Source: Coriobacteriales bacterium (GTDB lineage Bacteria; Actinomycetota; Coriobacteriia; Coriobacteriales; UBA8131). From it: a DNA stretch of 64,000 nucleotides. The stretch lies in contig JAIRQA010000040.1 in the NCBI GenBank assembly GCA_031256715.1, positions 16,736-80,735 on the forward strand, in the 5' to 3' direction. Of this stretch, positions 1 through 64,000 are shown one piece after another; the first letter of the stretch is position 1; every line of letters starts with the position of its first letter. Made by a program: the position numbers and the translations under genes. The notes below the pieces were generated by a model. It was not told where the DNA came from, ran no database searches, and saw only the letters and a program-made list of their open reading frames with translations.

Positions 1-413
1 ATATGATTGATACTGTCAGGCAACTGAAGATGCTTGCTCGCCTTATCTTCTAGCTCTGTTTCGGCCTTGCTATCTAACTTATAGCCATGCGCATCAAAAA
101 ACTTTATGCCATTGTATTGTGGGGCGTTATGCGATGCAGAGATAATAATCGCACCATTAGCATTAAGCTTGCGGGCAAGTAGCGCAACCGCCGGTGTAGG
201 CACGATGCCTGCCAGCAAAACATTGCCGCCTGCACTAGTTATACCTGCAACCAACGCTGCCTCTAGCATTGTGCCACTTCGGCGTGTGTCGCGACCAACA
301 ACAAGGCATTTGCCTAAAACAGAAACGGCGGATTTGCCTAAAGCGCTAGCAAGCTCGCATGTTAGCTCACTATTAGCAATGCCGCGCACGCCATCTGTTC
401 CAAAGTACTTCAT
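1..413 (-). CDS. glmM: phosphoglucosamine mutase, N-terminal part (gene runs off the left edge of the window)
   Basis: Reverse-strand translation from ATG (413-411) reads MKYFGTDGVRGIANS... and further in IIISASHNAPQYNGIKFF (phosphohexomutase active-site Ser loop). It is absent from the ORF track because there is no stop in the window. Conserved rplM-rpsI-glmM order. Confidence 0.9.
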   Translation of the reverse strand, partial: MKYFGTDGVRGIANSELTCELASALGKSAVSVLGKCLVVGRDTRRSGTMLEAALVAGITSAGGNVLLAGIVPTPAVALLARKLNANGAIIISASHNAPQYNGIKFFDAHGYKLDSKAETELEDKASKHLQLPDSINH

Positions 414-576
414 ATGTTTCCCTCGCACTTTGCCCTTTCTTTGTTTATCTGGCTTGGCATGCTGAAGTCACTGCCATAGCGCAAACACTCTATAGTACTT
501 ACCCACGCCATCGCTGCTTGTCTGGCTTAGTATGTCTTTGTCGGCGGTTGCGCACCAGTTTCTCTTTATTAGCTTT

Positions 577-607
577 TAAAAAAAGAGCCCACGAAAACCG
601 TGGGCTC
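577..607 (-). terminator. rho-independent terminator downstream of rpsI
   Basis: On the minus strand GAGCCCACGG-TTTT-CGTGGGCTC is followed by a T-run (TTTTTTT). It lies 26 bp after the rpsI stop. Confidence 0.75.
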
Positions 608-632
608 TGTAAAACACAGTTTTCTAAGAATC

Positions 633-1028
633 CTAACGCTTAGAGAACTGAGGACGTTTACGCGCCTTCTTTAAACCATATTTTTTGCGCTCAACCATAC
701 GCGGGTCTCTGGTAAGAAAACCAGCGCTTTTTAGCTCGCCGCGATAATCGCCTGCGGTAAGTAGTGCGCGAGCGATGCCATGTCGCAAAGCGCCCGCCTG
801 ACCAGAAACGCCACCACCATTTGCGGTAGCAATAACATCAAAATGATCTACAGTGTCTGTGACCTTAAAAGGTGTAAGTGCATAGTTAAGCAAAGCTTCG
901 CGCCCAAAGTAGGCTTGACCATCGCGACCATTAACGGTGACTTTGCCAGTGCCAGGCATCAAGCGAACGCGCATGATGGCGTTCTTGCGACGACCGACTC
1001 CAATATAAATTGCATCATTTTCTGCCAT
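633..1028 (-). CDS. rpsI: 30S ribosomal protein S9
   Basis: 131-aa ORF with [12 protein letters not shown] near the N-terminus and a C-terminal ...[14 protein letters not shown], typical of S9. Directly downstream of rplM. Confidence 0.95.
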
Positions 1029-1033
1029 AGATA

Positions 1034-1468
1034 CTAACCCTCCAAACTAATCTCACGCGGCTGTTGTGCCTGATGTGGATGTTCAGGGCCCGCATAGACC
1101 TTAAGCTTTTTACCTTGAGCTCGTCCAAGTGTGTTCTTTGGCAGCATGCCTTTTACGGCGTGCTCTATAACGCGCTCTGGATGACGCTCCATGGCACGAG
1201 CAAAGGGCTCTTCCTTAAGACCGCCTGGATAGCCGCTGTGCGAATAATAGGTTTTACTAGAAGCCTTGGCACCAGTAACCTTAATTTTGTCTGCATTAAT
1301 GACAATCACAAAATCGCCCACATCTACATGTGGAGTATATTGCGGCTTGTGCTTGCCTTTAAGAATCTGTGCGGCTGTAGACGCAACACGACCAAGAACT
1401 TGGTCTTCAGCATCTATTAGCAGCCACTCCCGCGTGACCTCGCCGGGTTTTGCATAATAGGTCTTCAC
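1034..1468 (-). CDS. rplM: 50S ribosomal protein L13
   Basis: The 190-aa track ORF is over-extended. GTG at 1468-1466 gives [30 protein letters not shown]..., a canonical L13 N-terminus, with a GAAGGA RBS upstream. Confidence 0.9.
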
Positions 1469-1812
1469 AATAATTAATCCTTCTGGTAATAGAAAGCTGT
1501 TTGTGTTTGCTTCGAGTGCTAAGATGTTTGGCATCAGCTGGACGTTCCGAAGCCTAACATCAAAAACGCTTTTTGCAAACAAACAAGTAAGTAAGCAAAC
1601 AAGCAAACAAACGCGGCACTCACAAACATGTTTCTGATCGTCATCTTAAAGATTTCACGGGGCTCTAAGAAACGAACCTAATATTTTATAGGAAACCTGC
1701 TTATGCGGCAAGAGAGCAAACAAAGTAATTTGCCAAAAGTCACAAAAAGGCAGCTTAACGCCAGCTTATGGCTGTTGCCGCCCCCCTTTTTTATCTCTCA
1801 CCCGTACCCTCC

Positions 1813-2073
1813 TTACGAAAGTGGCAATCCCGCCTCCCATTGTCCGGCTATCTGTTCGCAGTCGTCAAAGGTAAGTGTGCCTTCGCCTAACGCACCCGAG
1901 GCTATCAGACCGCTAACAATAGGTGGTCCATCATGCATGGCGCGAAATCCGGCCGCGTCTACAGTGCCACTGGTAACATCGCCAACAACTTGCGCTACGC
2001 CAAAGGCACGCAGTGACGATAGCCAAACAAAGCGACCTTTGGCCAGAGGGCTTGTGTTTGCTGTGCTATTCAT
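1813..2073 (-). CDS. hypothetical small protein (86 aa)
   Basis: Only ORF in the rplM-purA gap with ordinary amino-acid composition; the overlapping + ORF is P/S-rich antisense-like. No recognisable motif and no clear RBS. Confidence 0.3.
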   Translation of the reverse strand: MNSTANTSPLAKGRFVWLSSLRAFGVAQVVGDVTSGTVDAAGFRAMHDGPPIVSGLIASGALGEGTLTFDDCEQIAGQWEAGLPLS

Positions 2074-2151
2074 GCTGTGCTATTCGCAAGCGCCTATTTG
2101 CAAAAGAATTATTCTAATGTGTACAATCTTTAAGCTCGAAGCATCTTTGAT

Positions 2152-3681
<1,530 letters not shown>

Positions 3682-3686
3682 TTATT

Positions 3687-4427
3687 ATGCAGAATGAAGA
3701 AGAAAATGCCATTGGACTTAGTGATGGTGTAAGTGATAGCGTTTATGCTAGTGCAAACGGTGACGGTGGCGGCTGTGCCGGCAGCGGTGCTAGCGGTGGT
3801 GCCAGCGGCTGTACTAGCGGCGGCGCCAAAGGCGACTCAAGTGATAGCGCCATTGCATGCAAAACTGCCATTATTGTTGTAGACATGCTGAACGACTTTG
3901 TAACCGGCTCGTTGGCCTGCGAACGCGGAGCAGCTATTGTACCTGCGCTGGCTCGTTTACTAGATGGGGCGCGGCGTGCTGGTTGCGATGCCAACGGGAT
4001 TGCGAATGTGCCCATAGTTTACGCCAACGACTGTCATTTACCTGGTATCGATCACGAACTTAAACTTTGGGGAGAACACGCCATGAAAGGTACTTATGGT
4101 GCCGAGGTCGTGTTAGAACTTGCACCAAAAGCGACAGACTACATCGTGCCCAAGCGCCGTTACAGCGGTTTTTTTATGACTGACATGAACATTTTACTGC
4201 GCGAGCTTGGGGTTAATACCGTGGTGATGACTGGCTTGCACACCCACATGTGTGTGCGCCACACAACCGCCGATGCCTACATGCACGGCTATGATGTGGT
4301 GGTGGCAAGCGATGCCACTGACGCATTTACAGAACAAGATTACCTGAGTGGCTTAGAGTACCTACGCACAGTTTACGGCGCCATGATTGCCACAGTAGAC
4401 GAGATTGTTGATGCCTTTTCGCGTTAG
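3687..4427 (+). CDS. isochorismatase-family cysteine hydrolase (nicotinamidase-like) with a G/S-rich N-terminal extension
   Basis: AIIVVDMLNDF (catalytic Asp), KRRYSGF (Lys) and GLHTHMCVRHT (Cys) spacing typical of the isochorismatase/PncA fold. GAGGGA RBS. Confidence 0.75.
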   Translation: MQNEEENAIGLSDGVSDSVYASANGDGGGCAGSGASGGASGCTSGGAKGDSSDSAIACKTAIIVVDMLNDFVTGSLACERGAAIVPALARLLDGARRAGCDANGIANVPIVYANDCHLPGIDHELKLWGEHAMKGTYGAEVVLELAPKATDYIVPKRRYSGFFMTDMNILLRELGVNTVVMTGLHTHMCVRHTTADAYMHGYDVVVASDATDAFTEQDYLSGLEYLRTVYGAMIATVDEIVDAFSR

Positions 4428-4547
4428 GTTTGCGCATTGTGTTGTGCTAATGAGCTTTATGTAAGAACTTTTTATGTCGAGAAGTGCCAACTTCGTGATG
4501 CACTACATAATTGCAAGGTAAAAGTTAGTGGCGTGATGTGCTTTGGC

Positions 4548-5591
4548 TTACGCTCGCGCAATAGCTTCTTTTAGCAGTCTTTCTAGAAGAGTTGCCAAAT
4601 TTATATCTTCTGCTTTGCAGGCCATAGGAACTAACGAGTGCTCGGTCATACCTGGCGAGGTGTTTATCTCTAAGACGTAGGCTTTGGCGTCGCTCATGTT
4701 AGTGTCTTGCTTGGCGTTTGCTTTGTGTCCCCAAATCATGTCTACTCTAGACAGGTCGCGACAGCCAAATGCGCGATGCACGCTAACAGCTGCTAGCTTA
4801 ATAGCATCTAGCGCTGTGGCTGGTAAGGACGCGGGGCGCGGTGGGCAATAGTAATCTACCAACTCGCTGTCTAAGCGCGCATCGGTATTAAAGAAGCCTT
4901 GTTTTGGAGCTATCTCTACGGGGGCAAGCGCATAAGCATTACTTCCGCTGCCAAGTACGGTTACAGCAAGCTCAACGCCGTTTATCCAAGGCTCCAGTAA
5001 GACTTCGTTATCAAACGATAGTGCGTCAAGTAGAGCTATTGCCAGCTGCTCTTTATTGTCTACGCGAGCAATACCCATGGCAGAGCCGCCGCGCGCAGGT
5101 TTTACGACCAATGGATAGCCGCAAGACAATCTTTTGTTGGCAGGCGAGTCAACTAGATCTAAGGCGGTGGCTAAGCCCATCTCTTTAAATCCGTCGGTCG
5201 GCAGATTAATGGCATTAATAAGTCCAATTCGTGCTAGCATGCTAGTATATGAACTAGTGGTTGTGTTAGCATTTAAATAGGCCAAAACAGCATGAGGCAA
5301 GACACTTTTATTCCACGCCATGCGACAAACGCCAGCGCTAGAGCCAACAAAGGGGATGCCCAAAAACTCTAACAAAGAACAAATAGTGCCATCCTCACCA
5401 GTTTTGCCATGCAAGGCTATATACGCGGCATCTGGCTTTTGTTCTCGCAGAGTCTGAACTAGTTGAGGCGTTGTGTCTAAAGGAAGGACAGTATGACCTA
5501 ACGACTCCAATAGACGTGTGACATTGCGTCCGCTCTCTAGCGAGAACTCTCGCTCGAAAGATGTGCCGCCCATTAACACTGCGATTTTCAT
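4548..5591 (-). CDS. ddl: D-alanine--D-alanine ligase
   Basis: MKIAVLMGGTSFEREFSLESG... N-terminus, ATP-grasp body, and C-terminal EINTSPGMTEHSLVPMA. ATG 5591 with a GGAGAAG RBS is preferred over the TTG 5603 track start. Confidence 0.9.
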   Translation of the reverse strand: MKIAVLMGGTSFEREFSLESGRNVTRLLESLGHTVLPLDTTPQLVQTLREQKPDAAYIALHGKTGEDGTICSLLEFLGIPFVGSSAGVCRMAWNKSVLPHAVLAYLNANTTTSSYTSMLARIGLINAINLPTDGFKEMGLATALDLVDSPANKRLSCGYPLVVKPARGGSAMGIARVDNKEQLAIALLDALSFDNEVLLEPWINGVELAVTVLGSGSNAYALAPVEIAPKQGFFNTDARLDSELVDYYCPPRPASLPATALDAIKLAAVSVHRAFGCRDLSRVDMIWGHKANAKQDTNMSDAKAYVLEINTSPGMTEHSLVPMACKAEDINLATLLERLLKEAIARA

Positions 5592-5762
5592 GGTCTTCTC
5601 CAAATCTTAATTATCCGTTGTAATAATTTGCTGTCTTATGGCTTGCGTTTTGCTATAAGCAGGTTGTTAAATGTCTAACAAAAAGCTATCAGCAAGCTAT
5701 CAAAAAGCTAACAAAAAGCTATCAGCAAGCTATCTATGAGCCATCTACAAGCCATCACTTAA

Positions 5763-7283
5763 CTATCCTTGTATCGCGCCCGCCTGAATAAACGCGCGAT
5801 ATAGTGCCAGGCGGTCTTCGATAACAGCGGCAAGACGCTGAATGGCTTCCTGAATTTTTTCGGGCTCTTCGTAACAAAAAGCAATGCGCATGGCGTTTTT
5901 GCCCTTGCCAGACGTTGCGGGATAACAACCGCTGCCAGGCACGAAAGTGACGCCCTTCTCTAAAGCTACACTAAGCATTTGATCGGCATCCATGTATTCG
6001 GGTAGCGTCACCCAGACAAAGAATCCGCCCTGAGGGTGCGTCCAGGTGGCTTCTGGCGGGAAACACTCATTTAGGGCGGCAAGCATAGCATCGCGGCGCT
6101 CGTGGTACTTGTTGCAAAGCTTAGTTAGCGTTTCTTGCCAAGGCGTGTCATTAAAGTAGTGCTCGACGATAACCTGATTAAGAGCAGAACCGCAAAGGTC
6201 TGTACCCTGCTTAACCATATTAATTTTTTTTAGGATGGGGTGCGGTGCGATTATCCATCCTGTGCGCAAGCCAGGCGCAAAGACCTTAGAGACTGTTCCA
6301 AGATAGACTACGTCGTTGTCTAAAGAGCGCAGAGCAGGCTGTGGCTCGCCGCTATAGCGCAGGCGACTGTAGGGGTCGTCCTCGATAACTAAAATATCAT
6401 ATTCGTGCGCCAGCTTAAGAAGTTCATGACGGCGATCGGAACTCATAGTAACGCCGCCGGGATTTTGAAAAGTTGGAATGGTGTAAATGAATTTGGGCTT
6501 TTTCTGGTTTGCTGAAGTTGCGCCGGCACAGAGTGTGGCAAGCTTTTTGGCCAACAAGTCTGTGCGCATGCCGTGTTCATCAAAGGGGATGGTGTGAATT
6601 TCCGGCTCGTATGCGCTAAATGCCTGAAGCGCGCCCAGATAGGTTGGGCCTTCGGTGATAATTATGTCGCCCTTGTTAATGAAGGCTTTGCCTAGCAAAT
6701 CTAGTGCTTGTTGTGCGCCTGTGGTAACAATAACGTCTGAAGTGGTGATATGAATGTTATTGTCGCGCATCAGATTAACTATGACTTGCTTGGTTTGTGT
6801 GCGACCAGTGGTGTCGCCGTACTGAAGACCAGCTATGCCCTCTGCTAAGACTGCGTTTTTGGCAACCTCGGCAACTTCTGCAAGAGGAAGACGCGCAATG
6901 TCGGGCATGCCGCCAGACAATGAAATAATGTCAGAGCGCGAAGCAGCTGCAAATAGATCGCGCACGGCACTTGTGCGCATAGAATCTACGCGTGATGCAT
7001 AGTTTCCTTGCCACTCGTCAAACTGAATGAGGCCAGGGACGTTCGCATGCCGCGGAGTCTTCAAATCCGTGGTAAATGGCATTGTCGCGTCTTGCGCTGT
7101 CGCACCTGGCGTTGCTGAAGGTGTGGCTGGTGGCGTTGTCGCACCTGGCACTGGTGTTATCGTGGCTGGTGGCGCTGTCGCACCTGGCGTTGCTGAAGGT
7201 GTGGCTGGTGGCGTTGTCGCGCTTGCAACTGTTGTTGTGGCTGGTGGCGCTGTCGCACCTGGCACTGGTGTTGTTGTAGACAT
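5763..7283 (-). CDS. class I/II PLP-dependent aminotransferase (2-aminoadipate/aromatic aminotransferase-like). The first 67 codons are a T/P/A-rich tandem repeat, and the true start may be ATG 7082.
   Basis: SAVRDLF...ISLSGGMP, YTIPTFQNPGG and GTVSKVFAPGLRTGW (PLP-Lys region). The N-terminal PGATAPPATT repeats are encoded by tandem DNA repeats at 7083-7283. Confidence 0.8.
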   Translation of the reverse strand: MSTTTPVPGATAPPATTTVASATTPPATPSATPGATAPPATITPVPGATTPPATPSATPGATAQDATMPFTTDLKTPRHANVPGLIQFDEWQGNYASRVDSMRTSAVRDLFAAASRSDIISLSGGMPDIARLPLAEVAEVAKNAVLAEGIAGLQYGDTTGRTQTKQVIVNLMRDNNIHITTSDVIVTTGAQQALDLLGKAFINKGDIIITEGPTYLGALQAFSAYEPEIHTIPFDEHGMRTDLLAKKLATLCAGATSANQKKPKFIYTIPTFQNPGGVTMSSDRRHELLKLAHEYDILVIEDDPYSRLRYSGEPQPALRSLDNDVVYLGTVSKVFAPGLRTGWIIAPHPILKKINMVKQGTDLCGSALNQVIVEHYFNDTPWQETLTKLCNKYHERRDAMLAALNECFPPEATWTHPQGGFFVWVTLPEYMDADQMLSVALEKGVTFVPGSGCYPATSGKGKNAMRIAFCYEEPEKIQEAIQRLAAVIEDRLALYRAFIQAGAIQG

Positions 7284-7654
7284 GGTGATATTGCCGCCTT
7301 TGTGACCAATGTGTCATATAGGTTTAGTCTGACTATGTCAGTTTTGTGCCTTTTAAGTATAGCTGAGGTGTGAGCAATGCACAGCTACCACAAGCGGCGA
7401 TGCCTGCCCAATGGCAAGGATAATGTCTGCGTAATCATAAGTAATAGTTTTCTGTACGAATATCTAGAGAAAAACTATAGAAATCTAAATGATAAATTTC
7501 ATAAAAAAATAATAAAAATCTCTTGACTATTGGCATGCACAATAGTCTATAATTACACGTTATTTGCCAAGGGGCAATTAGCTTACTTTTCTAGATGGAT
7601 TTCTGGATTATGCAATTGGTTTGGTAAGAACTGAAAAGAAAAGGGTATGCGATC

Positions 7655-8272
7655 ATGATCACCAATAAGGGGTCGCAACAAGACCAACAAGACCCAAAGG
7701 GTCAAAACGTAGTAAAGGGCGGCATTCGTCAAGCTATTTTGATGACGCTAGCGCTTGTCCTTGCGATTTACTCTGCTCCGGTTATGTCGTTTGCAAGTGA
7801 GAATTGTGGTAGTCAACTTGCGCTAGTGCTGCCGCAACTTGAAACCAAGGACTTAACGTTTGATGCGGCAAAAAATTGCTTCGTTTTGGGCGAGCCGCAA
7901 GGGGCAGCTCTAAAGACTGTTGTTGACACGCAGACACCATTGTTTGCTCCAAGTGACATGAGCGGCTGGTCACTTATCAATATTATTTTTAGTGTAATAA
8001 TTGTCATACTGGCTGCAATTACCGGATTTAGGTTTTATAAGCATAAAGAATCCCAAAGCCAAGATGAACAGAAAATAGGCAGCACAAGAAGACCTATTGT
8101 GCTTATTGCGGCAATTGTGGTTGCTTTTGTTAGCGTGGGGGTTGTTGTGGTTACTTCGGAGTTTGATCATAGGATGTTGATTTTTGATATATGGTCTGTA
8201 GATCTTGCTTTAAAGGTAGTTCTTTGTGCCTTTTTAGTTGGATATGTTGTTAAGAAAGACAAGACTGGCTAG
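7655..8272 (+). CDS. hypothetical membrane protein with an N-terminal signal peptide and two C-terminal TM helices
   Basis: ILMTLALVLAIYSAPVMSFA-SE signal-like segment plus hydrophobic helices (IIFSVIIVILAAITGF and IVLIAAIVVAFVSVGVVVV). No family recognised. Confidence 0.5.
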   Translation: MITNKGSQQDQQDPKGQNVVKGGIRQAILMTLALVLAIYSAPVMSFASENCGSQLALVLPQLETKDLTFDAAKNCFVLGEPQGAALKTVVDTQTPLFAPSDMSGWSLINIIFSVIIVILAAITGFRFYKHKESQSQDEQKIGSTRRPIVLIAAIVVAFVSVGVVVVTSEFDHRMLIFDIWSVDLALKVVLCAFLVGYVVKKDKTG

Positions 8273-8803
8273 AAGCTGTTTGCGATGGCGGGGCGCGATC
8301 CCCGTAAAGTTGTGTTTAGATGTATGCAAGAAAGCTCGGTTGGCCCGAAACGCGCACAGGCAACTAGTTATTTAGGACTGATGTCGTTTATATGCATGCA
8401 GGTAACGGCTGCTCGCGGCATACGACTCATTAATAGTTATTTAGCACTGGTGTCGTTTATATGCATGCAAGCCTTTATGTATAGGCCTTCATATGCGCAT
8501 CGCATAATCTACAAAATATCTACATTTATTTGCAGCTTAAATAAGATGGCACTTTACAAACAGGCAGGCATAGCTAAAAAACTCGTGTACAGCGGTTATA
8601 ACAAAAACTTTCGCAATTTTAGAATATTCAACAGAGAAAATTCCTATATTCTCATATAACTGAACTTATTTAGCCGTATCATAGAGTGGTTATGATTAAA
8701 ATAATGTGCCAATAATGAATTGTGTATTTGATTGATGTCAAGTTAATGGGAATTTTCGTTACCGTTACGTTAACCAATCACCACATTATTTCGCTAATTT
8801 GGC

Positions 8804-8832
8804 TAGACAAGCGTTTCGGCTAGTGCTATAGT
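8804..8832 (+). promoter_or_regulatory. candidate sigma-70-type promoter (TAGACA-17 nt-TATAGT)
   Basis: TAGACA 8804-8809, 17-nt spacer, TATAGT 8827-8832. Lies at the end of a roughly 550-bp AT-rich non-coding stretch. Confidence 0.4.
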
Positions 8833-8837
8833 TTAAT

Positions 8838-9060
8838 ATAGCCGTTTGGAGGGGCGGTCGGAAGAGGCAAAACTCCTCAACACTGACACTCCCCAGTTAG
8901 CAATAAGTTACGTACCCTGTCATATCGTTAGGGCTTGGCGCAGCGACCTCGAACACGATGGACCCCCCACCATCATGAGGCAACCAGACACCATTCCCTC
9001 TCCAGAGAAGGGGAGACATTTGCCCCGCCCCCAATGCGAATGTCTCCCCATATTTTTTCT
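8838..9060 (+). ncRNA. candidate about 220-nt transcribed leader or small RNA ending in an intrinsic terminator, immediately upstream of tilS
   Basis: Bounded by the promoter above and the terminator at 9010-9059. GGGGCGG (8850-8856) is complementary to CCGCCCC in the terminator loop (9025-9031). No known riboswitch or RNA class recognised by eye. Confidence 0.3.
9010..9059 (+). terminator. rho-independent terminator or attenuator 24 bp upstream of the tilS ATG
   Basis: GGGGAGACATT (9010-9020) pairs with AATGTCTCCCC (9039-9049) and is followed by ATATTTTTT. Confidence 0.65.
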
Positions 9061-9082
9061 CAACATCTCATACAATATAGTT

Positions 9083-10477
9083 ATGCGCAAAAACAAAGAG
9101 CAGCCAACAAAACTTTTGCTGTCAACGGTTCTAGACACTGTTGAGAGGCACAACATGTTTTCGTGTAGTTTGGCGCCGCTGGTGTTAATGGTAAGCGGTG
9201 GTAGCGACTCTGTGGCTTTAGCAATGCTTGCGCGTGAGCTTTGGTGCTTTGATGGACGCAGGTGTGCCATACTTCACGTTAATCATATGCTGCGTGGCAA
9301 GCAAGCAGACGCAGACGAAAGCTTTGTACGGGAACTGGGTGAGCGCCTGCAGATTCCAGTTTATGTTAAGCGCATAGATGTGATGGCAATTACAGAGCAA
9401 ACTCCTAATGGAAATATAGAGCAGGTTGGGCGCGAACAACGCTACGCCGCCGCTTTTGAACTATTAAAAAAGCTTACGTCTTCAGATGTCGGTCTAGATG
9501 GCGGTCTAGATGTCGGTCTAGATGGCGGCCTAGAAGGTGGTCTAAAGGGTTGCCTAGAGGGTTGCCAAGATGGCGGTCAAGAGCGTTGCCAAGATGGCGG
9601 CCTAGAGGGCAACTTAGAGGCCAACCTAGATGGCGATAAAGATGTAAATTTTAATGTCAACCCGGGAGACAACTTAGAGCGCACCCTAAGAAACGACTTA
9701 GGTGGCAATTACAATGGCAATCTTAGTCACACTATTGGTGACAGCCGTAAGGCGCCTTTCTATTCTGATGGGAGAATTGTTACCGCACACACACTAAACG
9801 ACCGCGCAGAGACCTTTTTAATGCGCGTCATTGTTGGCGGCGGCACCGGATCTCTTTCTTCTACTCCTTATTGTAATGCTAATGTTATAAGGCCGCTATT
9901 GGATTGCAGTCGCGAGCAACTGCGCGGCTATCTGCTTTCTTGTAATCAGGGCTGGCGCGAAGATTTAACTAATGCAGATACTAGGCGCTCGCGTGCGTTT
10001 GTTAGGCACGAGGTCATTCCGCTTTTAAAAAATCGGAATCCCGCTTTTTTAATGACATTAAAATCGACCATGGATGTACTTGCCGTAGACGATGCCGAGC
10101 TTGATGCACAAGCAGATGCATTGTTTTTAAAATACGCAAAGGAAGATCTGCCAGAAAAACTTGCTTTAGATTTGGACATTTGGAAATCTAATATTGGTGA
10201 AGCGTTGCTGCGACGAGTGGTTTATCGCGCGTGCAAGCTGATCATGCCAGCTGCCGCTCGTCCTACTTTTGCGCACATAACAAAGATAGTAAAGCACGCA
10301 AACAATGCCAGATTCGCAACAGATATCCCCGGAGATGTGACGGTTCGTTCTATTTGCGGTAAACTGGTTTTTCGCAAAAAAACGGCAGAAGAAAAGCCAA
10401 AGCACGACCCGCGAAAAAAGCACTCCCCTAGAAAGTATAATGAGGATGCAAAAAATAGCAACACAAGCAAAACATAA
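9083..10477 (+). CDS. tilS: tRNA(Ile)-lysidine synthase with a roughly 98-aa repeat insertion
   Basis: LVLMVSGGSDS PP-loop, HVNHMLRG and TAHTLNDRAETFLMR. Start set at ATG 9083, after the terminator; the track ORF from TTG 8846 reads through the leader. Insertion of GGLD/GGLE repeats at 9476-9769. Confidence 0.88.
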   Translation: MRKNKEQPTKLLLSTVLDTVERHNMFSCSLAPLVLMVSGGSDSVALAMLARELWCFDGRRCAILHVNHMLRGKQADADESFVRELGERLQIPVYVKRIDVMAITEQTPNGNIEQVGREQRYAAAFELLKKLTSSDVGLDGGLDVGLDGGLEGGLKGCLEGCQDGGQERCQDGGLEGNLEANLDGDKDVNFNVNPGDNLERTLRNDLGGNYNGNLSHTIGDSRKAPFYSDGRIVTAHTLNDRAETFLMRVIVGGGTGSLSSTPYCNANVIRPLLDCSREQLRGYLLSCNQGWREDLTNADTRRSRAFVRHEVIPLLKNRNPAFLMTLKSTMDVLAVDDAELDAQADALFLKYAKEDLPEKLALDLDIWKSNIGEALLRRVVYRACKLIMPAAARPTFAHITKIVKHANNARFATDIPGDVTVRSICGKLVFRKKTAEEKPKHDPRKKHSPRKYNEDAKNSNTSKT

Positions 10478-10512
10478 AGAGCTCCCCTAAAGAGCACTAA
10501 AGAGCACTAAAG

Positions 10513-11118
10513 ATGATGCAAAGCAGCAACACAAGCAAAACAAAAAGCACAACACGGCCTGTGAAAGGGGCGGAGATCGAAACACAAGACGATATAAAGC
10601 AGGTGCTATACTCGGCAGAGGAGATTTGTGCTGCTGTAACAAAAATGGGCGAGCAAATTACCCGCGATTACAGTGGTAGGAAAGTTTTACTAGTAACTGT
10701 GTTAAAGGGAGCGTTCGTCTTTCTTGCCGATCTCGCGCGTCAAATTAAAGGCGATGTTGAAGTAGACTTCATGGCGGTGTCTAGTTATGGAGCAGAAGCA
10801 TCCAGTTCGGGTGTGGTGCGCATTATTAAGGATCTGCAGGCACCAGTTGATGGCCGCGATGTTATTATAGTAGAAGACATACTAGATAGCGGACTAACGT
10901 TAAAGTATTTATTAAAAATAATTAATGCGCGAGGACCAAAGTCTATAGAGGTGGCAACGCTACTTTACAAGCAGTGCTTGCAGCAGGCACGCATAGAGCC
11001 TCGCTATGTTGGCTTTATTTGTCCCGATGAGTTTGTAGTGGGATATGGGTTAGACTATGCAGAGAAGTACCGCAATCTGCCCTATATAGGCGTCTTGAAC
11101 GAAAAGGTATATAAATAA
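10513..11118 (+). CDS. hpt: hypoxanthine phosphoribosyltransferase
   Basis: VIIVEDILDSGLTL PRPP-binding loop and FVVGYGLDYAEKYRNLPYIG C-terminal motif. Conserved tilS-hpt-ftsH order. Confidence 0.92.
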   Translation: MMQSSNTSKTKSTTRPVKGAEIETQDDIKQVLYSAEEICAAVTKMGEQITRDYSGRKVLLVTVLKGAFVFLADLARQIKGDVEVDFMAVSSYGAEASSSGVVRIIKDLQAPVDGRDVIIVEDILDSGLTLKYLLKIINARGPKSIEVATLLYKQCLQQARIEPRYVGFICPDEFVVGYGLDYAEKYRNLPYIGVLNEKVYK

Positions 11119-11246
11119 TGGCGATGAATCATATAAATGGGCTTCAGACAGCAAATAAGGAGGGGTTTGGCAACATACCAAACAGTGTATTTGCCAAACA
11201 ATATACATGCTGGACAATATACAAGTAATGACGAGAAGGTATACAA

Positions 11247-14168
11247 GTGAACATTAACCCTAATTCAAACCCAAACCAAAATCAAAACAAAAAACGAACA
11301 ACGATAGTCTTTGCAGTCATTTTCGTCGTTGTGCTGCTTGCTTTATCTATGCAGCTTTATAACGCTGGCTCGTCTGGAACTAAGACAGATGTTCTTACAA
11401 CCAGCGAGTTTGTTACTGCTGTAGAAAATGGCGATGTAACCGAGGTAACTTATAATGCTGTGACTCACTCCTTAGACGGCAAATATTTAAAAGATGGCGA
11501 GAAAAACCCCGCTAACGCCATGTTATTTACATCTACTCACACCGGCGACAGCCTAAACGAACTTATGGCTGAACATCCGGAAACAAAGTACGATGTAAGC
11601 GTAACCGATCCCTCTTCATGGATGGGAATACTTAGCTATGTTTTACCGCTACTGATTTTTGGCGTACTCATATGGGTCTTTTTTACACAGTTTAATCAGG
11701 CTAACAATAAACAGATGCAATTTGGCAAAACAAAGGCAAAAAAGACTGTAGAAGAGCGCCCCAAGACTAAGTTTAGCGATGTAGCAGGTATCGACGAGGC
11801 AGTAGAGGAACTGCAAGAGGTTAGAGACTTTTTAGCAAGCCCCGCAAAATATCAAGAGCTAGGCGCCAAAATTCCGCGCGGTGTGCTATTGGTAGGCCCT
11901 CCCGGAACTGGCAAGACACTTTTAGCTCGCGCTGTGGCAGGAGAGGCGGGCGTTCCGTTTTTCTCTATATCTGGATCAGATTTTGTAGAGATGTTTGTGG
12001 GAGTTGGCGCCTCGCGTGTTCGCGATTTGTTTGAGAAGGCAAAGGCAGCGGCTCCGGCAATCATTTTTATAGACGAGATTGATGCCGTTGGACGTCAACG
12101 TGGAGCAGGACTTGGGGGCGGACACGACGAACGCGAACAAACACTAAACCAACTGCTGGTAGAGATGGATGGTTTTGAAGACAACTCATCTGTCATTCTT
12201 ATCGCTGCTACAAATCGCGTAGATATACTAGACCCAGCCTTGTTGCGCCCTGGTCGTTTTGATCGTCAAATTGTTGTTATGCGTCCAGATCTAAAGGGAC
12301 GCGAGCAAATTTTACGTGTGCATTCTGCAGGCAAGCCACTGGCACATAGTGTAGATCTAGGAAAATTAGCGCGTATGACCCCTGGCTTTACAGGTGCCGA
12401 TCTTGCAAACTTAATGAACGAGGCTGCGCTTCTTACTGCACGTAAAGGCAAGAAACTTGTGACTATGGCAGAACTTGATGAGGCAATGGAGCGCGAGATT
12501 GCCGGCCCCGAGCGTAAGGGTCGCATCATGACCGATAAAGAGAAGCGTACCATTGCATATCACGAGAGCGGTCATGCTCTTGTTGGTCATATCTTAGAAA
12601 ATTCCGATCCCGTACATAAGATTTCGATAATCTCGCGCGGTCAGGCATTAGGTTACACACTTTCGTTGCCATCTGAAGATCGTTTCTTAAACTCGCGCAA
12701 CGAGATGTTTGATGATTTGGCAGTTTTCTTGGGCGGGCGAGTTGCCGAGGAAATTTTCTGCGACGACATAACCACAGGAGCCTCGAACGATTTAGAGCGC
12801 GCAACAAAGATGGCGCGGCAGATGGTTACGCGTTATGGTATGACCGATGCTTTGGGCTCACAGGTTTATGGCGAGGCCAACCATGAGGTATTTTTGGGGC
12901 GCGACTATGGCTCTACACCAGATTATAGCGAGGCAACTGCACAGCGCATAGATGACGAGGTTGCCAAAATTATGACTGAAGCGCATGATCGTGCTTACTC
13001 TGTTTTAATAGAAAGGCGCGAGCAGATTGACCTTATGGTGCAAATCTTGCTGGAAAGAGAGACGGTTGAGGGCGAGGCACTAGAAGCGTTATTGGCAGGC
13101 ACCTGGCATGACTATATAGAAGGCGAGGATGAACTGCTGGCACGCAAGGCAGAAGAGTTACGCAAGCAGGAAGAAGATGACGAGCGACGCCGCTTAGAAG
13201 CAAAGCGAGAGGCTGAAGCCGCTGCCGCCAAAGAGGCAGCCAAGCAAGGGCATACAACGCCATTTGGCACTCCTGGAGGTGCAACAACTGCTGCTTTTGG
13301 TACACCAAACGTTCAAGGTTATGGGACACCTGGTGTTGGAGCCTCTGATGGCAAAGGTTTTGGCGTTAATAACAATGCTGCCAGTAATCAGCATGGCTCA
13401 AGTTCAGCCGCATTGTCTGGTACACAAGCTCCTTTTGTGCCACCGCCACTGCCACTTGATAGTAACCAACGCTATACATTAGAAGACATTTTTTCTGGTA
13501 GGGTGTCTCCTGATGAGCTTTTTGAAGCTCAAAAGCGAGCTTTGCTTGACCCTTCTTCTGTGGGTAATGCTGGCGAACTTATTGTTTCAGAGGATACTAC
13601 TCAGGACAATGCTGTAGAAATTGCTCCAGCAGATAGTCATGTCTCAGAAGCTGACTTGGTTAAACCTGCCGATGTAAACGCGCAAGAAGCTGACTTAGTT
13701 AAACCCGCCGATGCAAACGCGCAAGAAGCGATTTTGGAAAAGCCCACTGAGGAAGCTATGCAAGACGTGATTTTGGTTAAACCCACTGAGGAAGCTGTGT
13801 CAAAGAAAAGTACAACTAAAAAGAGCGCAGCTAAAAAGGATACAGATGCTAAGGTTGCCAAGAAGAACCCTGCAACAAAGACCGAAGTTTTGAAGAACAC
13901 AGCAAAGAAAACAACAACCAAAGCAGATGCAGATAAAACCACCAAAACCACTAACGCCACTAAACCTATCAAGAGTACTAAGAGTGCAACAAAATCTAAG
14001 AGTGCGGCTAGCTTAAAAAGTGCTAGTAGCGCTACTAGCGCAAAGACCACAAAAACTACTAAGACAATAAAGACCGCAAAGAGCTCTGGTACTGCCACAG
14101 ATAGCGCTGCATCAGGCAGAGCAGCCACAGACAACGCAGCCCCAGACAGCGACATAGACAATGGGTAA
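11247..14168 (+). CDS. ftsH: ATP-dependent zinc metalloprotease FtsH with a roughly 355-aa low-complexity C-terminal tail
   Basis: N-terminal TM, Walker A GPPGTGKT, Walker [12 protein letters not shown] region, and the zinc site HESGHAL. GTG start with a GAGAAGG RBS. The tail from about 13100 is E/K/A/T-rich with tandem repeats. Confidence 0.95.
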
Positions 14169-14733
14169 GGCAATGGATAAGGCAAAGATAGAGGCAGGGG
14201 TTCGGCTAATACTAGAGGGCATTGGAGAAGACATCAACCGAGAAGGTCTGCTTGATACACCTATGCGCGTCGCTCGTATGTATGAAGAGGTTTGTTCTGG
14301 AATAGCATGCGACCCAAAAGAATATTTTCAGACGTCGTTTGGCGAGAACCATCACGAGATGGTGCTAGTAAAAGACATGCCTTTTTATTCCTTGTGTGAG
14401 CACCACATGGTGCCTTTTTTTGGCATGGCGCATGTTGCTTACCTACCAGGCAAGGATGGACGAATTTGCGGCTTAAGCAAACTTGCGCGCCTTGTAGACG
14501 CGTATTCAAGGCGACTACAAGTGCAAGAAAGACTAACAACGCAGATAGCACAAACGCTAGTTGAGCAGCTTTCGCCACGAGGCGTAATTGTGGTCATAGA
14601 GGCCGAACATCTTTGCATGAGTATGCGGGGCGTAAAGAAGCCTGGGTCAAAAACAATTACAAGCGCGGTACGCGGTATGTTTGAGAGTTCTCAAAAGACT
14701 CGCAACGAGGCGCTGTCGTTGATTTTAGGATAA
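14161..14733 (+). CDS. folE: GTP cyclohydrolase I
   Basis: [20 protein letters not shown] and QVQERLT motifs. Overlaps the ftsH stop by 8 nt; an alternative ATG is at 14173. Confidence 0.93.
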
Positions 14734-14894
14734 TTGGCTAAGGAGGCACTACGTATCTTACGCCACGTATCTTACGTCACTTCCCCTGCATCGTTTATCA
14801 TGCACCACTTATCTAACGTTATTTATCTAGCGCCTTTCATCCGGATGAATGGGACTATACAAGGAAAGCGAAACATGGCATTATTTACTTATGG

Positions 14895-14978
14895 CAAATG
14901 GCATCGCTTGTTAGACAAGACAAACTGGGGGCAGTTTGTGGGGGGTCTACAACAAGCGGTGCCATTTGATATTTTTTT
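14895..14978 (+). terminator. long compound hairpin plus U-tract between folE and folP (terminator or attenuator)
   Basis: CAAATGGCATCGCTTGTT (14895-14912) pairs with AACAAGCGGTGCCATTTG (14950-14967). An inner ACAAACTG-GGGG-CAGTTTGT hairpin sits inside, and GATATTTTTTT follows. Confidence 0.6.
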
Positions 14979-15004
14979 GAGGATTTAAAAGAGGAGGAAT
15001 TATA

Positions 15005-16027
15005 TTGAGAAAAACTTGGCAATGCGGCAATCACAACTTGTGTCTGGACAAGCCCATAATCATGGGAATACTTAACGTTACGCCAGATTCGTTTTCTGAT
15101 GGTGGTGAGTACTATATAGAGGCAGTTGCCAACGCAAAACAAAGCACCAAAACCTACTTGGAAAACAACTTAGAAAACAACTCAGAAATCAAGACGGTAG
15201 CCAACACAAAAACCAACACAAAAACCAACACAAAAGCTTACTCAGAAAAAAGCTCAGAAAACAACTTAAGTTGCGATTCAAGCTACAGTTGCGAAGACAG
15301 TTTAGATAATAAGCTAGCATATGAATATGCTATGACAATGATATCATATGGTGCTAGCATAATTGACATCGGAGGCGAATCTACACGCCCGGGCGCGCAG
15401 GAGGTTTCTGAAGCAGAAGAGTTGCGTCGTATTTTGCCTGTGATAAAAAAGTTGGCAGATCAGGGTGTGCCAGTATCGGTAGACACGCGACACGCATCTG
15501 TAGCTAAAGCTGCGGTTTGCGCTGGTGCCAGTATCATTAATGACGTAAGCGGTTTTCGCAACCCGGAAATGGTGGCAGTAGCAAAGGACTGTAACGCTGG
15601 ATTAATTGTCATGCACATGTTAGGTGAACCGCAAAATATGCAGGAGAATCCTAAATATTGCGACGTGGTAAAGGAAGTAAGCGAGTATTTGTTACAACAA
15701 GCGAAAATGCTGGAGGGCGCAGGCATTAAGCACGAGCGCATTGCTATAGACCCAGGTCCTGGTTTTGGTAAAGATTACGCGCACAACATGGCCTTGCTGC
15801 GGGCGACGGCAAGTTTGGCAAAGCTGGGCTACCCGCTTGTAGCTGCATGGTCGCGAAAGCGTTTTGTTGGCGAACTTACAGGGGAAAAAATTGCTAAAGA
15901 GCGCGTAGCTGGTTCTGTGGCGGTAGCCGCATGGGCTGCCGCCAACAAAGCCAGTATCTTACGCGTTCATGATGTGAAGCCAATGGCTCAGGCGCTTGCA
16001 GCACTAAATGCCATTGTTGCAGATTAG
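15005..16027 (+). CDS. folP: dihydropteroate synthase with a roughly 60-aa low-complexity insertion
   Basis: GILNVTPDSFSDGG and IIDIGGESTRPG motifs, separated by an N/K/T/S-rich insert (15125-15304). TTG start 8 nt after an AGGAGG. Confidence 0.9.
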   Translation: MRKTWQCGNHNLCLDKPIIMGILNVTPDSFSDGGEYYIEAVANAKQSTKTYLENNLENNSEIKTVANTKTNTKTNTKAYSEKSSENNLSCDSSYSCEDSLDNKLAYEYAMTMISYGASIIDIGGESTRPGAQEVSEAEELRRILPVIKKLADQGVPVSVDTRHASVAKAAVCAGASIINDVSGFRNPEMVAVAKDCNAGLIVMHMLGEPQNMQENPKYCDVVKEVSEYLLQQAKMLEGAGIKHERIAIDPGPGFGKDYAHNMALLRATASLAKLGYPLVAAWSRKRFVGELTGEKIAKERVAGSVAVAAWAAANKASILRVHDVKPMAQALAALNAIVAD

Positions 16028-16055
16028 AAGTCTTTAGACCTGCAGAAATTACAAA

Positions 16056-16171
16056 CGCAAAAAGCTTTTAGACTCGCAGATATGTCAGGCGCAAAAAGCT
16101 TTTAGACTCGCTAATATGTCAAGTACAAAAAGACTTTTGAGTTGCTCTAAGGGCTCACAGATATGTTAAAC
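16056..16171. repeat. 34-bp tandem repeat x3 (third copy degenerate) downstream of folP
   Basis: CGCAAAAAGCTTTTAGACTCGC(A/T)(G/A)ATATGTCA(G/A)G occurs twice in tandem, followed by a diverged third copy. Confidence 0.8.
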
Positions 16172-16190
16172 GACACAAGATTAGCATTAA

Positions 16191-16931
16191 TTAGAGCAGC
16201 GGCCAATAATTACTTGCCTTTCCCTGCGGTTTCATGCCAGCGCGTTCTGCTTCGTCCATCATTTCTTTGATGTTTTCTGAGCAGCTAATAAGTGAGGGGC
16301 AATATTGCGTACAATTACCACATTGAACACATTCAAAAACGCCCGAAAACACTGCTTGCTCTAGACGGTTAGACCGATCTTGTCCATCTATATGGCGCAA
16401 GTAAATCTCTTGCATTGCGCCGGGACCTGCGAAACGACCCCATTTGTTAAAGATGTTTAAGGCTTGGCAGCCAGCATAACAGCACATGCATTCACGGCAA
16501 GCATTAAGTGGATAAAGTTTCTCGCGCCAAAACTCGCTTTCTATCTGTTTTAGTACCCCATCTGGCGCAAGCGTTTTAATCGTGTGATTGCTGACAACAA
16601 ATTTCGCATAGGCTTCCTGCTTGTTTACTACCAAATCGCGAATCACAGGAAAACCAGAAAGTGGGGCAAAGCTGTGGTTGCCTGTAAGTGTAAACATGCA
16701 TGCCAAACGTGGCTCGTCGTCAATCATAATAGCGCAGCGTCCACAGGTGCCGCGGCGACAGTTGTAATCATAAGCAACAGGCTCATGGTAGCGGTTTATC
16801 CAATGCAGCGCTTTTAAGGCGGTCATGGGAGCAAAATCCGGATCATCAGGGATTTCATAGGTCTTTGTATATGGTTCTAAATCTACACTGGAATCATAGT
16901 GTGTGATTGTGATTTTATATGTGTTTGCCAT
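16191..16931 (-). CDS. succinate dehydrogenase/fumarate reductase-type iron-sulfur subunit (FrdB/SdhB-like)
   Basis: CRRGTCGRCAIMIDDEPRLAC (2Fe-2S), CRECMCCYAGCQ and CVQCGNCTQYCP cluster motifs. Downstream of the flavoprotein on the same strand. Confidence 0.8.
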   Translation of the reverse strand: MANTYKITITHYDSSVDLEPYTKTYEIPDDPDFAPMTALKALHWINRYHEPVAYDYNCRRGTCGRCAIMIDDEPRLACMFTLTGNHSFAPLSGFPVIRDLVVNKQEAYAKFVVSNHTIKTLAPDGVLKQIESEFWREKLYPLNACRECMCCYAGCQALNIFNKWGRFAGPGAMQEIYLRHIDGQDRSNRLEQAVFSGVFECVQCGNCTQYCPSLISCSENIKEMMDEAERAGMKPQGKASNYWPLL

Positions 16932-17157
16932 CTAAAGGTTCCTTTCGTTTGGATGATTAATTTCTGGCTGTAAGTTCGGTTAAAAAACTGATCGTAAATT
17001 AAGTCGCAGATCTTGCCACAAGGAATGCAGAAAGCCTAGTCACAAGGCAAATTGCAGCTATAAACACAAGGCAAGCCCTAAGCTAGTCACAAGTGAAGAC
17101 ATAAGTCTAGCCACAAGATTGCTTGCAAAGTTAGCACTAAGCCTAGCGACCAAAAAA

Positions 17158-19134
17158 TCAAACTGACTTATTGGGGACACTAATGTCGTATTTTGGATCG
17201 CTGTCGTCAAGTAGACGCATTATTTCGCTTCGCGGCAAAACGGTGTCTACAACGTCGCCCTTCTCGACATTCCAAACACCATTTTTATTAACAGAGACCC
17301 ACAGATAACAAAGGAAATTTGTGTTGTCCATTTTTGGATAATCGCTACGAAAGAATGGCGAGCGACTCTCTTTGCGAGCCATTGCCGCGTGCACAGTAGC
17401 AAGCGAACAATAAAGCATGCTATCAATTTCCATCGCCATCTTCCAGTCGCGATTAAAGTTAAGCGATTTATCTTTGCAAACCATTTTGGGCAAATCCTCT
17501 TTCTGAATGCGCTCTAGCTCGGCTAGCATCGTCTTCATGCCATCCTCGCTTTTCATGAAGTCCTGACCTTTGTAAAAGGCGCGCTGAATGCGACGATGAA
17601 CCTCTGTAGAGCGAATGCCCTCGCCATCTTTAACATCCCTTTGCAAGTAGTCATATGCGTGGAGTAGCGCAGACTGAACATCGTCAGGCGAAAACGCAGG
17701 CAGGCTGGCTTCTTCTGCAACCTTTGCGCTTGCATCTTTTGCTGCAAGATAGCTTTGTCCCCAATTCCAGGTACTACTGCCTGCAGAAAGAGCTACAAAA
17801 ATGGGATAAAGTCCAGGAATTTCATGTTCGCATGTCTGGGGATTTTGAGCAGGTACACCTGCAGAGCTATATTCGTTTACCAGACACTCCAGATTGTCTG
17901 GATAGTTATAGTTTAGGTTTTTTGTTGAGAAGCGCATTAGCCCCTTGTAAGATGGATACGACTGCGAATTAGGTTCGTCCTGTAAACCTTTAAGGTTAAA
18001 ATAAATGCCATTGTTGCTGCCATCGCCACTTGTTGCCTTGTTTTGATAGAACTCTTTTGCGGTAGCAATAAGCGCACCTTGAAATGCCGAGAGGTCTTGT
18101 TTAGATGGGTCATCAAAGAAACCTAAAGTGTAGGAAACGCCATCTTTGTTTAACATGCGCTTGTGAATTTCGCCATTTACAGGAAAGGTTACAGCAAGCT
18201 CAATTTGGTCTTGCTCTTTGTCGGGGCGATAGCCAAAAGGATGAATGCCGCAGAAGTCATATTGAGGAAACTCCATGTCTTTAAATGCATAGCCACGCTT
18301 TAATAAAGCATAGTGACCTTCTCCTGTAGATTCAGGTGAGCCACCAGTTTTGCCTGTTGCCCAATGGTAGCCGCCGGTACAAAGGATGGTCTTTTTGCCT
18401 CTGAAAACATGAGCGCTGCCATCGGCAAGACTAATAGCAACAATGCCTGCAGAGTTGCCCTTGTCGTCTAGAAGAATATCTAACATCATCATATTGCTAT
18501 AAATAGGTATGCCACGCTTTGTTAGCATTTGCGCGCTTTGCTTGTATAAGGCGTTGTGCGTAGCGGCCATACCCTCTACATCGTTGCCTACAACTTTGTT
18601 GTCATCGTCGCGCTGAAAAAGATTGCCGGATTGCTCGATGACAATGCGTGGGCGACTTTCTACATGGGCGCGTCCAACATTGCGCGCCTGCTCTTGGTTC
18701 ATAATGCCCATGCAGTCTATTGCAAAGAAGTTGGCAATAGAAACACCATCGTCTTTGTTGTTTTCTGCACTTACAAATGATTGTCCCCACAAAACGCCAG
18801 AGTTTCCCGAATGACCAACCGGCCCTTTGTCTACCAAGATAACCGATGCTCCATTGTCATTAGCTACGCGTGTGGCGTTAAGCCCCGACATACCGCCGCC
18901 AACAACAATGATGTCGGCCTCATGAACGACATAGGATAAATCGCCTGACGCAAATTGCATCGTGGCAACTCTATCGTTGCCATTAGTGCCGCCACTATTG
19001 TCGTTGGCGCCTCTTGGTGCGCAAGATGTTAGCGTTGCGCCTACAGTGGTAGCCATGGCAGCCGTTGTTGCTGCCGCGGCGCCAAATAGGACGCTGCCCT
19101 TAATAAACTTGCGTCTGCTTAGTTCTTCTCCCAT
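17158..19134 (-). CDS. FAD-dependent fumarate-reductase-family flavoprotein with a twin-arginine signal and lipobox
   Basis: LSRRKFIKG TAT motif, ...ATLTSC lipobox, and the DIIVVGGGMSGLNAT dinucleotide fold. 658 aa. Confidence 0.8.
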   Translation of the reverse strand: MGEELSRRKFIKGSVLFGAAAATTAAMATTVGATLTSCAPRGANDNSGGTNGNDRVATMQFASGDLSYVVHEADIIVVGGGMSGLNATRVANDNGASVILVDKGPVGHSGNSGVLWGQSFVSAENNKDDGVSIANFFAIDCMGIMNQEQARNVGRAHVESRPRIVIEQSGNLFQRDDDNKVVGNDVEGMAATHNALYKQSAQMLTKRGIPIYSNMMMLDILLDDKGNSAGIVAISLADGSAHVFRGKKTILCTGGYHWATGKTGGSPESTGEGHYALLKRGYAFKDMEFPQYDFCGIHPFGYRPDKEQDQIELAVTFPVNGEIHKRMLNKDGVSYTLGFFDDPSKQDLSAFQGALIATAKEFYQNKATSGDGSNNGIYFNLKGLQDEPNSQSYPSYKGLMRFSTKNLNYNYPDNLECLVNEYSSAGVPAQNPQTCEHEIPGLYPIFVALSAGSSTWNWGQSYLAAKDASAKVAEEASLPAFSPDDVQSALLHAYDYLQRDVKDGEGIRSTEVHRRIQRAFYKGQDFMKSEDGMKTMLAELERIQKEDLPKMVCKDKSLNFNRDWKMAMEIDSMLYCSLATVHAAMARKESRSPFFRSDYPKMDNTNFLCYLWVSVNKNGVWNVEKGDVVDTVLPRSEIMRLLDDSDPKYDISVPNKSV

Positions 19135-19714
19135 ACTTTACTCCTATCGTTGTTGGTTGTTAATGCGCACTGCAAATTTGAGGGTGCGGACATTTTTTGG
19201 CTTCGCCTAGGTTGCCAGACCCGGGCTTTGCCTATGCTTACGTGTTAAGTATTTGTCCACCGCCTTGCGGCAGCACAAATTGTTACAAAAGCCTATTTGC
19301 TCTTTCGCATTTGTCCACCGCCTACTTAGGAACTAAAAAAAGTCCCTGTGGCAATATATTCCTCTAAGGAGCATTTGCACAGAGTGGTTCACAGGGTGTT
19401 TTGTACTTGTATTTGTAACGTGAAGTATTTTTCCGTTTGCTTGTAGCAACATTACAGTAGATAAACGTGATTGTATGGGTGATTGTATAGGTGATTGTAC
19501 AGGTGTTTAGAATAATTGTGGTGAGTTGTCGTAACGGCTAGCCAAAACGTCTGTCTGCGACGCGCGGGAGCAACAGTAAGTTGTGTAGCTTGTTATATCA
19601 CTTACGTCCGTCGCATAAAGTCCTCATAAAAAATTTCGCAAGTTAGGTTCATGTAACCTAAATATGGCATTAGGATGGTATACTAAATAGTTTGTAAGAA
19701 TGGCACGGTCGCTA

Positions 19715-19935
19715 GCGCGAGCAACGGCTATCTTTATAAGCGTGGGCAACGGCTGTCTTTGTGAGCGTGGGCAACGGCTGCATTTGTGAGCGTGGGCAAC
19801 GGCTGCATGCCCGAGCACACGTCGCGACAGTATACGCGAGCACACGTCGCGACGGTATTCACGAGCACACGTCGCGACAGTATTCACGAGCGCACGACGC
19901 GACTGCATGCCCGAGCGCACGCCACGACTTTGCGC
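19715..19935. repeat. about 25-bp tandem array (about 9 units, two sub-families) upstream of trkA
   Basis: GCGTGGGCAACGGCTG....TGA units, then GCACACGTCGCGACAGTATTCACGA units in strict 25-bp register. The ORFs on both strands here are repeat artefacts. Confidence 0.85.
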
Positions 19936-19990
19936 TAAAGCAAACGATGTGTCAGACATACATAAACTCTAGAAAGGTTACGAGGCGTAA

Positions 19991-21061
19991 ATGAACATTA
20001 TTATTGTAGGTTGTGGCAGAGTTGGCTCACAGTTGGCTCAATTGCTTTCGCACGAGAATAATAGCGTGACAGTAATAGATAGCAGCTCGCGTTCATTTGC
20101 AAACTTGGGACGCAACTTCGACGGTCGCACGGTTGTAGGCGTAGGCTTTGACGAAGACACGCTAATGGCTGCGGGAATTAACGAGTGCGATGTTTTAGCT
20201 GCTGTAACCGACCAAGACAACTCTAACCTAATGATTGCCGAGGTCGGACGCAAATTGTTTGATGTTCCCCATGTTCTTACCCGCCTATACAATCCTGACC
20301 GAAAGAGCGCGTATCTGCAACTTGGCTTAGATTATGTATGTGGCACAGAGCTTGTTGCAGAAGAAATGTATTCTAAAATTGTTGCCGAGCACGGTGGTCA
20401 TATAGACACTTTTGGCGATTACGAGATTCTTAGTTTTGCACTAGCGTTGCAGGAAGAAACACATTTTTCAGATTATGTCGAGAAGTACCCCGCTGCTACC
20501 GCTCAGGAATCCTCGTCTGGTGCGACCTGCGTACAGCCTGGCGTAGTGTCATCTAAAGAGGAAGTGCCTTTTGCGTCAGTGGCGCATCATAAGAATGCAG
20601 CAAATTCCGAACCGGCAGCGCACCCCGGGGCTTTAATGCAGTCAGCGCACCCGGGGGCTCTAATGCAGGCAACGCACCCTGTGAATACTGAACTTTCCAT
20701 GCAGTCAGCGCACCCTGTGAATACCGAACTTTCCATGCAGGCAGCACCCCCCGAATCTTCCGTGCTGCAAGCATCCCCAGAAGCTTTCGGACGGCAAACA
20801 CATTATGCACCTCCAGAAGCTTTCGGTCGGCAAGCGCAGGAAGCGCTTCTTGCACATAACGAGCACGAGACGCGCACAAAAGCTATTTTGGTAGGCGCTA
20901 TGGAACGCGACCATGAGATTCGTATCATTGCTTTTGAGCGTAAGGATGGTTCATTAAACTCTCTGCCAACAAAAGATAGTGTGCTATATGAGGGTGATAT
21001 TGTGCTAGCATGCGTTCATAAGGATAAGCTAGCACAATTTGCCCACTTTATGTCCCGTTAG
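19991..21061 (+). CDS. trkA: TrkA-family K+ uptake NAD-binding protein whose TrkA-C domain is split by a roughly 140-aa repeat insertion
   Basis: MNIIIVGCGRVGSQLA Rossmann start and C-terminal TrkA-C (...ERKDGSLNSLPTKDSVLYEGDIVLA). Internal duplicated HPGALMQ, HPVNTELSMQ and PEAFGRQ units. Confidence 0.85.
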   Translation: MNIIIVGCGRVGSQLAQLLSHENNSVTVIDSSSRSFANLGRNFDGRTVVGVGFDEDTLMAAGINECDVLAAVTDQDNSNLMIAEVGRKLFDVPHVLTRLYNPDRKSAYLQLGLDYVCGTELVAEEMYSKIVAEHGGHIDTFGDYEILSFALALQEETHFSDYVEKYPAATAQESSSGATCVQPGVVSSKEEVPFASVAHHKNAANSEPAAHPGALMQSAHPGALMQATHPVNTELSMQSAHPVNTELSMQAAPPESSVLQASPEAFGRQTHYAPPEAFGRQAQEALLAHNEHETRTKAILVGAMERDHEIRIIAFERKDGSLNSLPTKDSVLYEGDIVLACVHKDKLAQFAHFMSR

Positions 21062-21091
21062 AAGGAGTGCAGATATGAAAGTTAAAAAATC

Positions 21092-21238
21092 GTTACTGTT
21101 CACGCCCCTCTGCGTCATCCTAAGATTGCCGTGGCGGCAATGCTTAAATGTTCTGACACTTCGGTCTGGCGTACTAGAACCTTTAAGCTCTCGCTTCTCC
21201 TGACACTAGATGACATGGGGTGGGGCGTGAACAGTAAC
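21092..21238 (-). mobile_element. 147-bp MITE-like element, copy A
   Basis: 17-bp terminal inverted repeats GTTACTGTTCACGCCCC (21092-21108) and GGGGCGTGAACAGTAAC (21222-21238). The interior is the reverse complement of copy B at 24435-24581. Confidence 0.75.
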
Positions 21239-21406
21239 AAACAATCTTTAATTTCTGCGGGCTTAATTCCTTGCAGCTTGACGCAGAAAAGCCGCATAGG
21301 CTATCTTTGCCGCAACAACGTGTAGCAAAATGGAACAAAGCGTGAAAGACTGAACAATTTTACATAGAGATTTGTGCCGCTACGTGCGGCAGAATGGAAA
21401 AAAGAC

Positions 21407-22087
21407 ATGCAAATTATAATTAATGGTGGAGGCAAAATTGGCGAGCAACTTGCAACGCAGCTTACTGCAAGTGGGCATCAGGTTGCGATTATAGAAACCA
21501 ACAAAAAGAAGATCGAGCGATTGGCAAGCAAATTACCGCATCATGTGCTAATGATACTTGGCGATGGTTGCGACTCTATATATCAGGCAGACGCCGGAGC
21601 TGGACATGCTGATATCTTTGTTGCCACAACAGGTGCCGACGATGTAAATTTAGTTTCTTGCGAGATTGCATCATTGGTACACAATGTTCCACGCACAATC
21701 GCACGTGTTAACAACCCCAAAAACGAGCGCATTTTTAGACGCATGGGCATAGAGGCAGTATCTTCTACAACCATAATCTCGCGACTAATAGAGATGGAAG
21801 CAAATCAGGGTGCAGTTCATGCCATATTATCGCTTTCTCAGGGCGATCTTGTTGTAACTGAAGTACCTATTCCGCGCACAATGGTGGGTGGAAAACAGGT
21901 AGGCAAGCGCGTCGCCGACATCGCCAGTGCGCTGCCAAAAGATAGTTTGTTGGTAGCCGTTGGCGAGGGATCCAGCATGGAGCTAGTGAATGGCGATACG
22001 GTGTTGCATCCAGGCGATGTTGTGCTAACCGTAAGCAAGCCAGGCCTTCAAGAGCAGATTCGGGATGCATTTAATAGCCTTTGGTGA
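21407..22087 (+). CDS. TrkA-family K+ uptake protein (second subunit)
   Basis: MQIIINGGGKIGEQLA Rossmann start and a TrkA-C region (...GDTVLHPGDVVLTV). ATG 21407 is preferred over the track start 21374. Confidence 0.85.
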   Translation: MQIIINGGGKIGEQLATQLTASGHQVAIIETNKKKIERLASKLPHHVLMILGDGCDSIYQADAGAGHADIFVATTGADDVNLVSCEIASLVHNVPRTIARVNNPKNERIFRRMGIEAVSSTTIISRLIEMEANQGAVHAILSLSQGDLVVTEVPIPRTMVGGKQVGKRVADIASALPKDSLLVAVGEGSSMELVNGDTVLHPGDVVLTVSKPGLQEQIRDAFNSLW

Positions 22088-22283
22088 CAAGTGCTAGGCG
22101 ACGTGTGTTGGCAAGCGAGCTACAGGTGACAAGTGTTAGGCGACGTGACATTGGCAATGTTGGTTAGGTAACGCGCCATTGGTGATGTGTGTTTGCGAAC
22201 TTCAGTTAAACGTGGTGCTCACGAAGTGCAATGCAAAGCGAAATAGATGCGTTAAACAATCAGCAACCCACACTCTTTTGTTG

Positions 22284-22292
22284 TGGTAGAAT
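22284..22292 (+). promoter_or_regulatory. extended -10 element (TGgTAGAAT) upstream of tRNA-Gly
   Basis: TGGTAGAAT lies 14 nt before the tRNA 5' end. No strong -35. Confidence 0.35.
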
Positions 22293-22305
22293 ATATTGCT
22301 CACTA

Positions 22306-22380
22306 GCGGGTGTCGCCAAGTGGTAAGGCCCAAGCTTCCCAAGCTTGTACTCGCCGGTTCGAATCCGGTCACCCGCTCCA
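22306..22380 (+). tRNA. tRNA-Gly (anticodon CCC), CCA encoded
   Basis: Manual cloverleaf: acceptor GCGGGTG/CACCCGC, anticodon stem CAAGC/GCTTG with loop TTCCCAA, T arm GCCGG-TTCGAAT-CCGGT, discriminator T, then CCA. Confidence 0.9.
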
Positions 22381-22775
22381 GGTACGCTAGGTAGCTCATT
22401 GAGCTACCTAGCGTATCTGCACTTGGGCGAAAGAACTTGAAGCCTGGCAAGGGTTTAAGCGTTAAAAAATCAGCCAGTGGCTCCTTTGTAGCGAGGTTTG
22501 CGAACGTGAGATAGGAAAGAGAGCTGTTATCTTGCCGCACATCATCTCTCTTCAGATGTGTCAGCGCGATTGCGTGTTCAGATGTGTTAGTATGTATTTA
22601 ATTTGTGGGACACTCTCCCGAACATCGGATTTGCCAAGAGTAATCTACACTGAAAGCTGCAAAACGCAAGAGCGAGCAGTGAGGAGTAAAAAAACGAGAG
22701 CTTACTTACATACAAGAGTTTAGAGGGCAAGTAGTTGGTAGCTATCGCAATGTAATTTTTTTAGAGAAATGAGTC

Positions 22776-23264
22776 ATGCGCAAAATAGCGTTCGTAAATA
22801 ACGGTACGGAAATCAAAAAGGTGATGATTTATGATAGCGGCAACGGCGTGTACCTTTTTGGCTATACAACAATGCTCGACTGCAACTGCATCTGGGATGA
22901 ATGGTATGAGAATTTGTCCGACGCCGAAGCACGCTGCTCTGAGGACTTTGGCCTATCCCCAGAGGAATTCATTGCAATCGCCGACCCGTTGGATTGGTGC
23001 AATCATGATTACATTATGCCAGTTAAGATAAAGGGCAGAGAGTTAAGAAAGCCGGAATTTGATAAATGGGAGATTTTGCGTGATGGCAAGTGGCAGCCTT
23101 TTTTACCTCCGTATGATGAAACGCAGGATATATGTGCCATGACTGTTAATGAGCGGCTTAACATGGCGGGATTGTTAGAGGAGTTTAAGCAGGCAAAACA
23201 CACCGATAAAGCAAAGGCAAGAAAGATTCTGTCCGCTGTTAATAAGGGTGCAAAAGATTTTTGA
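22776..23264 (+). CDS. hypothetical protein (162 aa), first gene of the island
   Basis: Clean ORF with normal composition (W/D/E/C-rich, immunity-protein-like feel). No family recognised. Confidence 0.5.
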   Translation: MRKIAFVNNGTEIKKVMIYDSGNGVYLFGYTTMLDCNCIWDEWYENLSDAEARCSEDFGLSPEEFIAIADPLDWCNHDYIMPVKIKGRELRKPEFDKWEILRDGKWQPFLPPYDETQDICAMTVNERLNMAGLLEEFKQAKHTDKAKARKILSAVNKGAKDF

Positions 23265-23488
23265 GCCGCTTATCTGCGCACTTCAGTTCACTGGAATGTT
23301 GCGCCCACTTGGGTTCGATCCCAGGGACATGCGATAACAAAAGACCTCCTGTCATGGAAGTTCAGATCATTGCGATGTGGTGGTTGGGAACGGCTACAAG
23401 AAGAGGCTTCGTAAATAGGCTACCCATAGAAGATATAATTCGCACGCTTTTTTATTACAAATGCAGTTTGAAAGGACTCAATTTAGCA

Positions 23489-24402
23489 TGAGCAGAGTTT
23501 TCTACAACAGATTAGTGGAAGGTCAGACCGTCTCTGCTATCATCCATAATGGCAGTTACTTTTTTCAGCACATGGCAGTCTACGAGGATGGCTCCGTTAG
23601 TTGTTGGAAGCGAGTAGGGCTAGACGAGCTTCCTGAGCAGCTAAACAAAGGATGGCTTGTGACAGAAGTGCCCACTGGCGAAAATCTTAATGTTCACGGA
23701 TTAGGAGATTTTAAAATCATTGCGGCTGAATGGATGCATACACCGGAAAGTTATGTCGCGCATATTTGCGACTGCGTAAAGCAGATGAACCCAGACATGG
23801 AGGGCTTGTACAAAGAAACACGTCCGCAAAGTCAGCGCTGGGAAAAAAACCGCGTAAGTTGGAGCGCATCGCCTACTCCCTATAAGATTGCCGAAAGCTT
23901 TGGATACGACATCAGCAAAGGGGAATCAACAAGTCTTTTTTATAGATGTGGAGAAAAACTGCGGTTAACGCAGCTCACTGCATTTCCAGATAAGACAATC
24001 GCCATTGACTCACTTCCCGGGCAATGGTTTTCTCTACATGAAATTTATAAGATGTTTGAAACAGGTGAGCTAACGAGCAGCTTTGAAGGAAAGGGCAATA
24101 TCTTGTTAGGCGAACTTGGCGCAATAACGGCTGTGCGCGAGTGTGGAACATCAAACGATGACAAGCTTATGGAAATCGTAGATTTGCTTGCAAAGACCAG
24201 TGACGAGCCTACATCACATGATCGCTGTAAAAATGCATACTATGAATACTTAAGATGGCCAACTGAGGAATGCCGTAAGCGGTTACAAGCAGCATATGAG
24301 GCAGTTCCGGAGCACGAGCGAAGATATCTAGGCGACATGGACAGCAAGGATTGGGACTACAGAAGAATCATTTATCACCCAGAAAATAAACGGGAAGTAT
24401 GA
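23489..24402 (+). CDS. hypothetical protein (about 304 aa)
   Basis: Long ORF with ordinary composition; ATG 23489 or 23461. No family recognised. Confidence 0.5.
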
Positions 24403-24434
24403 AAGATTGGCAAATATTCATAATCTGCTTGTAC

Positions 24435-24581
24435 GTTACTGTCCTAAGCCCTATCTCAGGTTATCCCGAGGCGAGTGAAGCGAGAGCTTAAAGGTTCTAG
24501 CTCGCCAGACTGATGTGTCAGAGCCTTAAGCATTGTCGCCACGGCAATCTTAGGATGACGCAGGAGGGTGTGGACAGTAAC
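24435..24581 (+). mobile_element. 147-bp MITE-like element, copy B
   Basis: Ends GTTACTGTCC... and ...GGACAGTAAC. The interior (GAGCTTAAAGGTTCTAG...CGCCACGGCAATCTTAGGATGACGCAG) matches the reverse complement of copy A with few mismatches. Confidence 0.75.
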
Positions 24582-24730
24582 CCGCAAAACGAAAACGCAA
24601 TAGTGACATATGGGAGCATTTGACAGTAAATGACGGCAAATGCTACAATTACAATTTCTATAAAACGTGTAGACAAAAAGAAAATCTCTTAGTGGGAACA
24701 AAAAGTTAACCAGCAACAGAAAGGTGAATC

Positions 24731-24997
24731 ATGAGCACAGTAACAGTTCGTATGGATGCAGACATGAAGCGAGAAGCAGAGAGGATTGTTGGCAGCTTTG
24801 GCATCAATTTGCCTACGGCATTACGCATGTTTACAGCAGAAATCGTGCGCACAAAGTCTGTTCCAGTAAAGCTAGAGCGCGAGACTTCCTCCTATTTTGG
24901 ACTTACCGGAGAGGCATACCATGAGTTTTTGTTAGATGCGAAGAGAAGAATCGACGCCGGAGAACGAGGCACCGTGCATGAATTGATAGAGGTGTGA
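24731..24997 (+). CDS. RelB/DinJ-family type II antitoxin
   Basis: MSTVTVRMDADMKREAERIVGSFGINLPTALRMFTAEIV... is a ribbon-helix-helix DinJ-like N-terminus. Its stop lies 1 nt before the toxin ATG. Confidence 0.8.
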   Translation: MSTVTVRMDADMKREAERIVGSFGINLPTALRMFTAEIVRTKSVPVKLERETSSYFGLTGEAYHEFLLDAKRRIDAGERGTVHELIEV

Positions 24998-24998
24998 A

Positions 24999-25256
24999 AT
25001 GCCAATTACCTTTGACAATCCCGCATGGGTACAATACACCGAATGGCAAGAGCTTGACAAGAAAACCCTTAGGAAAATCAATAAGCTCCTGAAGTCTATA
25101 CAGCGCGATGGCATTAATACGATTGGAAAAGTCGAGCGTCTTAAAGGTGACCTCTCTGGATTTTATTCTGCTAGGATTGACGAAAAGAACCGTCTGGTCT
25201 TCTATGTTGTTGGTGATGATATCGTCATCGTTTCTTGCTCGGGGCATTACGAATAA
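24999..25256 (+). CDS. yoeB: YoeB/Txe-family type II toxin (mRNA interferase)
   Basis: 85 aa; W..Y..WQE.DKK....IN.L...I.R......GK.E.LK..LSGF.S.RI...+RLVY......I.I..C..HY pattern as in E. coli YoeB. Confidence 0.85.
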   Translation: MPITFDNPAWVQYTEWQELDKKTLRKINKLLKSIQRDGINTIGKVERLKGDLSGFYSARIDEKNRLVFYVVGDDIVIVSCSGHYE

Positions 25257-25257
25257 A

Positions 25258-25862
25258 AAAGGGCTGGCAGAGGCTGAAAGCGAACGTGTTGCCTTAAAGC
25301 TCGGCTTCACTTCTCCACAAAATATTGAACTTTATATTTATGACAGCCAAAGCGCGATGCAGATTAAAAAGTATGGCTTGATAGTACCAATTTTGAAGTT
25401 GTTTGAGAATTTTAACTGGTATATTGGGGACAATATTGGTACGATGTGATTTTAACCTCTCCTGCCAATCCAGGCAACGCTCATGACTATGAGTCTGTTA
25501 AAGGGGCTGGGGTTCACGAGATGGTTCACGCTTATAATTCTCTACTTAATTTGAGGATGCCTTTGTGGGTAACTGAGGGTATGGCGCTGTATTTGACAGG
25601 GCAGAAGCCACGTGAAGATCTATATTCTACATACTATTTTGTTCCTAGCATCGAACAAACTCATACAGGCAGTCCAATAGAGTTTGCCGATATAGGCGGC
25701 TACGATTTTGCCTATACATATATTGAATATCTGAACAGTGTGTTTGGTTGGGAGAAAGTTCTGGTTTTTGCCAAGTCTAACGATTTTGTAAGCGCGTTTG
25801 GCAAAGACGAGGTTAATGTCTATGACGGCTGGATTGCATTTTTAAAAGAGAATTACAGCTAG
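25258..25862 (+). pseudogene. HExxH gluzincin-like peptidase remnant, N-terminally truncated and frameshifted near 25445
   Basis: Frame 1 reads ...ALKLGFTSPQNIELYIYDSQSAMQ...WYIGDNIGTM* and continues in frame 3 as ILTSPANPG...GVHEMVHAYN...WVTEGMALYL. No start codon after the yoeB stop. Confidence 0.5.
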
Positions 25863-26095
25863 GCCTGTGGTGATATATAGCAAAGCATGAGTGTAGAGAA
25901 GACCAGTACCAACCTAACACAGCTTCTTCAGCTATCCAGCTTCCTAATGTCTCAAAGTACACAGAAAAAGACCAACACAAGGCAGACATTGCCACCAAGT
26001 TCATTGGTCGCGGTTCTAAATATTCATCTACAGAGGCTTACAGAAAAGCATTCGGCGAGCTTGCAAATAGTGGTGTATACACAGAAGATGACATT

Positions 26096-26935
26096 GTGTT
26101 CATATCAGCTGAGGGTAACAGACCCGGAAGGTTAGACCCTGATTGGAAAGAGATTGATAAAGCAATAGAGGCGCGTGCCAAAATAGTTGTAGACAACGAA
26201 GCTAATAGAAATCGGAGTTACAATTTAGGCGAGCGGCAGGTTCGCGAATATCTTTCTGATAACGGCTACTATGTCGAAGAAGAAAATGATAAGTATGCTG
26301 TGTATGTTCGCTACAGCCATGAAACACCTAACACGGCTACTTCTAAGGCTCCAGAAGTGACCGCACCAAGAATTGGTGAGCAGGCAAAGAGTGTTTATGA
26401 TAGTGCCGTAAAATATGACAAACTCGTTACTCCAATGCTTAAAGATATGCAGGAAAGAGGCGTTGAGCTTATTGGCTTGGAGTATAGGATAAAAGGCCTA
26501 GATAGGCTGGTTGAGAAGCTCCAGCAAGACAAGGATAGCCCAATCAAAGATGCACTTAGATATACATATATGCTTAATGAAGATGGATTCGGTGAACACG
26601 TGGCTGCAATTATTACCAAATTACAAGATAGCGGGCTTGAGTGTGTTAGAATCAGAAACACATTTAATGACGTAAAGAACTATCGTGGCGTTAACACACT
26701 CTTCAAGTTAGAAGACGGTTTCATTTTTGAACTTCAATTCCACACACAAGCTAGCTTTGATGCAAAGCAAAAGGCTCATGAACTTTACGAAGAATTGCGA
26801 GTAAGCAATGACGCAAACAAGATAAGGAAACTAGGCGATCAGATGGGCGAAATTTTTGCATCTATACCAATGCCTGAATATGTAGACTTGATTATAAGTT
26901 ATGACAATTTATATGCTGATGAGAATAAGGAGTAG
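26096..26935 (+). CDS. RelA/SpoT-like nucleotide pyrophosphokinase-domain protein (toxSAS-like). The frame is open upstream to 25874 but without ATG/GTG/TTG.
   Basis: YRIKGLDRLVEKL, IKDALRYTYM, NYRGVNTLF and FELQFHT line up with the small-alarmone-synthetase motifs RVKS..S..EK, D..G.R, GY.S.H and EIQIRT. The upstream in-frame segment ADIATKFIGRGSKYSSTEAYRKAFGELANSGVYTEDDIVFISAEGNRPGR looks like a separate N-terminal module. Confidence 0.6.
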   Translation: MFISAEGNRPGRLDPDWKEIDKAIEARAKIVVDNEANRNRSYNLGERQVREYLSDNGYYVEEENDKYAVYVRYSHETPNTATSKAPEVTAPRIGEQAKSVYDSAVKYDKLVTPMLKDMQERGVELIGLEYRIKGLDRLVEKLQQDKDSPIKDALRYTYMLNEDGFGEHVAAIITKLQDSGLECVRIRNTFNDVKNYRGVNTLFKLEDGFIFELQFHTQASFDAKQKAHELYEELRVSNDANKIRKLGDQMGEIFASIPMPEYVDLIISYDNLYADENKE

Positions 26936-26937
26936 CC

Positions 26938-27180
26938 ATGAAATATTATGTGCGCAAAAATGCTAGAAAGTTCAATGGGATACCAATCAGTATTGTAGTT
27001 AAGGCTGTAGGATACCGTAAGTTCCCAGCAAGAGCGTGGATATTAGAATCCAGAGATTTTACATCTGATATCCCACCATATGATGATGTATGGTACGATC
27101 TTGTTGAGGTCAGCGAAGAAGAGGCCCTTCGTATCGCAAAAAATACAGACGAATATAGAGCATATACAGAGGGATTATAG
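26938..27180 (+). CDS. small protein (80 aa), candidate cognate antitoxin or immunity partner of the RelA/SpoT-like gene
   Basis: ATG 2 nt after the upstream stop (tight coupling). No family recognised. Confidence 0.45.
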   Translation: MKYYVRKNARKFNGIPISIVVKAVGYRKFPARAWILESRDFTSDIPPYDDVWYDLVEVSEEEALRIAKNTDEYRAYTEGL

Positions 27181-27182
27181 CA

Positions 27183-28337
27183 ATGGTTAGAGCAGATACA
27201 TCAAGAACCCCCGATACCTCTGGTAGCGATGCTGCCAGAGCTGCTGAAGCGGCAGCTGCTAGTGCTGCTGCTAGTAGTGCCACCCAAGCAGCTCCACAGC
27301 CAAAATTTAGAATCGAGACTCCCGAAGAAAAAGCAGCAAGTTTTGCAGCAGCTAAGGAAAAAGCTGCTAAAGAACGAGCAAGAAAAGAAGCTGAAAAGGC
27401 AAGAAAAGAAGCAGAAAAAGAAAAGGCTACTCCAAAGCGTCCAGATTCTATAGGTGAAAAACAGTCTCAGATTAGCCCCTTTGACATCATGAGGCAAATG
27501 GGCTATGACCCATACGCACACCTTACAAGAAACCAACCCACCTTCACAAGATACAGCGAGAACCCGCAAATTCGCTCAATGCTTGAACCTGAGCAAACAC
27601 CTTCCACTGAAGCAAACGCTAACGAGGTTACCCAAGAAGCACCTAAGCAAAAGCCAGCAACAAGACCCAGCGATGTCATGTATCGCAGTGACACAAGGCG
27701 AGCAGGCACGCCTAATAATGCTGATGTACACAGTGGAAACTATAACCAAGCAGATGATTTTCTTTCTAATAAGATAGAAACACCAGAAGTATCTGTAATG
27801 AAACTTGATAAGGCTCGTGCTTTAATAGACAAAGATAAGCCAGATGGTTTATACGATCTTATTGCTCTTGAAACTATAAACTTCGCTACTGGCTATCAGG
27901 TTACACCTGATCTTACCTTTGACAATCCTACTTATAGGTGGAGCGATGAGGAATACGCATGTTGTGTCAATATATTTAGAGACCTTGGAGATGGAATAGC
28001 TTATGCAGGCAAGTTTGCTGGTGAGCCTGAAATTAGCCTACTTGTAGAAGATAGGGCGCTTGCTATAGAACTTGGAAGAAAATACAATCAACAGTCTGTG
28101 CTAGACTGGGCTACATTAAATGAAGGGATGACAAATACAGAAAACTACATTAAGGTTTGCGAAACGCTTGGAGCTGAAGAAGGCGAAAAAATCCTTGCAA
28201 CATTTACAGAAAATGATATACATGATTTAATTACATATCTAATTGGAGATAACAGACCTACTTTAATTAAGGCAGCAGTTTGCAATGGAATAAGAGAAGA
28301 TGTAGAAAAGGCTAGAAACCGCCATGGCCAACATTAA
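27183..28337 (+). CDS. hypothetical protein with an A/K/E-rich N-terminal half and a globular C-terminal domain (phage or conjugative polyvalent-protein-like)
   Basis: 384-aa ORF whose ATG lies 2 nt after the previous stop. Domain not identified. Confidence 0.5.
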   Translation: MVRADTSRTPDTSGSDAARAAEAAAASAAASSATQAAPQPKFRIETPEEKAASFAAAKEKAAKERARKEAEKARKEAEKEKATPKRPDSIGEKQSQISPFDIMRQMGYDPYAHLTRNQPTFTRYSENPQIRSMLEPEQTPSTEANANEVTQEAPKQKPATRPSDVMYRSDTRRAGTPNNADVHSGNYNQADDFLSNKIETPEVSVMKLDKARALIDKDKPDGLYDLIALETINFATGYQVTPDLTFDNPTYRWSDEEYACCVNIFRDLGDGIAYAGKFAGEPEISLLVEDRALAIELGRKYNQQSVLDWATLNEGMTNTENYIKVCETLGAEEGEKILATFTENDIHDLITYLIGDNRPTLIKAAVCNGIREDVEKARNRHGQH

Positions 28338-28363
28338 CCCGCTATCCAAAGAGGAACAAAACA

Positions 28364-28435
28364 ATGGTTAAAGCAGAAACATCAAGAACCACCGAAGGCG
28401 ACAGTCGTGATGTGTTCTTGCGGCGCTCTGAATGA
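28364..28435 (+). pseudogene. 12-codon remnant of a paralog of the 27183 gene, cut off by the left repeat of the AbiE cassette
   Basis: ATGGTTAAAGCAGAAACATCAAGAACC (MVKAETSRT) versus ATGGTTAGAGCAGATACATCAAGAACC (MVRADTSRT) at 27183, with a similar RBS context. Homology ends where the repeat begins at 28398. Confidence 0.6.
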
Positions 28436-28543
28436 TTTTGCGGGCGGACACACGGGCGAACGCAGTTCGCCCCTACGAAGTGCGGTTTCGGCAACCCGAC
28501 TTGCAAAACACGGGCGAACGCAGTTCGCCCCTACGAAGTGCGC
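28398..28543 (+). repeat. left copy of the roughly 150-bp direct repeat bracketing the AbiE module (contains two GGGCGAAC-N4-GTTCGCCC hairpins)
   Basis: GCGACAGTCGTGATGTGTTCTTG...GCTCTGAATGATTTT...CACGGGCGAACGCAGTTCGCCCCTACGAAGTGCG, with the hairpin module repeated once. Confidence 0.85.
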
Positions 28544-28673
28544 TTGTCCTGTCTGGCGGACAAGAAGGCTTGAACATCTGGCAGACAGCATTTCCTTGTG
28601 CAACATGCACTAGTGCTACTGCTAGGCGCTTAGACAGTTGCGCTTATGATTTGCAATGGTAAAAAAATAGCTC

Positions 28674-28702
28674 TTGACTTTATTGTTCGTATAAATTAAG
28701 AT
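28674..28702 (+). promoter_or_regulatory. promoter of the abiE operon (TTGACT-17 nt-TAAGAT) overlapped by an inverted repeat
   Basis: TTGACT 28674-28679 and TAAGAT 28697-28702. TTCGTATAAAT...ATTTACGAA is an imperfect palindrome across the -10, consistent with AbiEi autoregulation. Confidence 0.5.
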
Positions 28703-28723
28703 ATTTACGAACGAAAAGGACAA

Positions 28724-29332
28724 ATGGTGAATGTTGTGGAAACTAAAGATAAGATTGCTGACATCCTAAAAGCGAATAATGGAATCCTCAAAGCGTCTGA
28801 CGCAAGACTTGCCGGCATCTACAACAAAGAATTGCAAAGGATGACAGAGGCGGGCTTACTTGAGCGTATCAGTCGTGGGCTGTATATCTCTGCGTCAAAC
28901 ATACCAGACGATTATCTTTTGGCGCAGTATAAATGTGGCAAAGGCGTTTTTTCTCATGAAACGGCATTGTATTTCCACGGTCTATCTGACCGGACGCCGT
29001 TGGTGCTGATGATGACAATTCCAAGCGGATATAACACAAGGCTCTTAAAAGACAAAATCTCATATCGCTTCTTTTACTGTAAGTCTGATGTCTACTCACT
29101 TGGAATCACAACGCTGCTCTCGCCGCACGGAAATGCTTTGCGAGTTTATGATAGAGAGCGAACGTTGTGCGACTGCATCAAGAGGAAAGACAGCTTGGAT
29201 TCGGACTTGGTGCTTACGGCGGTCAAGCAGTATATGAGCGAGAGCGGGGCTGACCTCGCAAAGTTGCTCTCATGTGCAGAAATGCTAAAAATCCGTGACA
29301 CTTTAAGGCAATATATGGAGGTACTTGTTTGA
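28724..29332 (+). CDS. abiEi: type IV toxin-antitoxin AbiEi-family antitoxin (wHTH)
   Basis: N-terminal ...GILKASDARLAGIYNKELQRMTEAGLLERISRGLY wHTH, about 200 aa, overlapping the downstream NTase gene by 4 nt. Confidence 0.8.
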   Translation: MVNVVETKDKIADILKANNGILKASDARLAGIYNKELQRMTEAGLLERISRGLYISASNIPDDYLLAQYKCGKGVFSHETALYFHGLSDRTPLVLMMTIPSGYNTRLLKDKISYRFFYCKSDVYSLGITTLLSPHGNALRVYDRERTLCDCIKRKDSLDSDLVLTAVKQYMSESGADLAKLLSCAEMLKIRDTLRQYMEVLV

Positions 29333-30180
29333 TGGAGAATAATAAATTCCCAATAGATAATCCGCGTAGGCTCAAAGACTGGGTAAACAATATGGCAAAG
29401 AAAAATAATCTTGTTGCCAACACCGTTTTGCAAAACTACATGATGGAACGATTCTTGGAGCGCGTGTCAGTCTCGAAGTATCGCGACAATTTCATCCTGA
29501 AAGGTGGGTTTCTCATCGCTGCGATGGTGGGAATTGATATGCGAAGCACAATGGATATGGACACAACCATTAAAGGCATTCTAGTCAGCCAAAGCGAAAT
29601 TGAGAAAATCGTTTCGGAAATATTGGCTGCACCGATAAATGATAATGTGACGTTCGAGATTAAGTCTATCAAGCCGATACATGAGGCGGGCGGCTACGAG
29701 GACTTCAGGCTTGGCATAGTTGCTACGTTCTTTGCCATGCGCGTTGATTTGAAGTTAGACATCACCACCGGGGATATTGTCATTCCAAGGGAGGTGGACT
29801 ACTCTTTCAAGCTGATGTTCGAGGACAGGAGTATTCAGGTTAAGGCATACAACATTAATACGATACTTGCCGAGAAAATTGAATCTATACTTGCCCGAAA
29901 CGTTGCAAATACAAGAGCAAGGGATTACTATGACGTATATATTCTGCTGACTACCAGAAGAGGAGAGATTGACAGATGCGAATTGCTTAATGCCATCACC
30001 CTTAAAGCGGTAGAGCGTGGCACTCTCATCTATATTAAGCAGCATGTGAAATATCTGTCGGACATCAGGGAGAGTCGCGACCTACTCGCGTTGTGGAATG
30101 CTTATAGAGATAAGTATCCATACGCAGAAGGCATCGAGTTTTCGTCCATTGTAGATTCTTTGGTACGGCTATTTGAATGA
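29329..30180 (+). CDS. abiEii: AbiEii/AbiGii-family nucleotidyltransferase toxin
   Basis: FLERVSVSKYRDNFILKGGF...MRSTMDMD motif pattern of DUF1814/AbiEii NTases. ATGA overlap with abiEi. Confidence 0.8.
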   Translation: MMENNKFPIDNPRRLKDWVNNMAKKNNLVANTVLQNYMMERFLERVSVSKYRDNFILKGGFLIAAMVGIDMRSTMDMDTTIKGILVSQSEIEKIVSEILAAPINDNVTFEIKSIKPIHEAGGYEDFRLGIVATFFAMRVDLKLDITTGDIVIPREVDYSFKLMFEDRSIQVKAYNINTILAEKIESILARNVANTRARDYYDVYILLTTRRGEIDRCELLNAITLKAVERGTLIYIKQHVKYLSDIRESRDLLALWNAYRDKYPYAEGIEFSSIVDSLVRLFE

Positions 30181-30353
30181 GAATTTCTTCTTGATAAAGC
30201 GGCGCATGATTATTTTTCGAGAGCAATAACAAAGCAATTTGATGTTCAGAATGAGTGAAGTGAATTTGATGATAGAGAAAATGGAACCCAGCTGAAAGGT
30301 TGAGCGCCGAAGAATATATGCGTCGAATTAAATTGTTTAAGCAACTCCCAAAA

Positions 30354-30503
30354 GCGACAGACGTGATGTGTTCTTGTAGTGCTCTGAATGATTTTAGGGG
30401 CGAAAACACGGGCGAACACAGTTCGCCCCTACGAAGTGCGACTTGGTCAATCAGGCGAGCGAGCACACGGGCGAACGAAGGCGCGCCCCTACAAGCATGG
30501 CGC
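30354..30503 (+). repeat. right copy of the roughly 150-bp direct repeat bracketing the AbiE module
   Basis: GCGACAGACGTGATGTGTTCTTG...GCTCTGAATGATTTT...CACGGGCGAACACAGTTCGCCCCTACGAAGTGCG... aligns colinearly with 28398-28543 (roughly four-fifths identical by eye). Confidence 0.85.
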
Positions 30504-30571
30504 TCATCGTAGCTCGTCTTCGTTCTTCTCAACAAATCTTAATTCTTAACCCTTGTGGTACCATTAGCATT

Positions 30572-31342
30572 ATGGCTATTTCTAAACAAAAAGAGAACAC
30601 GCTAAAAGCAGTTAAGCGATTGGGAGAAGGAACCCAGTCGCGAGCTGGCCTTGGCGTTGACATCATAGAGATTGAGCGCATGGAGCAAATTCTTGTGCGT
30701 ACGCCTCGTTTTATGCAGCGCGTTTTTAGCGAGGGCGAGCGTAAATATGCTATGGCAAAAGCCCGTCCGGCGATTCATTTCGCGCTTTTCTTTGCAGCAA
30801 AAGAGGCCGTTTTAAAGGCTTTGGGCACAGGCTTTACCGGCATGGCGTTTACCGATGTAGAGGTAACTCACGACAGGCACGGACGTCCAGAGCCTATATT
30901 GCACGGAAACGCCGCAAAAGTTGCTAGCGAGCAAGGCGTTGTAGAGGTAGAGCTTTCGCTTTCTTACACGCATCAGGTGGGCGTGGCTTCGGCGGTTGCT
31001 ATAAAAAGCGAGGATCGTCCGCGCAAAGACGAGCGCAAAGACCCTATGGAGGAGCTTCAGCAGCAATTTAAGGAAATGCGCTCGATGTTAGACAACATGG
31101 ACGAACGCATTCGGGAACTCAGCGAGGGCTCAGAGACTGCTGTTGCCGAGGTTGAGGCAGAAGACGAAGAAGAGGGCGAATCTGATGTTGAGGATGACGC
31201 GAGTGCTGCTAGCGAAGACGAAACCGCTGCTGAAACTACGTTTAATGTTGAGAAGAAAACCGATGCCGAAGCTGCTAGCGATGCAAATGGGACAACCGAA
31301 ACACACAGCGGCGCATCCCTAAGCGAACAAACATTGTCATAG
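30572..31342 (+). CDS. acpS: holo-[acyl-carrier-protein] synthase with an acidic C-terminal tail
   Basis: GLGVDIIEIERM..., FAAKEAVLKALG and LSLSYTHQVGVASAVA. Start at ATG 30572; the track ORF from 30443 reads through the repeat. E/D-rich tail from about 31010. Confidence 0.88.
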   Translation: MAISKQKENTLKAVKRLGEGTQSRAGLGVDIIEIERMEQILVRTPRFMQRVFSEGERKYAMAKARPAIHFALFFAAKEAVLKALGTGFTGMAFTDVEVTHDRHGRPEPILHGNAAKVASEQGVVEVELSLSYTHQVGVASAVAIKSEDRPRKDERKDPMEELQQQFKEMRSMLDNMDERIRELSEGSETAVAEVEAEDEEEGESDVEDDASAASEDETAAETTFNVEKKTDAEAASDANGTTETHSGASLSEQTLS

Positions 31343-31478
31343 CTAGGTGTCGTGCTATTATGCTAGCATATTCACACAGCTTAGTAACCTCTGATAGCCT
31401 GTTAACCTCACTAGCCTTGTTAGCTTCGCCAGCCGCGCAAAACTTGTCTTGCGAACAAAGCGAACAGCAGGAGGCGAC

Positions 31479-32576
31479 ATGAGTCGTCTCATGGATCAAA
31501 ACGTTGCGCAAAATTCGTGCCCTGAACAAAGCGACCAGCGCATATCGTTGCCGGCAATTCCTGAAGACGCAAATAAGTATTCGCGAGGCAGCCTATTGAT
31601 CTTAGCAGGTTCTAGCAGTTTTCCTGGAGCTGCTGTGCTTTGCGCGCTGGCGGCGGCCCGCACAGGTGCTGGTTATGTAACATTAGCCGTGCCTGAGCCA
31701 GCGGCAACATCTGCAAGGGCGCATCTACTTTCTATACCAGTTGTTGCTGCGCCAGCAACAAGCGAAGGAGCATTTGCTGCAAATGCGCTTTTGAGTATTA
31801 TAAAGGGGCGGCAACACATAGACGCAATTGTTTGTGGGCCAGGCATCATGGTTAGCCCTGAAACAATTGCCTTTGTGCAAGAAGTCATGCAGTTTGCAGC
31901 CAAACATGACATCCCATTGCTTTTAGATGCCGATGCACTTAATGCTTTAGCGCTTTACTTAGGGGGAGGTGCGGCAAATCAAGAATCTACTAACACACCC
32001 ATAAAACATAAAGCAACTAACGTGCATGCAAATCAAGAATCTTCCAGCGTAACAAAACAAGTAACAACACAAGTAACAACACAAGTAACAAAACAAGTAA
32101 CAGCACAAGCAGCTAAACAAGCAAAACATGCAGCAACACAAGCGGCTCCCTTAGAACAACAAAAACAGCTACCAACATTTACTGAGCACAAACTGACACT
32201 TACTCCGCATGGTGGTGAGCTCGCAAGGTTACTGTGTGCCACACAGTTACAGGATGCTAGCATGCTAGCACAGTTGTTACGTGCGATTGTTGTTGCCAAA
32301 GGACCTGCCACAGTTATAACCGATGGCAAGAAAACCATAGAGTCGGCAATAGGCACTGCGGCATTGGCTAAGGCGGGTACCGGCGATGTTTTAGCCGGAA
32401 TCATTGGCTCTTTGCTTGCTCAGGGCATGAGACCATTTGAGGCTGCCTTAGCTGGCGTTAAGATACATAGCAAAGCAGGTTGTCTTGCAGAACAAAATTT
32501 TGGTATACGCTCGGTAATGGCAGAAGATGTAATAGCAGCGATTTCCGATGTCTTGCGCACCCTGCCCATTATCTAA
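31479..32576 (+). CDS. nnrD: ADP-dependent NAD(P)H-hydrate dehydratase with a roughly 75-aa Q/T/K-rich insertion
   Basis: KYSRGSLLILAGS, LDADAL, LTPHGGE and KAGTGDVLAG motifs. AGGAGG RBS before ATG 31479. Insert (VTKQVTTQVTTQ...) at about 31960-32185. Confidence 0.85.
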   Translation: MSRLMDQNVAQNSCPEQSDQRISLPAIPEDANKYSRGSLLILAGSSSFPGAAVLCALAAARTGAGYVTLAVPEPAATSARAHLLSIPVVAAPATSEGAFAANALLSIIKGRQHIDAIVCGPGIMVSPETIAFVQEVMQFAAKHDIPLLLDADALNALALYLGGGAANQESTNTPIKHKATNVHANQESSSVTKQVTTQVTTQVTKQVTAQAAKQAKHAATQAAPLEQQKQLPTFTEHKLTLTPHGGELARLLCATQLQDASMLAQLLRAIVVAKGPATVITDGKKTIESAIGTAALAKAGTGDVLAGIIGSLLAQGMRPFEAALAGVKIHSKAGCLAEQNFGIRSVMAEDVIAAISDVLRTLPII

Positions 32577-32730
32577 CACTGTCTTACCTGTTGTCTTGCG
32601 CACATGACGATGACTTTTACGGCAACAATTACATCGTATTATCTAACAACTGCCTTGCCTGTTGCCTTGCGCCTTAAACCCACAATGCAACAAATGTCTT
32701 GCTTCATACGCCCCGAACCTCACTCAAGCA

Positions 32731-32905
32731 ATCCAACAACGGCCACTTCACACGACCCGAACCTCAGTAAATCTATCCAACAACGGCCACCTTAGAAACT
32801 CCGCGCTTCTAGATCGCTACCCAACAACGGCCACCTTAGAAACTCCGCGCCTCTAGCTCGCTATCCAACAACGGCCACTTCATAAATTCTTCATCTCTAG
32901 CCCGC
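32731..32905. repeat. about 44-bp tandem repeat x4 downstream of nnrD
   Basis: ATCCAACAACGGCCAC recurs at 32731, 32774, 32819 and 32863, with conserved TTAGAAACTCCGCGC..CTAG between copies. Confidence 0.85.
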
Positions 32906-33075
32906 ATTTTACAAACTGCAATAATCTTTATTAAAAATTCTTTAAAACGACACACAATCTACATGTTCTCGTATGCAATCACTTGTGCTTTTTGCTAACA
33001 TAGCGGTGTTGGTTTTCCGTAATGTATGCTTGTAGGAGGGCACACAAAGTCTTTTGGAAAGGGGTTGCATTAATT

Positions 33076-34185
33076 ATGAAAATTGCAACAACAGTGAACG
33101 AAAACAGTAGTGTAAGACAAGGCGCACGAGCAAGCGTGCGGCGTTGGCGCCAAAGACTAGGCATTGCCATGGTGGCTTTGCTTGCCGCTTTGGTAACAGT
33201 GACGCCAGTGCTTGCGTATGCGGCGCAAAGCAACAGTGTCATCGACCAAAGCGTTGCAACGCGTGTTGCGCTAGACGAGGTTGTCGCTAACAAGGTAGAC
33301 GGTGTATATTCACAGATTCAGAATGGACTCTCTGATTACGCTGGCAAGTTGGTAACCGATCTTATTGGAAACAGGGATTCTATAAAGTCTGCGCTAAAGC
33401 CCATATTGTCTGACGCGATAAAGGCAGAGTTAGACAAGGCAAACATCTCTGATCCTAAGGTGGACGAACTAATAGAAAAGTCTGTAGACAAAATCATCGA
33501 CAATAAATATGTAGATATGATCCTAGACCACGAGTTCACACAGGCCGTCATTGCTCGTACCTGCCGCTATGCAACTGCAGATATTATCGCGCAACTTAAC
33601 ATTAGCGCCGATAGAGACACCATTGTTGCCAATGCTTCTGACCATATCTGGAACGCAAGCCTGAAGTCTGTTGGCACGGCATCTACAAAAGTAAAAAGCG
33701 ATTTGCCGGTAATAACCGCGGCTGGAGTTGTCACAAATACATCGTATTACAACTTCTCGGTTGTATCTTGGAATACATTGTTTGGCATTAAGACAACAGC
33801 CAAAGAGATTAATGTAAGCGGTTGGAACTCCTCAAACATTAACACGTATATTACCGCTACAGTTGGTTTAAACGCTGCCGGCAAATACAACGAATACAAA
33901 ACAAAGCTCAGCAATATGGACTACAAGACCATCATCTTAGAAGCAGCTAAACGCGCAATTTATGACGAGGTTGTCTTCAGACTTGAAACACTTTATCAGA
34001 ACGTGAAGACTTGCGTTGTAACAAACGTGCAGGAAGAGCTGGCAGAACTTGGCATTAATGTTGCCCTTAACCCCACTGACAGCTTAGAAAAGCTTGCAAA
34101 AGACATTAAAGCAGCAGTAGAGGCAAAGGCAATACAGGATACGCACACTGCCTTAGATAGCTTGTGGCAGTACCTGCTTTCCTAA
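33076..34185 (+). CDS. hypothetical secreted protein
   Basis: ATG 33076. Basic N-region followed by GIAMVALLAALVTVTPVLAYA-AQ, a signal peptide. No family recognised. Confidence 0.55.
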   Translation: MKIATTVNENSSVRQGARASVRRWRQRLGIAMVALLAALVTVTPVLAYAAQSNSVIDQSVATRVALDEVVANKVDGVYSQIQNGLSDYAGKLVTDLIGNRDSIKSALKPILSDAIKAELDKANISDPKVDELIEKSVDKIIDNKYVDMILDHEFTQAVIARTCRYATADIIAQLNISADRDTIVANASDHIWNASLKSVGTASTKVKSDLPVITAAGVVTNTSYYNFSVVSWNTLFGIKTTAKEINVSGWNSSNINTYITATVGLNAAGKYNEYKTKLSNMDYKTIILEAAKRAIYDEVVFRLETLYQNVKTCVVTNVQEELAELGINVALNPTDSLEKLAKDIKAAVEAKAIQDTHTALDSLWQYLLS

Positions 34186-34340
34186 TCTAATAACAATCAA
34201 ATAAAATGAGGCTTAGATAGCCTGTGTAGAGAAAAATCTGCAGCAGCGCCTTCTTAGCCTTAATAAAGCGGGCGGACTTTGCTTACACGCATTATGTTGA
34301 GAAGAACTTAGCGTGCAGGCACTGTTCGCCCCTTTCTTTG

Positions 34341-34510
34341 TGTACGTTATGCGCGGGGCAAATGGCGTTTTTTTGCCGCACAACAACCTGGGACAAATGA
34401 CGTTTTGTGCCACACAACAACCTGGGACAAATGACGTTTTGTGCCGCACAACAACCTGGAGCAAATAGCGTTTTGTGTCGCACAGCAATCCAATGCCACT
34501 CTCTTAAGCG
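34341..34510. repeat. 34-bp tandem repeat x4-5 between convergent genes
   Basis: GCCGCACAACAACCTGGGACAAATGACGTTTTGT units start at 34375, 34409, 34443 and 34477, plus a partial copy upstream. Confidence 0.85.
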
Positions 34511-34563
34511 GTGCCACTTTAGCAAGCTAGCACTGTTCGCCAGTCCTACCAACACTAACAGAA

Positions 34564-36045
34564 CTAGCAACCATGCCTGTTAATATAGCTAAATAGCTCC
34601 TTGCGCTTGTGAATGCCAATTTTGCTATAAATATGTGCAATATGGGTGTTTACAGTATTTGTAGAGATTACCAATTTTTCTGCCACGGCAGCGGCATTAT
34701 AGCCATGAGCTATTAATGTGATAATTTCGGTTTCGCGGCAGGAAAGCGCGAACTCCTTAGCTATCTGTGTGCAGATGGTGTCAGTTTCTGAACTTGTGGT
34801 TGGCTTGCTGGTAGCGCTGATGATGTTGTACTCCTGACGAACAAGCGGTATGAGCAGAGAAACTGTAAGCACAATAAGCACAAGTGCTGTTAGCGGTACA
34901 AGCAGTTTAAAAGAATTGGCATCTAGAAGCCTTTCATATAGTATTGCTAATGTGTTGCCAACTGCTACTCCAAGTCGTATTGAGCCACCTGCAAGACCAA
35001 ACGCCATTTGTGGGCTAGCATATCCGCTTTGTGTTAAGCGAGCAAAATATATAGCTATTAAAATCTCAAATACCGATACTATCATTAAGGCAACAATAAA
35101 AGATGAAAAGTAGAGAAACTCGCCTGTTAGATACATTACGCCCACTAGGGCGGTAAGCACCAAAAGCCAATTGAACATGGTAAAGATATTAAAGTGCTTG
35201 GCGGCAATGGTTCCTAAAAGCGCCAACGCAAGTATAAAAAGGGCACCCGCGTAAACACCATAGGCAAAGCTATCCTCTACGGGTACTAATAATTCCCAAG
35301 GGACAATCGCGACAAAGAAATAGCACGTAGTACAAGATATGAATGAGATCAGACAAACAATGCCTATGCTTTGCATGCTGCGTTTTACGGAACTTTCGGG
35401 TAGAAGTATGGGAAACGCTAACTTGGCATCACTACGCTTAATATATAGCATAGAACCAGAAATAAGTGGCAATAAAGCTACCCAAACAGCGGCAAGTACT
35501 GGCGGCAGTATGCTTGCAAGAATAAGTGAAACCAAAAAACAGATGCCGTAGCTTGGCGCTATATGACGTATAGAGAAATGCGCCTTAACCTGAGCGTAGC
35601 GCTCTGCCCAAAGCAGCCAGAGTAAGGCGCTGGAAATTCCTAGACAGGCGCTACATAAATAGGCTGGTATCAAAGTTGCACCTTTGCTAACAATAAGAGT
35701 AAAAATTAGTGTTCCGGCACTTGCGCAGATACAGGAAAGCCAAAGTACAATAGGGTAATCGCAAAGATGCCGATTTTTGCCCAGAAAACGCGGCAGTGCG
35801 AACAAAACAACCGCGGAGCTTGACAAGTTTATCAGCCAGGAAAAAGTTATGGCATCATCAAGCAAAAAAGTGTCGGGAAAAATATTGGCAACAAACCAGA
35901 GGCAGTAATGCCAAGCCAGTAAGGTGGTTAAACCAAGATATTTAAGTTTTGGTTGCGAGGTTACGCCGTCATTAATCTGACTAGTTAGTTCTGTAGTTGG
36001 TTCAGTTTTCGCAGGAATTTGCTGGCGCATGTTCATCATCCTCAA
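34564..36045 (-). CDS. LuxR-family transcriptional regulator with a polytopic N-terminal membrane domain
   Basis: About 10 hydrophobic helices followed by a C-terminal GerE/LuxR HTH (RETEIITLIAHGYNAAAVAEKLVISTNTVNTHIAHIYSKIG). Divergent from the cai-like cluster. Confidence 0.85.
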   Translation of the reverse strand: MRMMNMRQQIPAKTEPTTELTSQINDGVTSQPKLKYLGLTTLLAWHYCLWFVANIFPDTFLLDDAITFSWLINLSSSAVVLFALPRFLGKNRHLCDYPIVLWLSCICASAGTLIFTLIVSKGATLIPAYLCSACLGISSALLWLLWAERYAQVKAHFSIRHIAPSYGICFLVSLILASILPPVLAAVWVALLPLISGSMLYIKRSDAKLAFPILLPESSVKRSMQSIGIVCLISFISCTTCYFFVAIVPWELLVPVEDSFAYGVYAGALFILALALLGTIAAKHFNIFTMFNWLLVLTALVGVMYLTGEFLYFSSFIVALMIVSVFEILIAIYFARLTQSGYASPQMAFGLAGGSIRLGVAVGNTLAILYERLLDANSFKLLVPLTALVLIVLTVSLLIPLVRQEYNIISATSKPTTSSETDTICTQIAKEFALSCRETEIITLIAHGYNAAAVAEKLVISTNTVNTHIAHIYSKIGIHKRKELFSYINRHGC

Positions 36046-36347
36046 CCTTCATTTTTTTCTGAATCTGTGTTGTTACACGATACATGATTGACATGCCTAA
36101 TAGTACATCACTAATTCGTGATTATCACATCATTAAAAAATAATTATTTGATAAATCGTGCAGATTTTATGATGACATTTTGGCAACGAGGCGCGATTCT
36201 GCATTTAGGACGCGTCCGCAAAGTAGTCAGAATCTAAGTACTTAGGGCGCATCCAAAAATATTTGTAAGGCATTAAAGTCACAACCGATGCGCATTTAAT
36301 AGCGAATCTAAAATGTGGCAACAACTAGCACCGAAGGAGGAAGGTTT

Positions 36348-37712
36348 ATGAAAGTAGAAAATTTAGAAAAAAATGTTCAGAAGCCCACAGGGAGAAACGC
36401 AGAAAAGAGCTATGACGAGCTAAGCAAAGGCCTGAAGTGGCTGTTGTTGATACTGGCTAGTATTGGTAGCTCCATCATTTATGCGCCAGCTTATCTTAAG
36501 GCGGTTTTTTATGATCCTTTGCAACAGGCATTAGGTGTAACCAACACAGAACTAGGAGCAGTGTTTGGTGCTTATGCTATTACTGCACTGATTTGCTACT
36601 TGCCTTCGGGAATTATCGCCGACAAAGTGCGCATGCGTACGCTGTCTTCTGTTGGCTTTATCTCTACAGCCATACTCACCTTTGTTTACGCGGCATTGCC
36701 CTCTATAGAGGTTCTCTACGTGATTTTTGTTCTTATGGGTGTGACCACTATTTTAATCTGGTGGGGTGTGCGCTACAAGCTGGTTCGTCTGGTTTCTAAA
36801 GAAGACGAATATCCCAAACGCATAGGTCTGTCTTACGGACTTTATGGCGTAGCCGGTCTGCTCATCGGTTTTGTTTCTACTGCTATTGTTGCTGCAGTTG
36901 GCGAGAACCTTGGTTTGGGCGTTTCAGTTTATCTAGGCTTTTTGGGTGCTATTATACTAGCACTTGGCATTCTCTCGCTAATCTTCATTCCCAAGTTTAA
37001 AGGAGAAATAAAGACTGGTGGTGGCTTTAATCTTTCAGAGTTTGTCTCTGCTCTAAAAAGTCCTGTTGTTTGGTTGGCGGCAATTTCTTTGTTCTTCGTT
37101 TACTTCTTCTACACTGGCGTGACCTATACCACGCCGTATCTTACCGGTATCTTAGGCGCGTCACTTGTGGTGACTACTGTCATCGCAAACATTCGTAATT
37201 ACGGCATCACCTTGCTCTCGGGCCCCATTTTTGGAGTTATCGCCAACAAGCTTAAGCCTTCGTTGGTAATCGTTGCCGGCTCATTGGTGTTTTGTGTTGC
37301 TCTGGCCGCGCTCATTTTCTTGCCGCAGATACCGGCCATGATTGTTGTCGCGGCAGTGTTAATAATACTTTTGGGCTTTATAGCCAATGGTGCCTTTGGT
37401 GTGGTTTCTGCCCAACTTACCGAAGGACATGTACCGCTGCACTATTTTGGCGCCGCGACCGGCATCTTGTCTATCATTGGTTTTTTGCCAGACACTTTTT
37501 CTAGCATCTGGTTTGGCGCCATCATGGACGCGCAATCAGATGCAGCTGGCGTGGTTGCTGCCTCTGCCTACGAGCAGATATTTCTGTTGTTAATAGCTGC
37601 CGCGGTTCTTGCCGCCATTTTCTCGCTTGTTCTTTTTCTTTACATCAAGCGTAATAAGGCTCGCCTGGCAGCCGCAGAAGCCGAGCAGGTAGCAGCTAAT
37701 AAAAACCAGTAG
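36348..37712 (+). CDS. MFS transporter
   Basis: About 12 predicted TM helices. GAAGGAGG RBS before ATG 36348. First gene of the cai-like cluster. Confidence 0.75.
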   Translation: MKVENLEKNVQKPTGRNAEKSYDELSKGLKWLLLILASIGSSIIYAPAYLKAVFYDPLQQALGVTNTELGAVFGAYAITALICYLPSGIIADKVRMRTLSSVGFISTAILTFVYAALPSIEVLYVIFVLMGVTTILIWWGVRYKLVRLVSKEDEYPKRIGLSYGLYGVAGLLIGFVSTAIVAAVGENLGLGVSVYLGFLGAIILALGILSLIFIPKFKGEIKTGGGFNLSEFVSALKSPVVWLAAISLFFVYFFYTGVTYTTPYLTGILGASLVVTTVIANIRNYGITLLSGPIFGVIANKLKPSLVIVAGSLVFCVALAALIFLPQIPAMIVVAAVLIILLGFIANGAFGVVSAQLTEGHVPLHYFGAATGILSIIGFLPDTFSSIWFGAIMDAQSDAAGVVAASAYEQIFLLLIAAAVLAAIFSLVLFLYIKRNKARLAAAEAEQVAANKNQ

Positions 37713-37763
37713 CGGCGCTTTAATCCTTCATAAAACAAAAAAACCAAGAGAGGAAATAAGAAC

Positions 37764-38897
37764 ATGGATTTTAAATTATCAGACGAGCAAGAACTTTTGG
37801 TAGAAAACGTTCGCGAGTTAATGCTGCGTGAAAACTGGGAGGCTTATTTTGCCGAATGTGACGCTACGCATAGCTATCCCGAGCGTTGGGTTAAGGAGCT
37901 TTGCGAGTTAGGTTTCGATCAAATCATGCTGCCAGAAGATCGCGGCGGCCTGGGACTTGGCGTAGTAACGTTGTTGGCTGTTTATGAAGAGCTTGGCAGA
38001 CATGGCGCTCCCACCTATGTGCTTTATCAGCTCCCTGGCTACGAGACCATTTTGCGAGAGGGTACCGAAGATCAGATAAATAAGGTCATGTCCTATCTGG
38101 GCACAGGTAAGCAAATTTGGAACTCTGCCTGCACCGAGCCGGGTGCCGGCAGCGATGTAGGTGGCTTACAGACTACTTACCAGCGCAAAGATGGCAAGAT
38201 TTACCTTAATGGACACAAGACCTTTATCACATCATCTGCTCATGTGCCCTATTTGGTGATAATGGCGCGCAATGCCGATGACCCGGATGTTTTTACCGAG
38301 TGGTTCGTAGACATGAGTTTACCTGGCATTAAAAAAGAGCCATTAGAGAAGTTAGGCCTGCGCATGGACAGTTGCTGCGATATTTACCTAGATAACGTAG
38401 AGCTAAGCGAAGCAGATATGTTTGGTATCGAAGGCAATGGCTTTAAGCGCGGTATTGGCGACTTCGACTTTGAGCGTTTCTTAGTAGGCGCCTGCGATTA
38501 CGGTACAGCGCTTTGTGCTTTTGAAGACGCTGCCCGTTACGCAAACGTGCGCGAGCAATTTGGTAAAACCATTGGGCGCTTTCAGCTTAATCAACTTAAG
38601 TTTTGCGAGATGGCCATTAAGATTAACGCAATGAAGAACATGCTTTACGAGACAGCTTGGAGCTACGACAACGGCAACATGACCAGCGCACAGGCAGCTA
38701 TGTGCAAATACTATTGCGCTAATGCCGCATTTGAGGTTGTAGATGATGCCATGCAAGTCATGGCTGGTGTGGCTGTTGCGGGCGAGCATCGCATCCAGCG
38801 TATTTGGCGCGACTTACGCGTAGATCGCGTTAGCGGCGGAACCGACGAAATGATGATTCTTACGGTGGCTAAGGGTATATTACGCAGTTTTAAATAA
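37764..38897 (+). CDS. caiA: acyl-CoA dehydrogenase, CaiA-like (crotonobetainyl-CoA reductase)
   Basis: Near-colinear with my recollection of E. coli CaiA: [11 protein letters not shown]...[11 protein letters not shown]...[12 protein letters not shown]...[10 protein letters not shown]...LGLRMDSCC...[18 protein letters not shown]. Confidence 0.8.
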
Positions 38898-38932
38898 TGC
38901 CCGCAATAGCGTCAACACTAATGCCCGCAATA

Positions 38933-39063
38933 AAGTTAGCTGCAAATTACCCAACGAAGCGTCAACAACCATGGCACTTCTCAACATAGCAAAAAAAGTC
39001 AACTGCAAAGTTGCCAACAAGCTATCCAATGAAGCTTCAACAACCATGGCACTTCTCAACATA
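38933..39063. repeat. about 60-bp imperfect direct repeat x2 in the caiA-caiB spacer
   Basis: ...GCGTCAACAACCATGGCACTTCTCAACATA and ...GCTTCAACAACCATGGCACTTCTCAACATA with related left halves. Confidence 0.8.
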
Positions 39064-39107
39064 ATAAAAAGTTAGCAACCTACAACAAATCTGAAAGGAA
39101 CATAAGC

Positions 39108-40319
39108 ATGAAACCTAGTACAAAAAAACCATCATTTGGCGTACTTGATGGCGTGAAGATAGTCTATTCGGCAGTGGAGCTGGCGGTTCCCAAAGCTTGC
39201 TGCATAATGGCCGAGTGGGGAGCCGATGTTATCTGGTTAGAGAACACTGGCGCGGGCGACACCATTCGTGACACGGCTTACGTCAAGCAGGCGGAGCGTC
39301 GTAATCAGCGCAGTGTTGCTTTAGACAATTTTTCTGACGAAGGCCGCGAGATTCTTTTTAAGCTCATCGCTGACGCCGACATTTTCATAGAGGCAAGCAA
39401 GGGAGGCACTTACGCCAAACGCGGTATTACAGATGAGCTGCTTTGGCAGTACAATCCCAAGCTGGTAATTGTTCACCTGTCAGGTTTTGGTCAAAGTGGC
39501 GATCCCAATATGGTTGCTCGCGCCGCCTACGATCTTACAGTAATGGCTTATAGCGGTTACATGAGTCAGAATGGCACGCAAGAACAGCCCATGAATCCAG
39601 GCCCTTATGCTGGCGATTACTTTAATACTTTAATGGTTGTAAGTTCGTCTTTGGCAGCTTTACACAAGGCAAATGCTACCGGTATTGGCGAAAGCATAGA
39701 TTTGGCGATGTTTGAGACTTTACTTGCGATTGGTCAGTATTATCTGGTGGACTATCTTAACGCGGGCATAATTTGGCCGCGTCCAGGTGCGCGAAACCAG
39801 AACCTTTGTGCCATTGGCGAGTATAAATGCAAAGACGGTTTCATTGGGCTTTGTGTTTATGGCGTGCAGCAAAACAAGTACCTGCTGGAGGCAATTGGTT
39901 TAGGCGAGCTTTGGGGAAGCGAAGATTACCCAGAAGATACCAGTGCGCTTTGGCTCTCTAGTCCTAAAGCCAAGCTTATAGAGCAAAAACTAGAAGAATA
40001 TCTGGCCTTGCAAAATGTAGAAGATGTAGAGAAGGACTTCGCGTCCCACCGCATTGCGGCGCAAAAAGTTATGGAGTTTAGCAACTTGGTAGATGAGGAG
40101 CATCTTGCCAAGCGCGAGGTTTGGCTAAATTGGGAAACTGCCGATGGCGAACAGTTTAAGGGTCTTAATGTCTTTCCCCGTTTTAAGAATAATCCAGGAC
40201 AGGTTTGGCGACCCATGCCCGAACAAGGCTATGACACCAAAGACGTGCTTGAACGCTTGGGCTACTCTGCAGAAGATATCAAGCGTTTGGCAGCGGCCGG
40301 TACTATTAAGCTAGCATAA
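39108..40319 (+). CDS. caiB: type III CoA-transferase, CaiB-like (carnitine/gamma-butyrobetainyl-CoA transferase)
   Basis: AEWGADVIWLEN, IFIEASKGG, NPKLVIVHLSGFGQ and FPRFKNNPGQVWRPMP parallel E. coli CaiB motifs (AEWGAEVIWIEN, PKFKNNPGQIWRGMP). Confidence 0.8.
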   Translation: MKPSTKKPSFGVLDGVKIVYSAVELAVPKACCIMAEWGADVIWLENTGAGDTIRDTAYVKQAERRNQRSVALDNFSDEGREILFKLIADADIFIEASKGGTYAKRGITDELLWQYNPKLVIVHLSGFGQSGDPNMVARAAYDLTVMAYSGYMSQNGTQEQPMNPGPYAGDYFNTLMVVSSSLAALHKANATGIGESIDLAMFETLLAIGQYYLVDYLNAGIIWPRPGARNQNLCAIGEYKCKDGFIGLCVYGVQQNKYLLEAIGLGELWGSEDYPEDTSALWLSSPKAKLIEQKLEEYLALQNVEDVEKDFASHRIAAQKVMEFSNLVDEEHLAKREVWLNWETADGEQFKGLNVFPRFKNNPGQVWRPMPEQGYDTKDVLERLGYSAEDIKRLAAAGTIKLA

Positions 40320-40343
40320 TATAAAAAGAAAGTGAGAGATGGT

Positions 40344-41195
40344 ATGAAAATTATCGCATGCTGCAAGGCTGCTCCTGAAGAGCAAGACATCGTTGTTAGG
40401 GACGATGGCAGTTTAGACTTTAGCAGGGCAGACTATAAGTTTGGTTCCTACGATCTTAACGCAATTGAAGCTGCACGCGTATTAGCAGATCAGGTTGGTG
40501 GCGAGGTTATTGGTCTTAGCGTGGGTTCAAGCGAGCTAGCAAACAGCAAGCTGCGCAAGGATGCTTTGTCGCGCGGCTTAGACGAGTTGGTGGTTGTGAC
40601 TCGTTCGTCTGTAGGCGAGGATGCAAATGACAGTGTGTCGGATTTAAGTATGTCGGATTTAAGTGTGTCGAATTTGGACAGCTATCAGACAGCCAAACTG
40701 TTGGCAGACGCTTTAGAACAAATGGGTGACTACGACCTTGTTTTGTGTGGAGCAGGCTCCTCAGATTTCTACGCGCAGCAGGTAGGCAATCAGTTAGGGG
40801 CACTACTTGGTATAACTTCGCTTAGCGCCATAAACAGTATAAAGCCTGACGTAGAATCTGATGCCGAGATTTCTGAAGCAGCTACGAACATAGACTCTGT
40901 CATTGTTCAACGACTCTTAGAACAAGAAGTGCAGTGTGTTCGCGTAAAGCTTCCAGCTGTTCTAAGTGTTACATCTGGCATCAATGTGCCGCGTATCGCC
41001 GGAATGAAAGATATTTTGGCTGCCGGCAAAAAACCGGTTAAGGAATTAGTTGCTTTAGGGACGCCGGAAACTAGCACTCAGACCATATCGGTAAAGGCGC
41101 CGCCTGCGGCTAGTCGCAAGCAGGAAATTATTCAGGGTGATGCCAATGAGTCTGTAGCGCGGTTGCTAGAACTTGCATCGTCTGTTCTGCGTTGA
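40344..41195 (+). CDS. fixA: electron-transfer flavoprotein beta subunit, FixA-like
   Basis: MKIIACCKAAPEEQDIVV..DGSLDFSRADYKFGSYDLNAIEAA closely parallels the E. coli FixA N-terminus. Small S/D/L repeat insert at about 40610-40690. Confidence 0.85.
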   Translation: MKIIACCKAAPEEQDIVVRDDGSLDFSRADYKFGSYDLNAIEAARVLADQVGGEVIGLSVGSSELANSKLRKDALSRGLDELVVVTRSSVGEDANDSVSDLSMSDLSVSNLDSYQTAKLLADALEQMGDYDLVLCGAGSSDFYAQQVGNQLGALLGITSLSAINSIKPDVESDAEISEAATNIDSVIVQRLLEQEVQCVRVKLPAVLSVTSGINVPRIAGMKDILAAGKKPVKELVALGTPETSTQTISVKAPPAASRKQEIIQGDANESVARLLELASSVLR

Positions 41196-41225
41196 GTAAA
41201 GCCGATTATAAGAAAGAGGTCATAA

Positions 41226-42362
41226 ATGTCAAATTATTCAATTTGGGTAGTAGCCCACGAAGCAGACGCAGCAGCAGAACTTGTTTCCGGAGCACTTTGT
41301 TTAAGCAGCAATGTGAATGCTGTAACTTTTGGTGGCGAGGCAGTAGCCAAGGCCGCACAGGCGCAAGGGGCATTAACGGTATTAAGTGTTAACGCTATTG
41401 ACACACCTGCTACTGACGTGTCTGCTATGGGTACGCCTGCTACTGACGTGTCTGCTGTTGGCACATCTGGGCCAGATAATACTTTAAAAAACTGCTTGCC
41501 AGAAAATCATAGTAAAGCTTTGGCAAAGTTGCTTCAGGAACGCAATTCTAAACTAACTATCTTTAGCGCTACGGCTACAGGTCGTTTGATGGCAGGTATG
41601 GTTGCCAGCCACTTGGGCACTAGTGCTTATAATGCTGCGTCTATAACTATTAATGATGACACACCTGTCATAACAAGCATGGTCTATGGCGGATGCGCCA
41701 TCGCGACTCGCAGGCTTTTAAGCTCACAGGCAGTTATTACTGTAGGTGCTGGCGTTTTAGGGGCGGTATTGCCAGAGTCGCAAGAGCCGCAAGCGTCTGC
41801 ATTGTCAGCGGCATTGCCGGAGTCGCAAGAGCCGCAAGCGTCTGCATTGTCATCGGCATTGCCAGAGGCGGCAGAGTCAGAGCTAGCGTTGTCAGAGCCG
41901 CAAGCGTCTGGCAGCATAGAGCAGATTGATTTAAGTGTTAATGACAATGCTGCAGTTGTGCTTGAAGTAAAGCCGCGTAAGACAGAAAGTGTAAACCTTG
42001 CTGCAGCAAAACGTGTCATTGGCGTTGGTCGTGGCTTTGCCGCCAAGGAAGATTTAGAGTTAGCGTTTAACTTAGCTAGCAAGCTAGATGCCGAGCTTGC
42101 ATGTAGCCGTCCTATTACAGAAAGCGAGAACTGGATGGCTCGCGAGCGCTACATTGGTGTATCTGGTGTTGTGGTTAAGCCTGAATTATATATTGCTTTG
42201 GGTATCTCTGGTCAGATTCAGCACATGGTTGGCGTGAATCAGGCGAAAACCATCATCGCCATTAACAAGGACAAGAACGCTCCTGTATTCAAACAGGCCG
42301 ATTATGGCATTGTTGGCGATATCTATGAGGTTTTGCCGGTCTTAACATCAGCGCTTTCTTAG
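41226..42362 (+). CDS. fixB: electron-transfer flavoprotein alpha subunit, FixB-like, with two tandem-repeat insertions
   Basis: C-terminal ELACSRPITESENWMARERYIGVSG..KPELYIALGISGQIQHMVG...IIAINKDKNAPVF..ADYGIVGD as in FixB/EtfA. Inserts at 41393-41470 and 41765-41915. Confidence 0.85.
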   Translation: MSNYSIWVVAHEADAAAELVSGALCLSSNVNAVTFGGEAVAKAAQAQGALTVLSVNAIDTPATDVSAMGTPATDVSAVGTSGPDNTLKNCLPENHSKALAKLLQERNSKLTIFSATATGRLMAGMVASHLGTSAYNAASITINDDTPVITSMVYGGCAIATRRLLSSQAVITVGAGVLGAVLPESQEPQASALSAALPESQEPQASALSSALPEAAESELALSEPQASGSIEQIDLSVNDNAAVVLEVKPRKTESVNLAAAKRVIGVGRGFAAKEDLELAFNLASKLDAELACSRPITESENWMARERYIGVSGVVVKPELYIALGISGQIQHMVGVNQAKTIIAINKDKNAPVFKQADYGIVGDIYEVLPVLTSALS

Positions 42363-42469
42363 ACGCAATACAGCAGTTAAAGCATGGGGCTTTTTAAAAA
42401 GCAAAAGCAAAAGTCATAAGAACAGTTAAGGGACAATTAAGGGACAATTAAGGTGAGTTAAACGCAATC

Positions 42470-44035
42470 ATGAGTGACATTATTGGCAACACAACCATAG
42501 GCGAGCTTTGGCAGGATGCTGCGTGTACCTACGCAAACAAGACATTTCTAGTCTTCGAGGCCGTAGATGGCAGCAAGCAATCCTATAGTTATGGCAGCTT
42601 TTATGCCCAGATTTGCCGTAGCGCTAATCTTTTTTACTCGTGCGGCATTAGACAAGGTGACATGGTTTTAATGCAGCTATGTAACTCTGCAGAGTTTCTG
42701 ATGGTGTTTTTTGGCTTAAATTTAATAGGCGCGGTTGTTGTGCCTTTAGCTTCTAAAAGTTCGCAACACGAGTTACAGCAGGCACTTTTGGTTTGTAAAC
42801 CAAAGTGGGCAGTTGTTAACGCTGAGCATGTTCAGGCTTATTCAGAAATAGCTAAGGCGGGTGAGTACCTATGTGGTGGTGTCTTTACAGTTAACTCTAA
42901 AGGTAAAGTTAGCTCAATCAAACAAGCCAACATTTTAGATTTTAATGCCAAGCTGTCCGGTGCGAGCGATTCGGTTCCGCCAACAACTGTTACAGACAAC
43001 ATGCAACTTGCAGAGTTGCTCTTTACCTCCGGAACAACCGCCGCTCCAAAAGCCGTAATGATCACACACGCCAACTTGGTTTTTAGTGGTATCTATGGCA
43101 ATTGGCAAACCAGCATGCGCTCTGACGACCGGCTCCTTAGCACCATGCCCGCATGTCATTCAAATTTTCAGATGGCAGCGTTAATGCCGGTTTTGGTGGC
43201 GGGTGCCACACTTATTTTGGTAGAACGCTATAGCGCCAGTCGTTTTTGTTCACAACTACGCCGACATCGCGCAACTATCACACAATTAATATCCATGATG
43301 GTGCGCACGCTGTTGCTTCAACCGCCAAAAGCAGATGACGCACAAAACGACTTACGTGAGGCGCTCTACTTTATGCCTTTATCTGATGTCGAGAAAAACG
43401 CATTTGAGCAGCGCTTTAACGCACGTCTGATGAACACTTATGGCTCTACAGAGACTATAGGATGGGCTGTTACTGATTCTCCATTTGGCAAGCGCTGCTG
43501 GCCAAGCGTTGGTAAAGCAGGATTGGGTTACGAAGTTGGTATTTTTAACGGTGATGGTAAAGAGGTACAACCAGGCGAAGTGGGCGAGTTTCGCGTTAAG
43601 GGCATAGCAGGTCGCACTCTAGCGTTGGGATATTATCAGCAACCTGAGCTTAGTGCTCAGATCATAGATAAAAACGGCTGGATGCGCACCGGTGACAAAG
43701 GTTATATGAATGCAGATGGCTGGTTTTATTTCTGCGATCGTCAGGCAAATATTATTAAACGCGCTGGCGAAAATGTTTCTGCGACAGAGGTAGAGACTGT
43801 ACTTTGTGAGCATCCAGATATCAGTGAAGCTGCGGTTATCGGCGTACATGATGAACTTCGTGATGAAGCGGTTAAGGCATTTGTACTGCCGGTGAGCGGT
43901 GCTTTTCTCGACAAAGAAGAAATAAAACAATGGTGTGCTAGTAAGCTAGCAAGCTATAAAATACCAACAGAGATTGAGTTTGTGAGCGAGTTTCCGCGTA
44001 CCGTGAGTATGAAGATAGAAAAGCGACTTTTGTAG
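42470..44035 (+). CDS. caiC: acyl-CoA ligase, CaiC-like (crotonobetaine/carnitine-CoA ligase)
   Basis: LFTSGTTAAPKAVMITH AMP-binding motif, YGSTET and TGD..Y...G.FYF.DR. Overall colinear with E. coli CaiC (IIG......W.D......KT...). Confidence 0.78.
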   Translation: MSDIIGNTTIGELWQDAACTYANKTFLVFEAVDGSKQSYSYGSFYAQICRSANLFYSCGIRQGDMVLMQLCNSAEFLMVFFGLNLIGAVVVPLASKSSQHELQQALLVCKPKWAVVNAEHVQAYSEIAKAGEYLCGGVFTVNSKGKVSSIKQANILDFNAKLSGASDSVPPTTVTDNMQLAELLFTSGTTAAPKAVMITHANLVFSGIYGNWQTSMRSDDRLLSTMPACHSNFQMAALMPVLVAGATLILVERYSASRFCSQLRRHRATITQLISMMVRTLLLQPPKADDAQNDLREALYFMPLSDVEKNAFEQRFNARLMNTYGSTETIGWAVTDSPFGKRCWPSVGKAGLGYEVGIFNGDGKEVQPGEVGEFRVKGIAGRTLALGYYQQPELSAQIIDKNGWMRTGDKGYMNADGWFYFCDRQANIIKRAGENVSATEVETVLCEHPDISEAAVIGVHDELRDEAVKAFVLPVSGAFLDKEEIKQWCASKLASYKIPTEIEFVSEFPRTVSMKIEKRLL

Positions 44036-44258
44036 GTATTGGCTATGTGCCTTGCAAGCGGCTAATTAAAGCGGTGCCAGGCATGCTTAAGCAAAGGTAG
44101 GTAATGGTTGGTCGAGGTAGGTAAGAGCAGGTAAAGGTAGTGAAGCCAAAGGTAGGCAAGGGTAGGTCGAGGTAGGTAAGAGCAGGTAAAGCTAAACAGA
44201 GTTTAGAAACAAGTAAAACAAGTAAAACAAGTAAATTTTAGTGAAAGGAAGTAACATC

Positions 44259-45131
44259 ATGGCAATCAGCACAGAAATCGTGGGCAAGGAATTTGGACCT
44301 TTTGTACGCGAATACACTTTTAGGGATTTGGAGATATGCGCTTTAGGTTGTGGCGCAGGTTTTGATGGCAAGACTGACCTAGAATACATTAACGAGGTTG
44401 ATCCCGCCGCGCCTAAGTTAAAGGTGCTGCCAATTTTTGGCGTGCCACTTACGGTGCACGAAGAGATGACTAAGACGCTTGATTATGGTTACAATTACGC
44501 TGGGTCGCTGCACTATGGTTTCGAGATTTTATTTCACGCGCCATTTAAGATGAATGATCGCATAGAGACGTTTGTTACTCAAGACGCTCTTTACGATCGC
44601 GGCGAGGGACGTGGTTGTCTTTCTAAGCAGACAGGCCGCTCATATAGTGCCGATGGCACCCATCTGTGCACAACAGAGACCTGGGATTGCTGCATTTTCG
44701 ATGGTGGCTGGGGTGGGCCTGCCGCTCCTAAAGATATAGTAGAAATGCCTGAACGCAAGCCCGATATCGTTGTTCAGGAAGTTTTTCCTCTTAACCAGCC
44801 TCTTATCTATCGCTTGATGGGCGATTGGCACCAGCAGCACATAGATTGGTCATATACCAAGCAAACTGGCCTTGAGCGTCCAATTGCGCACGCTATAAGC
44901 TATGCGGGAGTTGTTATGCGTCATGCCATAGCCAACTATTTTCCGGGTGAGCCTGAGCGTATGACTCGCTTTAAAACACGCGTAACCTCACCGCTTTTGC
45001 CAGGCACAATTTTACATACACGTCTTTGGCAAGTTGGTCAGAATGAATTGCGCTTTGCTCTTTATGATGCCGATGCAGATGAGAAGCAAAGCAAGCCGCA
45101 TCTTAACTTTGGCATTATTCAGTGGAAGTAG
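44259..45131 (+). CDS. MaoC-like double hot-dog (R)-specific enoyl-CoA hydratase/dehydratase
   Basis: About 290 aa. N-terminal VGKEFGPF..EYTFRDL..CALG is typical of the MaoC_dehydrat_N half, and the C-terminal half has a P(L)IYRL(M)GDWHQQHID hot-dog signature. It occupies the slot where CaiD would be expected. Confidence 0.65.
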   Translation: MAISTEIVGKEFGPFVREYTFRDLEICALGCGAGFDGKTDLEYINEVDPAAPKLKVLPIFGVPLTVHEEMTKTLDYGYNYAGSLHYGFEILFHAPFKMNDRIETFVTQDALYDRGEGRGCLSKQTGRSYSADGTHLCTTETWDCCIFDGGWGGPAAPKDIVEMPERKPDIVVQEVFPLNQPLIYRLMGDWHQQHIDWSYTKQTGLERPIAHAISYAGVVMRHAIANYFPGEPERMTRFKTRVTSPLLPGTILHTRLWQVGQNELRFALYDADADEKQSKPHLNFGIIQWK

Positions 45132-45141
45132 CATTAATCTT

Positions 45142-46482
45142 ATGAGCGGCGTTAACGACACTAAAGATAAGGTCATGCTAGACGATGTGGGCATGTCACC
45201 TTTTTTGCGCAGGGTAACGATTTTTGCCAGCGGTGGTCCGTTTTTAGATGGATATGTACTTGCGATTATTGGAGTTGCCTTAGTTCAGCTAACGCCACAA
45301 CTACAGATGACTGCTCAAGAGACAGCACTTACCGGAGTGGCGGCATTGGCGGGTTTGTTTTTAGGCACTTTGGTGGGAGGTTATATTACAGATCTCTTGG
45401 GTCGCAAGGTTATGTTCACAATTGACATAGCTGCTATTGCGGCAATATCTATTGTTAGCATATTTGTAAGTTCGCCTGTAGAGCTGATTATCATGCGTCT
45501 GCTTATTGGCGTGGCAATTGGTGCCGACTACCCTATAGCGACATCACTGGTGGCAGAATTTACGCCTGGTCGCTATAGGGCAATATCTATGGGCGTTTTG
45601 GCAGCTATGTGGTACGTTGGAGCGACATTTGCCGGTCTAGTTGGCTTTCTCTGCATCAATCTAGACGATGGCTGGAAGTGGATGCTGGGCAGTTCTATTC
45701 TGCCTTGTTTGCTAATATTTCTTGGTCGCTTAGACATTCCGGAGTCTCCACGTTGGCTTAATCGTAAGGGTCGAACAGAAGAAGCAACAATGATAGTTCA
45801 CAGGCTCTTTGGTATGCAAGTAGAGCTAGAGAAAGAAGCAGCCCAAAAGACGCGCTATCGCAAACTATTCACGCATGGCTATTTTGGACGCGTTATTTTT
45901 GTTGGTACCATCTGGCTTTGTCAAGTTGTGCCAATGTTTGCCATCTATACCTTTGGACCTCAGATTATGGAAGCTTTTGGCTTAAGTTCTGGACACGAAG
46001 CAATTTTGGGCGACATCGCTATTAGCCTTTTTTTTCTTGCCGGCTGCATACCAGCGATGTATCTACTAAACAGTCTGGGCAGACGTCCAATGCTTATTGG
46101 CAGTTTTGCGATGATGACTTTAACCCTACTGGTGCTGGGGATATATCCCGATGCAGGCATAGTCATAGTTGTGTCGTTGTTTGCCCTTTACGCGTTTTTT
46201 AGTGGAGGTCCGGGCATCATGCAGTGGCTTTATCCAAATGAGTTGTTCCCTACAGATATCCGCGCTTCGGCGGTGGGTGCGGCTATGGCGTTCTCGCGTA
46301 TAGGTACGGTTGTCTCTACATATGCTTTACCAATGTTCATGGTGACCTATGGCGTGGGATCTGTGATGCTTGTTGGTGCTGGCATATCAGTTGTCGGTTT
46401 GCTGGTGAGCATATTTTTTGCGCCAGAGACAAAGGGACGCTCATTAGTTCAGACAAGTGCCTTAGATGATGGCAAGCATTGA
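45142..46482 (+). CDS. MFS transporter (sugar-porter-like)
   Basis: 12 TM. LGRKVMF-type loop, PESPRWL motif and ELFPTDIRASAVG. ATG 45142 lies just after the upstream stop, and the track start overlaps the MaoC gene. Confidence 0.75.
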   Translation: MSGVNDTKDKVMLDDVGMSPFLRRVTIFASGGPFLDGYVLAIIGVALVQLTPQLQMTAQETALTGVAALAGLFLGTLVGGYITDLLGRKVMFTIDIAAIAAISIVSIFVSSPVELIIMRLLIGVAIGADYPIATSLVAEFTPGRYRAISMGVLAAMWYVGATFAGLVGFLCINLDDGWKWMLGSSILPCLLIFLGRLDIPESPRWLNRKGRTEEATMIVHRLFGMQVELEKEAAQKTRYRKLFTHGYFGRVIFVGTIWLCQVVPMFAIYTFGPQIMEAFGLSSGHEAILGDIAISLFFLAGCIPAMYLLNSLGRRPMLIGSFAMMTLTLLVLGIYPDAGIVIVVSLFALYAFFSGGPGIMQWLYPNELFPTDIRASAVGAAMAFSRIGTVVSTYALPMFMVTYGVGSVMLVGAGISVVGLLVSIFFAPETKGRSLVQTSALDDGKH

Positions 46483-46675
46483 TGCAGTGTATGCTACGCG
46501 GTGATGGCAAGTATGGCAGACGGCGATGCCAAGCGGTGATGGCAAGTATGGCAAGTGGCGGCAAAAAGTAGCGGTGGCAAGTATGGCAAGCAATGATGCC
46601 AAGCGGTGATGGCAAAACCCCAAGTGCGAAGATGAGCGGCGACGGTGAGCAATGATGCCTTGGATGGCAAGTAAG
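46465..46675. repeat. degenerate tandem repeats (GATGGCAAG / GGTGATGGCAAGTATGGCA words) between the MFS gene and fixC
   Basis: GCGGTGATGGCAAGTATGGCA and close variants recur at least 5 times. Confidence 0.8.
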
Positions 46676-46724
46676 CTAACAAGCTAGTATGTTAGTATAA
46701 GATTATAATATAAAGGAGTTTGTA

Positions 46725-48014
46725 ATGGCAGATTTTGACGCAATTGTAGTAGGTTCGGGTTGTGCGGGCGCGGTGGCTGCCCATGAGCTTGCAAGTGCCC
46801 AAAAAAACACATTAGTAATAGAACGTGGCGAACGCAATGGTGCAAAGAACATGTCGGGCGGACGCCTATATACACACTCGCTTGCTGCTGTGTTTCCCGA
46901 GTATAAGACGGAAGCGCCGCTTGAGCGTAGGATTGCTCACGAGCGCTTATCGTTTATCACAGACGATGCCTGTACAACTGTAGATTTTTCTTCGGGGCAA
47001 ATGCTTGTGCCAAATTCTGATTCTTATTCTGTACTTAGGGCAGAGTTTGACGAGTGGCTTTCTAGTAAAGCAGAGTCGGCAGGTGCCGAGTATATCAATG
47101 GTATAGCAGTAGAAGGATTGCTTAAAGACGACAGTGGTCGCGTGATTGGTGTAAGAGCCGGAGATGATGAAATAAGCGCTGATATTGTGATTCTTGCCGA
47201 TGGCGTAAACTCGCTTTTGAGCAAAGAAGCAGTTGGTTTTAAGGCGCCTTTGCCAAGCACTATGGCTGTGGGTATCAAGCAAGTAATCGAGCTGCCAGAG
47301 GCGGTTATTAGCGACCGCTTGTTATCACAAGACGGCGATGGCGCTGCATGGCTCTTTGTTGGCGATGCGACACATGGTCACATTGGCGGTGGCTTTATGT
47401 ATACCAATAGAGCTTCTATTTCTCTGGGATTGGTGGCAACAATTTCTGATCTCTTTACAGCCAAACGTCCAATATATCAGATGTTGGAAGATTTAAAGGC
47501 GCATTCGGCAGTTGCACCATTAATTAAGGGCGGCAAAGTTGTAGAGCACTCTGGTCATATGGTACCAGAGGGTGGTCTAAAGATGATGCCGCCACTTACT
47601 GCAGATGGTGTTATGTTGGCAGGCGAATCCGCTATGATGTGTATAAATCTTGGTTATATGGTGCGCGGCATGGATTATGCTATTGCGGCAGGTATGCATG
47701 CTGGGCGAGCGGCTGCCGCCGCTTTAAATAAAGGCGACACATCTGCCGCTGGTTTGGCTGATTACCAAAAAGCGCTGGAAGATAGCTTTGTACTTCAGGA
47801 TTTAAGGCAGTTTTCCGGATTCCCGCATTTTATGGAGAGTACGACGCGTTTATTTAAGGAGTATCCACAGATGCTTAGCGATGTCATGAATACACTGTTT
47901 GTTGTGGATGGGCGTCCAGTGGCACCGCTAAAGAAATCACTAAAACCCATTGTTAAACAGGTGGGCTTAATAAACATGCTTAAGGATGTCAGAGGAGGTA
48001 TAAAAGCATTATGA
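46725..48014 (+). CDS. fixC: FAD-dependent ETF-quinone-oxidoreductase-like protein FixC
   Basis: FDAIVVGSGCAGAVAA, VIERGERNGAKNMSGGR, ILADGVNS and GGFMYTN...SLGLV are colinear with E. coli FixC. Confidence 0.85.
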   Translation: MADFDAIVVGSGCAGAVAAHELASAQKNTLVIERGERNGAKNMSGGRLYTHSLAAVFPEYKTEAPLERRIAHERLSFITDDACTTVDFSSGQMLVPNSDSYSVLRAEFDEWLSSKAESAGAEYINGIAVEGLLKDDSGRVIGVRAGDDEISADIVILADGVNSLLSKEAVGFKAPLPSTMAVGIKQVIELPEAVISDRLLSQDGDGAAWLFVGDATHGHIGGGFMYTNRASISLGLVATISDLFTAKRPIYQMLEDLKAHSAVAPLIKGGKVVEHSGHMVPEGGLKMMPPLTADGVMLAGESAMMCINLGYMVRGMDYAIAAGMHAGRAAAAALNKGDTSAAGLADYQKALEDSFVLQDLRQFSGFPHFMESTTRLFKEYPQMLSDVMNTLFVVDGRPVAPLKKSLKPIVKQVGLINMLKDVRGGIKAL

Positions 48015-48397
48015 GTGCAAAGAGCAACACAATAACGGTGGCAAATGAAAACTCATCAAATGATTTTGGCTTAGAAAAAGGGTTAAAAACGGCCATCGTA
48101 ACTGCAATTGATTCATTAACGGTAAACACTGACGAATATCTGGCACTTAATAAATATGAGGTTGATGAGGCAAATGCCCATATAGAACTAATAGATAATC
48201 CCAGTGAAGAAGAGTTTTTAAAACTTGTTCGCGTTTGTCCGGCCGCCCTTTATAAAATAGACGCTGAAGGCAAACAAAGCTTCGATTACGCCGGCTGCCT
48301 TGAGTGCGGCACATGTCGTATTGCTTGTGGAGACACAATAATTGCCAAGTGGGAAAATCCCCAACCCACCATGGGCATTATTTATCGGTACGGCTAA
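48011..48397 (+). CDS. fixX: ferredoxin-like protein FixX (with an N-terminal extension)
   Basis: CPAALYK......FDYAGCLECGTCRI....I..WE.P....GI.YRYG matches the E. coli FixX C-terminal pattern. ATGA overlap with fixC. Confidence 0.85.
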   Translation: MSAKSNTITVANENSSNDFGLEKGLKTAIVTAIDSLTVNTDEYLALNKYEVDEANAHIELIDNPSEEEFLKLVRVCPAALYKIDAEGKQSFDYAGCLECGTCRIACGDTIIAKWENPQPTMGIIYRYG

Positions 48398-48780
48398 GCA
48401 GTACCCGAACACAGCAAGTCACGGTAGACGCTTGGCAGCTAGCCGGGCATTGTGTATCGTTACGGGTAAGCTGCACTCCAACGCTTTAGAGCAAGGTCAG
48501 ACCTCCATCTTCGCGCGCAGCTCGCCTCACGTAAAGCTAAGCTGCGCTCAAACGCTTTAGAGCAAGGTCAGATTCGCAAAACGCCTCTGCTTAATTCTAT
48601 AATCACTACGTGCGTATTAGTCCGCTTGCCCGAATAAACCATTGGGTATGAGTCTTTATAAGACTTAATTGGGTATACTACTGAATGTTTAGGCAATAAA
48701 GCATGTGCCAAAAAAGCATAAAGAGCAGTAGAGTAAGCAAGCGCAAATAAATAAGCGCAAATAGAAGAAAGAGAGGAAAC

Positions 48781-51414
48781 GTGGCCGATACAATCGATAT
48801 CCATGCCGAGGGTGTCGAGGTTAAGAAGTCATGCTGTTATTTCTGTCACCAGAATTGCGGCGTGCTTGCGTATGTTAAGGATGGTAAGGTTCTAAAAATT
48901 GAAGGTGACCCAACCCATCCCACCAACCAAGGCGGTCTTTGCTGTCGTGGCAACATAGCACTTCTGCACCTCGATCATCCAGCGCGTATCAACCACCCGC
49001 TTAGGCGTGTGGGCGCAAAAGGCGAGAACAAGTGGGAGAAAATCCCCTGGGAACAGGCAATTTCAGAAATTGCCGAGCGTCTAAATGCGATTAAAGCAGA
49101 GAGCGGAGCAGAGGCTGTGGCGGGTGCCGCTGGTACACTTCGCACCGATGATTGGTCGCGCAGACGCTTCTTTAATATGTTTGGTACTCCAAATGTCTTT
49201 CATAACGCACTTCTGTGTTGGATTCCCACATTTATGGTAGAAACCGCAGTTAGCGGCTGGAGCCCCTTCGAGACCGACCTGGGCGACAGCCGTTGTGTTA
49301 TTCTATGGGGTTTTAACCCGGGTGCCTCGGCAATGCCGGGCATGCGTGGCTACTCTGACTTACGCAAGGCAGGCATGAAGATTATTGTTGTAGACCCACG
49401 TTATTCAGAGACTGCCGCACACTCTGACCTTTGGCTGCCATTGCGACCAGGCTCAGATACAGCTTTGGCTTTGGCTATGATTAATGTCATTATTATGGAA
49501 AGTCTTTACGACGAGGAGTTTGTTAATAACTGGTGTGTTGGTTTCGATGAACTCTGGGATCACGTCATGGAATACACTCCAGAATGGGCATCTGAGCACA
49601 CTTGGTTAGAACCTGAACTTATTCGCGAATGTGCTCGCATGTATGCTAAAAACACACCCAGCAATATCCAGTGGGGTTGTACTGCAGACCAATTGGGTAA
49701 AACATCTGGAGCCGGCATGCACGCACGTGCCATTTTGCGTGCCCTTACCGGAAATCTTGATCGTCCGGGTGGCGACTTGATGCCTGGTCCTTCTCACACT
49801 TATGTTACAGACGAAGAGCTAGAGGCCAACGATTGGCTGCCCGAAGAGCAAAAGGCAAAGCAGATTGGTGCCAATAAGTTTAAGATGACATCTTGGCCTG
49901 GCTACCAGATGATTGCCGACACTGCCCGCGAGACCTGGGGCAAGGCTCCCACGGCCGAGTGGATGTGCGAGGCTCATGGTCCATCAGTCTTTAAGGCCAT
50001 ACTTACGGGTGACCCTTACCAAATACGCGCACTTATTGTTAGCGCTACCAATCCGGTTAACTCTTACGGCGATTCTAAGATGACGCTTGAGGCACTTAAA
50101 AAGGTGGAATTTTTGGTAACCTGCGAGTACTGGATGACTCCCGCCGCAATCTATAGCGACTACGTGATGCCTATCGCCGGTGCCCTAGAGCGTCCTATCG
50201 TTCACAACAACTATGGCGTCACCGATCACCTAATAGCCTCGCAGCGTGCTATTCAGCCGCTATATGAGCGTCACACAGACTACAACTTCTGGCGCGACTT
50301 GGCGCTAGCTACAGGCCAAGACGTTGACCAATGGCCATGGGAGACCTTAGAGGACGCATTCTACTATGTAACCTATCCGCTTAACGAGCAAGGTTACGTG
50401 CATGGATCGTATGATGAATTTGTCGAGAAGTACCGCTTCTTCTATCCCCCAGTTCACTATTATGGTTATGGACGAAACGGCTTTTGCACTCCTTCGCGTC
50501 GCGTAGAACTAAAAAGCTCTATTTTGGAGGAGCTGGGATATCCAGCGCTACCCACTTGGATAGGACCGGCAGAAAACGAGATTGACGATCCTGATGTTGC
50601 AAAAGAATATCCACTTGTGCTTACAACTGGTGGCGGATTTATGCCATATCATCATTCTGAGCAGTTTAACATTCAGTCTGTGCGTTTCTTGCGCCACGAG
50701 CCTTACTTTACCATCAATCCAGAAAAAGCAGACGAACTGGGCATTAAAGATGGTGATTGGTGTTGGATAGAGACTCGCCGTGGGCGTATTCGTCAACGTG
50801 CGAACGTAGAGCCGTCTGTAGACAAGCGCGTTATTTATGCTCAGCGCGGTTGGTGGTATCCAGAGCGCCAGATTGCTCCAGGAGCTGTTGTTCCCGATGA
50901 GCCTTTTGGTTGCTTAGAGAGTAACGTTAATGTGCTATCTTCTGTAGATGACGAGCACTGCGACCCCATTGGCGGCAGCTGGGCGAATCGTGGTCTTCTC
51001 TGCAAGGTTTACAAAGTAGATTATTGGGACGAGGTAGAAACGCAGTTCTCTATACCAGGTTCTTCATCTGAGCCAGGCATCACCGTACCGCCATCTAAAC
51101 AGAAGCTAGCGTACGAGCCAATTCCCTATGACCCCAAGCCCGATTTTGAAGTTCCCGAGGGGCTTACTTGGGACAAGAAGACCAAGTACGCTTGGGATTT
51201 AGAGCTAGGTTTGTACTATGATAAGGATTCTGGCTGGTTGATTCATCCAGAGACACAGGTTTATTATGACCTTTATACAAAGTATGCCTATGACCCTACC
51301 GATAACACCTTGGTAGACGAGGCAACCGGCGTTCACTACGACATGGAGACGCGCCAACCCATTGGCGGCGTTGCTCCAGTTTCTGCACCAGCAACCACGG
51401 AAGGAGGGGAGTGA
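48781..51414 (+). CDS. molybdopterin (bis-MGD) oxidoreductase catalytic subunit with no signal peptide and a 131-aa C-terminal extension
   Basis: N-terminal CCYFCHQNCG...CCRG 4Fe-4S motif starts at residue 18, with no RRxFLK. Molybdopterin-binding body. GTG start after AGAGAGGAAAC, with no in-frame upstream start. The tail at 51019-51411 is Y/D/W-rich. Confidence 0.85.
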   Translation: MADTIDIHAEGVEVKKSCCYFCHQNCGVLAYVKDGKVLKIEGDPTHPTNQGGLCCRGNIALLHLDHPARINHPLRRVGAKGENKWEKIPWEQAISEIAERLNAIKAESGAEAVAGAAGTLRTDDWSRRRFFNMFGTPNVFHNALLCWIPTFMVETAVSGWSPFETDLGDSRCVILWGFNPGASAMPGMRGYSDLRKAGMKIIVVDPRYSETAAHSDLWLPLRPGSDTALALAMINVIIMESLYDEEFVNNWCVGFDELWDHVMEYTPEWASEHTWLEPELIRECARMYAKNTPSNIQWGCTADQLGKTSGAGMHARAILRALTGNLDRPGGDLMPGPSHTYVTDEELEANDWLPEEQKAKQIGANKFKMTSWPGYQMIADTARETWGKAPTAEWMCEAHGPSVFKAILTGDPYQIRALIVSATNPVNSYGDSKMTLEALKKVEFLVTCEYWMTPAAIYSDYVMPIAGALERPIVHNNYGVTDHLIASQRAIQPLYERHTDYNFWRDLALATGQDVDQWPWETLEDAFYYVTYPLNEQGYVHGSYDEFVEKYRFFYPPVHYYGYGRNGFCTPSRRVELKSSILEELGYPALPTWIGPAENEIDDPDVAKEYPLVLTTGGGFMPYHHSEQFNIQSVRFLRHEPYFTINPEKADELGIKDGDWCWIETRRGRIRQRANVEPSVDKRVIYAQRGWWYPERQIAPGAVVPDEPFGCLESNVNVLSSVDDEHCDPIGGSWANRGLLCKVYKVDYWDEVETQFSIPGSSSEPGITVPPSKQKLAYEPIPYDPKPDFEVPEGLTWDKKTKYAWDLELGLYYDKDSGWLIHPETQVYYDLYTKYAYDPTDNTLVDEATGVHYDMETRQPIGGVAPVSAPATTEGGE

Positions 51415-51416
51415 AC

Positions 51417-51992
51417 ATGACCCGTTACGCAATGGTTATGGATCAGCGCCGCTGCATTGGTTGCCAATCTTGTACGGTTGCCTGTCGCACTTGGAACGAG
51501 CTTCCATTAGATATTTTATATAATCCAGTTGTTGGCGAAGGTGTTGTTGGCGAGTTTCCACATGTACACCAGACTTTTACTCCGCTTATTTGCATGCACT
51601 GTGACAATCCTCCATGTACAATTTGCTGCCCATGTAAGGCATCGCAACAAGATGAGGATGGTATTGTTTGGGTAGAGTCCGAGAAGTGCATGGCTTGTAA
51701 GGCCTGTGTTAACTCTTGCCCTTATGGCGCTCGCGACGTGAGCGCATTAGATGCGCCTTTGCATAGCTATGTTCGCAAGTGCAACTTTTGCAAAGATCGC
51801 GTGCGCGAGGGTGAATTACCCTACTGTGTGGCTACCTGCCACCAAAAGGCACGTATTTTTGGTGATTTAGACGATCCTAATTCTGATGTTTCTAAGCTTG
51901 TTAATGGTCTAAACACTAATCGTATCTTCCCCGAGCTGGGCACTGATCCCCAGGTCTACTACATTCCAGATTTGGGAGGTGTAAAGCTATGA
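51417..51992 (+). CDS. 4Fe-4S ferredoxin-type electron-transfer subunit (DmsB/PsrB-like)
   Basis: MTRYAMVMDQRRCIGCQSCTVAC..., further CxxCxxCxxxCP groups, and RIFGDLDDPNSDVSK. Confidence 0.88.
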   Translation: MTRYAMVMDQRRCIGCQSCTVACRTWNELPLDILYNPVVGEGVVGEFPHVHQTFTPLICMHCDNPPCTICCPCKASQQDEDGIVWVESEKCMACKACVNSCPYGARDVSALDAPLHSYVRKCNFCKDRVREGELPYCVATCHQKARIFGDLDDPNSDVSKLVNGLNTNRIFPELGTDPQVYYIPDLGGVKL

Positions 51993-52999
51993 GTCACAAA
52001 ATGGATAGCAATAAGTTAGAGAAGCACTACTGGATTTGGCCAATTGCCATCTATTTGTTCTTGGGTGGACTTGGCGGTGGCACACTGTTTGTTGCCGGTA
52101 TGTTTGATATTCTTTATGGTCCCGAGGCAGGCTACATCACTGCTTTGGCTGTACTTGCCGGTGTCGCTTGTTTGGGATTTGGCAGCTTTCTGTTGGTTTT
52201 TGAGCTGGGGCAGCCACTAGTGTTTTTGCGCGTGTTTTTAAGTGGCACAGCAATTCTTAAATATGGCGCCTGCCTATTGATTCTTGCCATGGGCTTTGGA
52301 TTCGTGAACTTTTTATACTATCTGCCTGCAGAATGGCAGCTTTTTTACTATAGCTGGACATGGATTCGCGACCTTTGTTGTTGGCTAATGGCTATCTGTG
52401 GTCTTGGCGTTATGGTTTATACAGGTGTCTTTTTGGCTAGCATGAAGGCCAAGGCGTTTTGGAACACACCGGCGCTACCAGTATTGTTTACGGTTTCGGC
52501 TCTATCTACAGCTACAGTGCTTCTTGCTATTTTGGCTGGAGTCTGGCCTATGCCCGCAGATTTCACAGTTCAGCTCGCAGGTGCTGCTCACGCAGCCGAG
52601 TTTGACGCCCATAAACTTGTTGAGGAATTGCACTTTATAGATAGCATTTTGGTAATAGCTGAGGTTATCGTATTGTTGGTTTACGTACTTATGATGCGCG
52701 CCGCAGGAAATATTACGGCACGCACTATTGCCATAAAGTGGTTACAGGGCGCATGGGCACCATTGTTTTGGGGCGGAATGATTTGCCTTGGGCTCGTGAT
52801 TCCGTTCTTCTGTTATCGCCTAGGCGGTGCCGGAGCAGAATTTATAGCACCGGTGTTGGTTTTAGCGGCCGGTTTACTATTGCGCTTTATGGTGGTCTTT
52901 AGCGACCAGCGCCATGAAATTGCCGGCGAGCGTCGTTTTTACAACAGATTGCCTAAGGGCGATGAGGCGTTTTTGCATGAATGGAAAGCTCCGTATTAG
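51989..52999 (+). CDS. NrfD/PsrC-family polytopic membrane anchor subunit
   Basis: 336 aa, about 8-9 TM helices. HYWIWPIAIYLFLGGLGGG N-terminal signature of the NrfD family. ATGA overlap with the Fe-S subunit. Confidence 0.8.
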   Translation: MSHKMDSNKLEKHYWIWPIAIYLFLGGLGGGTLFVAGMFDILYGPEAGYITALAVLAGVACLGFGSFLLVFELGQPLVFLRVFLSGTAILKYGACLLILAMGFGFVNFLYYLPAEWQLFYYSWTWIRDLCCWLMAICGLGVMVYTGVFLASMKAKAFWNTPALPVLFTVSALSTATVLLAILAGVWPMPADFTVQLAGAAHAAEFDAHKLVEELHFIDSILVIAEVIVLLVYVLMMRAAGNITARTIAIKWLQGAWAPLFWGGMICLGLVIPFFCYRLGGAGAEFIAPVLVLAAGLLLRFMVVFSDQRHEIAGERRFYNRLPKGDEAFLHEWKAPY

Positions 53000-53454
53000 T
53001 TTGCAAACAAACTAATACACTAGCTTGCTAGCCTACTAGTATACTAGCATGTATACTTTTGCTCGAGCATTTAAAGTTACTTGCTTCAGCTTGTAAGTAT
53101 GTAGGTGCTATAATGACAAGGACAAGCATAAGGAAAGCATAAGACTGGCATAAGGATGAGCATAGGCCAAGCGCAGGAACAAGCATAAGGACGTGCACAA
53201 GACAGGCACAAGAACAAGCATAAGAACGTGCGCAAGACAGGCACAAGGACGTAGTTTTTGCTAAGTTATACATAATGCAAAATATAACGCGAAATATAAC
53301 GCAAGAAAACGGCGGGTCTCCCAGCAAGGAGACCCGTCCGACTTTAGATTTGGCCTTAAACGATCTGACTATATGCGAAGCCCACACTTTGTCTGATACA
53401 AATGGTGCAAGACTCACGTTAAGTGGTGCCGCTGCCAGGCCATGGCGTGTAGAC

Positions 53455-54282
53455 ATGGAACCAAATATTTTTTCGTTAATGCGCGCTTGTCAAGCGTCAC
53501 AACTAGATGATTGTTTTGTTTCTGAAGCGCCAAAAGATACAATCTTTGTTCCGGGTTGTATGTTGTCGGCAGAATCTCTTGAGCTTACCACAGCAGTTTA
53601 CAGCTGGCTTTGCGCTCATAGCCTCGTAGATGGTATCACTTTTCGCTGCTGCGGCAATATCTTAAAAACCATGTCTTCACCAGCAGAGCGCGAACAATAT
53701 CTTTGTGACCTAAGACAACAACTTGCTGTTCATGAGGTATCTTGCATCATTACGGCATGCCCAAATTGTTACAAGGCATTTAATCTCTTAAAAAATGAGA
53801 ATAGCCTGTGCGATTATAAGGTCTTAGCCTTAAGCGAGGTACTGGCAAAAAGTGGCATGCGTATTAGGGCTTCTGATACTAGTTATTGCATTCACGATTC
53901 CTGTCCCGACCGTACTAGTGGTGTTTTTGCTGCAAGTGTTCGCTCGCTCTTTAGTTCTACAGCCGCGCAGGGCGCTAATTGTAATACGCTCTGCGAAATG
54001 AAGCACAACCGCGAGCAATCTCGCTGCTGTGGATTAGGAAAAATGCTTTCGCTTACAGACCCTAACGCGAGCGCCAAAATGAGGGAAGCTCGCGCTAAGG
54101 AATTCTTTCAGACAGATGCTAATAAGCTAGTAACATATTGTGCTACATGCACGCAGGCATTTCAAACGTCGGAGGCAAAACGGTACTGCTGGCATTATCT
54201 AGAGCTGCTATTTGACATAGAGATAGACTGGCAGGCAAACCAGAAACGCTTTGAGCACTGCTTGGCATGTGTCAGCGGCTAA
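53455..54282 (+). CDS. cysteine-rich CCG-domain (HdrB/GlpC/LutA-like) Fe-S protein
   Basis: Two CCG motifs (FRCCGN and SRCCGLG) plus ACPNCY and YCATC. ATG 53455 preferred, since the track start at 53275 lies in repeat DNA. Confidence 0.6.
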   Translation: MEPNIFSLMRACQASQLDDCFVSEAPKDTIFVPGCMLSAESLELTTAVYSWLCAHSLVDGITFRCCGNILKTMSSPAEREQYLCDLRQQLAVHEVSCIITACPNCYKAFNLLKNENSLCDYKVLALSEVLAKSGMRIRASDTSYCIHDSCPDRTSGVFAASVRSLFSSTAAQGANCNTLCEMKHNREQSRCCGLGKMLSLTDPNASAKMREARAKEFFQTDANKLVTYCATCTQAFQTSEAKRYCWHYLELLFDIEIDWQANQKRFEHCLACVSG

Positions 54283-54390
54283 AAAAGCATCTAGCTTAAT
54301 CGCAGCAAATGCTCTTAGCCTATAACGAACAATGAATATGCCAAAGTGCTAATTGCTGTTTGCCTCTTAATCGCTATAAAAAGGTGCTAT

Positions 54391-55704
54391 CTAAAACGAC
54401 CCCATGTCTTCCTTACGACTACCAACATTACCGCCAGCCGAGGTGTACAACGAAATCGTGTAGTCGTAGTAGGACTCTAAATCTACTGTCTCGTAGCCTT
54501 CGTTAAAGGTCATTACCGAGTAACTACCCTTTTTGCCAAACATCTCTTTATCGCCAAACCAAAGATCTCCCCATGCCTCCTTAAATGTATAGGTTCCAGG
54601 GGCGATATCCATAGTAATCGATTCGCCTTTGTTTACAAAAATGCTCGCGACATGAGTGTCTCCGCTATAGATTTTTATGAAGGATGGTTGGGATGAACCA
54701 GAGCCATCAAATTTCATGCTAACAACTGAGGAGTGGTAACTACCGTGTTGGTAAAGAACAGATGTTGCCGGCATAGGCACTAAGCAGGATTGAGCCATTT
54801 CGGCGGAGTCCTTAAAATCGCCCAGTATTTTAAAGGCAGTGTAGGCTTCTTCGCGACTGTCGGCCTCTAATAGGGCAACCGCATCTGCGTAGTCTAGATT
54901 GTCATAGCAATCTAAAATCAAGTCGGTTGTTTCAAAAGTATCTGGCAGCAGCATAAAGGCACTTGCAGCAGCCTCGTAATCGCCACTTTCGTAAAGGGCA
55001 ATGGCGTTTTCGAAATCTATATTTGCTTCGCATTCTTTAATATATTCGGCAGTGTTTTTATAGTCAGGCCCGATATCCTCAAATTCAGACAAAGCATCAT
55101 CATAGTAACCGTCATTCATTTGTACTATTGCCGCTTCATATCTATTGGCAAGAGCCTCGGCTGCCGCTTGGCGAGCAAGCATGTCGCTAATAACTACGCC
55201 TGCAATTACAATCGCAATGACAAAAATTACTGCGCCAACAATAATAAATGGAAGCTTAGAGCGCTTTTTCTTTGGCACGTCTAGTTCTGTTGGTACAGTT
55301 TGAAGTGTTGGCGAAGCCAGTGGGGTTGGTGCATCTGGCGGTGTTGGATATACATGAGGTGCTGGTGCATCTGGCTGCGTTGGCCAGGCTTGAGGTGCCG
55401 ATAAAATTTGCGCGTCAGGTACGGCTTGAGGCATTGGCGTGGATTGCTCTATTGGCGATGCCTGTGGTATTGGCGTGACTTGCTCTACTGGCGAAACCTG
55501 TGGAGTTGGAGTGACTTGCTCTACTGACGAAACCTGTGGCATCGATGCGATTTGCTGTGCGTCAGGCTCTGTTGGGGTCATTTGATCTATTTGTTCAACT
55601 TGCCCATTTGGCGTAACCGAATTTAAGGGAATTATTGGCGCCCCGCATTGCAGGCAAAACTTACCGTCATCAACAATTTTGGTGCCGCATTTACTGCAAA
55701 ACAT
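54391..55704 (-). CDS. zinc-ribbon membrane protein with a proline-rich repeat linker, one TM and a TPR-like extracytoplasmic region
   Basis: MFCSKCGTKI..GKFCLQCGAPI zinc ribbon, (E)QVTPTPQVSPV repeats, TM LPFIIVGAVIFVIAIVIAGVVI, then Y/D/A-rich TPR-like repeats. Confidence 0.65.
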   Translation of the reverse strand: MFCSKCGTKIVDDGKFCLQCGAPIIPLNSVTPNGQVEQIDQMTPTEPDAQQIASMPQVSSVEQVTPTPQVSPVEQVTPIPQASPIEQSTPMPQAVPDAQILSAPQAWPTQPDAPAPHVYPTPPDAPTPLASPTLQTVPTELDVPKKKRSKLPFIIVGAVIFVIAIVIAGVVISDMLARQAAAEALANRYEAAIVQMNDGYYDDALSEFEDIGPDYKNTAEYIKECEANIDFENAIALYESGDYEAAASAFMLLPDTFETTDLILDCYDNLDYADAVALLEADSREEAYTAFKILGDFKDSAEMAQSCLVPMPATSVLYQHGSYHSSVVSMKFDGSGSSQPSFIKIYSGDTHVASIFVNKGESITMDIAPGTYTFKEAWGDLWFGDKEMFGKKGSYSVMTFNEGYETVDLESYYDYTISLYTSAGGNVGSRKEDMGSF

Positions 55705-56154
55705 AACCCTCTCCTCACTTTACTTTTGCGTTAGATGTTGCGTTAAGCGTTGTACTAGATAACAAGTGGCAGCAACAAAGCATTGCGCGTAACAATTACA
55801 TAGCAACATCATTATAGCGCTAAATTAGACAGTGCAACGTGACGCCAGCAAAAAAAATGGTCGGCCGATGAGCCCTGACGATGACAGTTGAAACTTTGCA
55901 TAGTTAACGCTACACTTAACGCAAACTTTAAGACTTAACGAAACGCGTAGCGATGAGTTTGGGGCAGCGCACCTAATCGCCTGTGTTACAATCAGAGGCG
56001 TTGCCGCTTTGATGCCTTGTTTTTTGTGTGGTACCCGCCATATGAAAGCGAGGACAGCATGGTTAATTATAAGCGATTGGACTTAGATGATACGACGCTT
56101 GCACTTTGTTGAACCTACCTGCGGTCACTCGCCGCATTTACAACGCGCTTGCAA

Positions 56155-56181
56155 CTTGTAGGGGCGAACTCTGTTCGCCCG
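56155..56181 (-). repeat. solo copy (inverted orientation) of the GGGCGAAC...GTTCGCCC-CTAC hairpin module
   Basis: CTTGTAGGGGCGAACTCTGTTCGCCCG is the reverse complement of the module found in the AbiE-flanking repeats. Confidence 0.75.
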
Positions 56182-57038
56182 CTAACGCCAACAGCTGTAC
56201 TCATATAAATATGATTGAGGGAGAACAATTGACATCAGGTAATACTCGCTATAACGTCTTTGATCCATCACCTGTACTACACACTATAAATAATGATGAC
56301 AGCGAAAGAAGGGGTGAAGAAAGACGCATGATGATGATATCAAACAATTAACAGACAAGTACGAAATGATATATAAAGAGATGGACGAGCAAAGAAAGAA
56401 TCCTGGAAAATGGCAAATACTATTCATCAATACGCTTGGCAAAAATGAGGCACTTATCACAACCGACGGAAGAGCGTTAATTCCCGAAATGCTTGGGCCT
56501 TAAGATGACCTTGTAGTTGCAACGACTGTATTCGCTAGCGTGGGCAACGACAGTAACAAATACTGAGCGCCAAACCGCATCATCCGCGTCAACCACGTCA
56601 AACCGAGTCGTTGCTCGTCGATGGTTTGACATAATTGTGAATGATAATTTATGACGAAAAGAAAACCGAGAGAGCGACGGAAAGGCAGCCCTTAAGGCAA
56701 AACTGTATACATGGGCAAGGGCTCTGACCAAAACGTATAGCTTACTGAAATCGCCAGCAACTAAAAAGGCTACTTAAAAGCAAATAAGATTATAACGATT
56801 TAAAACGGCAAATTAACGCATGAAAGATGAGGTATACGCTCATGCCACACAAATACCATTTCACAAATACGAACTTCACGCAGGCAAGCTACGTAAACGC
56901 AGTTATCGAGGTGCTTCGTGAGGCGTTTGGCTGCGGTTATGCCTTAGGGCCTGATGTAGAGAGCAATTATTCCAAGTCGCTTTATATAGATGAGCTTTTA
57001 CCCCGCCTCATGTCCGCCGAAATGTCTGTTGCCGATGT

Positions 57039-57205
57039 AAACGGGACGCTGTGGACAGCGTCCCCTACGATGGGAATGCAAGCAGAATTCGGGCTGATCC
57101 AAACGGGACGCTGTGGACAGCGTCCCCTACGAGGGGAATGCAAGGAGAAAATAATTTGGGGATTATGCAAATTGACGTAGGGGACGCTGTCCACAGCGTC
57201 CCGCC
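57039..57205. repeat. three copies of a 22-bp palindromic hairpin (GGGACGCTGTGGACAGCGTCCC) with a CCCCTACG flank: two direct, one inverted
   Basis: Copies at 57043-57064, 57105-57126 and 57180-57202. The first two carry AAAC...CTACGA(T/G)GGGAATGCAAG flanks. Confidence 0.85.
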
Positions 57206-57312
57206 AGACGGCAAAAAAGCCATTTGCACTGAATGATAAAATAATTGATAGCTTTTAGAAATAAGGGATAAGAAACTTGCGCGAGAGTTAGCGCAAGCAC
57301 ACATCACCAATC

Positions 57313-58977
57313 TTAATCATCTGAATGCGTTAACTCTAAGAGGTCAATTAACTCTTGTCTAGAATGCACATTGGTTTTCTGATAGATGCGCTGCCTGTGA
57401 GTGCTTACTGTGCCAGCAGAGATATTTAGTGATGCCTGAATATGTGAAGTGTCCCTGCCTTTAATTAGGTGAACTAAAACTTCGGTCTCGCGTTGGGTTA
57501 GTAAAAAGCGGGATGCTAGCTTCTTACAACGCGATTGAAGAGCGCCCAAGCGTCCGCCATAACCTGTAGTAATGGTAACAACGTTGCGTTCCGGCAGAAT
57601 AAAAGCATAGGTAATAACTAGCAAGATAGTAAGAATAGAGACGATGAAAGCCGAGGAAGTTGTAAGTACTCCCGTGGCAGTAGTGCCCATTGCAATTGCG
57701 TTAGACGCTGCGTCTGTCGCCGCGGTTATTGTGCTTGCAGCTGTACCAGATGCCGCGCCAGCGGCTGCGTCTGTCGCCGCGGCAATTGTGTCTGCAGCTG
57801 TACCAGATGCCGCGCCAGCAATTGCGTTAGTCCCAAAGGCATCAACAAGATTCATAAAAGGCAGCGGAGGCTGAAGCCCACCAAGAAAGACACCAACAAC
57901 CCAGCCGGCACGACCAAGCCCGAATGCACGAAGTGGAGCGACATGATAGCGATAGCAGATATTAGAAAGCGCTATCCAAAAAATTAACTCGAAACAGCTA
58001 TAGCCCACATTGATCATTATAGAGGTCAACTGCCAGTAAGTACTGCCTAGCCACGTACAGGAAAGTACAGAGGCTATCATAAAAACAAGCACAAAGCGAT
58101 AGATAAATCCAATATCTGAGCGTTTTAGAACAAGGATTGAGGCAGCAATAAGAATGACCAAAATTAATGTTGAACCAACTTGAGTAATTGCAAACGTAAG
58201 CTCTAGCGACGGCACAAATGTGCTGTTCTGAACAATTGCGCCGCTGCTAGCCGCAAACGAAAGCTGCTTTTGAACGCCAACAACGGCAGCATGAACAAAG
58301 CTGATTATTAGTGCGGCAAAGCAGATGCGCAGCGCCCCTGTCTCTCCCTCAGGTGAAAACTTGGTTTTAATAGAAGCAGCGGGGATGTCTGCGTACTTCT
58401 CGACATTATTTTTACTTGAAGAGTACCTAAGAGCTAAAGCAGAGAGCAGTGGCAAAAATGCGCCAGATATGACATAAAAAAGATTAGACGTAAAGAGCAT
58501 GAAAAGCGCATAAATTACTATTGCTAATGTAAAAGCTAAAGCTGAGTGCAGCTGCGCCATGGCGGGCTCGGTTTTTCCATACTGTTCTGCCCAATAAAAG
58601 AGCAACAGACCAGAGCCAACCCCGGTAAATAATCCACAAAGATAGGGGACGGCGGGAATGGTGACAAGCTCTGTTGCCGCTAACAATAAGGATCCCACAG
58701 ACATTAGAAGCGGGCTGGCAATTTTAAGTGCACGCGTTTGCATGCATTGCCTTAGCTTGTTGGGCAGTAGTACTCCGCAAATCATGACGCCTACAAGAAG
58801 CAGCAGCGACAGTGGATAAATAACATTGGCTTCGTCGTTAACGTGGTTATTAGTGATAAATATATTTGCCGAGAAGAAAAAAGTCGCTATCCATGCACGA
58901 TGGAAAGCGAAGCCTAGTACTTTTGGGTTAAGCACTTCAGAAAAGCTTGATTTTATAAACCCAACCGCTTCATTCAT
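57313..58977 (-). CDS. LuxR-family transcriptional regulator with a polytopic N-terminal membrane domain
   Basis: Multiple TM helices, an A/T/G-rich duplicated insert (AGAASGTAA.TI.AATDAA x2), and a C-terminal HTH (QRETEVLVHLIKGRDTSHIQASLNISAGTVSTHRQRIYQK). Divergent from the reductase operon. Confidence 0.85.
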   Translation of the reverse strand: MNEAVGFIKSSFSEVLNPKVLGFAFHRAWIATFFFSANIFITNNHVNDEANVIYPLSLLLLVGVMICGVLLPNKLRQCMQTRALKIASPLLMSVGSLLLAATELVTIPAVPYLCGLFTGVGSGLLLFYWAEQYGKTEPAMAQLHSALAFTLAIVIYALFMLFTSNLFYVISGAFLPLLSALALRYSSSKNNVEKYADIPAASIKTKFSPEGETGALRICFAALIISFVHAAVVGVQKQLSFAASSGAIVQNSTFVPSLELTFAITQVGSTLILVILIAASILVLKRSDIGFIYRFVLVFMIASVLSCTWLGSTYWQLTSIMINVGYSCFELIFWIALSNICYRYHVAPLRAFGLGRAGWVVGVFLGGLQPPLPFMNLVDAFGTNAIAGAASGTAADTIAAATDAAAGAASGTAASTITAATDAASNAIAMGTTATGVLTTSSAFIVSILTILLVITYAFILPERNVVTITTGYGGRLGALQSRCKKLASRFLLTQRETEVLVHLIKGRDTSHIQASLNISAGTVSTHRQRIYQKTNVHSRQELIDLLELTHSDD

Positions 58978-59142
58978 TTTTCTTACCTTTATCGCAGCAA
59001 CTTGACCTTTAGTTTAATAGCATATCATACTTCCTGATGACATGATTTGTGAACAATCATGTGCCATATAAGATGTGTCCTAACAGACGTACTTGTTATC
59101 ATAAGAACGCAGAAGCGCTTATAAGAACTTAGAAGTTTGCGA

Positions 59143-59358
59143 ATGTGTGCCGAACGTGCTTGCAGGTGTGAGCAAGTGTTGGCGCAGCGCTATGTGTGCC
59201 GAACGTGCTTTCAGGTGCGAGCTTGCGCCAAACGAAAAATCAGGCGCAAGCGAACACCATGAGCCAAACGAAAAACCAGGCGCCAGCGAGCACGAGTTAG
59301 CGTTGGCGTAGCGCAATGCGCGACGAACGCGCTTGCAGGCGTGCGCAAGTGTTAGCGC
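59143..59358. repeat. degenerate tandem repeats in the LuxR-reductase divergent spacer
   Basis: ATGTGTGCCGAACGTGCTT(G/T)CAGGTG x2, AAACGAAAAA(T/C)CAGGCGC(A/C)AGCGA x2, then a related GCGCGACGAACGCGCTTGCAGGCGTG. Confidence 0.8.
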
Positions 59359-59405
59359 TTCTCAACATTATAAGCGGATAGATTACCAACAGATAGGAGG
59401 TTCAG

Positions 59406-62312
59406 ATGAAATTGTCCACAATGACAAGACGCAGCTTTTTAAAGTCTGCGGCAATAGTGGGCGCGGCTACCGCTTTAAGTGGCACTAGCGTGCCGCAGGC
59501 TTTAGCCGAAGACGACTTGGTAGACACTAAAGACGACGTAAAAGTAATACGCACGGCCTGCAGGGGCTGTGGGAAGATGGAATGCGGAGTTTTGGTCACT
59601 GTTCGCAATGGTCGTGCAATTAAAGTAGAGGGCGACCCCGATGCGTTTGCCAGTGACGCTAACTGCTGTTCTAAGTCGCAGGCGTCTATTCAGGCGTGCT
59701 ATCATCCAGATCGCTTAATGTATCCTATGAAGCGCACGAATCCCAAGGATGCCTCTGATCCTGGTTGGGTTCGCATCAGTTGGGATGAAGCCTTTAAGCT
59801 TGCGGCAGATAACATTCAATCCTTAAAAGACAAGTATGGCGGCGAGACATTTTATTCTATGGTAGGAACTAGTCGCGTTTGGGCAATGGGTGGCCTTATG
59901 GCTTGGCCGCAGATTTTGGGCACACCAAACACATTGCAGGCGTATCAGATTTGCAAAGGTCCACGACATTATGCTACAAGGTTGGTATCTAACAGAGCTT
60001 TTAGTTGGATGGCAACGGTAGATAGGCCTCGAGTATTTGTGCAATGGGGAGGTGCCTCAGAGATATCTAATTACGATGACTCCTGTCGCACCACTGTAGA
60101 TTGCGCGGTAAAGGCAGACAAGCACATTGTTGTAGATCCTCGTATGGCTGGCATTGGGCGTCAGGCCGACTATTGGATGCATCTACGACCTGGTACCGAT
60201 GCCGCTGTGGCTATGTGCTGGACAAATGTGATCTTAGAAAATGATCTTATAGATCATCTGTTTGTTAAACGTTGGACGAATGCACCTTTCTTAGTAATGC
60301 CAGGCGAAGCAACATTTTCTAGCGTGCAAGCCTATGGGCCAGGACGCACATGGGAGCTTAAGACCAGGCTGCTTAAAGAGTCAGATGTTGTAGAGGGTGG
60401 TAGCCCAACACGTTTCATGGTTTGGGACACACTTGCTAATAAGCTAACATACTTTGATACTATTACTGGTCTTTGGGAGAACGAGCCGCCATTTACACCA
60501 CCCACCAAGGGTAAAGAAGCACGTCAGGACAACTTGATGCCAGGTGTTGCCAAAGGCTTTGTTCCAGACCCAACTCCATTTAACCCAAAGATTGATCCTG
60601 CCATATATGGCGAGTTTGAGGTAACGCTAGCAAATGGAAGCAGCGTAAAGGTACGCCCTGTGCTAGATGTTTACGCAGAGCGCTGCCGCGAGTACACACC
60701 CCAGAAGGCAGAGGTTATTACAGGTGTTCCTGCCAGTCAGTTAGAAGCTGCGGCAAAGGCTTACGCAACACGACTAGACCCAGAGTCTGGTTATGGTAAT
60801 GGTGGTATTCAATACATGCTTGCAGTAGAACATGCCGCTACCGCTATTCAGAACTGCCGCGCAATAGATGCCATTACTGCTCTTACCGGTAACTATGATA
60901 CTCCTGCAGGACAGCGTGGTCCTACGATGGCGCCGGTAGATGGTGGATTCACGCCATTTGCGTTTATGATTCCTGGTGCTGCCATGCAAGGGCATTTCCC
61001 CGATAGCTCTAAAGAGATAGGCGACGACGAATTTCCCGTGAATCGTTGGTGGGGCGGCTGGGCAGACGCCAATACTCTTTATAGGGCAATGGAAACAGGC
61101 AAACCTTATCCAATAAAGGGCGGCGTTAACATGGCAGGTGACTTTATGAACATGACTAACGCTAATGACAATTGGAATGTCTTGCAAAAAATGGAGTTTA
61201 TAATTGAATGCAATCTATGGCACGCGCCATCATCAGATGTAGCAGACCTGCTTTTGCCAGCCTGGCATTGGCTAGAGGTAAACTGCTCGCGTGTGTCGCA
61301 AGGTTCTTCTGGCGCTTTTGGAGCCAACATCCGCTGCGTAGAGCCACCAGCAGACACGCTTTGGGATCCTTTGATAATCATGGGCGTTGCAAAGGCAATG
61401 GGCATTTATTACGCCCCCGACCCCGAAAATCCTTGGCCAGGATCTTTACCGGATAATTGGGAGCCGGCTGAGCAATTCATTTTAGACAATGCTGTTAAGG
61501 GAACAGGCAAGAGTTGGAAAGAGTATGCCGCCGAATTTACCAAGAATGGCTGGTGGGATGCTAAGGTTGAGGAGCCTAACCGCTGGGGCACTTATAGGCG
61601 CTACGAAACAGGCTACATTATTGGTGGCTCGGCAGGCATGATGGGCGGCGAGCCAATACCGCCAACCCCTGGCTGGAACACTCCAACAAAGAAATATGAG
61701 TTGTGGTCTACTATTATAGAATCACACTATCTTAATGGCGAGTTTGACCTTCCAACTTATAGTGAGCCTCCGCATTCGCCTATAAGCGATCCAGAAACCG
61801 CAAAGGATTATCCACTTATTGTTACTACGGGCAGGCGAATTCCGGTGTACTTTCACTCTGAGCATCGTCAACTGCCTTGGTGCCGCGAGCTTTGGCCAAC
61901 GCCTCGTTGCGAGGTTAACCCCGAGGATGCCGCTGAGCTGGGAATAGAGCAAGGTGATTGGATTTGGATAGAAACCAAATGGGGCAAAGTGCGTCAAGTT
62001 GCCGATTTGTACTATGGCATTAAGAAAGGCACAATCTGTTGCGAACATCAGTGGTGGTTCCCAGAACTAAACGAATCTGGCCATGGTTTTCAGCTTTCGG
62101 GAATTAATTGTGTTAACGATCGCGACGCGCAGTGTCCAATCTGTGGCGCTTCAAACCTACGTGCCTATCTGGGCAAGATATATAAGGCTACTGCAGAGAA
62201 TTGCCCTGGAGGCAAAGTGGTGCCATGCGCGGCAGATGGTACGCCAATTATTACATCAGCCGCAGACCCACGCCTGAAAGAGTGGTTGCCAACTTATGAG
62301 GGAAGGGAGTAA
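59406..62312 (+). CDS. TAT-exported molybdopterin (bis-MGD) oxidoreductase catalytic subunit (968 aa)
   Basis: MTRRSFLKSAAIVGAATALSG twin-arginine signal, CRGCGKMECG... Fe-S motif, and a molybdopterin body paralogous to 48781-51414. AGGAGG RBS. Confidence 0.88.
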   Translation: MKLSTMTRRSFLKSAAIVGAATALSGTSVPQALAEDDLVDTKDDVKVIRTACRGCGKMECGVLVTVRNGRAIKVEGDPDAFASDANCCSKSQASIQACYHPDRLMYPMKRTNPKDASDPGWVRISWDEAFKLAADNIQSLKDKYGGETFYSMVGTSRVWAMGGLMAWPQILGTPNTLQAYQICKGPRHYATRLVSNRAFSWMATVDRPRVFVQWGGASEISNYDDSCRTTVDCAVKADKHIVVDPRMAGIGRQADYWMHLRPGTDAAVAMCWTNVILENDLIDHLFVKRWTNAPFLVMPGEATFSSVQAYGPGRTWELKTRLLKESDVVEGGSPTRFMVWDTLANKLTYFDTITGLWENEPPFTPPTKGKEARQDNLMPGVAKGFVPDPTPFNPKIDPAIYGEFEVTLANGSSVKVRPVLDVYAERCREYTPQKAEVITGVPASQLEAAAKAYATRLDPESGYGNGGIQYMLAVEHAATAIQNCRAIDAITALTGNYDTPAGQRGPTMAPVDGGFTPFAFMIPGAAMQGHFPDSSKEIGDDEFPVNRWWGGWADANTLYRAMETGKPYPIKGGVNMAGDFMNMTNANDNWNVLQKMEFIIECNLWHAPSSDVADLLLPAWHWLEVNCSRVSQGSSGAFGANIRCVEPPADTLWDPLIIMGVAKAMGIYYAPDPENPWPGSLPDNWEPAEQFILDNAVKGTGKSWKEYAAEFTKNGWWDAKVEEPNRWGTYRRYETGYIIGGSAGMMGGEPIPPTPGWNTPTKKYELWSTIIESHYLNGEFDLPTYSEPPHSPISDPETAKDYPLIVTTGRRIPVYFHSEHRQLPWCRELWPTPRCEVNPEDAAELGIEQGDWIWIETKWGKVRQVADLYYGIKKGTICCEHQWWFPELNESGHGFQLSGINCVNDRDAQCPICGASNLRAYLGKIYKATAENCPGGKVVPCAADGTPIITSAADPRLKEWLPTYEGRE

Positions 62313-62400
62313 ACATGACCAGATATGCGATTGTTCGCCTGAAAGAGTGGTTGCCAACCTATGAGGGAAGGGAGTAGACATGACCAGATATGCGATTGTT
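62271..62400 (+). repeat. 65-bp perfect-register tandem duplication (2 mismatches) spanning the catalytic-subunit stop and the Fe-S-subunit start
   Basis: 62271-62335 and 62336-62400 both read CGCCTGAAAGAGTGGTTGCCAAC(T/C)TATGAGGGAAGGGAGTA(A/G)ACATGACCAGATATGCGATTGTT. Confidence 0.95.
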
Positions 62401-62964
62401 ACTGACGTTGACCGCTGCGTTGGCTGTCTAGGTTGCTCGGTGGCTTGCAAGACCGTTAATGCTGTGCCAATAGGGCAGTTCTGGAACAAAACTCTACGCA
62501 TTGGGCCAAATCCAAAAACAGAGGGCGGTCACTGGCCAGATGTCGAGCTATATTATCTGACCATTCAATGCCAGCATTGCGAAAATCCTCAGTGTGTAGA
62601 GGTCTGTCCTACACAAGCGTCGCAAAAGACTGCCGATGGTACGATACAAATAGACAAACAGCGTTGTATTGGTTGCCAATTTTGCGTCATGGCTTGCCCT
62701 TACAATGTACGTTATTTAAATGAAGAAGAAAAAGTTGTTGAGAAGTGCACTTTGTGCGAGCAACTTATTGCTGATGGCAAAGTTCCACAATGCGTGTCGC
62801 AGTGTGGTGGACGTGCCCGCTATTTTGGCGACCTTGATGACCCAAATTCTGATGCGTCAAAAATCCTTGCAGAGACAGACCCAACAAAAGTTTACTCTTT
62901 GCCAGACGTTGGCAATAAGCCTAGTTTAAGATATATCCTACGTGAAATGAAGTGGAGGGGATAA
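62380..62964 (+). CDS. 4Fe-4S ferredoxin-type electron-transfer subunit (DmsB-like)
   Basis: MTRYAIVTDVDRCVGCLGCSVAC..., CQHCENPQCVEVCP, CIGCQFCVMACP and RYFGDLDDPNSDASK. Confidence 0.88.
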   Translation: MTRYAIVTDVDRCVGCLGCSVACKTVNAVPIGQFWNKTLRIGPNPKTEGGHWPDVELYYLTIQCQHCENPQCVEVCPTQASQKTADGTIQIDKQRCIGCQFCVMACPYNVRYLNEEEKVVEKCTLCEQLIADGKVPQCVSQCGGRARYFGDLDDPNSDASKILAETDPTKVYSLPDVGNKPSLRYILREMKWRG

Positions 62965-62967
62965 AGC

Positions 62968-63840
62968 ATGGAAATTCAATGGCCATTGATTATCTTCACG
63001 CTCTGTATTTGTTTAAGTTCCGGCACGTTTTCTTGCCTTGGTTTGTTAAACATGCTTAACAAAGGGCAAAAGCTACAGGTATCAGCTACTATTGTAACTA
63101 TGGTTGGGCTTGTGGTTGGCGGCGCAGCATCATTTTTGCATTTGCAACATGCCGAACGTCTATTTAATGGCTTTGGGCATATCACCTCTGGCATTACTCA
63201 GGAGCTGATTGGTATTGCCATACTATTTGTGCTAGCAATAGTTTATCTTGTGCTTGCACGTAAGGGCAATGTGCCAAAATGGCTTTCTGTTGTGACGCTT
63301 GTGTTTGGCTTGGCTATGGTTTTGGTTATGGCAAACTCTTATGCTATGCCTGCTCGTCCGGTTTGGGGCACACCATTGCTACTATTGTTTTACTTAGCGC
63401 AAGCTGTTGCAGCAGGAGGAGCTACAATTTGGCTTTTGGCTGCATTTTGTAAATGTGATGAAGCGATACAGCTGTCGGCGCGTGTAACTGCAATTGGCGG
63501 CATTTTGGTTGTTGTTAGTTTGGCAGCATACGCTGGCTACATTGCATCGATCTCGCTTCCGGCTGTAGATTTTTATATAGATCCAACAGACCCAACAAAG
63601 CAGATTGCCGCCACATCTGGATTTGGCAATGAGCTTGTTGGCGGCTCTTTGGCATCATATTTTTGGAGTTCCCTGATTATTGGTGGTGCCATTGCCGCAG
63701 TGCTTGGTTTGTTAAGGTGGATGCGTACAGACAATCCATTGCCATTTGCCGCAATAGCTCTTGTATGCGTTCTTGCCGGTGGCTTTGTTTTTCGTGTTGC
63801 ATTATATATACTTGGCGTAAGCGCTTTTGTGTTTTACTAA
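62968..63840 (+). CDS. DmsC-like polytopic membrane anchor subunit
   Basis: 290 aa, about 8 TM helices, immediately after the Fe-S subunit. Confidence 0.7.
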   Translation: MEIQWPLIIFTLCICLSSGTFSCLGLLNMLNKGQKLQVSATIVTMVGLVVGGAASFLHLQHAERLFNGFGHITSGITQELIGIAILFVLAIVYLVLARKGNVPKWLSVVTLVFGLAMVLVMANSYAMPARPVWGTPLLLLFYLAQAVAAGGATIWLLAAFCKCDEAIQLSARVTAIGGILVVVSLAAYAGYIASISLPAVDFYIDPTDPTKQIAATSGFGNELVGGSLASYFWSSLIIGGAIAAVLGLLRWMRTDNPLPFAAIALVCVLAGGFVFRVALYILGVSAFVFY

Positions 63841-63841
63841 T

Positions 63842-63949
63842 GTCGCGGGTAGAGTCGCGATTATAGTTGCGACTAGGGTCGCGATTGGAGTTGCGACTAG
63901 GGTCGCGATTGGAGTTGCGGGTAGAGTCGCGGGTAGAGTCGCGATTAGA
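63842..63949. repeat. 12-bp tandem repeat x9 downstream of the reductase operon
   Basis: GTCGCGGGTAGA / GTCGCGATTNNA / GTTGCGACTAGG units in strict 12-bp register. Confidence 0.85.
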
Positions 63950-64000
63950 TGGGTGCCTAGCGAAGTGTGATTCTTAAGCTAACTGAGAGCGTCTAGCGAA

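Follow-up and report, generated by a model that had tools for sequence, protein, structure and literature searches.

Alarmone synthetases that act as toxins and come with immunity genes form an established family that is still growing. Apk1/Tas1, paired with Tis1, is a (p)ppApp synthetase fused to a PAAR domain of the T6SS (PDB 6OX6), and Apk2, accompanied by IapK and Aph1, is a MuF-fused adenosine 3'-pyrophosphokinase of temperate phages (PMC12226406, PMC12691689), where the product of a small, tightly coupled downstream ORF blocks the acceptor site of the toxin (PMC12226406; PMC12691689). SaEAS, an exported alarmone synthetase (8VX3; PMC12691689), carries a Sec signal peptide and lacks an immunity gene (PMC12691689). 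Reported rates for enzymes of this family are extremely high, near 100,000 molecules per minute (PMC12691689), and the N-terminal domains of the related toxins Bxa (PMC11699363) and Apk2tox (PMC12226406) are dispensable for toxicity. Related domains are known from two further settings, the toxSAS systems (FaRel, PhRel, CapRel; summarised in PMC12691689) and the phage-type polyvalent proteins, for which RelA/SpoT domains are also reported (Iyer et al. 2017, PMC5512222).

Here we describe a locus in a 64-kb stretch of a Coriobacteriales genome (the window; all coordinates are window positions, and the features of Table 1 lie on the + strand). Its central ORF, 25874-26935, is laid out as linker, N-terminal module (N-module), linker and synthetase toxin domain (Table 1), and our preferred reading, which we hold with moderate confidence, is that it remains from an effector gene of the beads-on-a-string type, derived from a phage or conjugative element, either as a piece without its start or as an orphan cassette. 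The toxin half is of a known kind; what is new is that the usual trafficking domain is replaced by a widespread, highly conserved module of ~125 aa without annotation, which phages and conjugative plasmids build into giant virion or transfer-associated proteins, and that a start-less gene with in-frame linker repeats provides an example of how effector genes may become chromosomal cassettes.

Table 1. Positions of the features of the locus within the window
Feature	Coordinates	Strand	Remarks
Leader, 19 codons	25874..25930	+	In frame, open, without ATG/GTG/TTG
+1-frame ATG	25887..25889	+	Sole canonical start near the 5' end of the long ORF
Repeat copy 1, 17-nt in-frame direct repeat	25913..25929	+	Encodes P-N-T-A-S-S
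N-module	25931..26320	+	Complete copy of a ~125-aa alpha/beta domain family without annotation
GTG, first canonical in-frame start	26096..26098	+	Mid N-module, at VFISAEGNR
Pro/Thr/Ala-rich interdomain linker	26321..26377	+	Contains repeat copy 2, 26327-26343
SYNTH toxin domain, Apk1/Tas1-SaEAS clade	26378..26935	+	Includes the TAG stop; homology to 8VX3, 6OX6
80-aa ORF, candidate cognate immunity protein	26938..27180	+	IapK/Tis1 position; synteny
Third coupled gene, 384 aa	27183..28337	+	Translationally coupled

The synthetase domain

The C-terminal half had been taken, in a first-pass annotation made from the sequence, for a toxin domain of the small-alarmone-synthetase type, and both the quoted motifs (YRIKGLDRLVEKL, IKDALRYT, YRGVN and FELQFHT), all of which were found, and homology to 8VX3 and 6OX6 agree with this. 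SaEAS is the closest solved relative (5.2e-14 for the domain against 8VX3), a profile of the synthetase family reached 8VX3 at 2.6e-50 and Tas1 (6OX6) at 1.1e-7, and the domain also matches the XopAD C-terminus (7.7e-29) and phrog_7625 (5e-20). A search with Pfam RelA_SpoT (PF04607), which the annotation had proposed, gave no match to the protein at E<=0.1, and homolog P0017 reached E=0.11 only; the Apk1/SaEAS clade is too divergent for this model, and because the model does not match, the assignment rests on PDB, NCBIfam and PHROG matches. The annotation had also named a lack of essential catalytic residues as a ground for refutation. The residues invariant in the family are all present: 12 of 12 invariant columns in a 50-sequence alignment of the domain are kept and, measured against the catalytic and ATP-binding residues of SaEAS (D121, R124, K154, N169, E182 and Q184), D226, R229, N274, E286 and Q288 are identical and R259 replaces the lysine (5/6).

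Judged by its sequence, the domain would act as a pyrophosphokinase of the Apk1/Tas1-SaEAS type, with both its activity and its product predicted. If made, the toxin would transfer pyrophosphate from ATP to the 3'-OH of ATP/ADP and/or GTP/GDP, which would drain the pool of purine nucleotides, fill the cell with (p)ppApp or (p)ppGpp and arrest growth. Swaps of the Syn2-3-4 motifs tried in the Apk2 work left nucleotide specificity unchanged (PMC12226406), and therefore these motifs are no guide to the acceptor. In relatives, the domain is joined to an Hcp, PAAR or MuF delivery domain, and the MuF-fused ones (such as P0007) share 31-38% identity with the window synthetase; Pfam and NCBIfam searches of residues 1-170 found no trafficking domain (Sec signal, PAAR/Rhs, Hcp, LXG, MuF, XopAD or DUF4157).

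The downstream genes

The 80-aa ORF begins 2 nt past the toxin stop, exactly where it had been placed before, and is preceded at 7 nt by AAGGAG (-7.7 kcal/mol). The earlier suggestion that this is the position of an antitoxin or immunity gene fits the toxin family itself, whose immunity genes occupy the same site. At 118 of 160 related synthetase loci the toxin gene is followed by a tightly coupled ORF of 55-115 aa, which begins no more than 45 nt upstream or 30 nt downstream of the toxin stop, and a single family accounts for 56 of the 84 non-redundant downstream ORFs. The 80-aa ORF is colinear with this family at its YY, W and EVSEEEA landmarks, and hhalign gave scores of 23.0 (local) and 17.7 (global), neither of which was reached in 300 shuffles; a further comparison with the family gave P=5e-4. 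The similarity is weak, with an hhalign probability of 26-31%, and the HMMER score of 8.9 bits against the family was also attained by 2 of 2,000 shuffles. A direct homolog search with the 80-aa ORF returned none, BLASTP against one immunity ORF showed no similarity, and the family has no solved relative, with spurious kelch-repeat matches only. On these sequence comparisons we regard the ORF as a weak, divergent match to the downstream-ORF family and as a probable immunity gene, whose product would neutralise the toxin by direct binding, like IapK and Tis1.

The product of the third gene consists of a low-complexity N-terminal part of ~200 aa followed by a conserved domain of ~110 aa (AF2 model, pLDDT 80); the protein has no Pfam match, and its domain no PDB fold or sequence match. 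Elsewhere the domain is found fused to Phage_portal (P0105) and inside a 4,166-aa protein (P0195). A DUF3293 gene adjoins two of the synthetase homologs, and one relative of the domain matches DUF3293 at E=0.007; a link to DUF3293 was dropped, since profile comparison gave only 4% probability. The ribosome-binding sites of both the 80-aa ORF and the third gene remain good.

The N-terminal module

The stretch upstream of the synthetase had been described as a distinct module of phage or plasmid type, and it is indeed a conserved domain whose family occurs in phages and on a plasmid. Its motifs are KDQxK, KFIGRGSxxSST, FISAEGNRxGR, TD and RxRxYNLGERQV, and in comparison with 30 proteins it shows 48-67% identity and keeps 28 of 28 invariant columns. 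Its AF2 model has a pLDDT of 96. The module has no significant match in Pfam, PDB or BFVD: a Foldseek search with the model against PDB and BFVD found nothing at E<=1e-3, with the best TM-scores (0.35-0.45) going to Rossmann-type methyltransferases, a profile search of PDB sequences found no match, and no Pfam model, LPD families included, matched either the module or its giant carrier proteins. In the predicted Rossmann-like fold, many invariant Arg, Asp and Glu residues and a conserved Gly/Ser/Thr loop lie in or just after the loops behind three parallel strands.

Members of the family stand alone in phages and are also embedded in giant ORFs. At 24 of 43 viral loci the module lies within an ORF whose length ranges from 1,000 to more than 4,000 aa; the C-termini of the three giant phage carriers scanned match the virion-protein family phrog_30152; on the Nostoc plasmid pCC7120beta it lies in a 2,581-aa CDS near a relaxase gene. 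In character it seems to be an effector module of the giant virion or plasmid proteins and not a sensor. Elsewhere its domain or gene partners have to do with nucleotides: its partner in one protein (P0002) is the phage non-structural family A1S_2505, a NADAR-like stretch (a sub-threshold match) directly precedes it at another locus (L009), and in Vibrio phage SUMAE the NrdAB genes adjoin it. It is conceivable, as a long shot, that the module is a new nucleotide- or polyphosphate-handling enzyme, or a sponge, directed against host nucleotide signalling or toxSAS-type immunity, which phages and plasmids would inject or express early; it could, for example, hydrolyse or sequester (p)ppApp, (p)ppGpp or 3'-pyrophosphorylated tRNA. 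If so, its fusion to a synthetase would be a non-HD counterpart of the hydrolase-synthetase pairing in long RelA/SpoT enzymes. Being small and having a very high-confidence model, the module should express easily and is a reasonable target for counter-defence or nucleotide-handling activity.

The fusion of this module to a synthetase is unique among the 212 loci fetched, and no close relatives of it were found in 185,579 species genomes, nor any longer relative with both domains; the contig index contained no exact copy of the protein.

The genomic setting

The locus is a low-GC accessory islet of a Coriobacteriales chromosome. The islet (22381-30450) has 43.4% GC, compared with 46.8% in its flanks, and the toxin domain and the 80-aa ORF have about 39%; the flanking genes scanned are housekeeping genes (FtsH, DHPS, TrkA, NAD(P)HX dehydratase and others). 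In 80 related species genomes, the trkA locus has none of the islet genes; these relatives (TrkA identity at most 75%) are too distant to set the borders of the islet. It contains an AbiE cassette (AbiEi/AbiEii) between copies of a 108-nt repeat, a further TA module (RelB/YoeB), an apparently split peptidase gene and a 5' stub duplicated from the third gene. There are no integrase, virion or T4SS families among the islet ORFs, no phage head genes or T6SS/secretion genes among the neighbouring genes scanned, and no att-type repeat of the tRNA-Gly 3' end. An Rfam scan found tRNA only, and the only strong promoter-like site upstream, 24620-24649, lies before relB. The contig is metagenome-derived and may carry a sequencing indel. 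We also considered the HExxH peptidase fragments at 25108-25862 as a former part of the long ORF and rejected this, as two stops and a frameshift would have to be undone with no homology support.

A reading frame without a start

The frame is open for 353 codons, from 25874, directly after the stop TGA 25871-25873, to TAG 26933-26935. Scanning of the frame and of its start codons agrees with the earlier description of 74 open upstream codons: codons 1-74 include no ATG, GTG or TTG, the earliest canonical start being GTG 26096, and the near-cognate codons in this stretch are limited to ATA 25877, ATC 25934 and ATT 25988/26003/26093. In the closest phage homolog the module is preceded by AAGGAG-N7-ATG; the same place in the window reads AACACAG..TCA, with neither a Shine-Dalgarno sequence nor an ATG. 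The leader (YIAKHECREDQYQPNTASS) is read as a remnant of an interdomain linker of a longer ancestral ORF. A 17-nt in-frame repeat (CCTAACACAGCTTCTTC), coding for PNTA[S/T]S, flanks the N-module on both sides, its second copy lying in the linker SHETPNTATSKAPEVTAPRIG; it occurs twice in the 64-kb window and never in 100 shuffles, with a pattern derived from the same two copies. In giant phage proteins the module is bordered by Pro/Thr/Ala/Ser-rich linkers resembling those in the window, and its bracketing here by a linker repeat resembles the arrangement of multi-domain effectors.

The first-pass annotation had offered two readings, a toxSAS-like pair with a novel N-domain and a decaying fragment of a polyvalent protein. 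The second is the better supported: the gene has no Shine-Dalgarno sequence or ATG at the place where the phage homolog has both, its 19-codon leader repeats the downstream linker, and other genes in the islet are broken. The full-length protein is probably untranslated in this genome, or made at trace level, and the truncation history of the gene is one that we infer. Phage solo homologs start exactly at the homology boundary in the window (MAIQLP versus SSAIQLP), so that the gene could also be of the standalone type minus its start, not an excised piece. Counter to decay, 338 codons keep all the invariant residues of both domains, which fits a gene that is under selection or was only just disabled.

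The sensor and TA part of the first of these readings finds no support in its CapRel/toxSAS-like form, given a synthetase of a delivered-toxin clade (Apk1/SaEAS), an empty PADLOC result and an effector-like N-module. More generally, we consider it unlikely that the locus is a live two-gene toxSAS-type TA or abortive-infection module, in which the N-module would be a sensor or regulator, the 80-aa protein the antitoxin, and a very low level of toxin would arise from ATC 25934, ATT 25988 or ATA 25877 or by slippage from ATG 25887. Such a module would account for an intact ORF with all conserved residues kept and for the presence of RelB/YoeB and AbiEi/AbiEii in the same islet, and trace expression could suffice given the reported speed of the family's enzymes (PMC12691689). 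ATC 25934 is one codon off the Met of the homologs; the candidate starts, however, lack a Shine-Dalgarno sequence (none before ATC 25934, +1.2 kcal/mol), and PADLOC matched neither the toxin nor the 80-aa or 384-aa ORF. Moreover, the synthetase falls among the delivered toxins of Apk1/SaEAS type and apart from solved CapRel-type proteins, 8VX3 and 6OX6 being its only PDB matches, and the N-module has an enzyme-like character and is used elsewhere by phages and plasmids instead of by hosts.

Quite unlikely, in our view, is that the gene is intact in the organism, the missing start being an assembly or sequencing indel and the true ORF a two-domain effector of ~350 aa running from ATG 25887. This ATG is the sole start with a Shine-Dalgarno-like sequence (GGTGA, 25869-25873; -5.8 kcal/mol, where window genes have a median of -6.2), yet the spacing of 13 nt is long. 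It opens an ORF of 82 aa (25887-26135) in a frame other than that of the long ORF, and joining the two requires an indel between 25890 and 25930; a single indel in the 43 nt ahead of the domain would do so, and some homologs of the module do have N-terminal extensions of 10-20 residues. For instance, deleting 17 nt (25920-25936, at the borders of a CAGCTTC repeat) would give MSVEKTSTNLTQLPNVSKYTEKDQ..., which fits the family consensus when read by eye. Against this, the region has no homopolymer runs, other window ORFs of 870-970 aa are unbroken, so that the rate of indel errors appears low, and the in-frame AIQLP matches the closest homolog, which confines any shift to about 40 nt. It is very unlikely that GTG 26096 opens the functional gene, a 279-aa ORF (the length of collection entry P0001) for a synthetase toxin with a vestigial N-terminal half-domain, paired with the 80-aa immunity protein. 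This first canonical start would leave the synthetase domain complete, in keeping with the dispensable N-terminal domains of Bxa (PMC11699363) and Apk2tox (PMC12226406), but has no Shine-Dalgarno sequence (-1.5 kcal/mol), cuts the N-module past its second strand with the loss of KDQxK and GRGSxxSST, and cannot explain 55 upstream codons conserved in frame at 48-67% identity.

Comparison with known systems

With toxSAS systems the locus shares a small synthetase toxin encoded beside a candidate neutralising partner, and its islet contains further TA modules. It differs in its Apk1/SaEAS-like clade, with no CapRel-type structure matched in the PDB, and in lacking a fused antitoxin domain, an SAH antitoxin or a PADLOC match. 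SaEAS has the same aligned active-site D, R, N, E and Q, with the K changed to R in the window; the window gene lacks a signal peptide and any export domain of the LXG, DUF4157 or XopAD kind, and is followed by a small ORF. Apk1/Tas1-Tis1 is alike in SYNTH fold family and in the order of toxin and immunity gene, and PAAR- and Hcp-fused relatives rank high in the matches to the window synthetase; the window gene, in contrast, has no PAAR, Rhs or Hcp, no T6SS genes among the neighbours scanned, and a Gram-positive host.

Apk2-IapK/Aph1 has a homologous C-terminal toxin, placed C-terminal to a non-toxic module, and a mobile-element origin in common with our preferred reading of the window gene, an effector remainder or orphan cassette, and the window too has a small coupled ORF downstream. 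The N-terminus in the window is, however, the ~125-aa module without annotation and not MuF, there is no Aph1-type HD hydrolase gene, the third gene having neither a Pfam nor a fold match, and the window gene lacks a start codon and has no phage head genes nearby among those scanned. Polyvalent proteins differ in that the window gene has only two domains and is chromosomal, with no element around it and no virion or T4SS neighbours found at the locus; they share with it the beads-on-a-string layout, the low-complexity linkers and an N-module family that occurs both solo and in giants.

A start-less reading frame with two coupled genes

The reading frame that follows TGA 25871-25873 is open for 353 codons and closed by TAG 26933-26935. 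As the first-pass annotation had claimed, its first 74 codons hold no in-frame ATG, GTG or TTG, the earliest canonical start being GTG 26096. The only near-cognate codons in this stretch are ATA 25877, ATC 25934 and ATT 25988, 26003 and 26093. The 80-aa ORF that it had described as starting 2 nt past the toxin stop does so, which confirms the start-less ORF and its coupled small ORF as observed.

Features of the accessory islet (window positions)
Feature	Position	Strand	Remarks
162-aa ORF (no family match) and 313-aa DUF7638/DUF7639 protein	22776-24402		between tRNA and RelB/YoeB
RelB/YoeB			in islet, downstream of the DUF7638/DUF7639 region
HExxH peptidase gene, apparently split	25108-25862		ORFs 25108-25449 and 25446-25862, overlapping, in different frames
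N-module (residues 20-148)	25931-26320	+	homology to ~30 proteins
Synthetase domain	~26378-26932	+	PDB, NCBIfam, PHROG and profile matches
80-aa ORF	26938-27180	+	preceded by AAGGAG
Third gene, 384-aa ORF	27183-28337	+	starts 2 nt past the 80-aa ORF
AbiEi/AbiEii cassette	28724-30180		flanked by 108-nt direct repeats carrying hairpin elements

Synthetase domain and candidate immunity gene

All of the motifs quoted earlier in favour of a RelA/SpoT-type enzyme were found in the window. The Pfam RelA_SpoT model did not match the window protein, which for that model formally counts against the assignment; the assignment is settled by matches to PDB 8VX3 ("SaSAS", the exported alarmone synthetase SaEAS of Streptomyces albidoflavus; 5.2e-14), to the C-terminal Rel-like part of the NCBIfam XopAD effector model (7.7e-29) and to a MuF-type PHROG through its C-terminus (5e-20), while a profile of 50 homologs found 8VX3 at 2.6e-50 and Tas1/Apk1 (6OX6) at 1.1e-7 in PDB. 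The homologs are 27-41% identical to the window protein, and fusions to Hcp, PAAR or MuF domains are common among them. Compared with them the window protein has not lost catalytic residues, keeping 12 of 12 invariant alignment columns, and the SaEAS active site of D121, R124, K154, N169, E182 and Q184 (PMC12691689) aligns with D226, R229, R259, N274, E286 and Q288. Together, these matches, columns and aligned residues place the domain in the Apk1/Apk2/EAS clade, as a member that is apparently competent in catalysis. Enzymes of this clade synthesise (p)ppApp, (p)ppGpp or the two together and act as toxins when present in the cytoplasm (PMC12691689, PMC12226406); the sequence does not give the acceptor nucleotide.

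A synthetase-profile scan of metagenomes and viral contigs gave 160 loci, 118 of which have an ORF of 55-115 aa starting between ~45 nt upstream and 30 nt downstream of the toxin stop, most commonly with a 4-nt overlap, and one family takes in 56 of the 84 non-redundant small ORFs. The 80-aa ORF occupies this immunity-gene position. A direct search detected no homologs of it, and the family HMM scored it at 8.9 bits, a score attained by 2 of 2,000 shuffles. Against the enlarged family profile, hhalign gave 23.0 (local) and 17.7 (global), compared with 9.1±1.8 and 2.5±1.9 for shuffles (n=300), none of which attained the observed scores; its own comparison gave P=5e-4. The alignment is colinear (YY N-terminal, W central, E-[IV]-[ST]-E-E-E-A C-terminal). 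Homology to the family is thus suggestive, and the 80-aa ORF probably encodes a very divergent, putative immunity protein.

The N-module is shared with phages and plasmids

The N-module is 48-67% identical to ~30 proteins (124-172 aa), none with a Pfam domain or an informative name, and all of the invariant columns (KDQxK, KFIGxGSxxSST, SxEGxRxxR, D, RxxxYNxGE) are present in the window. Its nearest relative, P0069, comes from a phage contig that also carries genes for an SU10-type portal, a terminase and an RNA_pol (PF00940) protein. Scanning viral contigs yielded 43 loci, 24 of which carry the module mid-ORF, in ORFs of 1,000 to over 4,000 aa; the three giant ORFs scanned have matches to the virion structural protein family phrog_30152 at their C-termini. 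The module stands alone, annotated as hypothetical, in Vibrio phages SUMAE, VPALA and Kuja, is joined in P0002 to the phage non-structural family A1S_2505, and occurs on 18 cyanobacterial plasmids classed as conjugative or mobilizable; on Nostoc pCC7120beta it lies within a 2,581-aa CDS near the relaxase gene. Its fusion to a synthetase was seen once, in the window, among the 212 loci collected by then, and a search of 185,579 species genomes did not recover it.

In one giant phage virion ORF (L009, 709-10230, 3,174 aa) the module, at residues 1769-1888, directly follows a NADAR-like stretch (residues 1637-1739; Pfam E=6e-4, short of the curated cutoff; phrog_1017 at 6.5e-8), and this adjacency hints that such proteins may string together counter-defence enzymes. 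Among 19 standalone loci (18 viral contigs and SUMAE), four (L012, L032, L035, L039) encode next downstream a protein of ~110-120 aa bearing a CWCAPxxCHGD motif, which we take to resemble DUF4326; in six, an upstream gene looks, by eye, like one for a terminase small subunit.

The AlphaFold2 model of the N-module is very confident (pLDDT 96, pTM 0.90) and predicts three parallel strands with helices alongside and a C-terminal hairpin. It had no match in PDB or BFVD at E<=1e-3, nor did searching PDB sequences with a profile give one. In the model, the conserved residues, including a Gly/Ser/Thr-rich loop just ahead of a helix and numerous Arg, Asp and Glu, sit within or just past the loops after the three strands, from which we infer a putative phosphate- or nucleotide-binding or catalytic site.

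The missing start

The window sequence AACACAG-CTTCT-TCA-GCT-ATC-CAG aligns to AAGGAG-TATCACT-ATG-GCT-ATT-CAA of a phage homolog, whose ribosome-binding site and ATG are both missing from the window. The 19 codons before the N-module encode ...QPNTASS, and 17 nt of this stretch, CCTAACACAGCTTCTTC (25913-25929), recur in frame in the inter-domain linker as CCTAACACGGCTACTTC (26327-26343), identical at 15 of 17 positions; a pattern built from these same two copies matched only them in the window and nothing in shuffles. Pro/Thr/Ala/Ser-rich linkers bracket the N-module in giant phage proteins too. We lean, with a little more than even confidence, towards a 5'-truncated or cryptic effector cassette that has retained its immunity gene. 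In the simplest reading, the ORF would formerly have run on upstream within a longer multi-domain gene, or the N-module would have recombined into a linker, the present ORF being the start-less cassette left over. Any inactivation would be recent, since the ORF is otherwise perfect.

A live toxin-antitoxin or defence module with a non-canonical start, perhaps through trace initiation at a near-cognate codon, seems unlikely; ATC 25934 has no Shine-Dalgarno (+1.2). Rather doubtful, too, is an intact gene concealed by an indel error. The missing start could stem from a single indel that parts ATG 25887 from the long ORF, or from an assembly error. This ATG, in the +1 frame, is the only start with a Shine-Dalgarno-like sequence (-5.8; GGTGA 13 nt upstream). 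Translation of a truncated toxin from GTG 26096, where the 279-aa collection entry (P0001) starts, is improbable, as this start halves the N-module and lacks a Shine-Dalgarno (-1.5 kcal/mol vs a median of -6.2 for window genes).

A patchwork islet

The three genes sit in an 8-kb stretch between tRNA-Gly(CCC) (22306-22380) and acpS, with 43.4% GC in the islet vs 46.8% in the flanks and ~39% in the synthetase domain and 80-aa ORF. The two peptidase ORFs, with weak Pfam/NCBIfam matches only (BSP peptidase, flagellinolysin HExxH), look like one frameshifted HExxH...EG metallopeptidase gene, whose 5' part overlaps yoeB. The 162-aa ORF and the DUF7638/DUF7639 protein may likewise represent accessory or immunity-type genes of the islet. 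Copies of the 108-nt repeat (28387-28494 and 30343-30450, 84% identical) lie either side of AbiEi/AbiEii, with hairpins in or near them (28454-28484, 28512-28542, 30410-30440) of the form GGGCGAAC-GCA-GTTCGCCC, then CTACGAAGTGCG, confined in the window to these copies; they are possibly a cassette-insertion footprint or a small repeat-element family. Neither the islet ORFs nor the flanking genes scanned had a match to an integrase, phage, conjugation or secretion family, no tRNA-derived att repeat was found, and none of the islet genes turned up around trkA in 80 related genomes; the flanking trkA has its nearest relatives in uncultured Coriobacteriales genomes, at no more than 75% identity. 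The islet is an accessory patchwork in which several pieces are broken, and the start-less ORF fits in as a remnant.

An inverted repeat (22379-22419; 20-nt perfect stem, 95% complementary, 1-nt loop) begins at the last bases of the tRNA-Gly; one relative (L220) has this tRNA-Gly(CCC) on the opposite strand with respect to trkA.

The third gene and comparison with Apk2 loci

The third-gene product has a ~200-aa low-complexity N-terminus and then a conserved ~110-aa domain (residues ~207-332; GYQVTF...AGKF.G.PEISF...KYNQ.S.WDW), present in ~100 representative clusters, mainly of small proteins, and found besides in a fusion with a phage portal (P0105) and within a 4,166-aa protein (P0195); it had no match in Pfam, PDB sequences or fold searches. 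One relative weakly matched DUF3293 (E=0.007), a kinship that profile comparison did not support. A DUF3293 gene lies divergently beside two signal-peptide-type synthetase homologs, P0020 and P0021, on unrelated contigs (L047 3410-3823, L052 2400-2813). Directly past the third gene's stop, 43 nt with its ribosome-binding site and first 11 codons (MVRADTSRTPD) are duplicated (28353-28395 vs 27172-27214, 84% identity), forming a 23-codon stub, MVKAETSRTTEGDSRDVFLRRSE* (28364-28435), which has the look of a second, paralogous gene truncated at this point.

In Apk2 loci, iapK, whose product blocks the acceptor site, lies directly downstream of the toxin gene and is followed by the HD-type hydrolase gene aph1 (PMC12226406). 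The window likewise has a small ORF downstream of the toxin, whereas its third gene, with its low-complexity N-terminus and ~110-aa domain, is ruled out as an Aph1-type hydrolase. The toxin half adds a new member to a family already known; the novelty lies in the architecture, with an unannotated polyvalent-protein-type module in the place of a trafficking domain and the start codon absent.

Follow-up and report, generated by a model that had tools for sequence, protein, structure and literature searches.

An AbiE operon of an uncultured Coriobacteriales bacterium lies between two copies of a local GTAG-tagged REP cluster

In the uncultured Coriobacteriales bacterium considered here, an intact abiEi/abiEii operon has a unit of about 150 bp on either side, the two units being colinear and each carrying small hairpins (Table 1). 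Do such repeats around a defence operon delimit a mobile cassette, or do they have a more ordinary origin? The initial annotation had favoured the former, proposing that a discrete AbiE cassette bounded by repeats had been inserted into a paralogue of the neighbouring gene, either by cassette exchange or as an unrecognised mobile unit. We addressed this question in a window of 64 kb (the whole stretch of DNA analysed) and by comparison with loci fetched from other genomes. The REP-hairpin repeats around AbiE are genuine and represent one local REP cluster present twice: each time, a lineage-specific head of about 55 nt (GTGATGTGTTCTTGNNGNGCTCTGAATGATTTT) is followed by two head-to-tail GTAG REPs about 58 nt apart.

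Table 1. Coordinates of the features discussed in the text (positions in the 64-kb window).
Feature	Position	Strand	Remarks
Gene A	27183–28337	+	384 aa; from the ORF list
A' fragment	28353–28395	+	Duplicated RBS and first 10–11 codons of gene A; ATG at 28364
Left REP unit	28396–28545	+	Head 28396–28449; spacer between the two hairpins
Left unit, REP hairpin 1	28451–28476		Stem 28454–61/28465–72; tag CTAC 28473–76
Left unit, REP hairpin 2	28509–28534		
Segment from left unit to AbiE promoter	28546–28673	+	128 nt, unique; small inverted repeat 28543–28588
abiE promoter and operator	28674–28723	+	-35 TTGACT; RBS AAGGA; inverted repeat GTTCGTA...TACGAAC across the -10 region
abiEi	28724–29332	+	202 aa; antitoxin and transcriptional regulator; Pfam AbiEi_4 (PF13338), E = 1e-8
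abiEii	29332–30180	+	282 aa; nucleotidyltransferase toxin; Pfam AbiEii (PF08843), E = 1e-34
Segment from abiEii to right unit	30181–30351	+	171 nt, unique, non-coding
Right REP unit	30352–30503	+	Head 30352–30405; spacer between the two hairpins
Right unit, REP hairpin 1	30407–30432		
Right unit, REP hairpin 2	30466–30492		Degenerate
acpS	30572–31342	+	Holo-ACP synthase, acidic tail; first core gene right of the repeat
Solitary fifth copy of the flanking-type REP hairpin	56158–56183	-	Intergenic; GTAG reads on the + strand; 24-nt core identical
Second REP cluster, other sequence type (GTAGGGGACGCTGT-CC-ACAGCGTCCC)	57043–57202	.	Two head-to-tail, 62-nt period; one inverted

The direct repeat described by the initial annotation was recovered by alignment. 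Positions 28387–28494 and 30343–30450 are 84% identical over 108 nt, and a MAFFT alignment shows the left and right units to be colinear over about 150 nt, with 122 of 154 positions identical (79%) when the whole unit is taken. The identity is unevenly distributed along the unit: 45/54 (83%) in the head, 34/35 (97%) in the first hairpin and its tail, 12/24 (50%) in the spacer between the hairpins and 31/41 (76%) in the second hairpin and its tail. Since the spacer is barely conserved, the solid homology at the level of the unit is limited to about 90 nt, comprising the head and the first hairpin, to which may be added the corresponding distance to the second hairpin (58/59 nt). The hairpin pattern finds four matches in the window for 0.00 expected (100 shuffles), and the head pattern finds two, also for 0.00 expected by chance.

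In each hairpin module a GC-rich stem of 8 bp encloses a loop of 3 nt and is followed by the tail CCCCTAC. The stem (GGGCGAAC/GTTCGCCC) is present with its 3-nt loop in four copies, three of them flanking AbiE and one at 56158. The earlier description of the repeat as a head followed by two hairpin modules therefore holds in its outline but not in two details: the loop has 3 nt (GCA or ACA) rather than 4, and the fourth flanking hairpin, the second of the right unit, has a broken stem and lacks the GAAGTGCG tail, the other three being intact. All four share one orientation, and the right head includes a vestigial inverted half-REP (TAGGGGCGAA, 30395–30404). Folding the repeat, as had been suggested, yielded the two short hairpins, but nothing else that was convincing (z-scores of -0.9 to -2.5 for the whole unit), and Rfam returned no family over 28200–30700 save a chance miRNA match at E = 0.22. 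As for the DNA between the units and the operon, the 128-nt segment on the left has no similarity to any fetched locus, and the 171-nt segment on the right has none of 40 nt or more.

The flanking hairpins are classical GTAG-tagged REP elements of a generic type. A REP is defined by a GTAG or GTGG located 0–2 nt 5' of a hairpin, with a fully paired basal stem of 7–20 nt and a loop of 2–5 nt (PMC6006769). Three of the four flanking hairpins, as well as the copy at 56158, have a GTAG at 0 nt from a paired 8-bp stem closed by a 3-nt loop; the tag reads on the minus strand in the flanking hairpins (28476, 28534 and 30432) and on the plus strand in the solitary copy (56158). Moreover, every REP copy is extragenic, lying between called genes. 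The census in the 64 kb amounts to five copies of the flanking type and three of the second type, distributed over four sites, the second type being grouped in a cluster similar to those beside AbiE.

Exact matches to the 24-nt core of the flanking-type REP occur in 40 viral contigs and in other genomes, chiefly those of gut Clostridia, at no fewer than 118 loci; among the latter, inverted doublets and head-to-tail arrays are frequent. REP families are usually species- or genus-specific, and an identical core shared across phyla and with phage contigs is thus unusual and worth a look by itself. In other genomes the REP sits beside RAYT-like Y1 transposase genes, and even in frame within them (RAYT-like ORFs containing the flanking-type REP at five of these loci); this embedding of the core in a coding frame also deserves attention in its own right. 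REP-bearing direct repeats of 70–350 nt, 2–5 kb apart, occur in loci L005, L018, L028, L051, L060, L080 and L102. A head and a head-to-tail REP array on both sides are also seen around ordinary genes of other genomes, and a phage scaffold-like gene has a head and a REP array on each side. A species-specific REP tail was considered and rejected: a match to GTTCGCCCCTACGAAGTGCG, in the form of a REP doublet, came from one unrelated metagenome contig.

The locus can be compared with the GTAG REP clusters and BIME-like arrays already described (Di Nocera et al. 2013, PMC3733652; Nunvar et al. 2010, PMC2817692). As in those clusters, GTAG stands directly beside a short GC-rich perfect palindrome, the elements are extragenic and come as singletons, inverted doublets and head-to-tail dimers, the cluster is reiterated with flanking DNA, and Y1 (RAYT-like) genes are associated, here in other genomes. 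It differs from them by its host, a Coriobacteriales, the relatives of the core being mostly gut Clostridia (the text of the 2013 survey, PMC3733652, contains none of 'Firmicutes', 'Clostridi' or 'Actinobacteria'), by a low density of about eight hairpins in the window, by the spread of one and the same core over phyla and phage contigs, and by a REP that lies inside, instead of flanking, the RAYT-like gene of related genomes.

The head was searched for separately. No copy beyond those of the two units was found in the window, allowing up to three mismatches, and no match in 170 fetched loci, IMG/VR or the JGI metagenomes; against 130 loci there was only a loose resemblance to an unrelated element ('L001-type'), on whose loci Rfam found nothing. 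The composite unit thus has two copies only in the 64 kb, in adjacent intergenic spaces bracketing the only obviously mobile module. Given about 55 intergenic spaces, such adjacency has a probability of about 4% by chance, which argues that the unit and AbiE are not associated at random; a cassette-type history would fit this equally well.

The AbiE genes themselves are ordinary. A gene for an AbiEi_4 wHTH antitoxin lies directly upstream of a gene for an AbiEii (DUF1814) nucleotidyltransferase toxin, and the two form an operon in which the stop codon of abiEi overlaps the ATG of abiEii (TGATG, 29330–29334), as in AbiE type IV toxin–antitoxin/abortive infection systems. Both products have full-length PADLOC matches (E = 4e-67 for AbiEi and 3.5e-92 for AbiEii), and the representative of the 282-aa AbiEii cluster (P0001) is the window's own protein. 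A promoter-like site is located at 28674–28702, with inverted arms (23 nt), and an inverted repeat over the promoter is what negative autoregulation would predict. This promoter/operator block is conserved in AbiE relatives (alignment with L120, L123 and L124). The closest AbiE modules elsewhere are 70–86% identical at the nucleotide level, and the part that they have in common is the promoter and the two genes (about 28674–30180); the repeats are absent from these nearest modules. The relatives adjoin integrase, Mob or DDE transposase genes, or sit in a defence island, and the plasmid and phage databases gave short AbiEii-internal matches only. A shared block found in such unrelated mobile and defence contexts agrees with the description of AbiEi/AbiEii as a discrete module. 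Judging from its sequence, abiEi/abiEii appears to be a self-contained, horizontally acquired and self-regulated toxin–antitoxin/abortive-infection operon, which differs from known AbiE type IV systems only in its REP-cluster context.

We then considered the paralogue into which the module was said to have landed. Gene A, to the left, has no full-length homologue and matches only itself among 5.8 billion proteins; its residues from about 215 to 315 form a domain that phage portal and minor-capsid proteins also carry at their C-termini (113 remote domain matches; Pfam run on P0245 and P0246). The cut-off start of a paralogue is indeed present at the left repeat, as a 43-nt copy of the RBS and first codons of gene A that ends where the unit starts. 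It has 36 of 43 nt in common with gene A (27172–27214), and blastn aligns 34 nt at 91% (E = 9e-9). From its ATG, a 23-codon ORF (28364–28435, MVKAETSRTTEGDSRDVFLRRSE) enters the head and ends at a stop codon (28433–28435) short of the hairpins; it is the sole ORF reading into the head. A tblastn search with gene A over 28338–30700 gave as its top match a possible remnant of the middle or 3' part of the gene (30285–30347, NPAERLSAEEYMRRIKLFKQL against residues 248–268; E = 0.097). This candidate was rejected: a profile of the 113 homologues chose the same spot, but its score was reached by 49 of 300 shuffles and by 12 of 21 control chunks cut from the window. With no detectable 3' remnant, the claim that AbiE landed in, or replaced, the paralogue comes down to the 43-nt 5' fragment that abuts the left unit. 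Truncation or replacement of the paralogue by the REP unit, rather than by AbiE, could equally account for it.

The AbiE stretch is an accessory region, rich in toxin–antitoxin genes, between tRNA-Gly and acpS. The latter was assigned by Pfam ACPS on its homologues, which bear Coriobacteriales names, and its nearest orthologues are 73% identical. One contig of 3.9 kb (L127, in SRR14710896), the only identical one found, matches the window over 29802–33675 with the same arrangement. Elsewhere, glmS stands directly upstream of acpS in locus L129, and the contig of L128 begins at acpS. No record was returned for the exact protein sequences of gene A, AbiEi, AbiEii or a 279-aa neighbour. An island at tRNA-Gly with att repeats was rejected, as neither an integrase nor a repeated tRNA 3' end was found. 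In agreement with the initial annotation, no recombinase, transposase, RAYT or integrase domain was found in the scanned ORFs of at least 100 aa in the window. Finally, inverted or direct repeats of the MITE or transposon kind are missing from the ends of the insert: the best local alignments between these ends (28536–28725 against 30179–30360) score 15–16, compared with a mean of 16.7 and a maximum of 26 for shuffled controls. This speaks against reading it as a mobile unit.

Taken together, these observations make it probable that, around the horizontally acquired AbiE module, a local REP cluster either was duplicated or provided the substrate for recombination. REPs serve both as join points of duplications and as insertion hot spots, and the locus resembles REP-mediated rearrangements in that short dispersed palindromes border a segment that has been rearranged or acquired. 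Two routes may be envisaged. The REP unit could have been reiterated locally with its flanking DNA, which would be the usual growth mode of REP clusters, AbiE DNA then being inserted between the copies; or one homologous crossover with an incoming circular DNA bearing a related unit could have left direct repeats on both sides. The order of events is one that we infer. Simple duplication does not predict the uneven divergence along the unit (83%, 97% and 50% identity in the head, first hairpin and spacer), so that either gene conversion, or selection acting on the head and on the first hairpin, has to be invoked. At present the hairpins probably serve as stabilisers of RNA 3' ends or as insulators between transcription units, and probably also constitute recombination-prone DNA.

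The 150-bp unit is, we infer, no dedicated mobile cassette, and the proposal that the repeat belongs to a cassette or an unrecognised mobile unit was not upheld: the hairpins are generic REPs, the head is found nowhere else among the sequences searched and the AbiE relatives lack the repeats. The same facts bear on a cassette exchange in which REP units would act as portable homology arms, unit, cargo and unit being swapped between strains by double crossover with AbiE as one of several cargos. This scheme would explain why direct repeats of about 150 bp bracket a clearly horizontally mobile defence module and why two units that are unlikely to be neighbours by chance are adjacent; moreover, the REP core is carried by phage contigs and many genomes, so that incoming DNA can share short homology. 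We nevertheless hold it to be unlikely, as the head, which alone has the length and specificity to direct homologous recombination, turned up in no other sequence searched, arms that are 79–84% identical with shared cores of 24 nt are poor substrates, and neither an alternative cargo nor an empty site has come to light. The topology of the locus would be fitted exactly by a Campbell-type integration, in which a circle made of 28546–30351 and one unit crossed once with a unit already present upstream of acpS. In that case the direct repeats around an insert without transposon ends would be hybrid products, a reverse crossover would restore a single unit, and the unique 128-nt and 171-nt segments beside AbiE could be donor DNA. 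Such a donor must, however, have carried the lineage-specific head, which among the sequences searched is found only at the AbiE locus, and the 16–21% divergence between the copies calls for an old event or very dissimilar partners; we regard this history as quite improbable.

The co-orientation of the four flanking hairpins, like that of IS200/IS605 ends, also brings to mind a single-strand transposition in trans by a RAYT or IS200/IS605-type Y1 transposase, the segment being non-autonomous and the same-strand REP hairpins its ends. RAYT-like genes with exactly this flanking-type REP exist in other genomes, and RAYTs are described as proteins that bind and cleave REP DNA (PMC4690160). This is nonetheless very unlikely here, since the scanned ORFs of the window include no Y1 transposase gene, the AbiE relatives have no flanking REPs, the fetched loci and the plasmid and phage databases yielded no further copy of the segment, and the colinear homology extends upstream of the hairpin over the 55-nt head, of which ends made by hairpins alone would have no need. 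As regards integrons, toxin–antitoxin cassettes of chromosomal integrons have a flanking structured repeat and their own promoter, and the present locus resembles them in having a structured repeat beside a small accessory toxin–antitoxin module that has its own promoter and no internal recombinase. The 150-bp unit would then be an attC-type site for a distant integrase. This reading is scarcely credible and already largely refuted: there is no integrase (IntI) among the scanned ORFs of the window and one cassette instead of an array, RYYYAAC...GTTRRRY cores are missing, the hairpin arm GTTCGCC not fitting GTTRRRY, and folding gives two short independent hairpins rather than one long imperfect palindrome.

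If the bracket is a duplicated REP cluster only, as we favour, the locus is an ordinary accessory defence operon in recombination-prone intergenic DNA, and the main lesson, one for annotation, would be that finding hairpin repeats on either side of a defence module is not in itself a sign of a cassette system. We mention as a long shot that, in gut Firmicutes and Coriobacteriia as well as in their phages, units of a head and a REP array of this widespread class may mark exchangeable modules of a single gene or an operon, moved by REP-carrying RAYT-like Y1 transposases or by REP-guided recombination, the AbiE segment being one such defence cassette. If REP arrays did delimit exchangeable modules in this way, it would mean a recombinase-free or RAYT-driven shuffling of defence genes in gut anaerobes and their phages.

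The abiE operon lies between two colinear, hairpin-bearing direct repeats, as the initial annotation had claimed, and this bracket is real and beyond chance. It was confirmed by a reading of the sequence from 26900 to 31200, by a repeat finder (28387-28494 versus 30343-30450, 108 nt, 84% identity) and by pattern searches with shuffled controls, in which 0.00 matches were expected for the hairpin pattern and likewise for the head pattern. A pairwise alignment split by segment gives an identity between the left and right units of 83% for the head, 97% for the first hairpin with its GAAGTGCG tail, 50% for the spacer and 76% for the second hairpin with its tail; beyond 28545/30503 it falls to 29%, near the level of unrelated sequences. 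Homology between the units is therefore solid for the head and first hairpin, the spacer being essentially unconserved. The four hairpin modules (starts at 28450, 28508, 30406 and 30465) are present, with a loop of 3 nt instead of the N4 first described and with a broken stem in the fourth, degenerate copy at 30465.

On the minus strand the hairpin module reads GTAG-GGGCGAAC-NNN-GTTCGCCC, and the GTAG directly adjoins an 8-bp perfect stem closed by the 3-nt loop. The modules match the operational definition of repetitive extragenic palindromes (REPs) used in PMC6006769, and the flanking repeats are GTAG-type REP clusters, a known kind, in a poorly sampled lineage. The composite unit of head and REPs has only two copies in the window, in adjacent intergenic spaces. 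Such adjacency has a chance of about 4% under random placement, which argues that the two units are linked by a local event and not by independent insertion. Just upstream of hairpin 1 of the right unit, TAGGGGCGAA (30395-30404) is what is left of a partner REP in inverted orientation, and pairing with 30422-31 would give an alternative stem; the matching position of the left unit holds the more decayed GCGGGCGGA. These vestiges suggest that the ancestral unit carried an inverted REP doublet. A fifth copy of the hairpin lies at 56158. At 57043-57202, overlapping the 3′ end of an unannotated ORF (56827-57180), lies a cluster of three copies of a second REP sequence type, GTAGGGGACGCTGT-CC-ACAGCGTCCC, which has a 10-bp stem. 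One copy is inverted; the other two follow each other head-to-tail at 62 nt, a period similar to that of the abiE-flanking units (58-59 nt).

The 24-nt REP core, CGGGCGAACNNNGTTCGCCCCTAC, was found at at least 118 loci in one scan of species-representative genomes. Among the matches listed, these are mostly from Oscillospirales and other Clostridia, and also from Coriobacteriaceae, Erysipelotrichales, a few Proteobacteria and other phyla. Such taxonomic breadth is unusual for one REP sequence type. The loci extend to Beta-, Epsilon- and Deltaproteobacteria and to Rhodothermales and Zixibacteria MAGs; some of the outliers could be due to errors in MAG binning. The identical core occurs in 40 IMG/VR viral contigs. 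Across the 170 occurrences compared, conservation is confined to the core and does not extend into the flanking sequence; many occurrences are inverted doublets, and some are head-to-tail arrays (for example with a 65-nt period in genomic locus L102). A non-coding element (GATGTTCTTAGCGGAGAAATCAC...), which ends in a terminator hairpin and has no Rfam match, is conserved in genomic loci L001 (~1700-1900), L066, L077, L098 (minus strand, ~1200), L017, L044 and L101. Most copies have a REP doublet inserted, the L098 copy has none, and L017 carries the element twice, 247 nt apart.

Proteins resembling REP-associated Y1 transposases (RAYT/IS200-like) and containing this REP type are encoded at five of the 118 listed loci, with the motif YFxTxCT...PNHxH... 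and a weak match to Pfam Y1_Tnp. In canonical RAYT genes the REPs lie outside the gene, on its flanks, whereas these ORFs (in L007, L098, L099 at 106-366, L116 at 4294-4764, and L118) are interrupted by in-frame REPs, in most cases twice. The N-terminal copy (GTAGGGGCGAAC...) is translated as VGANCVRP, and the second, just after the HUH motif (CGGGCGAAC...CCCCTAC), as GRTQFAPT or GRPQVAPT.

Features from tRNA-Gly(CCC) to acpS, in window coordinates
Feature	Position	Remarks
tRNA-Gly(CCC)	22306-22380	left border of stretch
DUF7638/DUF7639 protein	23461-24402	Pfam; downstream of tRNA-Gly(CCC)
RelB/YoeB toxin-antitoxin pair	24731-25256	Pfam; downstream of tRNA-Gly(CCC)
279-aa protein	26096-26935	resembles C-terminal domain of XopAD/skwp effectors and phage head-morphogenesis proteins
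Gene A	27183-28337 (+)	384 aa
Left unit	28396-28545	
Promoter-like site	28674-28702	conserved in AbiE relatives
Inverted arms, 23 nt	28674-28696 and 28701-28723	conserved in AbiE relatives
abiEi	28724-29332	full-length by Pfam and PADLOC
abiEii	29332-30180	full-length by Pfam and PADLOC; TGATG overlap with abiEi
Right unit	30352-30503	
acpS	30572 (start)	right border of stretch

The nearest AbiEii proteins share 74-85% identity, and genomic contexts were fetched for four of them. They include contigs with tyrosine-recombinase genes, a short contig that encodes a DDE transposase, an integrase/Mob element and, in Coriobacteriia, a defence island that also holds a second pair of abiE genes and type III CRISPR-Cas; these contexts bear out the view of AbiE as a mobile module. 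In that island (L124, MAG contig WRHU01000002.1, 7559-10849), which lacks REP hairpins and comes from a lineage related at class level, the two abiEi/abiEii pairs differ from each other and are separated by ~0.5 kb containing a single small ORF; they adjoin DUF8370/8371 genes and the CRISPR-Cas locus. By blastn, homology of the fetched loci to the window is confined to the interval from promoter to abiEii stop (~28674-30180), with no match to the repeat units, 28546-28673 or 30181-30351. The head has no other match in the window, the fetched loci, IMG/VR or JGI metagenomes, and at the insert's inner ends no terminal repeat, inverted or direct, rises above shuffled background; together with the AbiE relatives lacking repeats, this leaves the suggested unrecognised mobile unit or new cassette system unsupported.

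The stretch from tRNA-Gly to acpS looks like accessory DNA. Its GC content is 0.40-0.45, compared with 0.45-0.50 over most other window DNA, and it holds no integrase gene or copy of the tRNA-Gly end. The host is an uncultured Coriobacteriales bacterium: homologues of AcpS bear that name, and the best non-self match of AcpS has 73% identity. The region 26096-28337 (279-aa protein, 80-aa ORF and gene A) could be a toxin/effector-immunity type module. A protein search found no full-length homologue of gene A, whose central domain (residues ~215-315) recurs as a C-terminal fusion in phage portal and minor-capsid-2 proteins. Further downstream, the NAD(P)H-hydrate dehydratase gene contains a 12-nt repeat, GTAACAACACAA, encoding a TQVT-type repeat (32037-32120); just downstream of the gene, a 44-nt unit is repeated in tandem four to five times (32702-32905).

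AbiE was also proposed to have inserted into, or replaced, a paralog of gene A. A truncated 5′ copy does stand beside the repeat: 28353-28395 reproduces the gene A RBS and first codons (27172-27214) at 36 of 43 nt, and its ATG at 28364 opens a 23-codon ORF reading into the left head. A candidate remnant at 30285-30347 (protein-level match to residues 248-268) failed when a profile was tested against shuffled sequences and control regions, so the paralog is documented by its first 43 nt only. This fragment shows that duplication and deletion had occurred at the site beforehand. The initial interpretation is partly right: a mobile AbiE lies between hairpin-bearing direct repeats, beside a truncated gene copy.

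As to origin, we consider it reasonably probable that the starting state was one REP unit located upstream of acpS. This unit would then have been reiterated locally, or used as a crossover site by incoming DNA, and the AbiE module would have ended up between two copies, accompanied by flanking DNA of 128 nt and 171 nt. A cassette exchange by double crossover seems unlikely, and the Campbell-type integration of a circular DNA with a REP unit on it quite unlikely. The sole identical contig (L127) has the same arrangement as the window. A Pfam scan of nearly all window ORFs of ≥100 aa found no recombinase, transposase or Y1 gene, in line with the initial remark that no recombinase accompanies the bracketed abiE; single-strand mobilization by a RAYT is very unlikely, and an integron-like system scarcely credible.

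Layouts comparable to the abiE bracket exist elsewhere. REP-containing direct repeats of 70-350 nt, 2-5 kb apart, surround ordinary genes in genomic loci L005, L018, L028, L051, L060, L080 and L102. In a phage sampled four times (contig L144, 1340-2270, and the same sequence in L153, L159 and L170), a small scaffold-like gene has on both sides a ~50-nt repeated head and arrays in which REPs of several sequence types stand head-to-tail (period ~60 nt), the same head and REP-array layout as around abiE. There is a slim chance that REP-array-bounded modules are exchangeable units in gut anaerobes and their phages. As the abiE-flanking hairpins have no U-tract on the coding strand, and terminator-like geometry on the opposite strand only, any present role is, by analogy with what is known of REPs, more likely to be transcript 3′-end protection or insulation, together with that of a recombination substrate.

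Follow-up and report, generated by a model that had tools for sequence, protein, structure and literature searches.

A cai/fix gene cluster of the Actinomycetota type in a Coriobacteriales bacterium, with a probable role in carnitine or crotonobetaine reduction

A 64-kb stretch of DNA from a Coriobacteriales bacterium (hereafter, the window) carries at positions 34564-48397 ten co-directional genes and a divergently encoded membrane LuxR regulator. Very probably, these form a complete cai/fix cluster of the Actinomycetota type, for which L-carnitine and/or crotonobetaine is the electron sink and gamma-butyrobetaine is released. An earlier note on this DNA had proposed such a carnitine/crotonobetaine to gamma-butyrobetaine module in a Coriobacteriia host; the source of the DNA agrees with that host, and the module is supported by CaiA and CaiB proteins that pass curated cut-offs, by relatives linked to CaiT, and by a gene set shared, as far as the contigs extend, at all of the 80 best related loci (out of 179 species genomes with relatives of the MaoC gene). 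The cluster is not a new system but a further example of a type that is frequent among Gram-positive bacteria and was noted in dairy propionibacteria. We found no experimental evidence in the literature on carnitine reduction in this organism or any Coriobacteriia.

Gene content and control region

All genes listed in the earlier note are intact, and their order (MFS1, caiA, caiB, etfB, etfA, caiC, MaoC-type hydratase, MFS2, fixC, fixX) and orientation are as it gave them, with the caiABC genes and the fixA-, fixB-, fixC- and fixX-like genes interleaved on one strand:

34564..36045, minus strand: polytopic membrane one-component regulator of the LuxR/GerE family (Pfam GerE match)
36046..36347, no strand: divergent intergenic control region between regulator and MFS1 (read from sequence)
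36348..37712, plus strand: MFS1, MFS_1-family transporter, 454 aa (Pfam MFS_1)
37764..38897, plus strand: caiA, crotonobetainyl-CoA reductase with acyl-CoA dehydrogenase fold, 377 aa (NCBIfam NF002885)
39108..40319, plus strand: caiB, family III CoA-transferase, carnitine : gamma-butyrobetainyl/crotonobetainyl-CoA (NCBIfam NF002914)
40344..41195, plus strand: etfB, FixA/YdiQ-like electron-transfer flavoprotein beta subunit (Pfam ETF)
41226..42362, plus strand: etfA, FixB/YdiR-like electron-transfer flavoprotein alpha subunit, 378 aa (Pfam ETF and ETF_alpha)
42470..44035, plus strand: caiC, betaine (carnitine/crotonobetaine)-CoA ligase (near miss to NCBIfam NF005947)
44259..45131, plus strand: MaoC-family double hot-dog hydratase, 290 aa (Pfam MaoC_dehydratas)
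45142..46482, plus strand: MFS2, sugar-porter-family MFS transporter, YaaU orthologue (Pfam Sugar_tr)
46725..48014, plus strand: fixC, ETF:quinone oxidoreductase-like flavoprotein (NCBIfam NF007450)
48011..48397, plus strand: fixX, ferredoxin-like protein, 128 aa (identity to YdiT/FixX)
48430..48448, plus strand: terminator-like hairpin 3' of fixX (consensus scan)

Likely start sites are 36348 for MFS1, 40344 for etfB, 44259 for the MaoC gene and 45142 for MFS2, with the longest open reading frames over-extended; the overlap between the MaoC and MFS2 genes is present at the level of open reading frames only. The fixX start and fixC stop overlap by 4 nt, as they do in E. coli and relatives. The cluster likely ends at the hairpin (7 pairs, 5 of them G-C), which was the top-listed terminator-like site in the consensus scan, and the molybdenum oxidoreductase operon downstream is not conserved beside cai clusters at the loci compared. 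Using TBLASTN with E. coli queries (E ≤ 1), we identified no homologues of CaiT, CaiD, CaiE or CaiF in the 64-kb window, in keeping with the absences reported earlier.

The regulator is 493 aa long as its longest open reading frame, and its ATG start is likely at 36039. Pfam identified a C-terminal GerE/LuxR helix-turn-helix (residues 434-486, E = 2.3e-13), and about 9-10 hydrophobic segments lie between residues 66 and 399, which upholds its description as a polytopic membrane protein. The divergent regulator in the Raoultibacter cai locus aligned to it with 46% identity, and the one in a Propionibacteriaceae locus with 44%; a membrane LuxR regulator occurs at 30 of the best 80 loci, every time upstream and divergent. 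The gap between the regulator and MFS1 is ~300 bp long and AT-rich, with a GGAGG ribosome-binding site 5' of the ATG at 36348, and a consensus promoter scan returned 19 matches (21.8 expected). Elsewhere in the window, a second membrane LuxR regulator is encoded with a reductase operon, which fits a respiratory-reductase lifestyle.

Enzymes, electron-transfer proteins and transporters

The similarity to enterobacterial proteins that had been noted by eye was confirmed by BLASTP, which aligned the CaiA/B/C and FixA/B/C/X proteins to those of E. coli K-12 with 33-68% identity. CaiA shares 68% identity with its E. coli namesake, compared with 44% with YdiO, and scored 713 bits against the NCBIfam equivalog NF002885 (cut-off 540). 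NCBI and JGI records of a protein identical to it use the name crotonobetainyl-CoA dehydrogenase. CaiB, 45% identical to E. coli CaiB, scored 685 bits against equivalog NF002914 (cut-off 413), and its best solved-structure match is E. coli CaiB (1XK6, E = 4e-113); it retains an Asp where the E. coli TADYF motif aligns, whose Asp we take to be the catalytic Asp169. CaiC aligned with 40.5% identity to E. coli CaiC versus 29% to FadK, and its score with NF005947 (638.8 bits) is 12 bits short of the cut-off of 651; the next model scored 334 bits.

Judged by sequence, the electron-transfer proteins belong to the Fix/Ydi ETF family without strict orthology to FixABCX; their identity to YdiQRST equals or exceeds that to FixABCX. 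EtfB (FixA 41%, YdiQ 40%) falls under the cut-offs of both the YdiQ-type model (259 vs 338) and the FixA model (206 vs 219), and it has low-complexity insertions specific to this window. EtfA (YdiR 42%, FixB 33%) has two in-frame repeat insertions, ~65 aa in total, that occur in no orthologue examined. FixC, with 48% identity to FixC and to YdiS alike, passes the YdiS-type model NF007450 (488 bits, cut-off 466) and scored 450 against 610 with the FixC model NF007542; its best PDB match is Thermotoga FixC (7KOE, E = 4e-66), and ETF-QO (2GMH) was matched as well. FixX (YdiT 55%, FixX 46%) has a ~30 aa N-terminal extension and a weak Fer4_10 match.

The MaoC-family protein matched 3KHP and the human MFE-2 hydratase 2 domain (1S9C) in the PDB (E about 1e-25), and its AlphaFold model (pLDDT 84.5, pTM 0.87) aligned to 1S9C with a Foldseek TM of 0.84-0.85. 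It shares with hydratase 2 the double hot-dog fold and the Asp/His pair, which is invariant in 45 homologues; however, it is 22-27% identical to these enzymes, its motif is G-D-x-H-x-Q-H rather than G-D-x-N-P-x-H, with an invariant His at the canonical Asn position, and it is a dedicated component of cai clusters. Gene position and co-occurrence lead us to infer that it acts as the carnitinyl-CoA dehydratase in place of CaiD, as the earlier note had suggested. Its gene adjoins caiC at 76 of the 80 best loci, and the contigs of the other four stop <500 bp from it. In Enterobacillus tribolii, fixXCBA stands divergent from caiT-caiA-caiB-caiC-MaoC in an otherwise E. coli-like locus (CaiT 79% and CaiA 85% identical to those of E. 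coli), and CaiD and CaiE homologues were not detected within the 20-kb locus; because the MaoC gene fills the caiD slot there, a non-homologous replacement of CaiD is supported.

MFS1 (Pfam MFS_1, E = 3e-24) aligned to the first gene of cai clusters with 71-80% identity for the Propionibacteriaceae type and 53-66% for Coriobacteriia; it showed no similarity to YaaU, and a search for a homologue of solved structure found none. It occupies the position of the P. freudenreichii MFS gene tied to acylcarnitine depletion (PMC11007987) and is a candidate carnitine/acylcarnitine importer. Over 428 aa, MFS2 (Pfam Sugar_tr, E = 1.8e-59) shares 61% identity with YaaU, an uncharacterised transporter whose gene lies directly 3' of fixX in E. 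coli K-12, and 74 related loci contain a YaaU-like gene (46-60% identity to YaaU). MFS2 is a candidate carnitine/gamma-butyrobetaine carrier. The earlier proposal that two MFS transporters stand in place of CaiT thus holds in part: both are present and CaiT is not, but MFS2, as the YaaU orthologue, is not foreign to an E. coli-type set.

Related loci and alternative readings

Hosts of related loci include Eggerthellaceae, Actinomycetaceae, Propionibacteriaceae, Cytobacillus and Sporomusa, and all eleven genes of the window cluster have same-cluster orthologues in Raoultibacter, Propionibacteriaceae and Cytobacillus. Gordonibacter, Paraeggerthella, Adlercreutzia equolifaciens and Trueperella pyogenes are examples of cultured bacteria with the orthologous cluster. 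The window order caiA-caiB-etfBA-caiC-MaoC-MFS2-fixCX is that of four Propionibacteriaceae loci (L004, L076, L080 and L084). A "rewired" layout was overstated as a novelty, the arrangement being standard in Actinomycetota and described in P. freudenreichii (PMC11007987). The cluster is a mosaic: the MaoC protein (81-83% identity) and FixC/FixX (about 70%) are nearest to Coriobacteriia, and MFS1 and EtfB to the Propionibacteriaceae type. A distribution that is patchy, mosaic and spread across phyla makes horizontal acquisition, also raised earlier, plausible, but the even GC content (0.44-0.49 across the whole window) gives no sign of recent transfer.

Hot-dog MaoC/hydratase-2 enzymes are normally specific for D-(3R)-hydroxyacyl-CoA, whereas L-(R)-carnitine is sterically an L-(3S)-type alcohol, the crotonase type of substrate. 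Given this opposite configuration at C3 of the expected L-carnitinyl-CoA, replacement of CaiD needs unusual stereochemistry or a second hydratase encoded elsewhere, which could be a crotonase outside these 64 kb; a generic crotonase is encoded ~3 kb away at 21 Eggerthellaceae loci. An alternative is that this chemistry serves another substrate, be it a D-configured 3-hydroxy betaine, another quaternary-amine, 3-hydroxy or enoyl acid, or crotonobetaine only, and that the MaoC enzyme keeps the canonical D-(3R) stereochemistry. We regard this as improbable. The (R)-specific family of the hydratase, with a human hydratase 2 domain as its top structural match and the Asp/His pair retained, is consistent with it, as are the His that replaces the canonical Asn, the marginal shortfall of CaiC, and closest relatives (among the best matches listed) in termite-gut metagenome-assembled genomes (MAGs), where the carnitine supply is not known; yet CaiA is 60-87% identical across related clusters in addition to its similarity to E. 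coli CaiA, and the Enterobacillus MaoC gene lies within a caiT-caiABC operon. BCCT carriers are betaine-specific, and in Sporomusa rhizae the gene for one stands ahead of caiA-caiB-etfBA-fixCX-caiC-MaoC-MFS2, which ties MaoC-containing clusters to quaternary amines. The different 3-hydroxy or enoyl acid that the earlier note offered as an alternative is unlikely because relatives are linked to CaiT, and the metabolites tied to the P. freudenreichii cluster are L-configured milk carnitines (PMC11007987).

It is very improbable that the pathway runs oxidatively, from gamma-butyrobetaine through crotonobetaine to a carnitine that is assimilated, with electrons passed to the quinone pool. An acyl-CoA dehydrogenase, an ETF and an ETF-quinone oxidoreductase homologue would make up a classical oxidative chain, FixC matches ETF-QO besides FixC, and MaoC orthologues also occur in the aerobic Actinomycetota Cellulomonas, Georgenia and Curtobacterium. 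Nevertheless, the host resembles an anaerobe respiring via molybdenum-dependent reductases, acyl-CoA oxidation by menaquinone is thermodynamically unfavourable, and genes for further carnitine breakdown were not found nearby. The homologous E. coli genes are reductive, and carnitine reduction there requires fixA and fixB (Walt and Kahn 2002, as cited in a later paper). A general short/medium-chain enoyl-CoA reductase of the ydiO/ydiQRST/fadK kind, unrelated to betaines, is hardly credible: the ETF, FixC and FixX are slightly nearer to YdiQRST and FixC passes the YdiS-type model, but the dehydrogenase and ligase are closer to CaiA and CaiC than to YdiO and FadK, CaiT is encoded at related loci, and the CoA-transferase, a CaiB, belongs to family III, whereas the ydi locus of E. 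coli encodes YdiF, which has the annotation acetate-CoA transferase and is presumably of another family.

For reductive use of carnitine or crotonobetaine, MFS1 and the YaaU-type MFS2 would carry betaines in and out. By orthology to the E. coli enzymes, CaiC would prime the cycle through ATP-dependent betainyl-CoA synthesis, and CaiB would move CoA from the product onto incoming substrate. The MaoC-family protein would interconvert carnitinyl-CoA and crotonobetainyl-CoA. Going by genetics in E. coli and by the Fix/Ydi family, EtfBA would hand electrons to CaiA and FixC/FixX may feed EtfBA, either from the menaquinol pool or through NADH-dependent bifurcation. The membrane LuxR regulator probably senses substrate and turns the genes on. 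An Aes-like alpha/beta-hydrolase is encoded at 60 of the 80 best loci; the window cluster has none, which suggests that the input is free carnitine or crotonobetaine and not acylcarnitines.

Comparison with known systems

In the same gut pathway, the step that follows, from gamma-butyrobetaine to trimethylamine, is carried out by bbu/gbu of Emergencia timonensis (Rajakovich et al. 2021, PMC8364193). Its substrates are likewise CoA thioesters of betaines derived from carnitine, and it uses a flavoenzyme resembling acyl-CoA dehydrogenases together with CaiB-like transferases; however, by curated model, the window flavoenzyme is a CaiA reductase and not the trimethylamine-eliminating BbuA, and bbu-carrying genomes are without cai genes, and conversely (PMC8364193). 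The E. coli ydiO-ydiQRST-fadK genes also group an acyl-CoA dehydrogenase, ETF, ETF-QO-like and ferredoxin-like proteins and an acyl-CoA ligase, and YdiQRST share 40-55% identity with the ETF/FixCX proteins of the window, whereas a Cai affiliation is clear for its dehydrogenase, its ligase and its CoA-transferase.

With E. coli cai/fix and yaaU, the window shares CaiA, CaiB, CaiC and a YaaU-type MFS transporter at the identities given above, and an ETF, ETF-QO-like and ferredoxin-like set with 33-48% identity to the Fix proteins. In E. coli, these genes form two divergent operons, caiTABCDE and fixABCX, whereas the window has a single co-directional cluster with the ETF genes inserted between caiB and caiC, lacks the BCCT antiporter CaiT, the crotonase CaiD, CaiE and CaiF, and has a double hot-dog MaoC hydratase after caiC; it also encodes an additional MFS_1 transporter, as well as a membrane LuxR regulator.

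A cluster of the window's architecture was described in P. freudenreichii (Roder et al. 2024, Genome Biol 25:93; PMC11007987). The likeness, which is one of architecture, comprises an MFS transporter, caiABC, an enoyl-CoA hydratase, a second MFS transporter and fixABCX; according to the authors, caiD and caiT are absent, with an MFS transporter as well as an enoyl-CoA hydratase instead (PMC11007987). Compared with that cluster and its relatives in Propionibacteriaceae, Actinomycetaceae and Eggerthellaceae, the window lacks the Aes-like hydrolase of 60 of the 80 loci, which is linked to acylcarnitine hydrolysis; its host is a Coriobacteriales MAG, and its cluster is mosaic. Where P. freudenreichii strains had the complete cluster, acylcarnitines were depleted, and carnitine and putative gamma-butyrobetaine increased (PMC11007987).

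Gene content of the cluster

The cluster occupies window positions 34564-48397 and consists of a regulator gene and ten genes encoded divergently from it.

Predicted genes of the cluster, with window coordinates and strand; all were assigned from the ORF listing and profile searches.
34564-36045, minus: membrane LuxR regulator, 493 aa, with ~10 hydrophobic segments and a C-terminal GerE/LuxR helix-turn-helix
36348-37712, plus: MFS1, an MFS_1 transporter
37764-38897, plus: caiA
39108-40319, plus: caiB
40344-41195, plus: etfB
41226-42362, plus: etfA
42470-44035, plus: caiC
44259-45131, plus: MaoC-family protein
45142-46482, plus: MFS2, a sugar-porter-type MFS transporter
46725-48014, plus: fixC
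48011-48397, plus: fixX

The starts of MFS1, etfB, the MaoC gene and MFS2 were set inward of the longest ORFs based on ribosome-binding sites, orthologue alignment and the lengths of called genes in relatives, and all reading frames in the cluster are intact. The ORFs and profiles bear out the earlier note's description of cai and fix genes interleaved on one strand, as all are present and ten lie on the plus strand after the divergent regulator. A scan identified a terminator-like hairpin 3' of fixX; the promoter scan did no better than shuffled sequences (19 matches versus 21.8 expected), and Rfam, whose only match was a tRNA some distance away, showed no riboswitch within the cluster. A 387-aa ORF (33022-34185) without a Pfam match separates the regulator gene from an NAD(P)HX dehydratase gene.

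We used BLASTP to compare the window proteins with those of the E. coli K-12 cai/fix region; identities ranged from 33% to 68%, in agreement with the likeness to enterobacterial CaiA, CaiB, CaiC and Fix proteins first noticed by eye. CaiA (68% identity) scored 713 bits against the curated model NF002885 (cut-off 540), and CaiB (45%) scored 685 bits against NF002914 (cut-off 413). Among solved structures, CaiB is closest to E. coli CaiB (E = 4e-113), and the window protein has an Asp at the position aligned to Asp169, which we take to be the catalytic residue of the E. coli enzyme. CaiC (40.5%) fell just short of the NF005947 cut-off, with 638.8 bits versus 651, and its next model scored 334. 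Based on additional alignments, CaiA is 44% identical to YdiO and CaiC 29% identical to FadK; judged by sequence, both are clearly of Cai type rather than Ydi/FadK.

All four FixABCX protein types are present in the window (FixA 41%, FixB 33%, FixC 48% and FixX 46% identical to E. coli). Scores for the Fix-specific models were below their cut-offs (FixA 206 versus 219, FixB 218 versus 549, FixC 450 versus 610), and these electron-transfer proteins are as close or closer to YdiQRST, with EtfA 42% identical to YdiR and FixX 55% identical to YdiT.

Using TBLASTN with E. coli queries (E ≤ 1), we identified no match to CaiT, CaiD, CaiE or CaiF in the 64-kb window. Whereas the E. coli cai/fix genes include caiT, caiD, caiE and the activator gene caiF, the window has two MFS genes instead of caiT, a MaoC-family gene in the position after caiC, and neither CaiE nor CaiF; its regulator is the polytopic membrane LuxR protein, as the earlier note had proposed. 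The identities, the curated-model scores and these absences together confirm the original observation of a cai/fix set with different accessory parts.

Distribution, gene order and genomic surroundings

We scanned an alignment of the MaoC protein against one genome per species; this analysis identified relatives in at least 179 species genomes, among them those of Eggerthellaceae cultured from the human gut and of host-associated Actinomycetaceae. Window proteins were then mapped onto the best 80 of the 179 MaoC loci, with counts limited by contig ends. Within these 80 loci, caiC adjoins the MaoC gene in 76, and in the remaining four the MaoC gene lies less than 500 bp from the contig end; caiA was found in 66, caiB in 68, MFS2 in 72, MFS1 in 63, and the ETF and FixCX genes in ~50. 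The pattern of a MaoC gene and an MFS transporter after caiC thus recurs in 72-76 of the 80, and the regulator occurs in 30, all in Coriobacteriia or the Propionibacteriaceae-type group. Hosts include Gordonibacter, Paraeggerthella, Eggerthella sinensis, Enteroscipio, Adlercreutzia, Raoultibacter and Lancefieldella, as well as Schaalia, Actinomyces, Trueperella, Arcanobacterium, Varibaculum, Winkia and Propionibacteriaceae.

Cluster context was also drawn from relatives of the window CaiA. A Raoultibacter MAG, a Propionibacteriaceae MAG and Cytobacillus sp. Hz8 carry the same gene set, usually with an added esterase, and orthologues of all proteins of the cluster, both transporters, the MaoC protein and the regulator among them, are present in these loci. 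Among the comparison loci L002, L004 (Propionibacteriaceae) and L006, counterparts are 53-81% identical to the window MaoC protein and 55-64% identical to MFS2. The layout is the norm for Actinomycetota, as seen in the best 80 of the 179 loci, and is already published (PMC11007987).

The search for the same order in related Coriobacteriia showed that the gene set is conserved. Most Coriobacteriia loci have the order caiA-caiB-caiC-MaoC-MFS2-etfBA-fixCX; the window order, with etfBA between caiB and caiC and fixCX after MFS2, is common to Propionibacteriaceae-type loci and the closest relative, L007. Identities across the cluster are mosaic: MFS1 (71-80%) and EtfB (~55%) are closest to the Propionibacteriaceae type, and MaoC (81-89%) and FixC/FixX (~70%) are closest to Coriobacteriia. 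This mosaic points to past exchange between lineages rather than recent import. GC content stays between 0.42 and 0.50 throughout the window; it does not shift at the cluster, and there is no island signature. Of the suggestion that the cluster was rewired and possibly horizontally acquired, the sequence comparisons therefore favor exchange between lineages and speak against a recent arrival.

An Aes-like esterase (NF007547, 432 bits versus a cut-off of 389) lies between MFS1 and caiA in 60 of the best 80 of the 179 loci, and Cytobacillus has a CocE/NonD hydrolase in this position. The gene is missing from the window and from several Coriobacteriia MAGs, which are presumably from termite guts. 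This pattern of presence and absence hints at different input substrates, namely acylcarnitines where the esterase is encoded and free betaines where it is not.

In-frame tandem repeats at 40632-40675, 41407-41456 and 41763-41867 form low-complexity insertions in EtfB and EtfA that occur in no orthologue examined, including that of L007. These insertions are part of a genome-wide abundance of tandem repeats, which are unusually frequent in intergenic and coding sequence (38 TRF rows in 64 kb). Others occupy the intergenic gaps of the cluster (34355-34488, 44093-44191 and 46491-46615), and a 65-nt duplication (62271-62400) spans a gene junction.

The window also carries housekeeping genes (FtsH, TilS-like, PurA and TrkA) as well as two more operons for molybdopterin oxidoreductases, one of which has a divergent membrane LuxR regulator of its own; this fits a respiratory generalist resembling Eggerthellaceae. 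The MaoC gene has its nearest relatives in the Coriobacteriia genome bins Rs511, Emb289, Nt197 and Lab288, whose isolate names we take to denote termite-gut MAG samples, and the window host is probably an arthropod-gut Coriobacteriales.

Directly downstream of fixX, positions 48781-52999 encode an 877-aa molybdopterin oxidoreductase, a 4Fe-4S protein and an NrfD-type membrane subunit; the first of these unexpectedly matches the Pfam OCRE domain (residues 794-830). We rejected this operon as part of the cai system, since its position next to the cluster is not conserved in Raoultibacter, Propionibacteriaceae or Cytobacillus. The region 57313-63840 has the same layout of regulator and reductase operon as the cai locus: a second polytopic LuxR/GerE regulator is encoded on the minus strand (57313-58977), divergently from a Tat-signal molybdopterin oxidoreductase (59406-62312), which is followed by a small ORF (62380-62964) and a DmsC-like anchor (62968-63840). 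Elsewhere in the window, an AbiEii-family nucleotidyltransferase toxin gene (29329-30180) and a small overlapping upstream ORF (28724-29332) look, by sequence, like a type IV toxin-antitoxin pair.

Candidate hydratase and transporters

Pfam matched MaoC in only the C-terminal half of the 290-aa protein; however, over its full length the protein aligns with M. tuberculosis 3KHP and with the hydratase 2 domain of human MFE-2 (1S9C). AlphaFold modeled it from 45 homologues with a pLDDT of 84.5 and a pTM of 0.87, and Foldseek superposed the model on 1S9C with a TM score of 0.84-0.85 (E = 2.7e-23). Based on this superposition, the predicted structure is that of a double hot-dog hydratase 2. Enzymes of this class share the motif G-D-x-N-P-x-H, in which Asp and His are catalytic. 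Within the homologue alignment the motif is G-D-x-H-x-Q-H: Asp189 and His194 are invariant, the canonical Asn position holds His191, also invariant, and the Pro position is occupied by Gln or Pro.

Two loci associate the MaoC gene with betaine-specific transport and with the position of caiD. In Enterobacillus tribolii (Enterobacterales; L088, 296-10852), the arrangement is that of E. coli: fixABCX is divergent from caiT-caiA-caiB-caiC, which is followed by a MaoC-type gene with 54% identity to that of the window; CaiT and CaiA are 79% and 85% identical to the E. coli proteins, and we detected no CaiD or CaiE homologue in the 20-kb locus. In Sporomusa rhizae (L089, 924-12590), a BCCT gene precedes caiA-caiB-etfBA-fixCX-caiC-MaoC-MFS2. 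We read these arrangements as a probable non-orthologous displacement of CaiD by the MaoC protein, which supports the proposal that a MaoC-type gene stands in place of the crotonase gene.

In 21 Eggerthellaceae loci from human and animal gut hosts, a crotonase with ~40% identity to E. coli CaiD is encoded ~3 kb downstream of MFS2 on the opposite strand (e.g., L019, 15552-16337, minus). NCBIfam ranks it as a generic EchA19-like enoyl-CoA hydratase (CaiD model, 178 bits versus a cut-off of 500). We did not count it as a hidden CaiD because neither the window nor most of the loci carry it; it remains a caveat to displacement by the MaoC protein.

Stereochemistry bears on the substrate of the MaoC protein. 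L-Carnitine is designated (R) by CIP only because CH2-N outranks CH2-COO; spatially it corresponds to the L-(3S)-hydroxyacyl-CoA that is the crotonase product, so CaiD as a crotonase fits L-carnitine. The product of hydratase 2 is the D-(3R)-hydroxyacyl-CoA, corresponding to D-carnitinyl-CoA. Established chemistry thus poses a puzzle with three ways out: an unusual stereochemical course in this clade, another hydratase, or a different substrate. If the MaoC protein acts on L-carnitinyl-CoA, then the reaction would have the opposite stereochemical outcome to that of every characterized hydratase 2 or would proceed through a cis-enoyl intermediate, and the G-D-x-H-x-Q-H motif could be a signature of such a change.

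Aligned over 428 residues, MFS2 shares 61% identity with E. coli YaaU, whose gene lies directly after fixX (L090, 108-1439). YaaU-like genes with 46-60% identity to YaaU occur at 74 related cai/fix loci in Actinomycetota and Bacillota, and in Enterobacillus a partial MFS2-like match (58 aa at 48%) sits beside fixX in a gene cut by the end of the locus. Our literature search found yaaU described as poorly characterized and found no link to carnitine. By these alignments, MFS2 is a conserved, overlooked companion of cai/fix loci, and its identity to YaaU together with the 74 related loci suggests a carnitine-pathway role for E. coli yaaU.

Of the claim that two MFS transporters stand in place of CaiT, the absence of CaiT holds; MFS2, as a YaaU orthologue, is not simply a replacement, and MFS1 has no counterpart at the E. 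coli cai/fix locus. We found no solved-structure relative of MFS1. In Propionibacterium freudenreichii, an MFS transporter encoded in the same position as MFS1 is statistically associated with acylcarnitine depletion (PMC11007987). Kinship of MFS2 with OCTN2, the mammalian carnitine carrier, was dismissed, as the match was weak and late (E = 9e-16), behind sugar and phosphate porters.

Taken jointly, the MaoC protein as a non-homologous CaiD replacement acting on L-carnitinyl-CoA and YaaU/MFS2 as a conserved carnitine or gamma-butyrobetaine carrier of cai/fix loci in three phyla form a tentative proposal, about which we have somewhat more doubt than confidence.

Proposed pathway and comparison with known systems

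Among the readings considered, a module converting carnitine or crotonobetaine to gamma-butyrobetaine, as originally proposed, best accommodates the CaiA and CaiB scores and the presence of CaiT or BCCT genes in Enterobacillus and Sporomusa. MFS1 and MFS2 would mediate uptake and export, and CaiC and CaiB, by orthology to characterized enzymes, would carry out CoA activation and recycling. The MaoC protein, by position and co-occurrence, may dehydrate carnitinyl-CoA, and CaiA, by orthology, would catalyze reduction to gamma-butyrobetainyl-CoA. At the family level, EtfBA and FixC/FixX would supply electrons from menaquinol or NADH; the best match of FixC is the bifurcating Thermotoga FixC (7KOE). 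Control may fall to the membrane LuxR regulator, given its conserved divergent arrangement. In E. coli, carnitine reduction reportedly requires fixA and fixB (Walt and Kahn 2002).

Gamma-butyrobetaine is an intermediate of the gut route from dietary L-carnitine to trimethylamine/TMAO. Its formation is generally attributed to facultative Proteobacteria and their cai operon (PMC8364193), and models of all six caiTABCDE genes underlie the gamma-BMGC database (PMC11857547). Surveys requiring the full enterobacterial operon would miss part of the community capacity because this cluster type lacks caiT, caiD and caiE yet occurs in at least 179 species genomes. If the MaoC and YaaU readings are true, then many Gram-positive gut and host-associated bacteria make gamma-butyrobetaine uncounted by caiTABCDE-based screens, with Eggerthellaceae, Actinomycetaceae (Trueperella, Schaalia) and Propionibacteriaceae as candidates, and its formation in guts would not be confined to Proteobacteria. 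Our literature search found no report tying Eggerthellaceae or Actinomycetaceae to carnitine reduction. The window itself adds little beyond one more host lineage; the leads from the comparison are a hot-dog hydratase for CaiD, with its stereochemical puzzle, and a function for E. coli yaaU.

The bbu/gbu system has a BbuA-type TMA-eliminating flavoenzyme and paired CaiB-like transferases; the window encodes one CaiB, and the curated model assigns its flavoenzyme to CaiA. The closest published description is that of P. freudenreichii, whose caiABC and fixABCX genes form a single cluster that lacks both caiD and caiT (Roder et al., Genome Biol 2024, PMC11007987); in yogurt, strains with the full cluster lowered acylcarnitines and raised carnitine and putative gamma-butyrobetaine (PMC11007987). 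In the window, too, the caiABC and fixABCX genes are clustered and caiD and caiT are missing; caiC is followed by an enoyl-CoA hydratase (MaoC-type in the loci examined) and an MFS transporter. Unlike in P. freudenreichii, no alpha/beta-hydrolase gene, the partner of the MFS gene in the pair associated with acylcarnitines, follows the leading MFS1, which is separated from caiA by 52 bp. The link to P. freudenreichii is one of architecture only, because the 120 best matches of the MFS1 protein search included no named P. freudenreichii protein. As this architecture is common in Actinomycetota and already published, the window cluster is a further example of a known cluster type.
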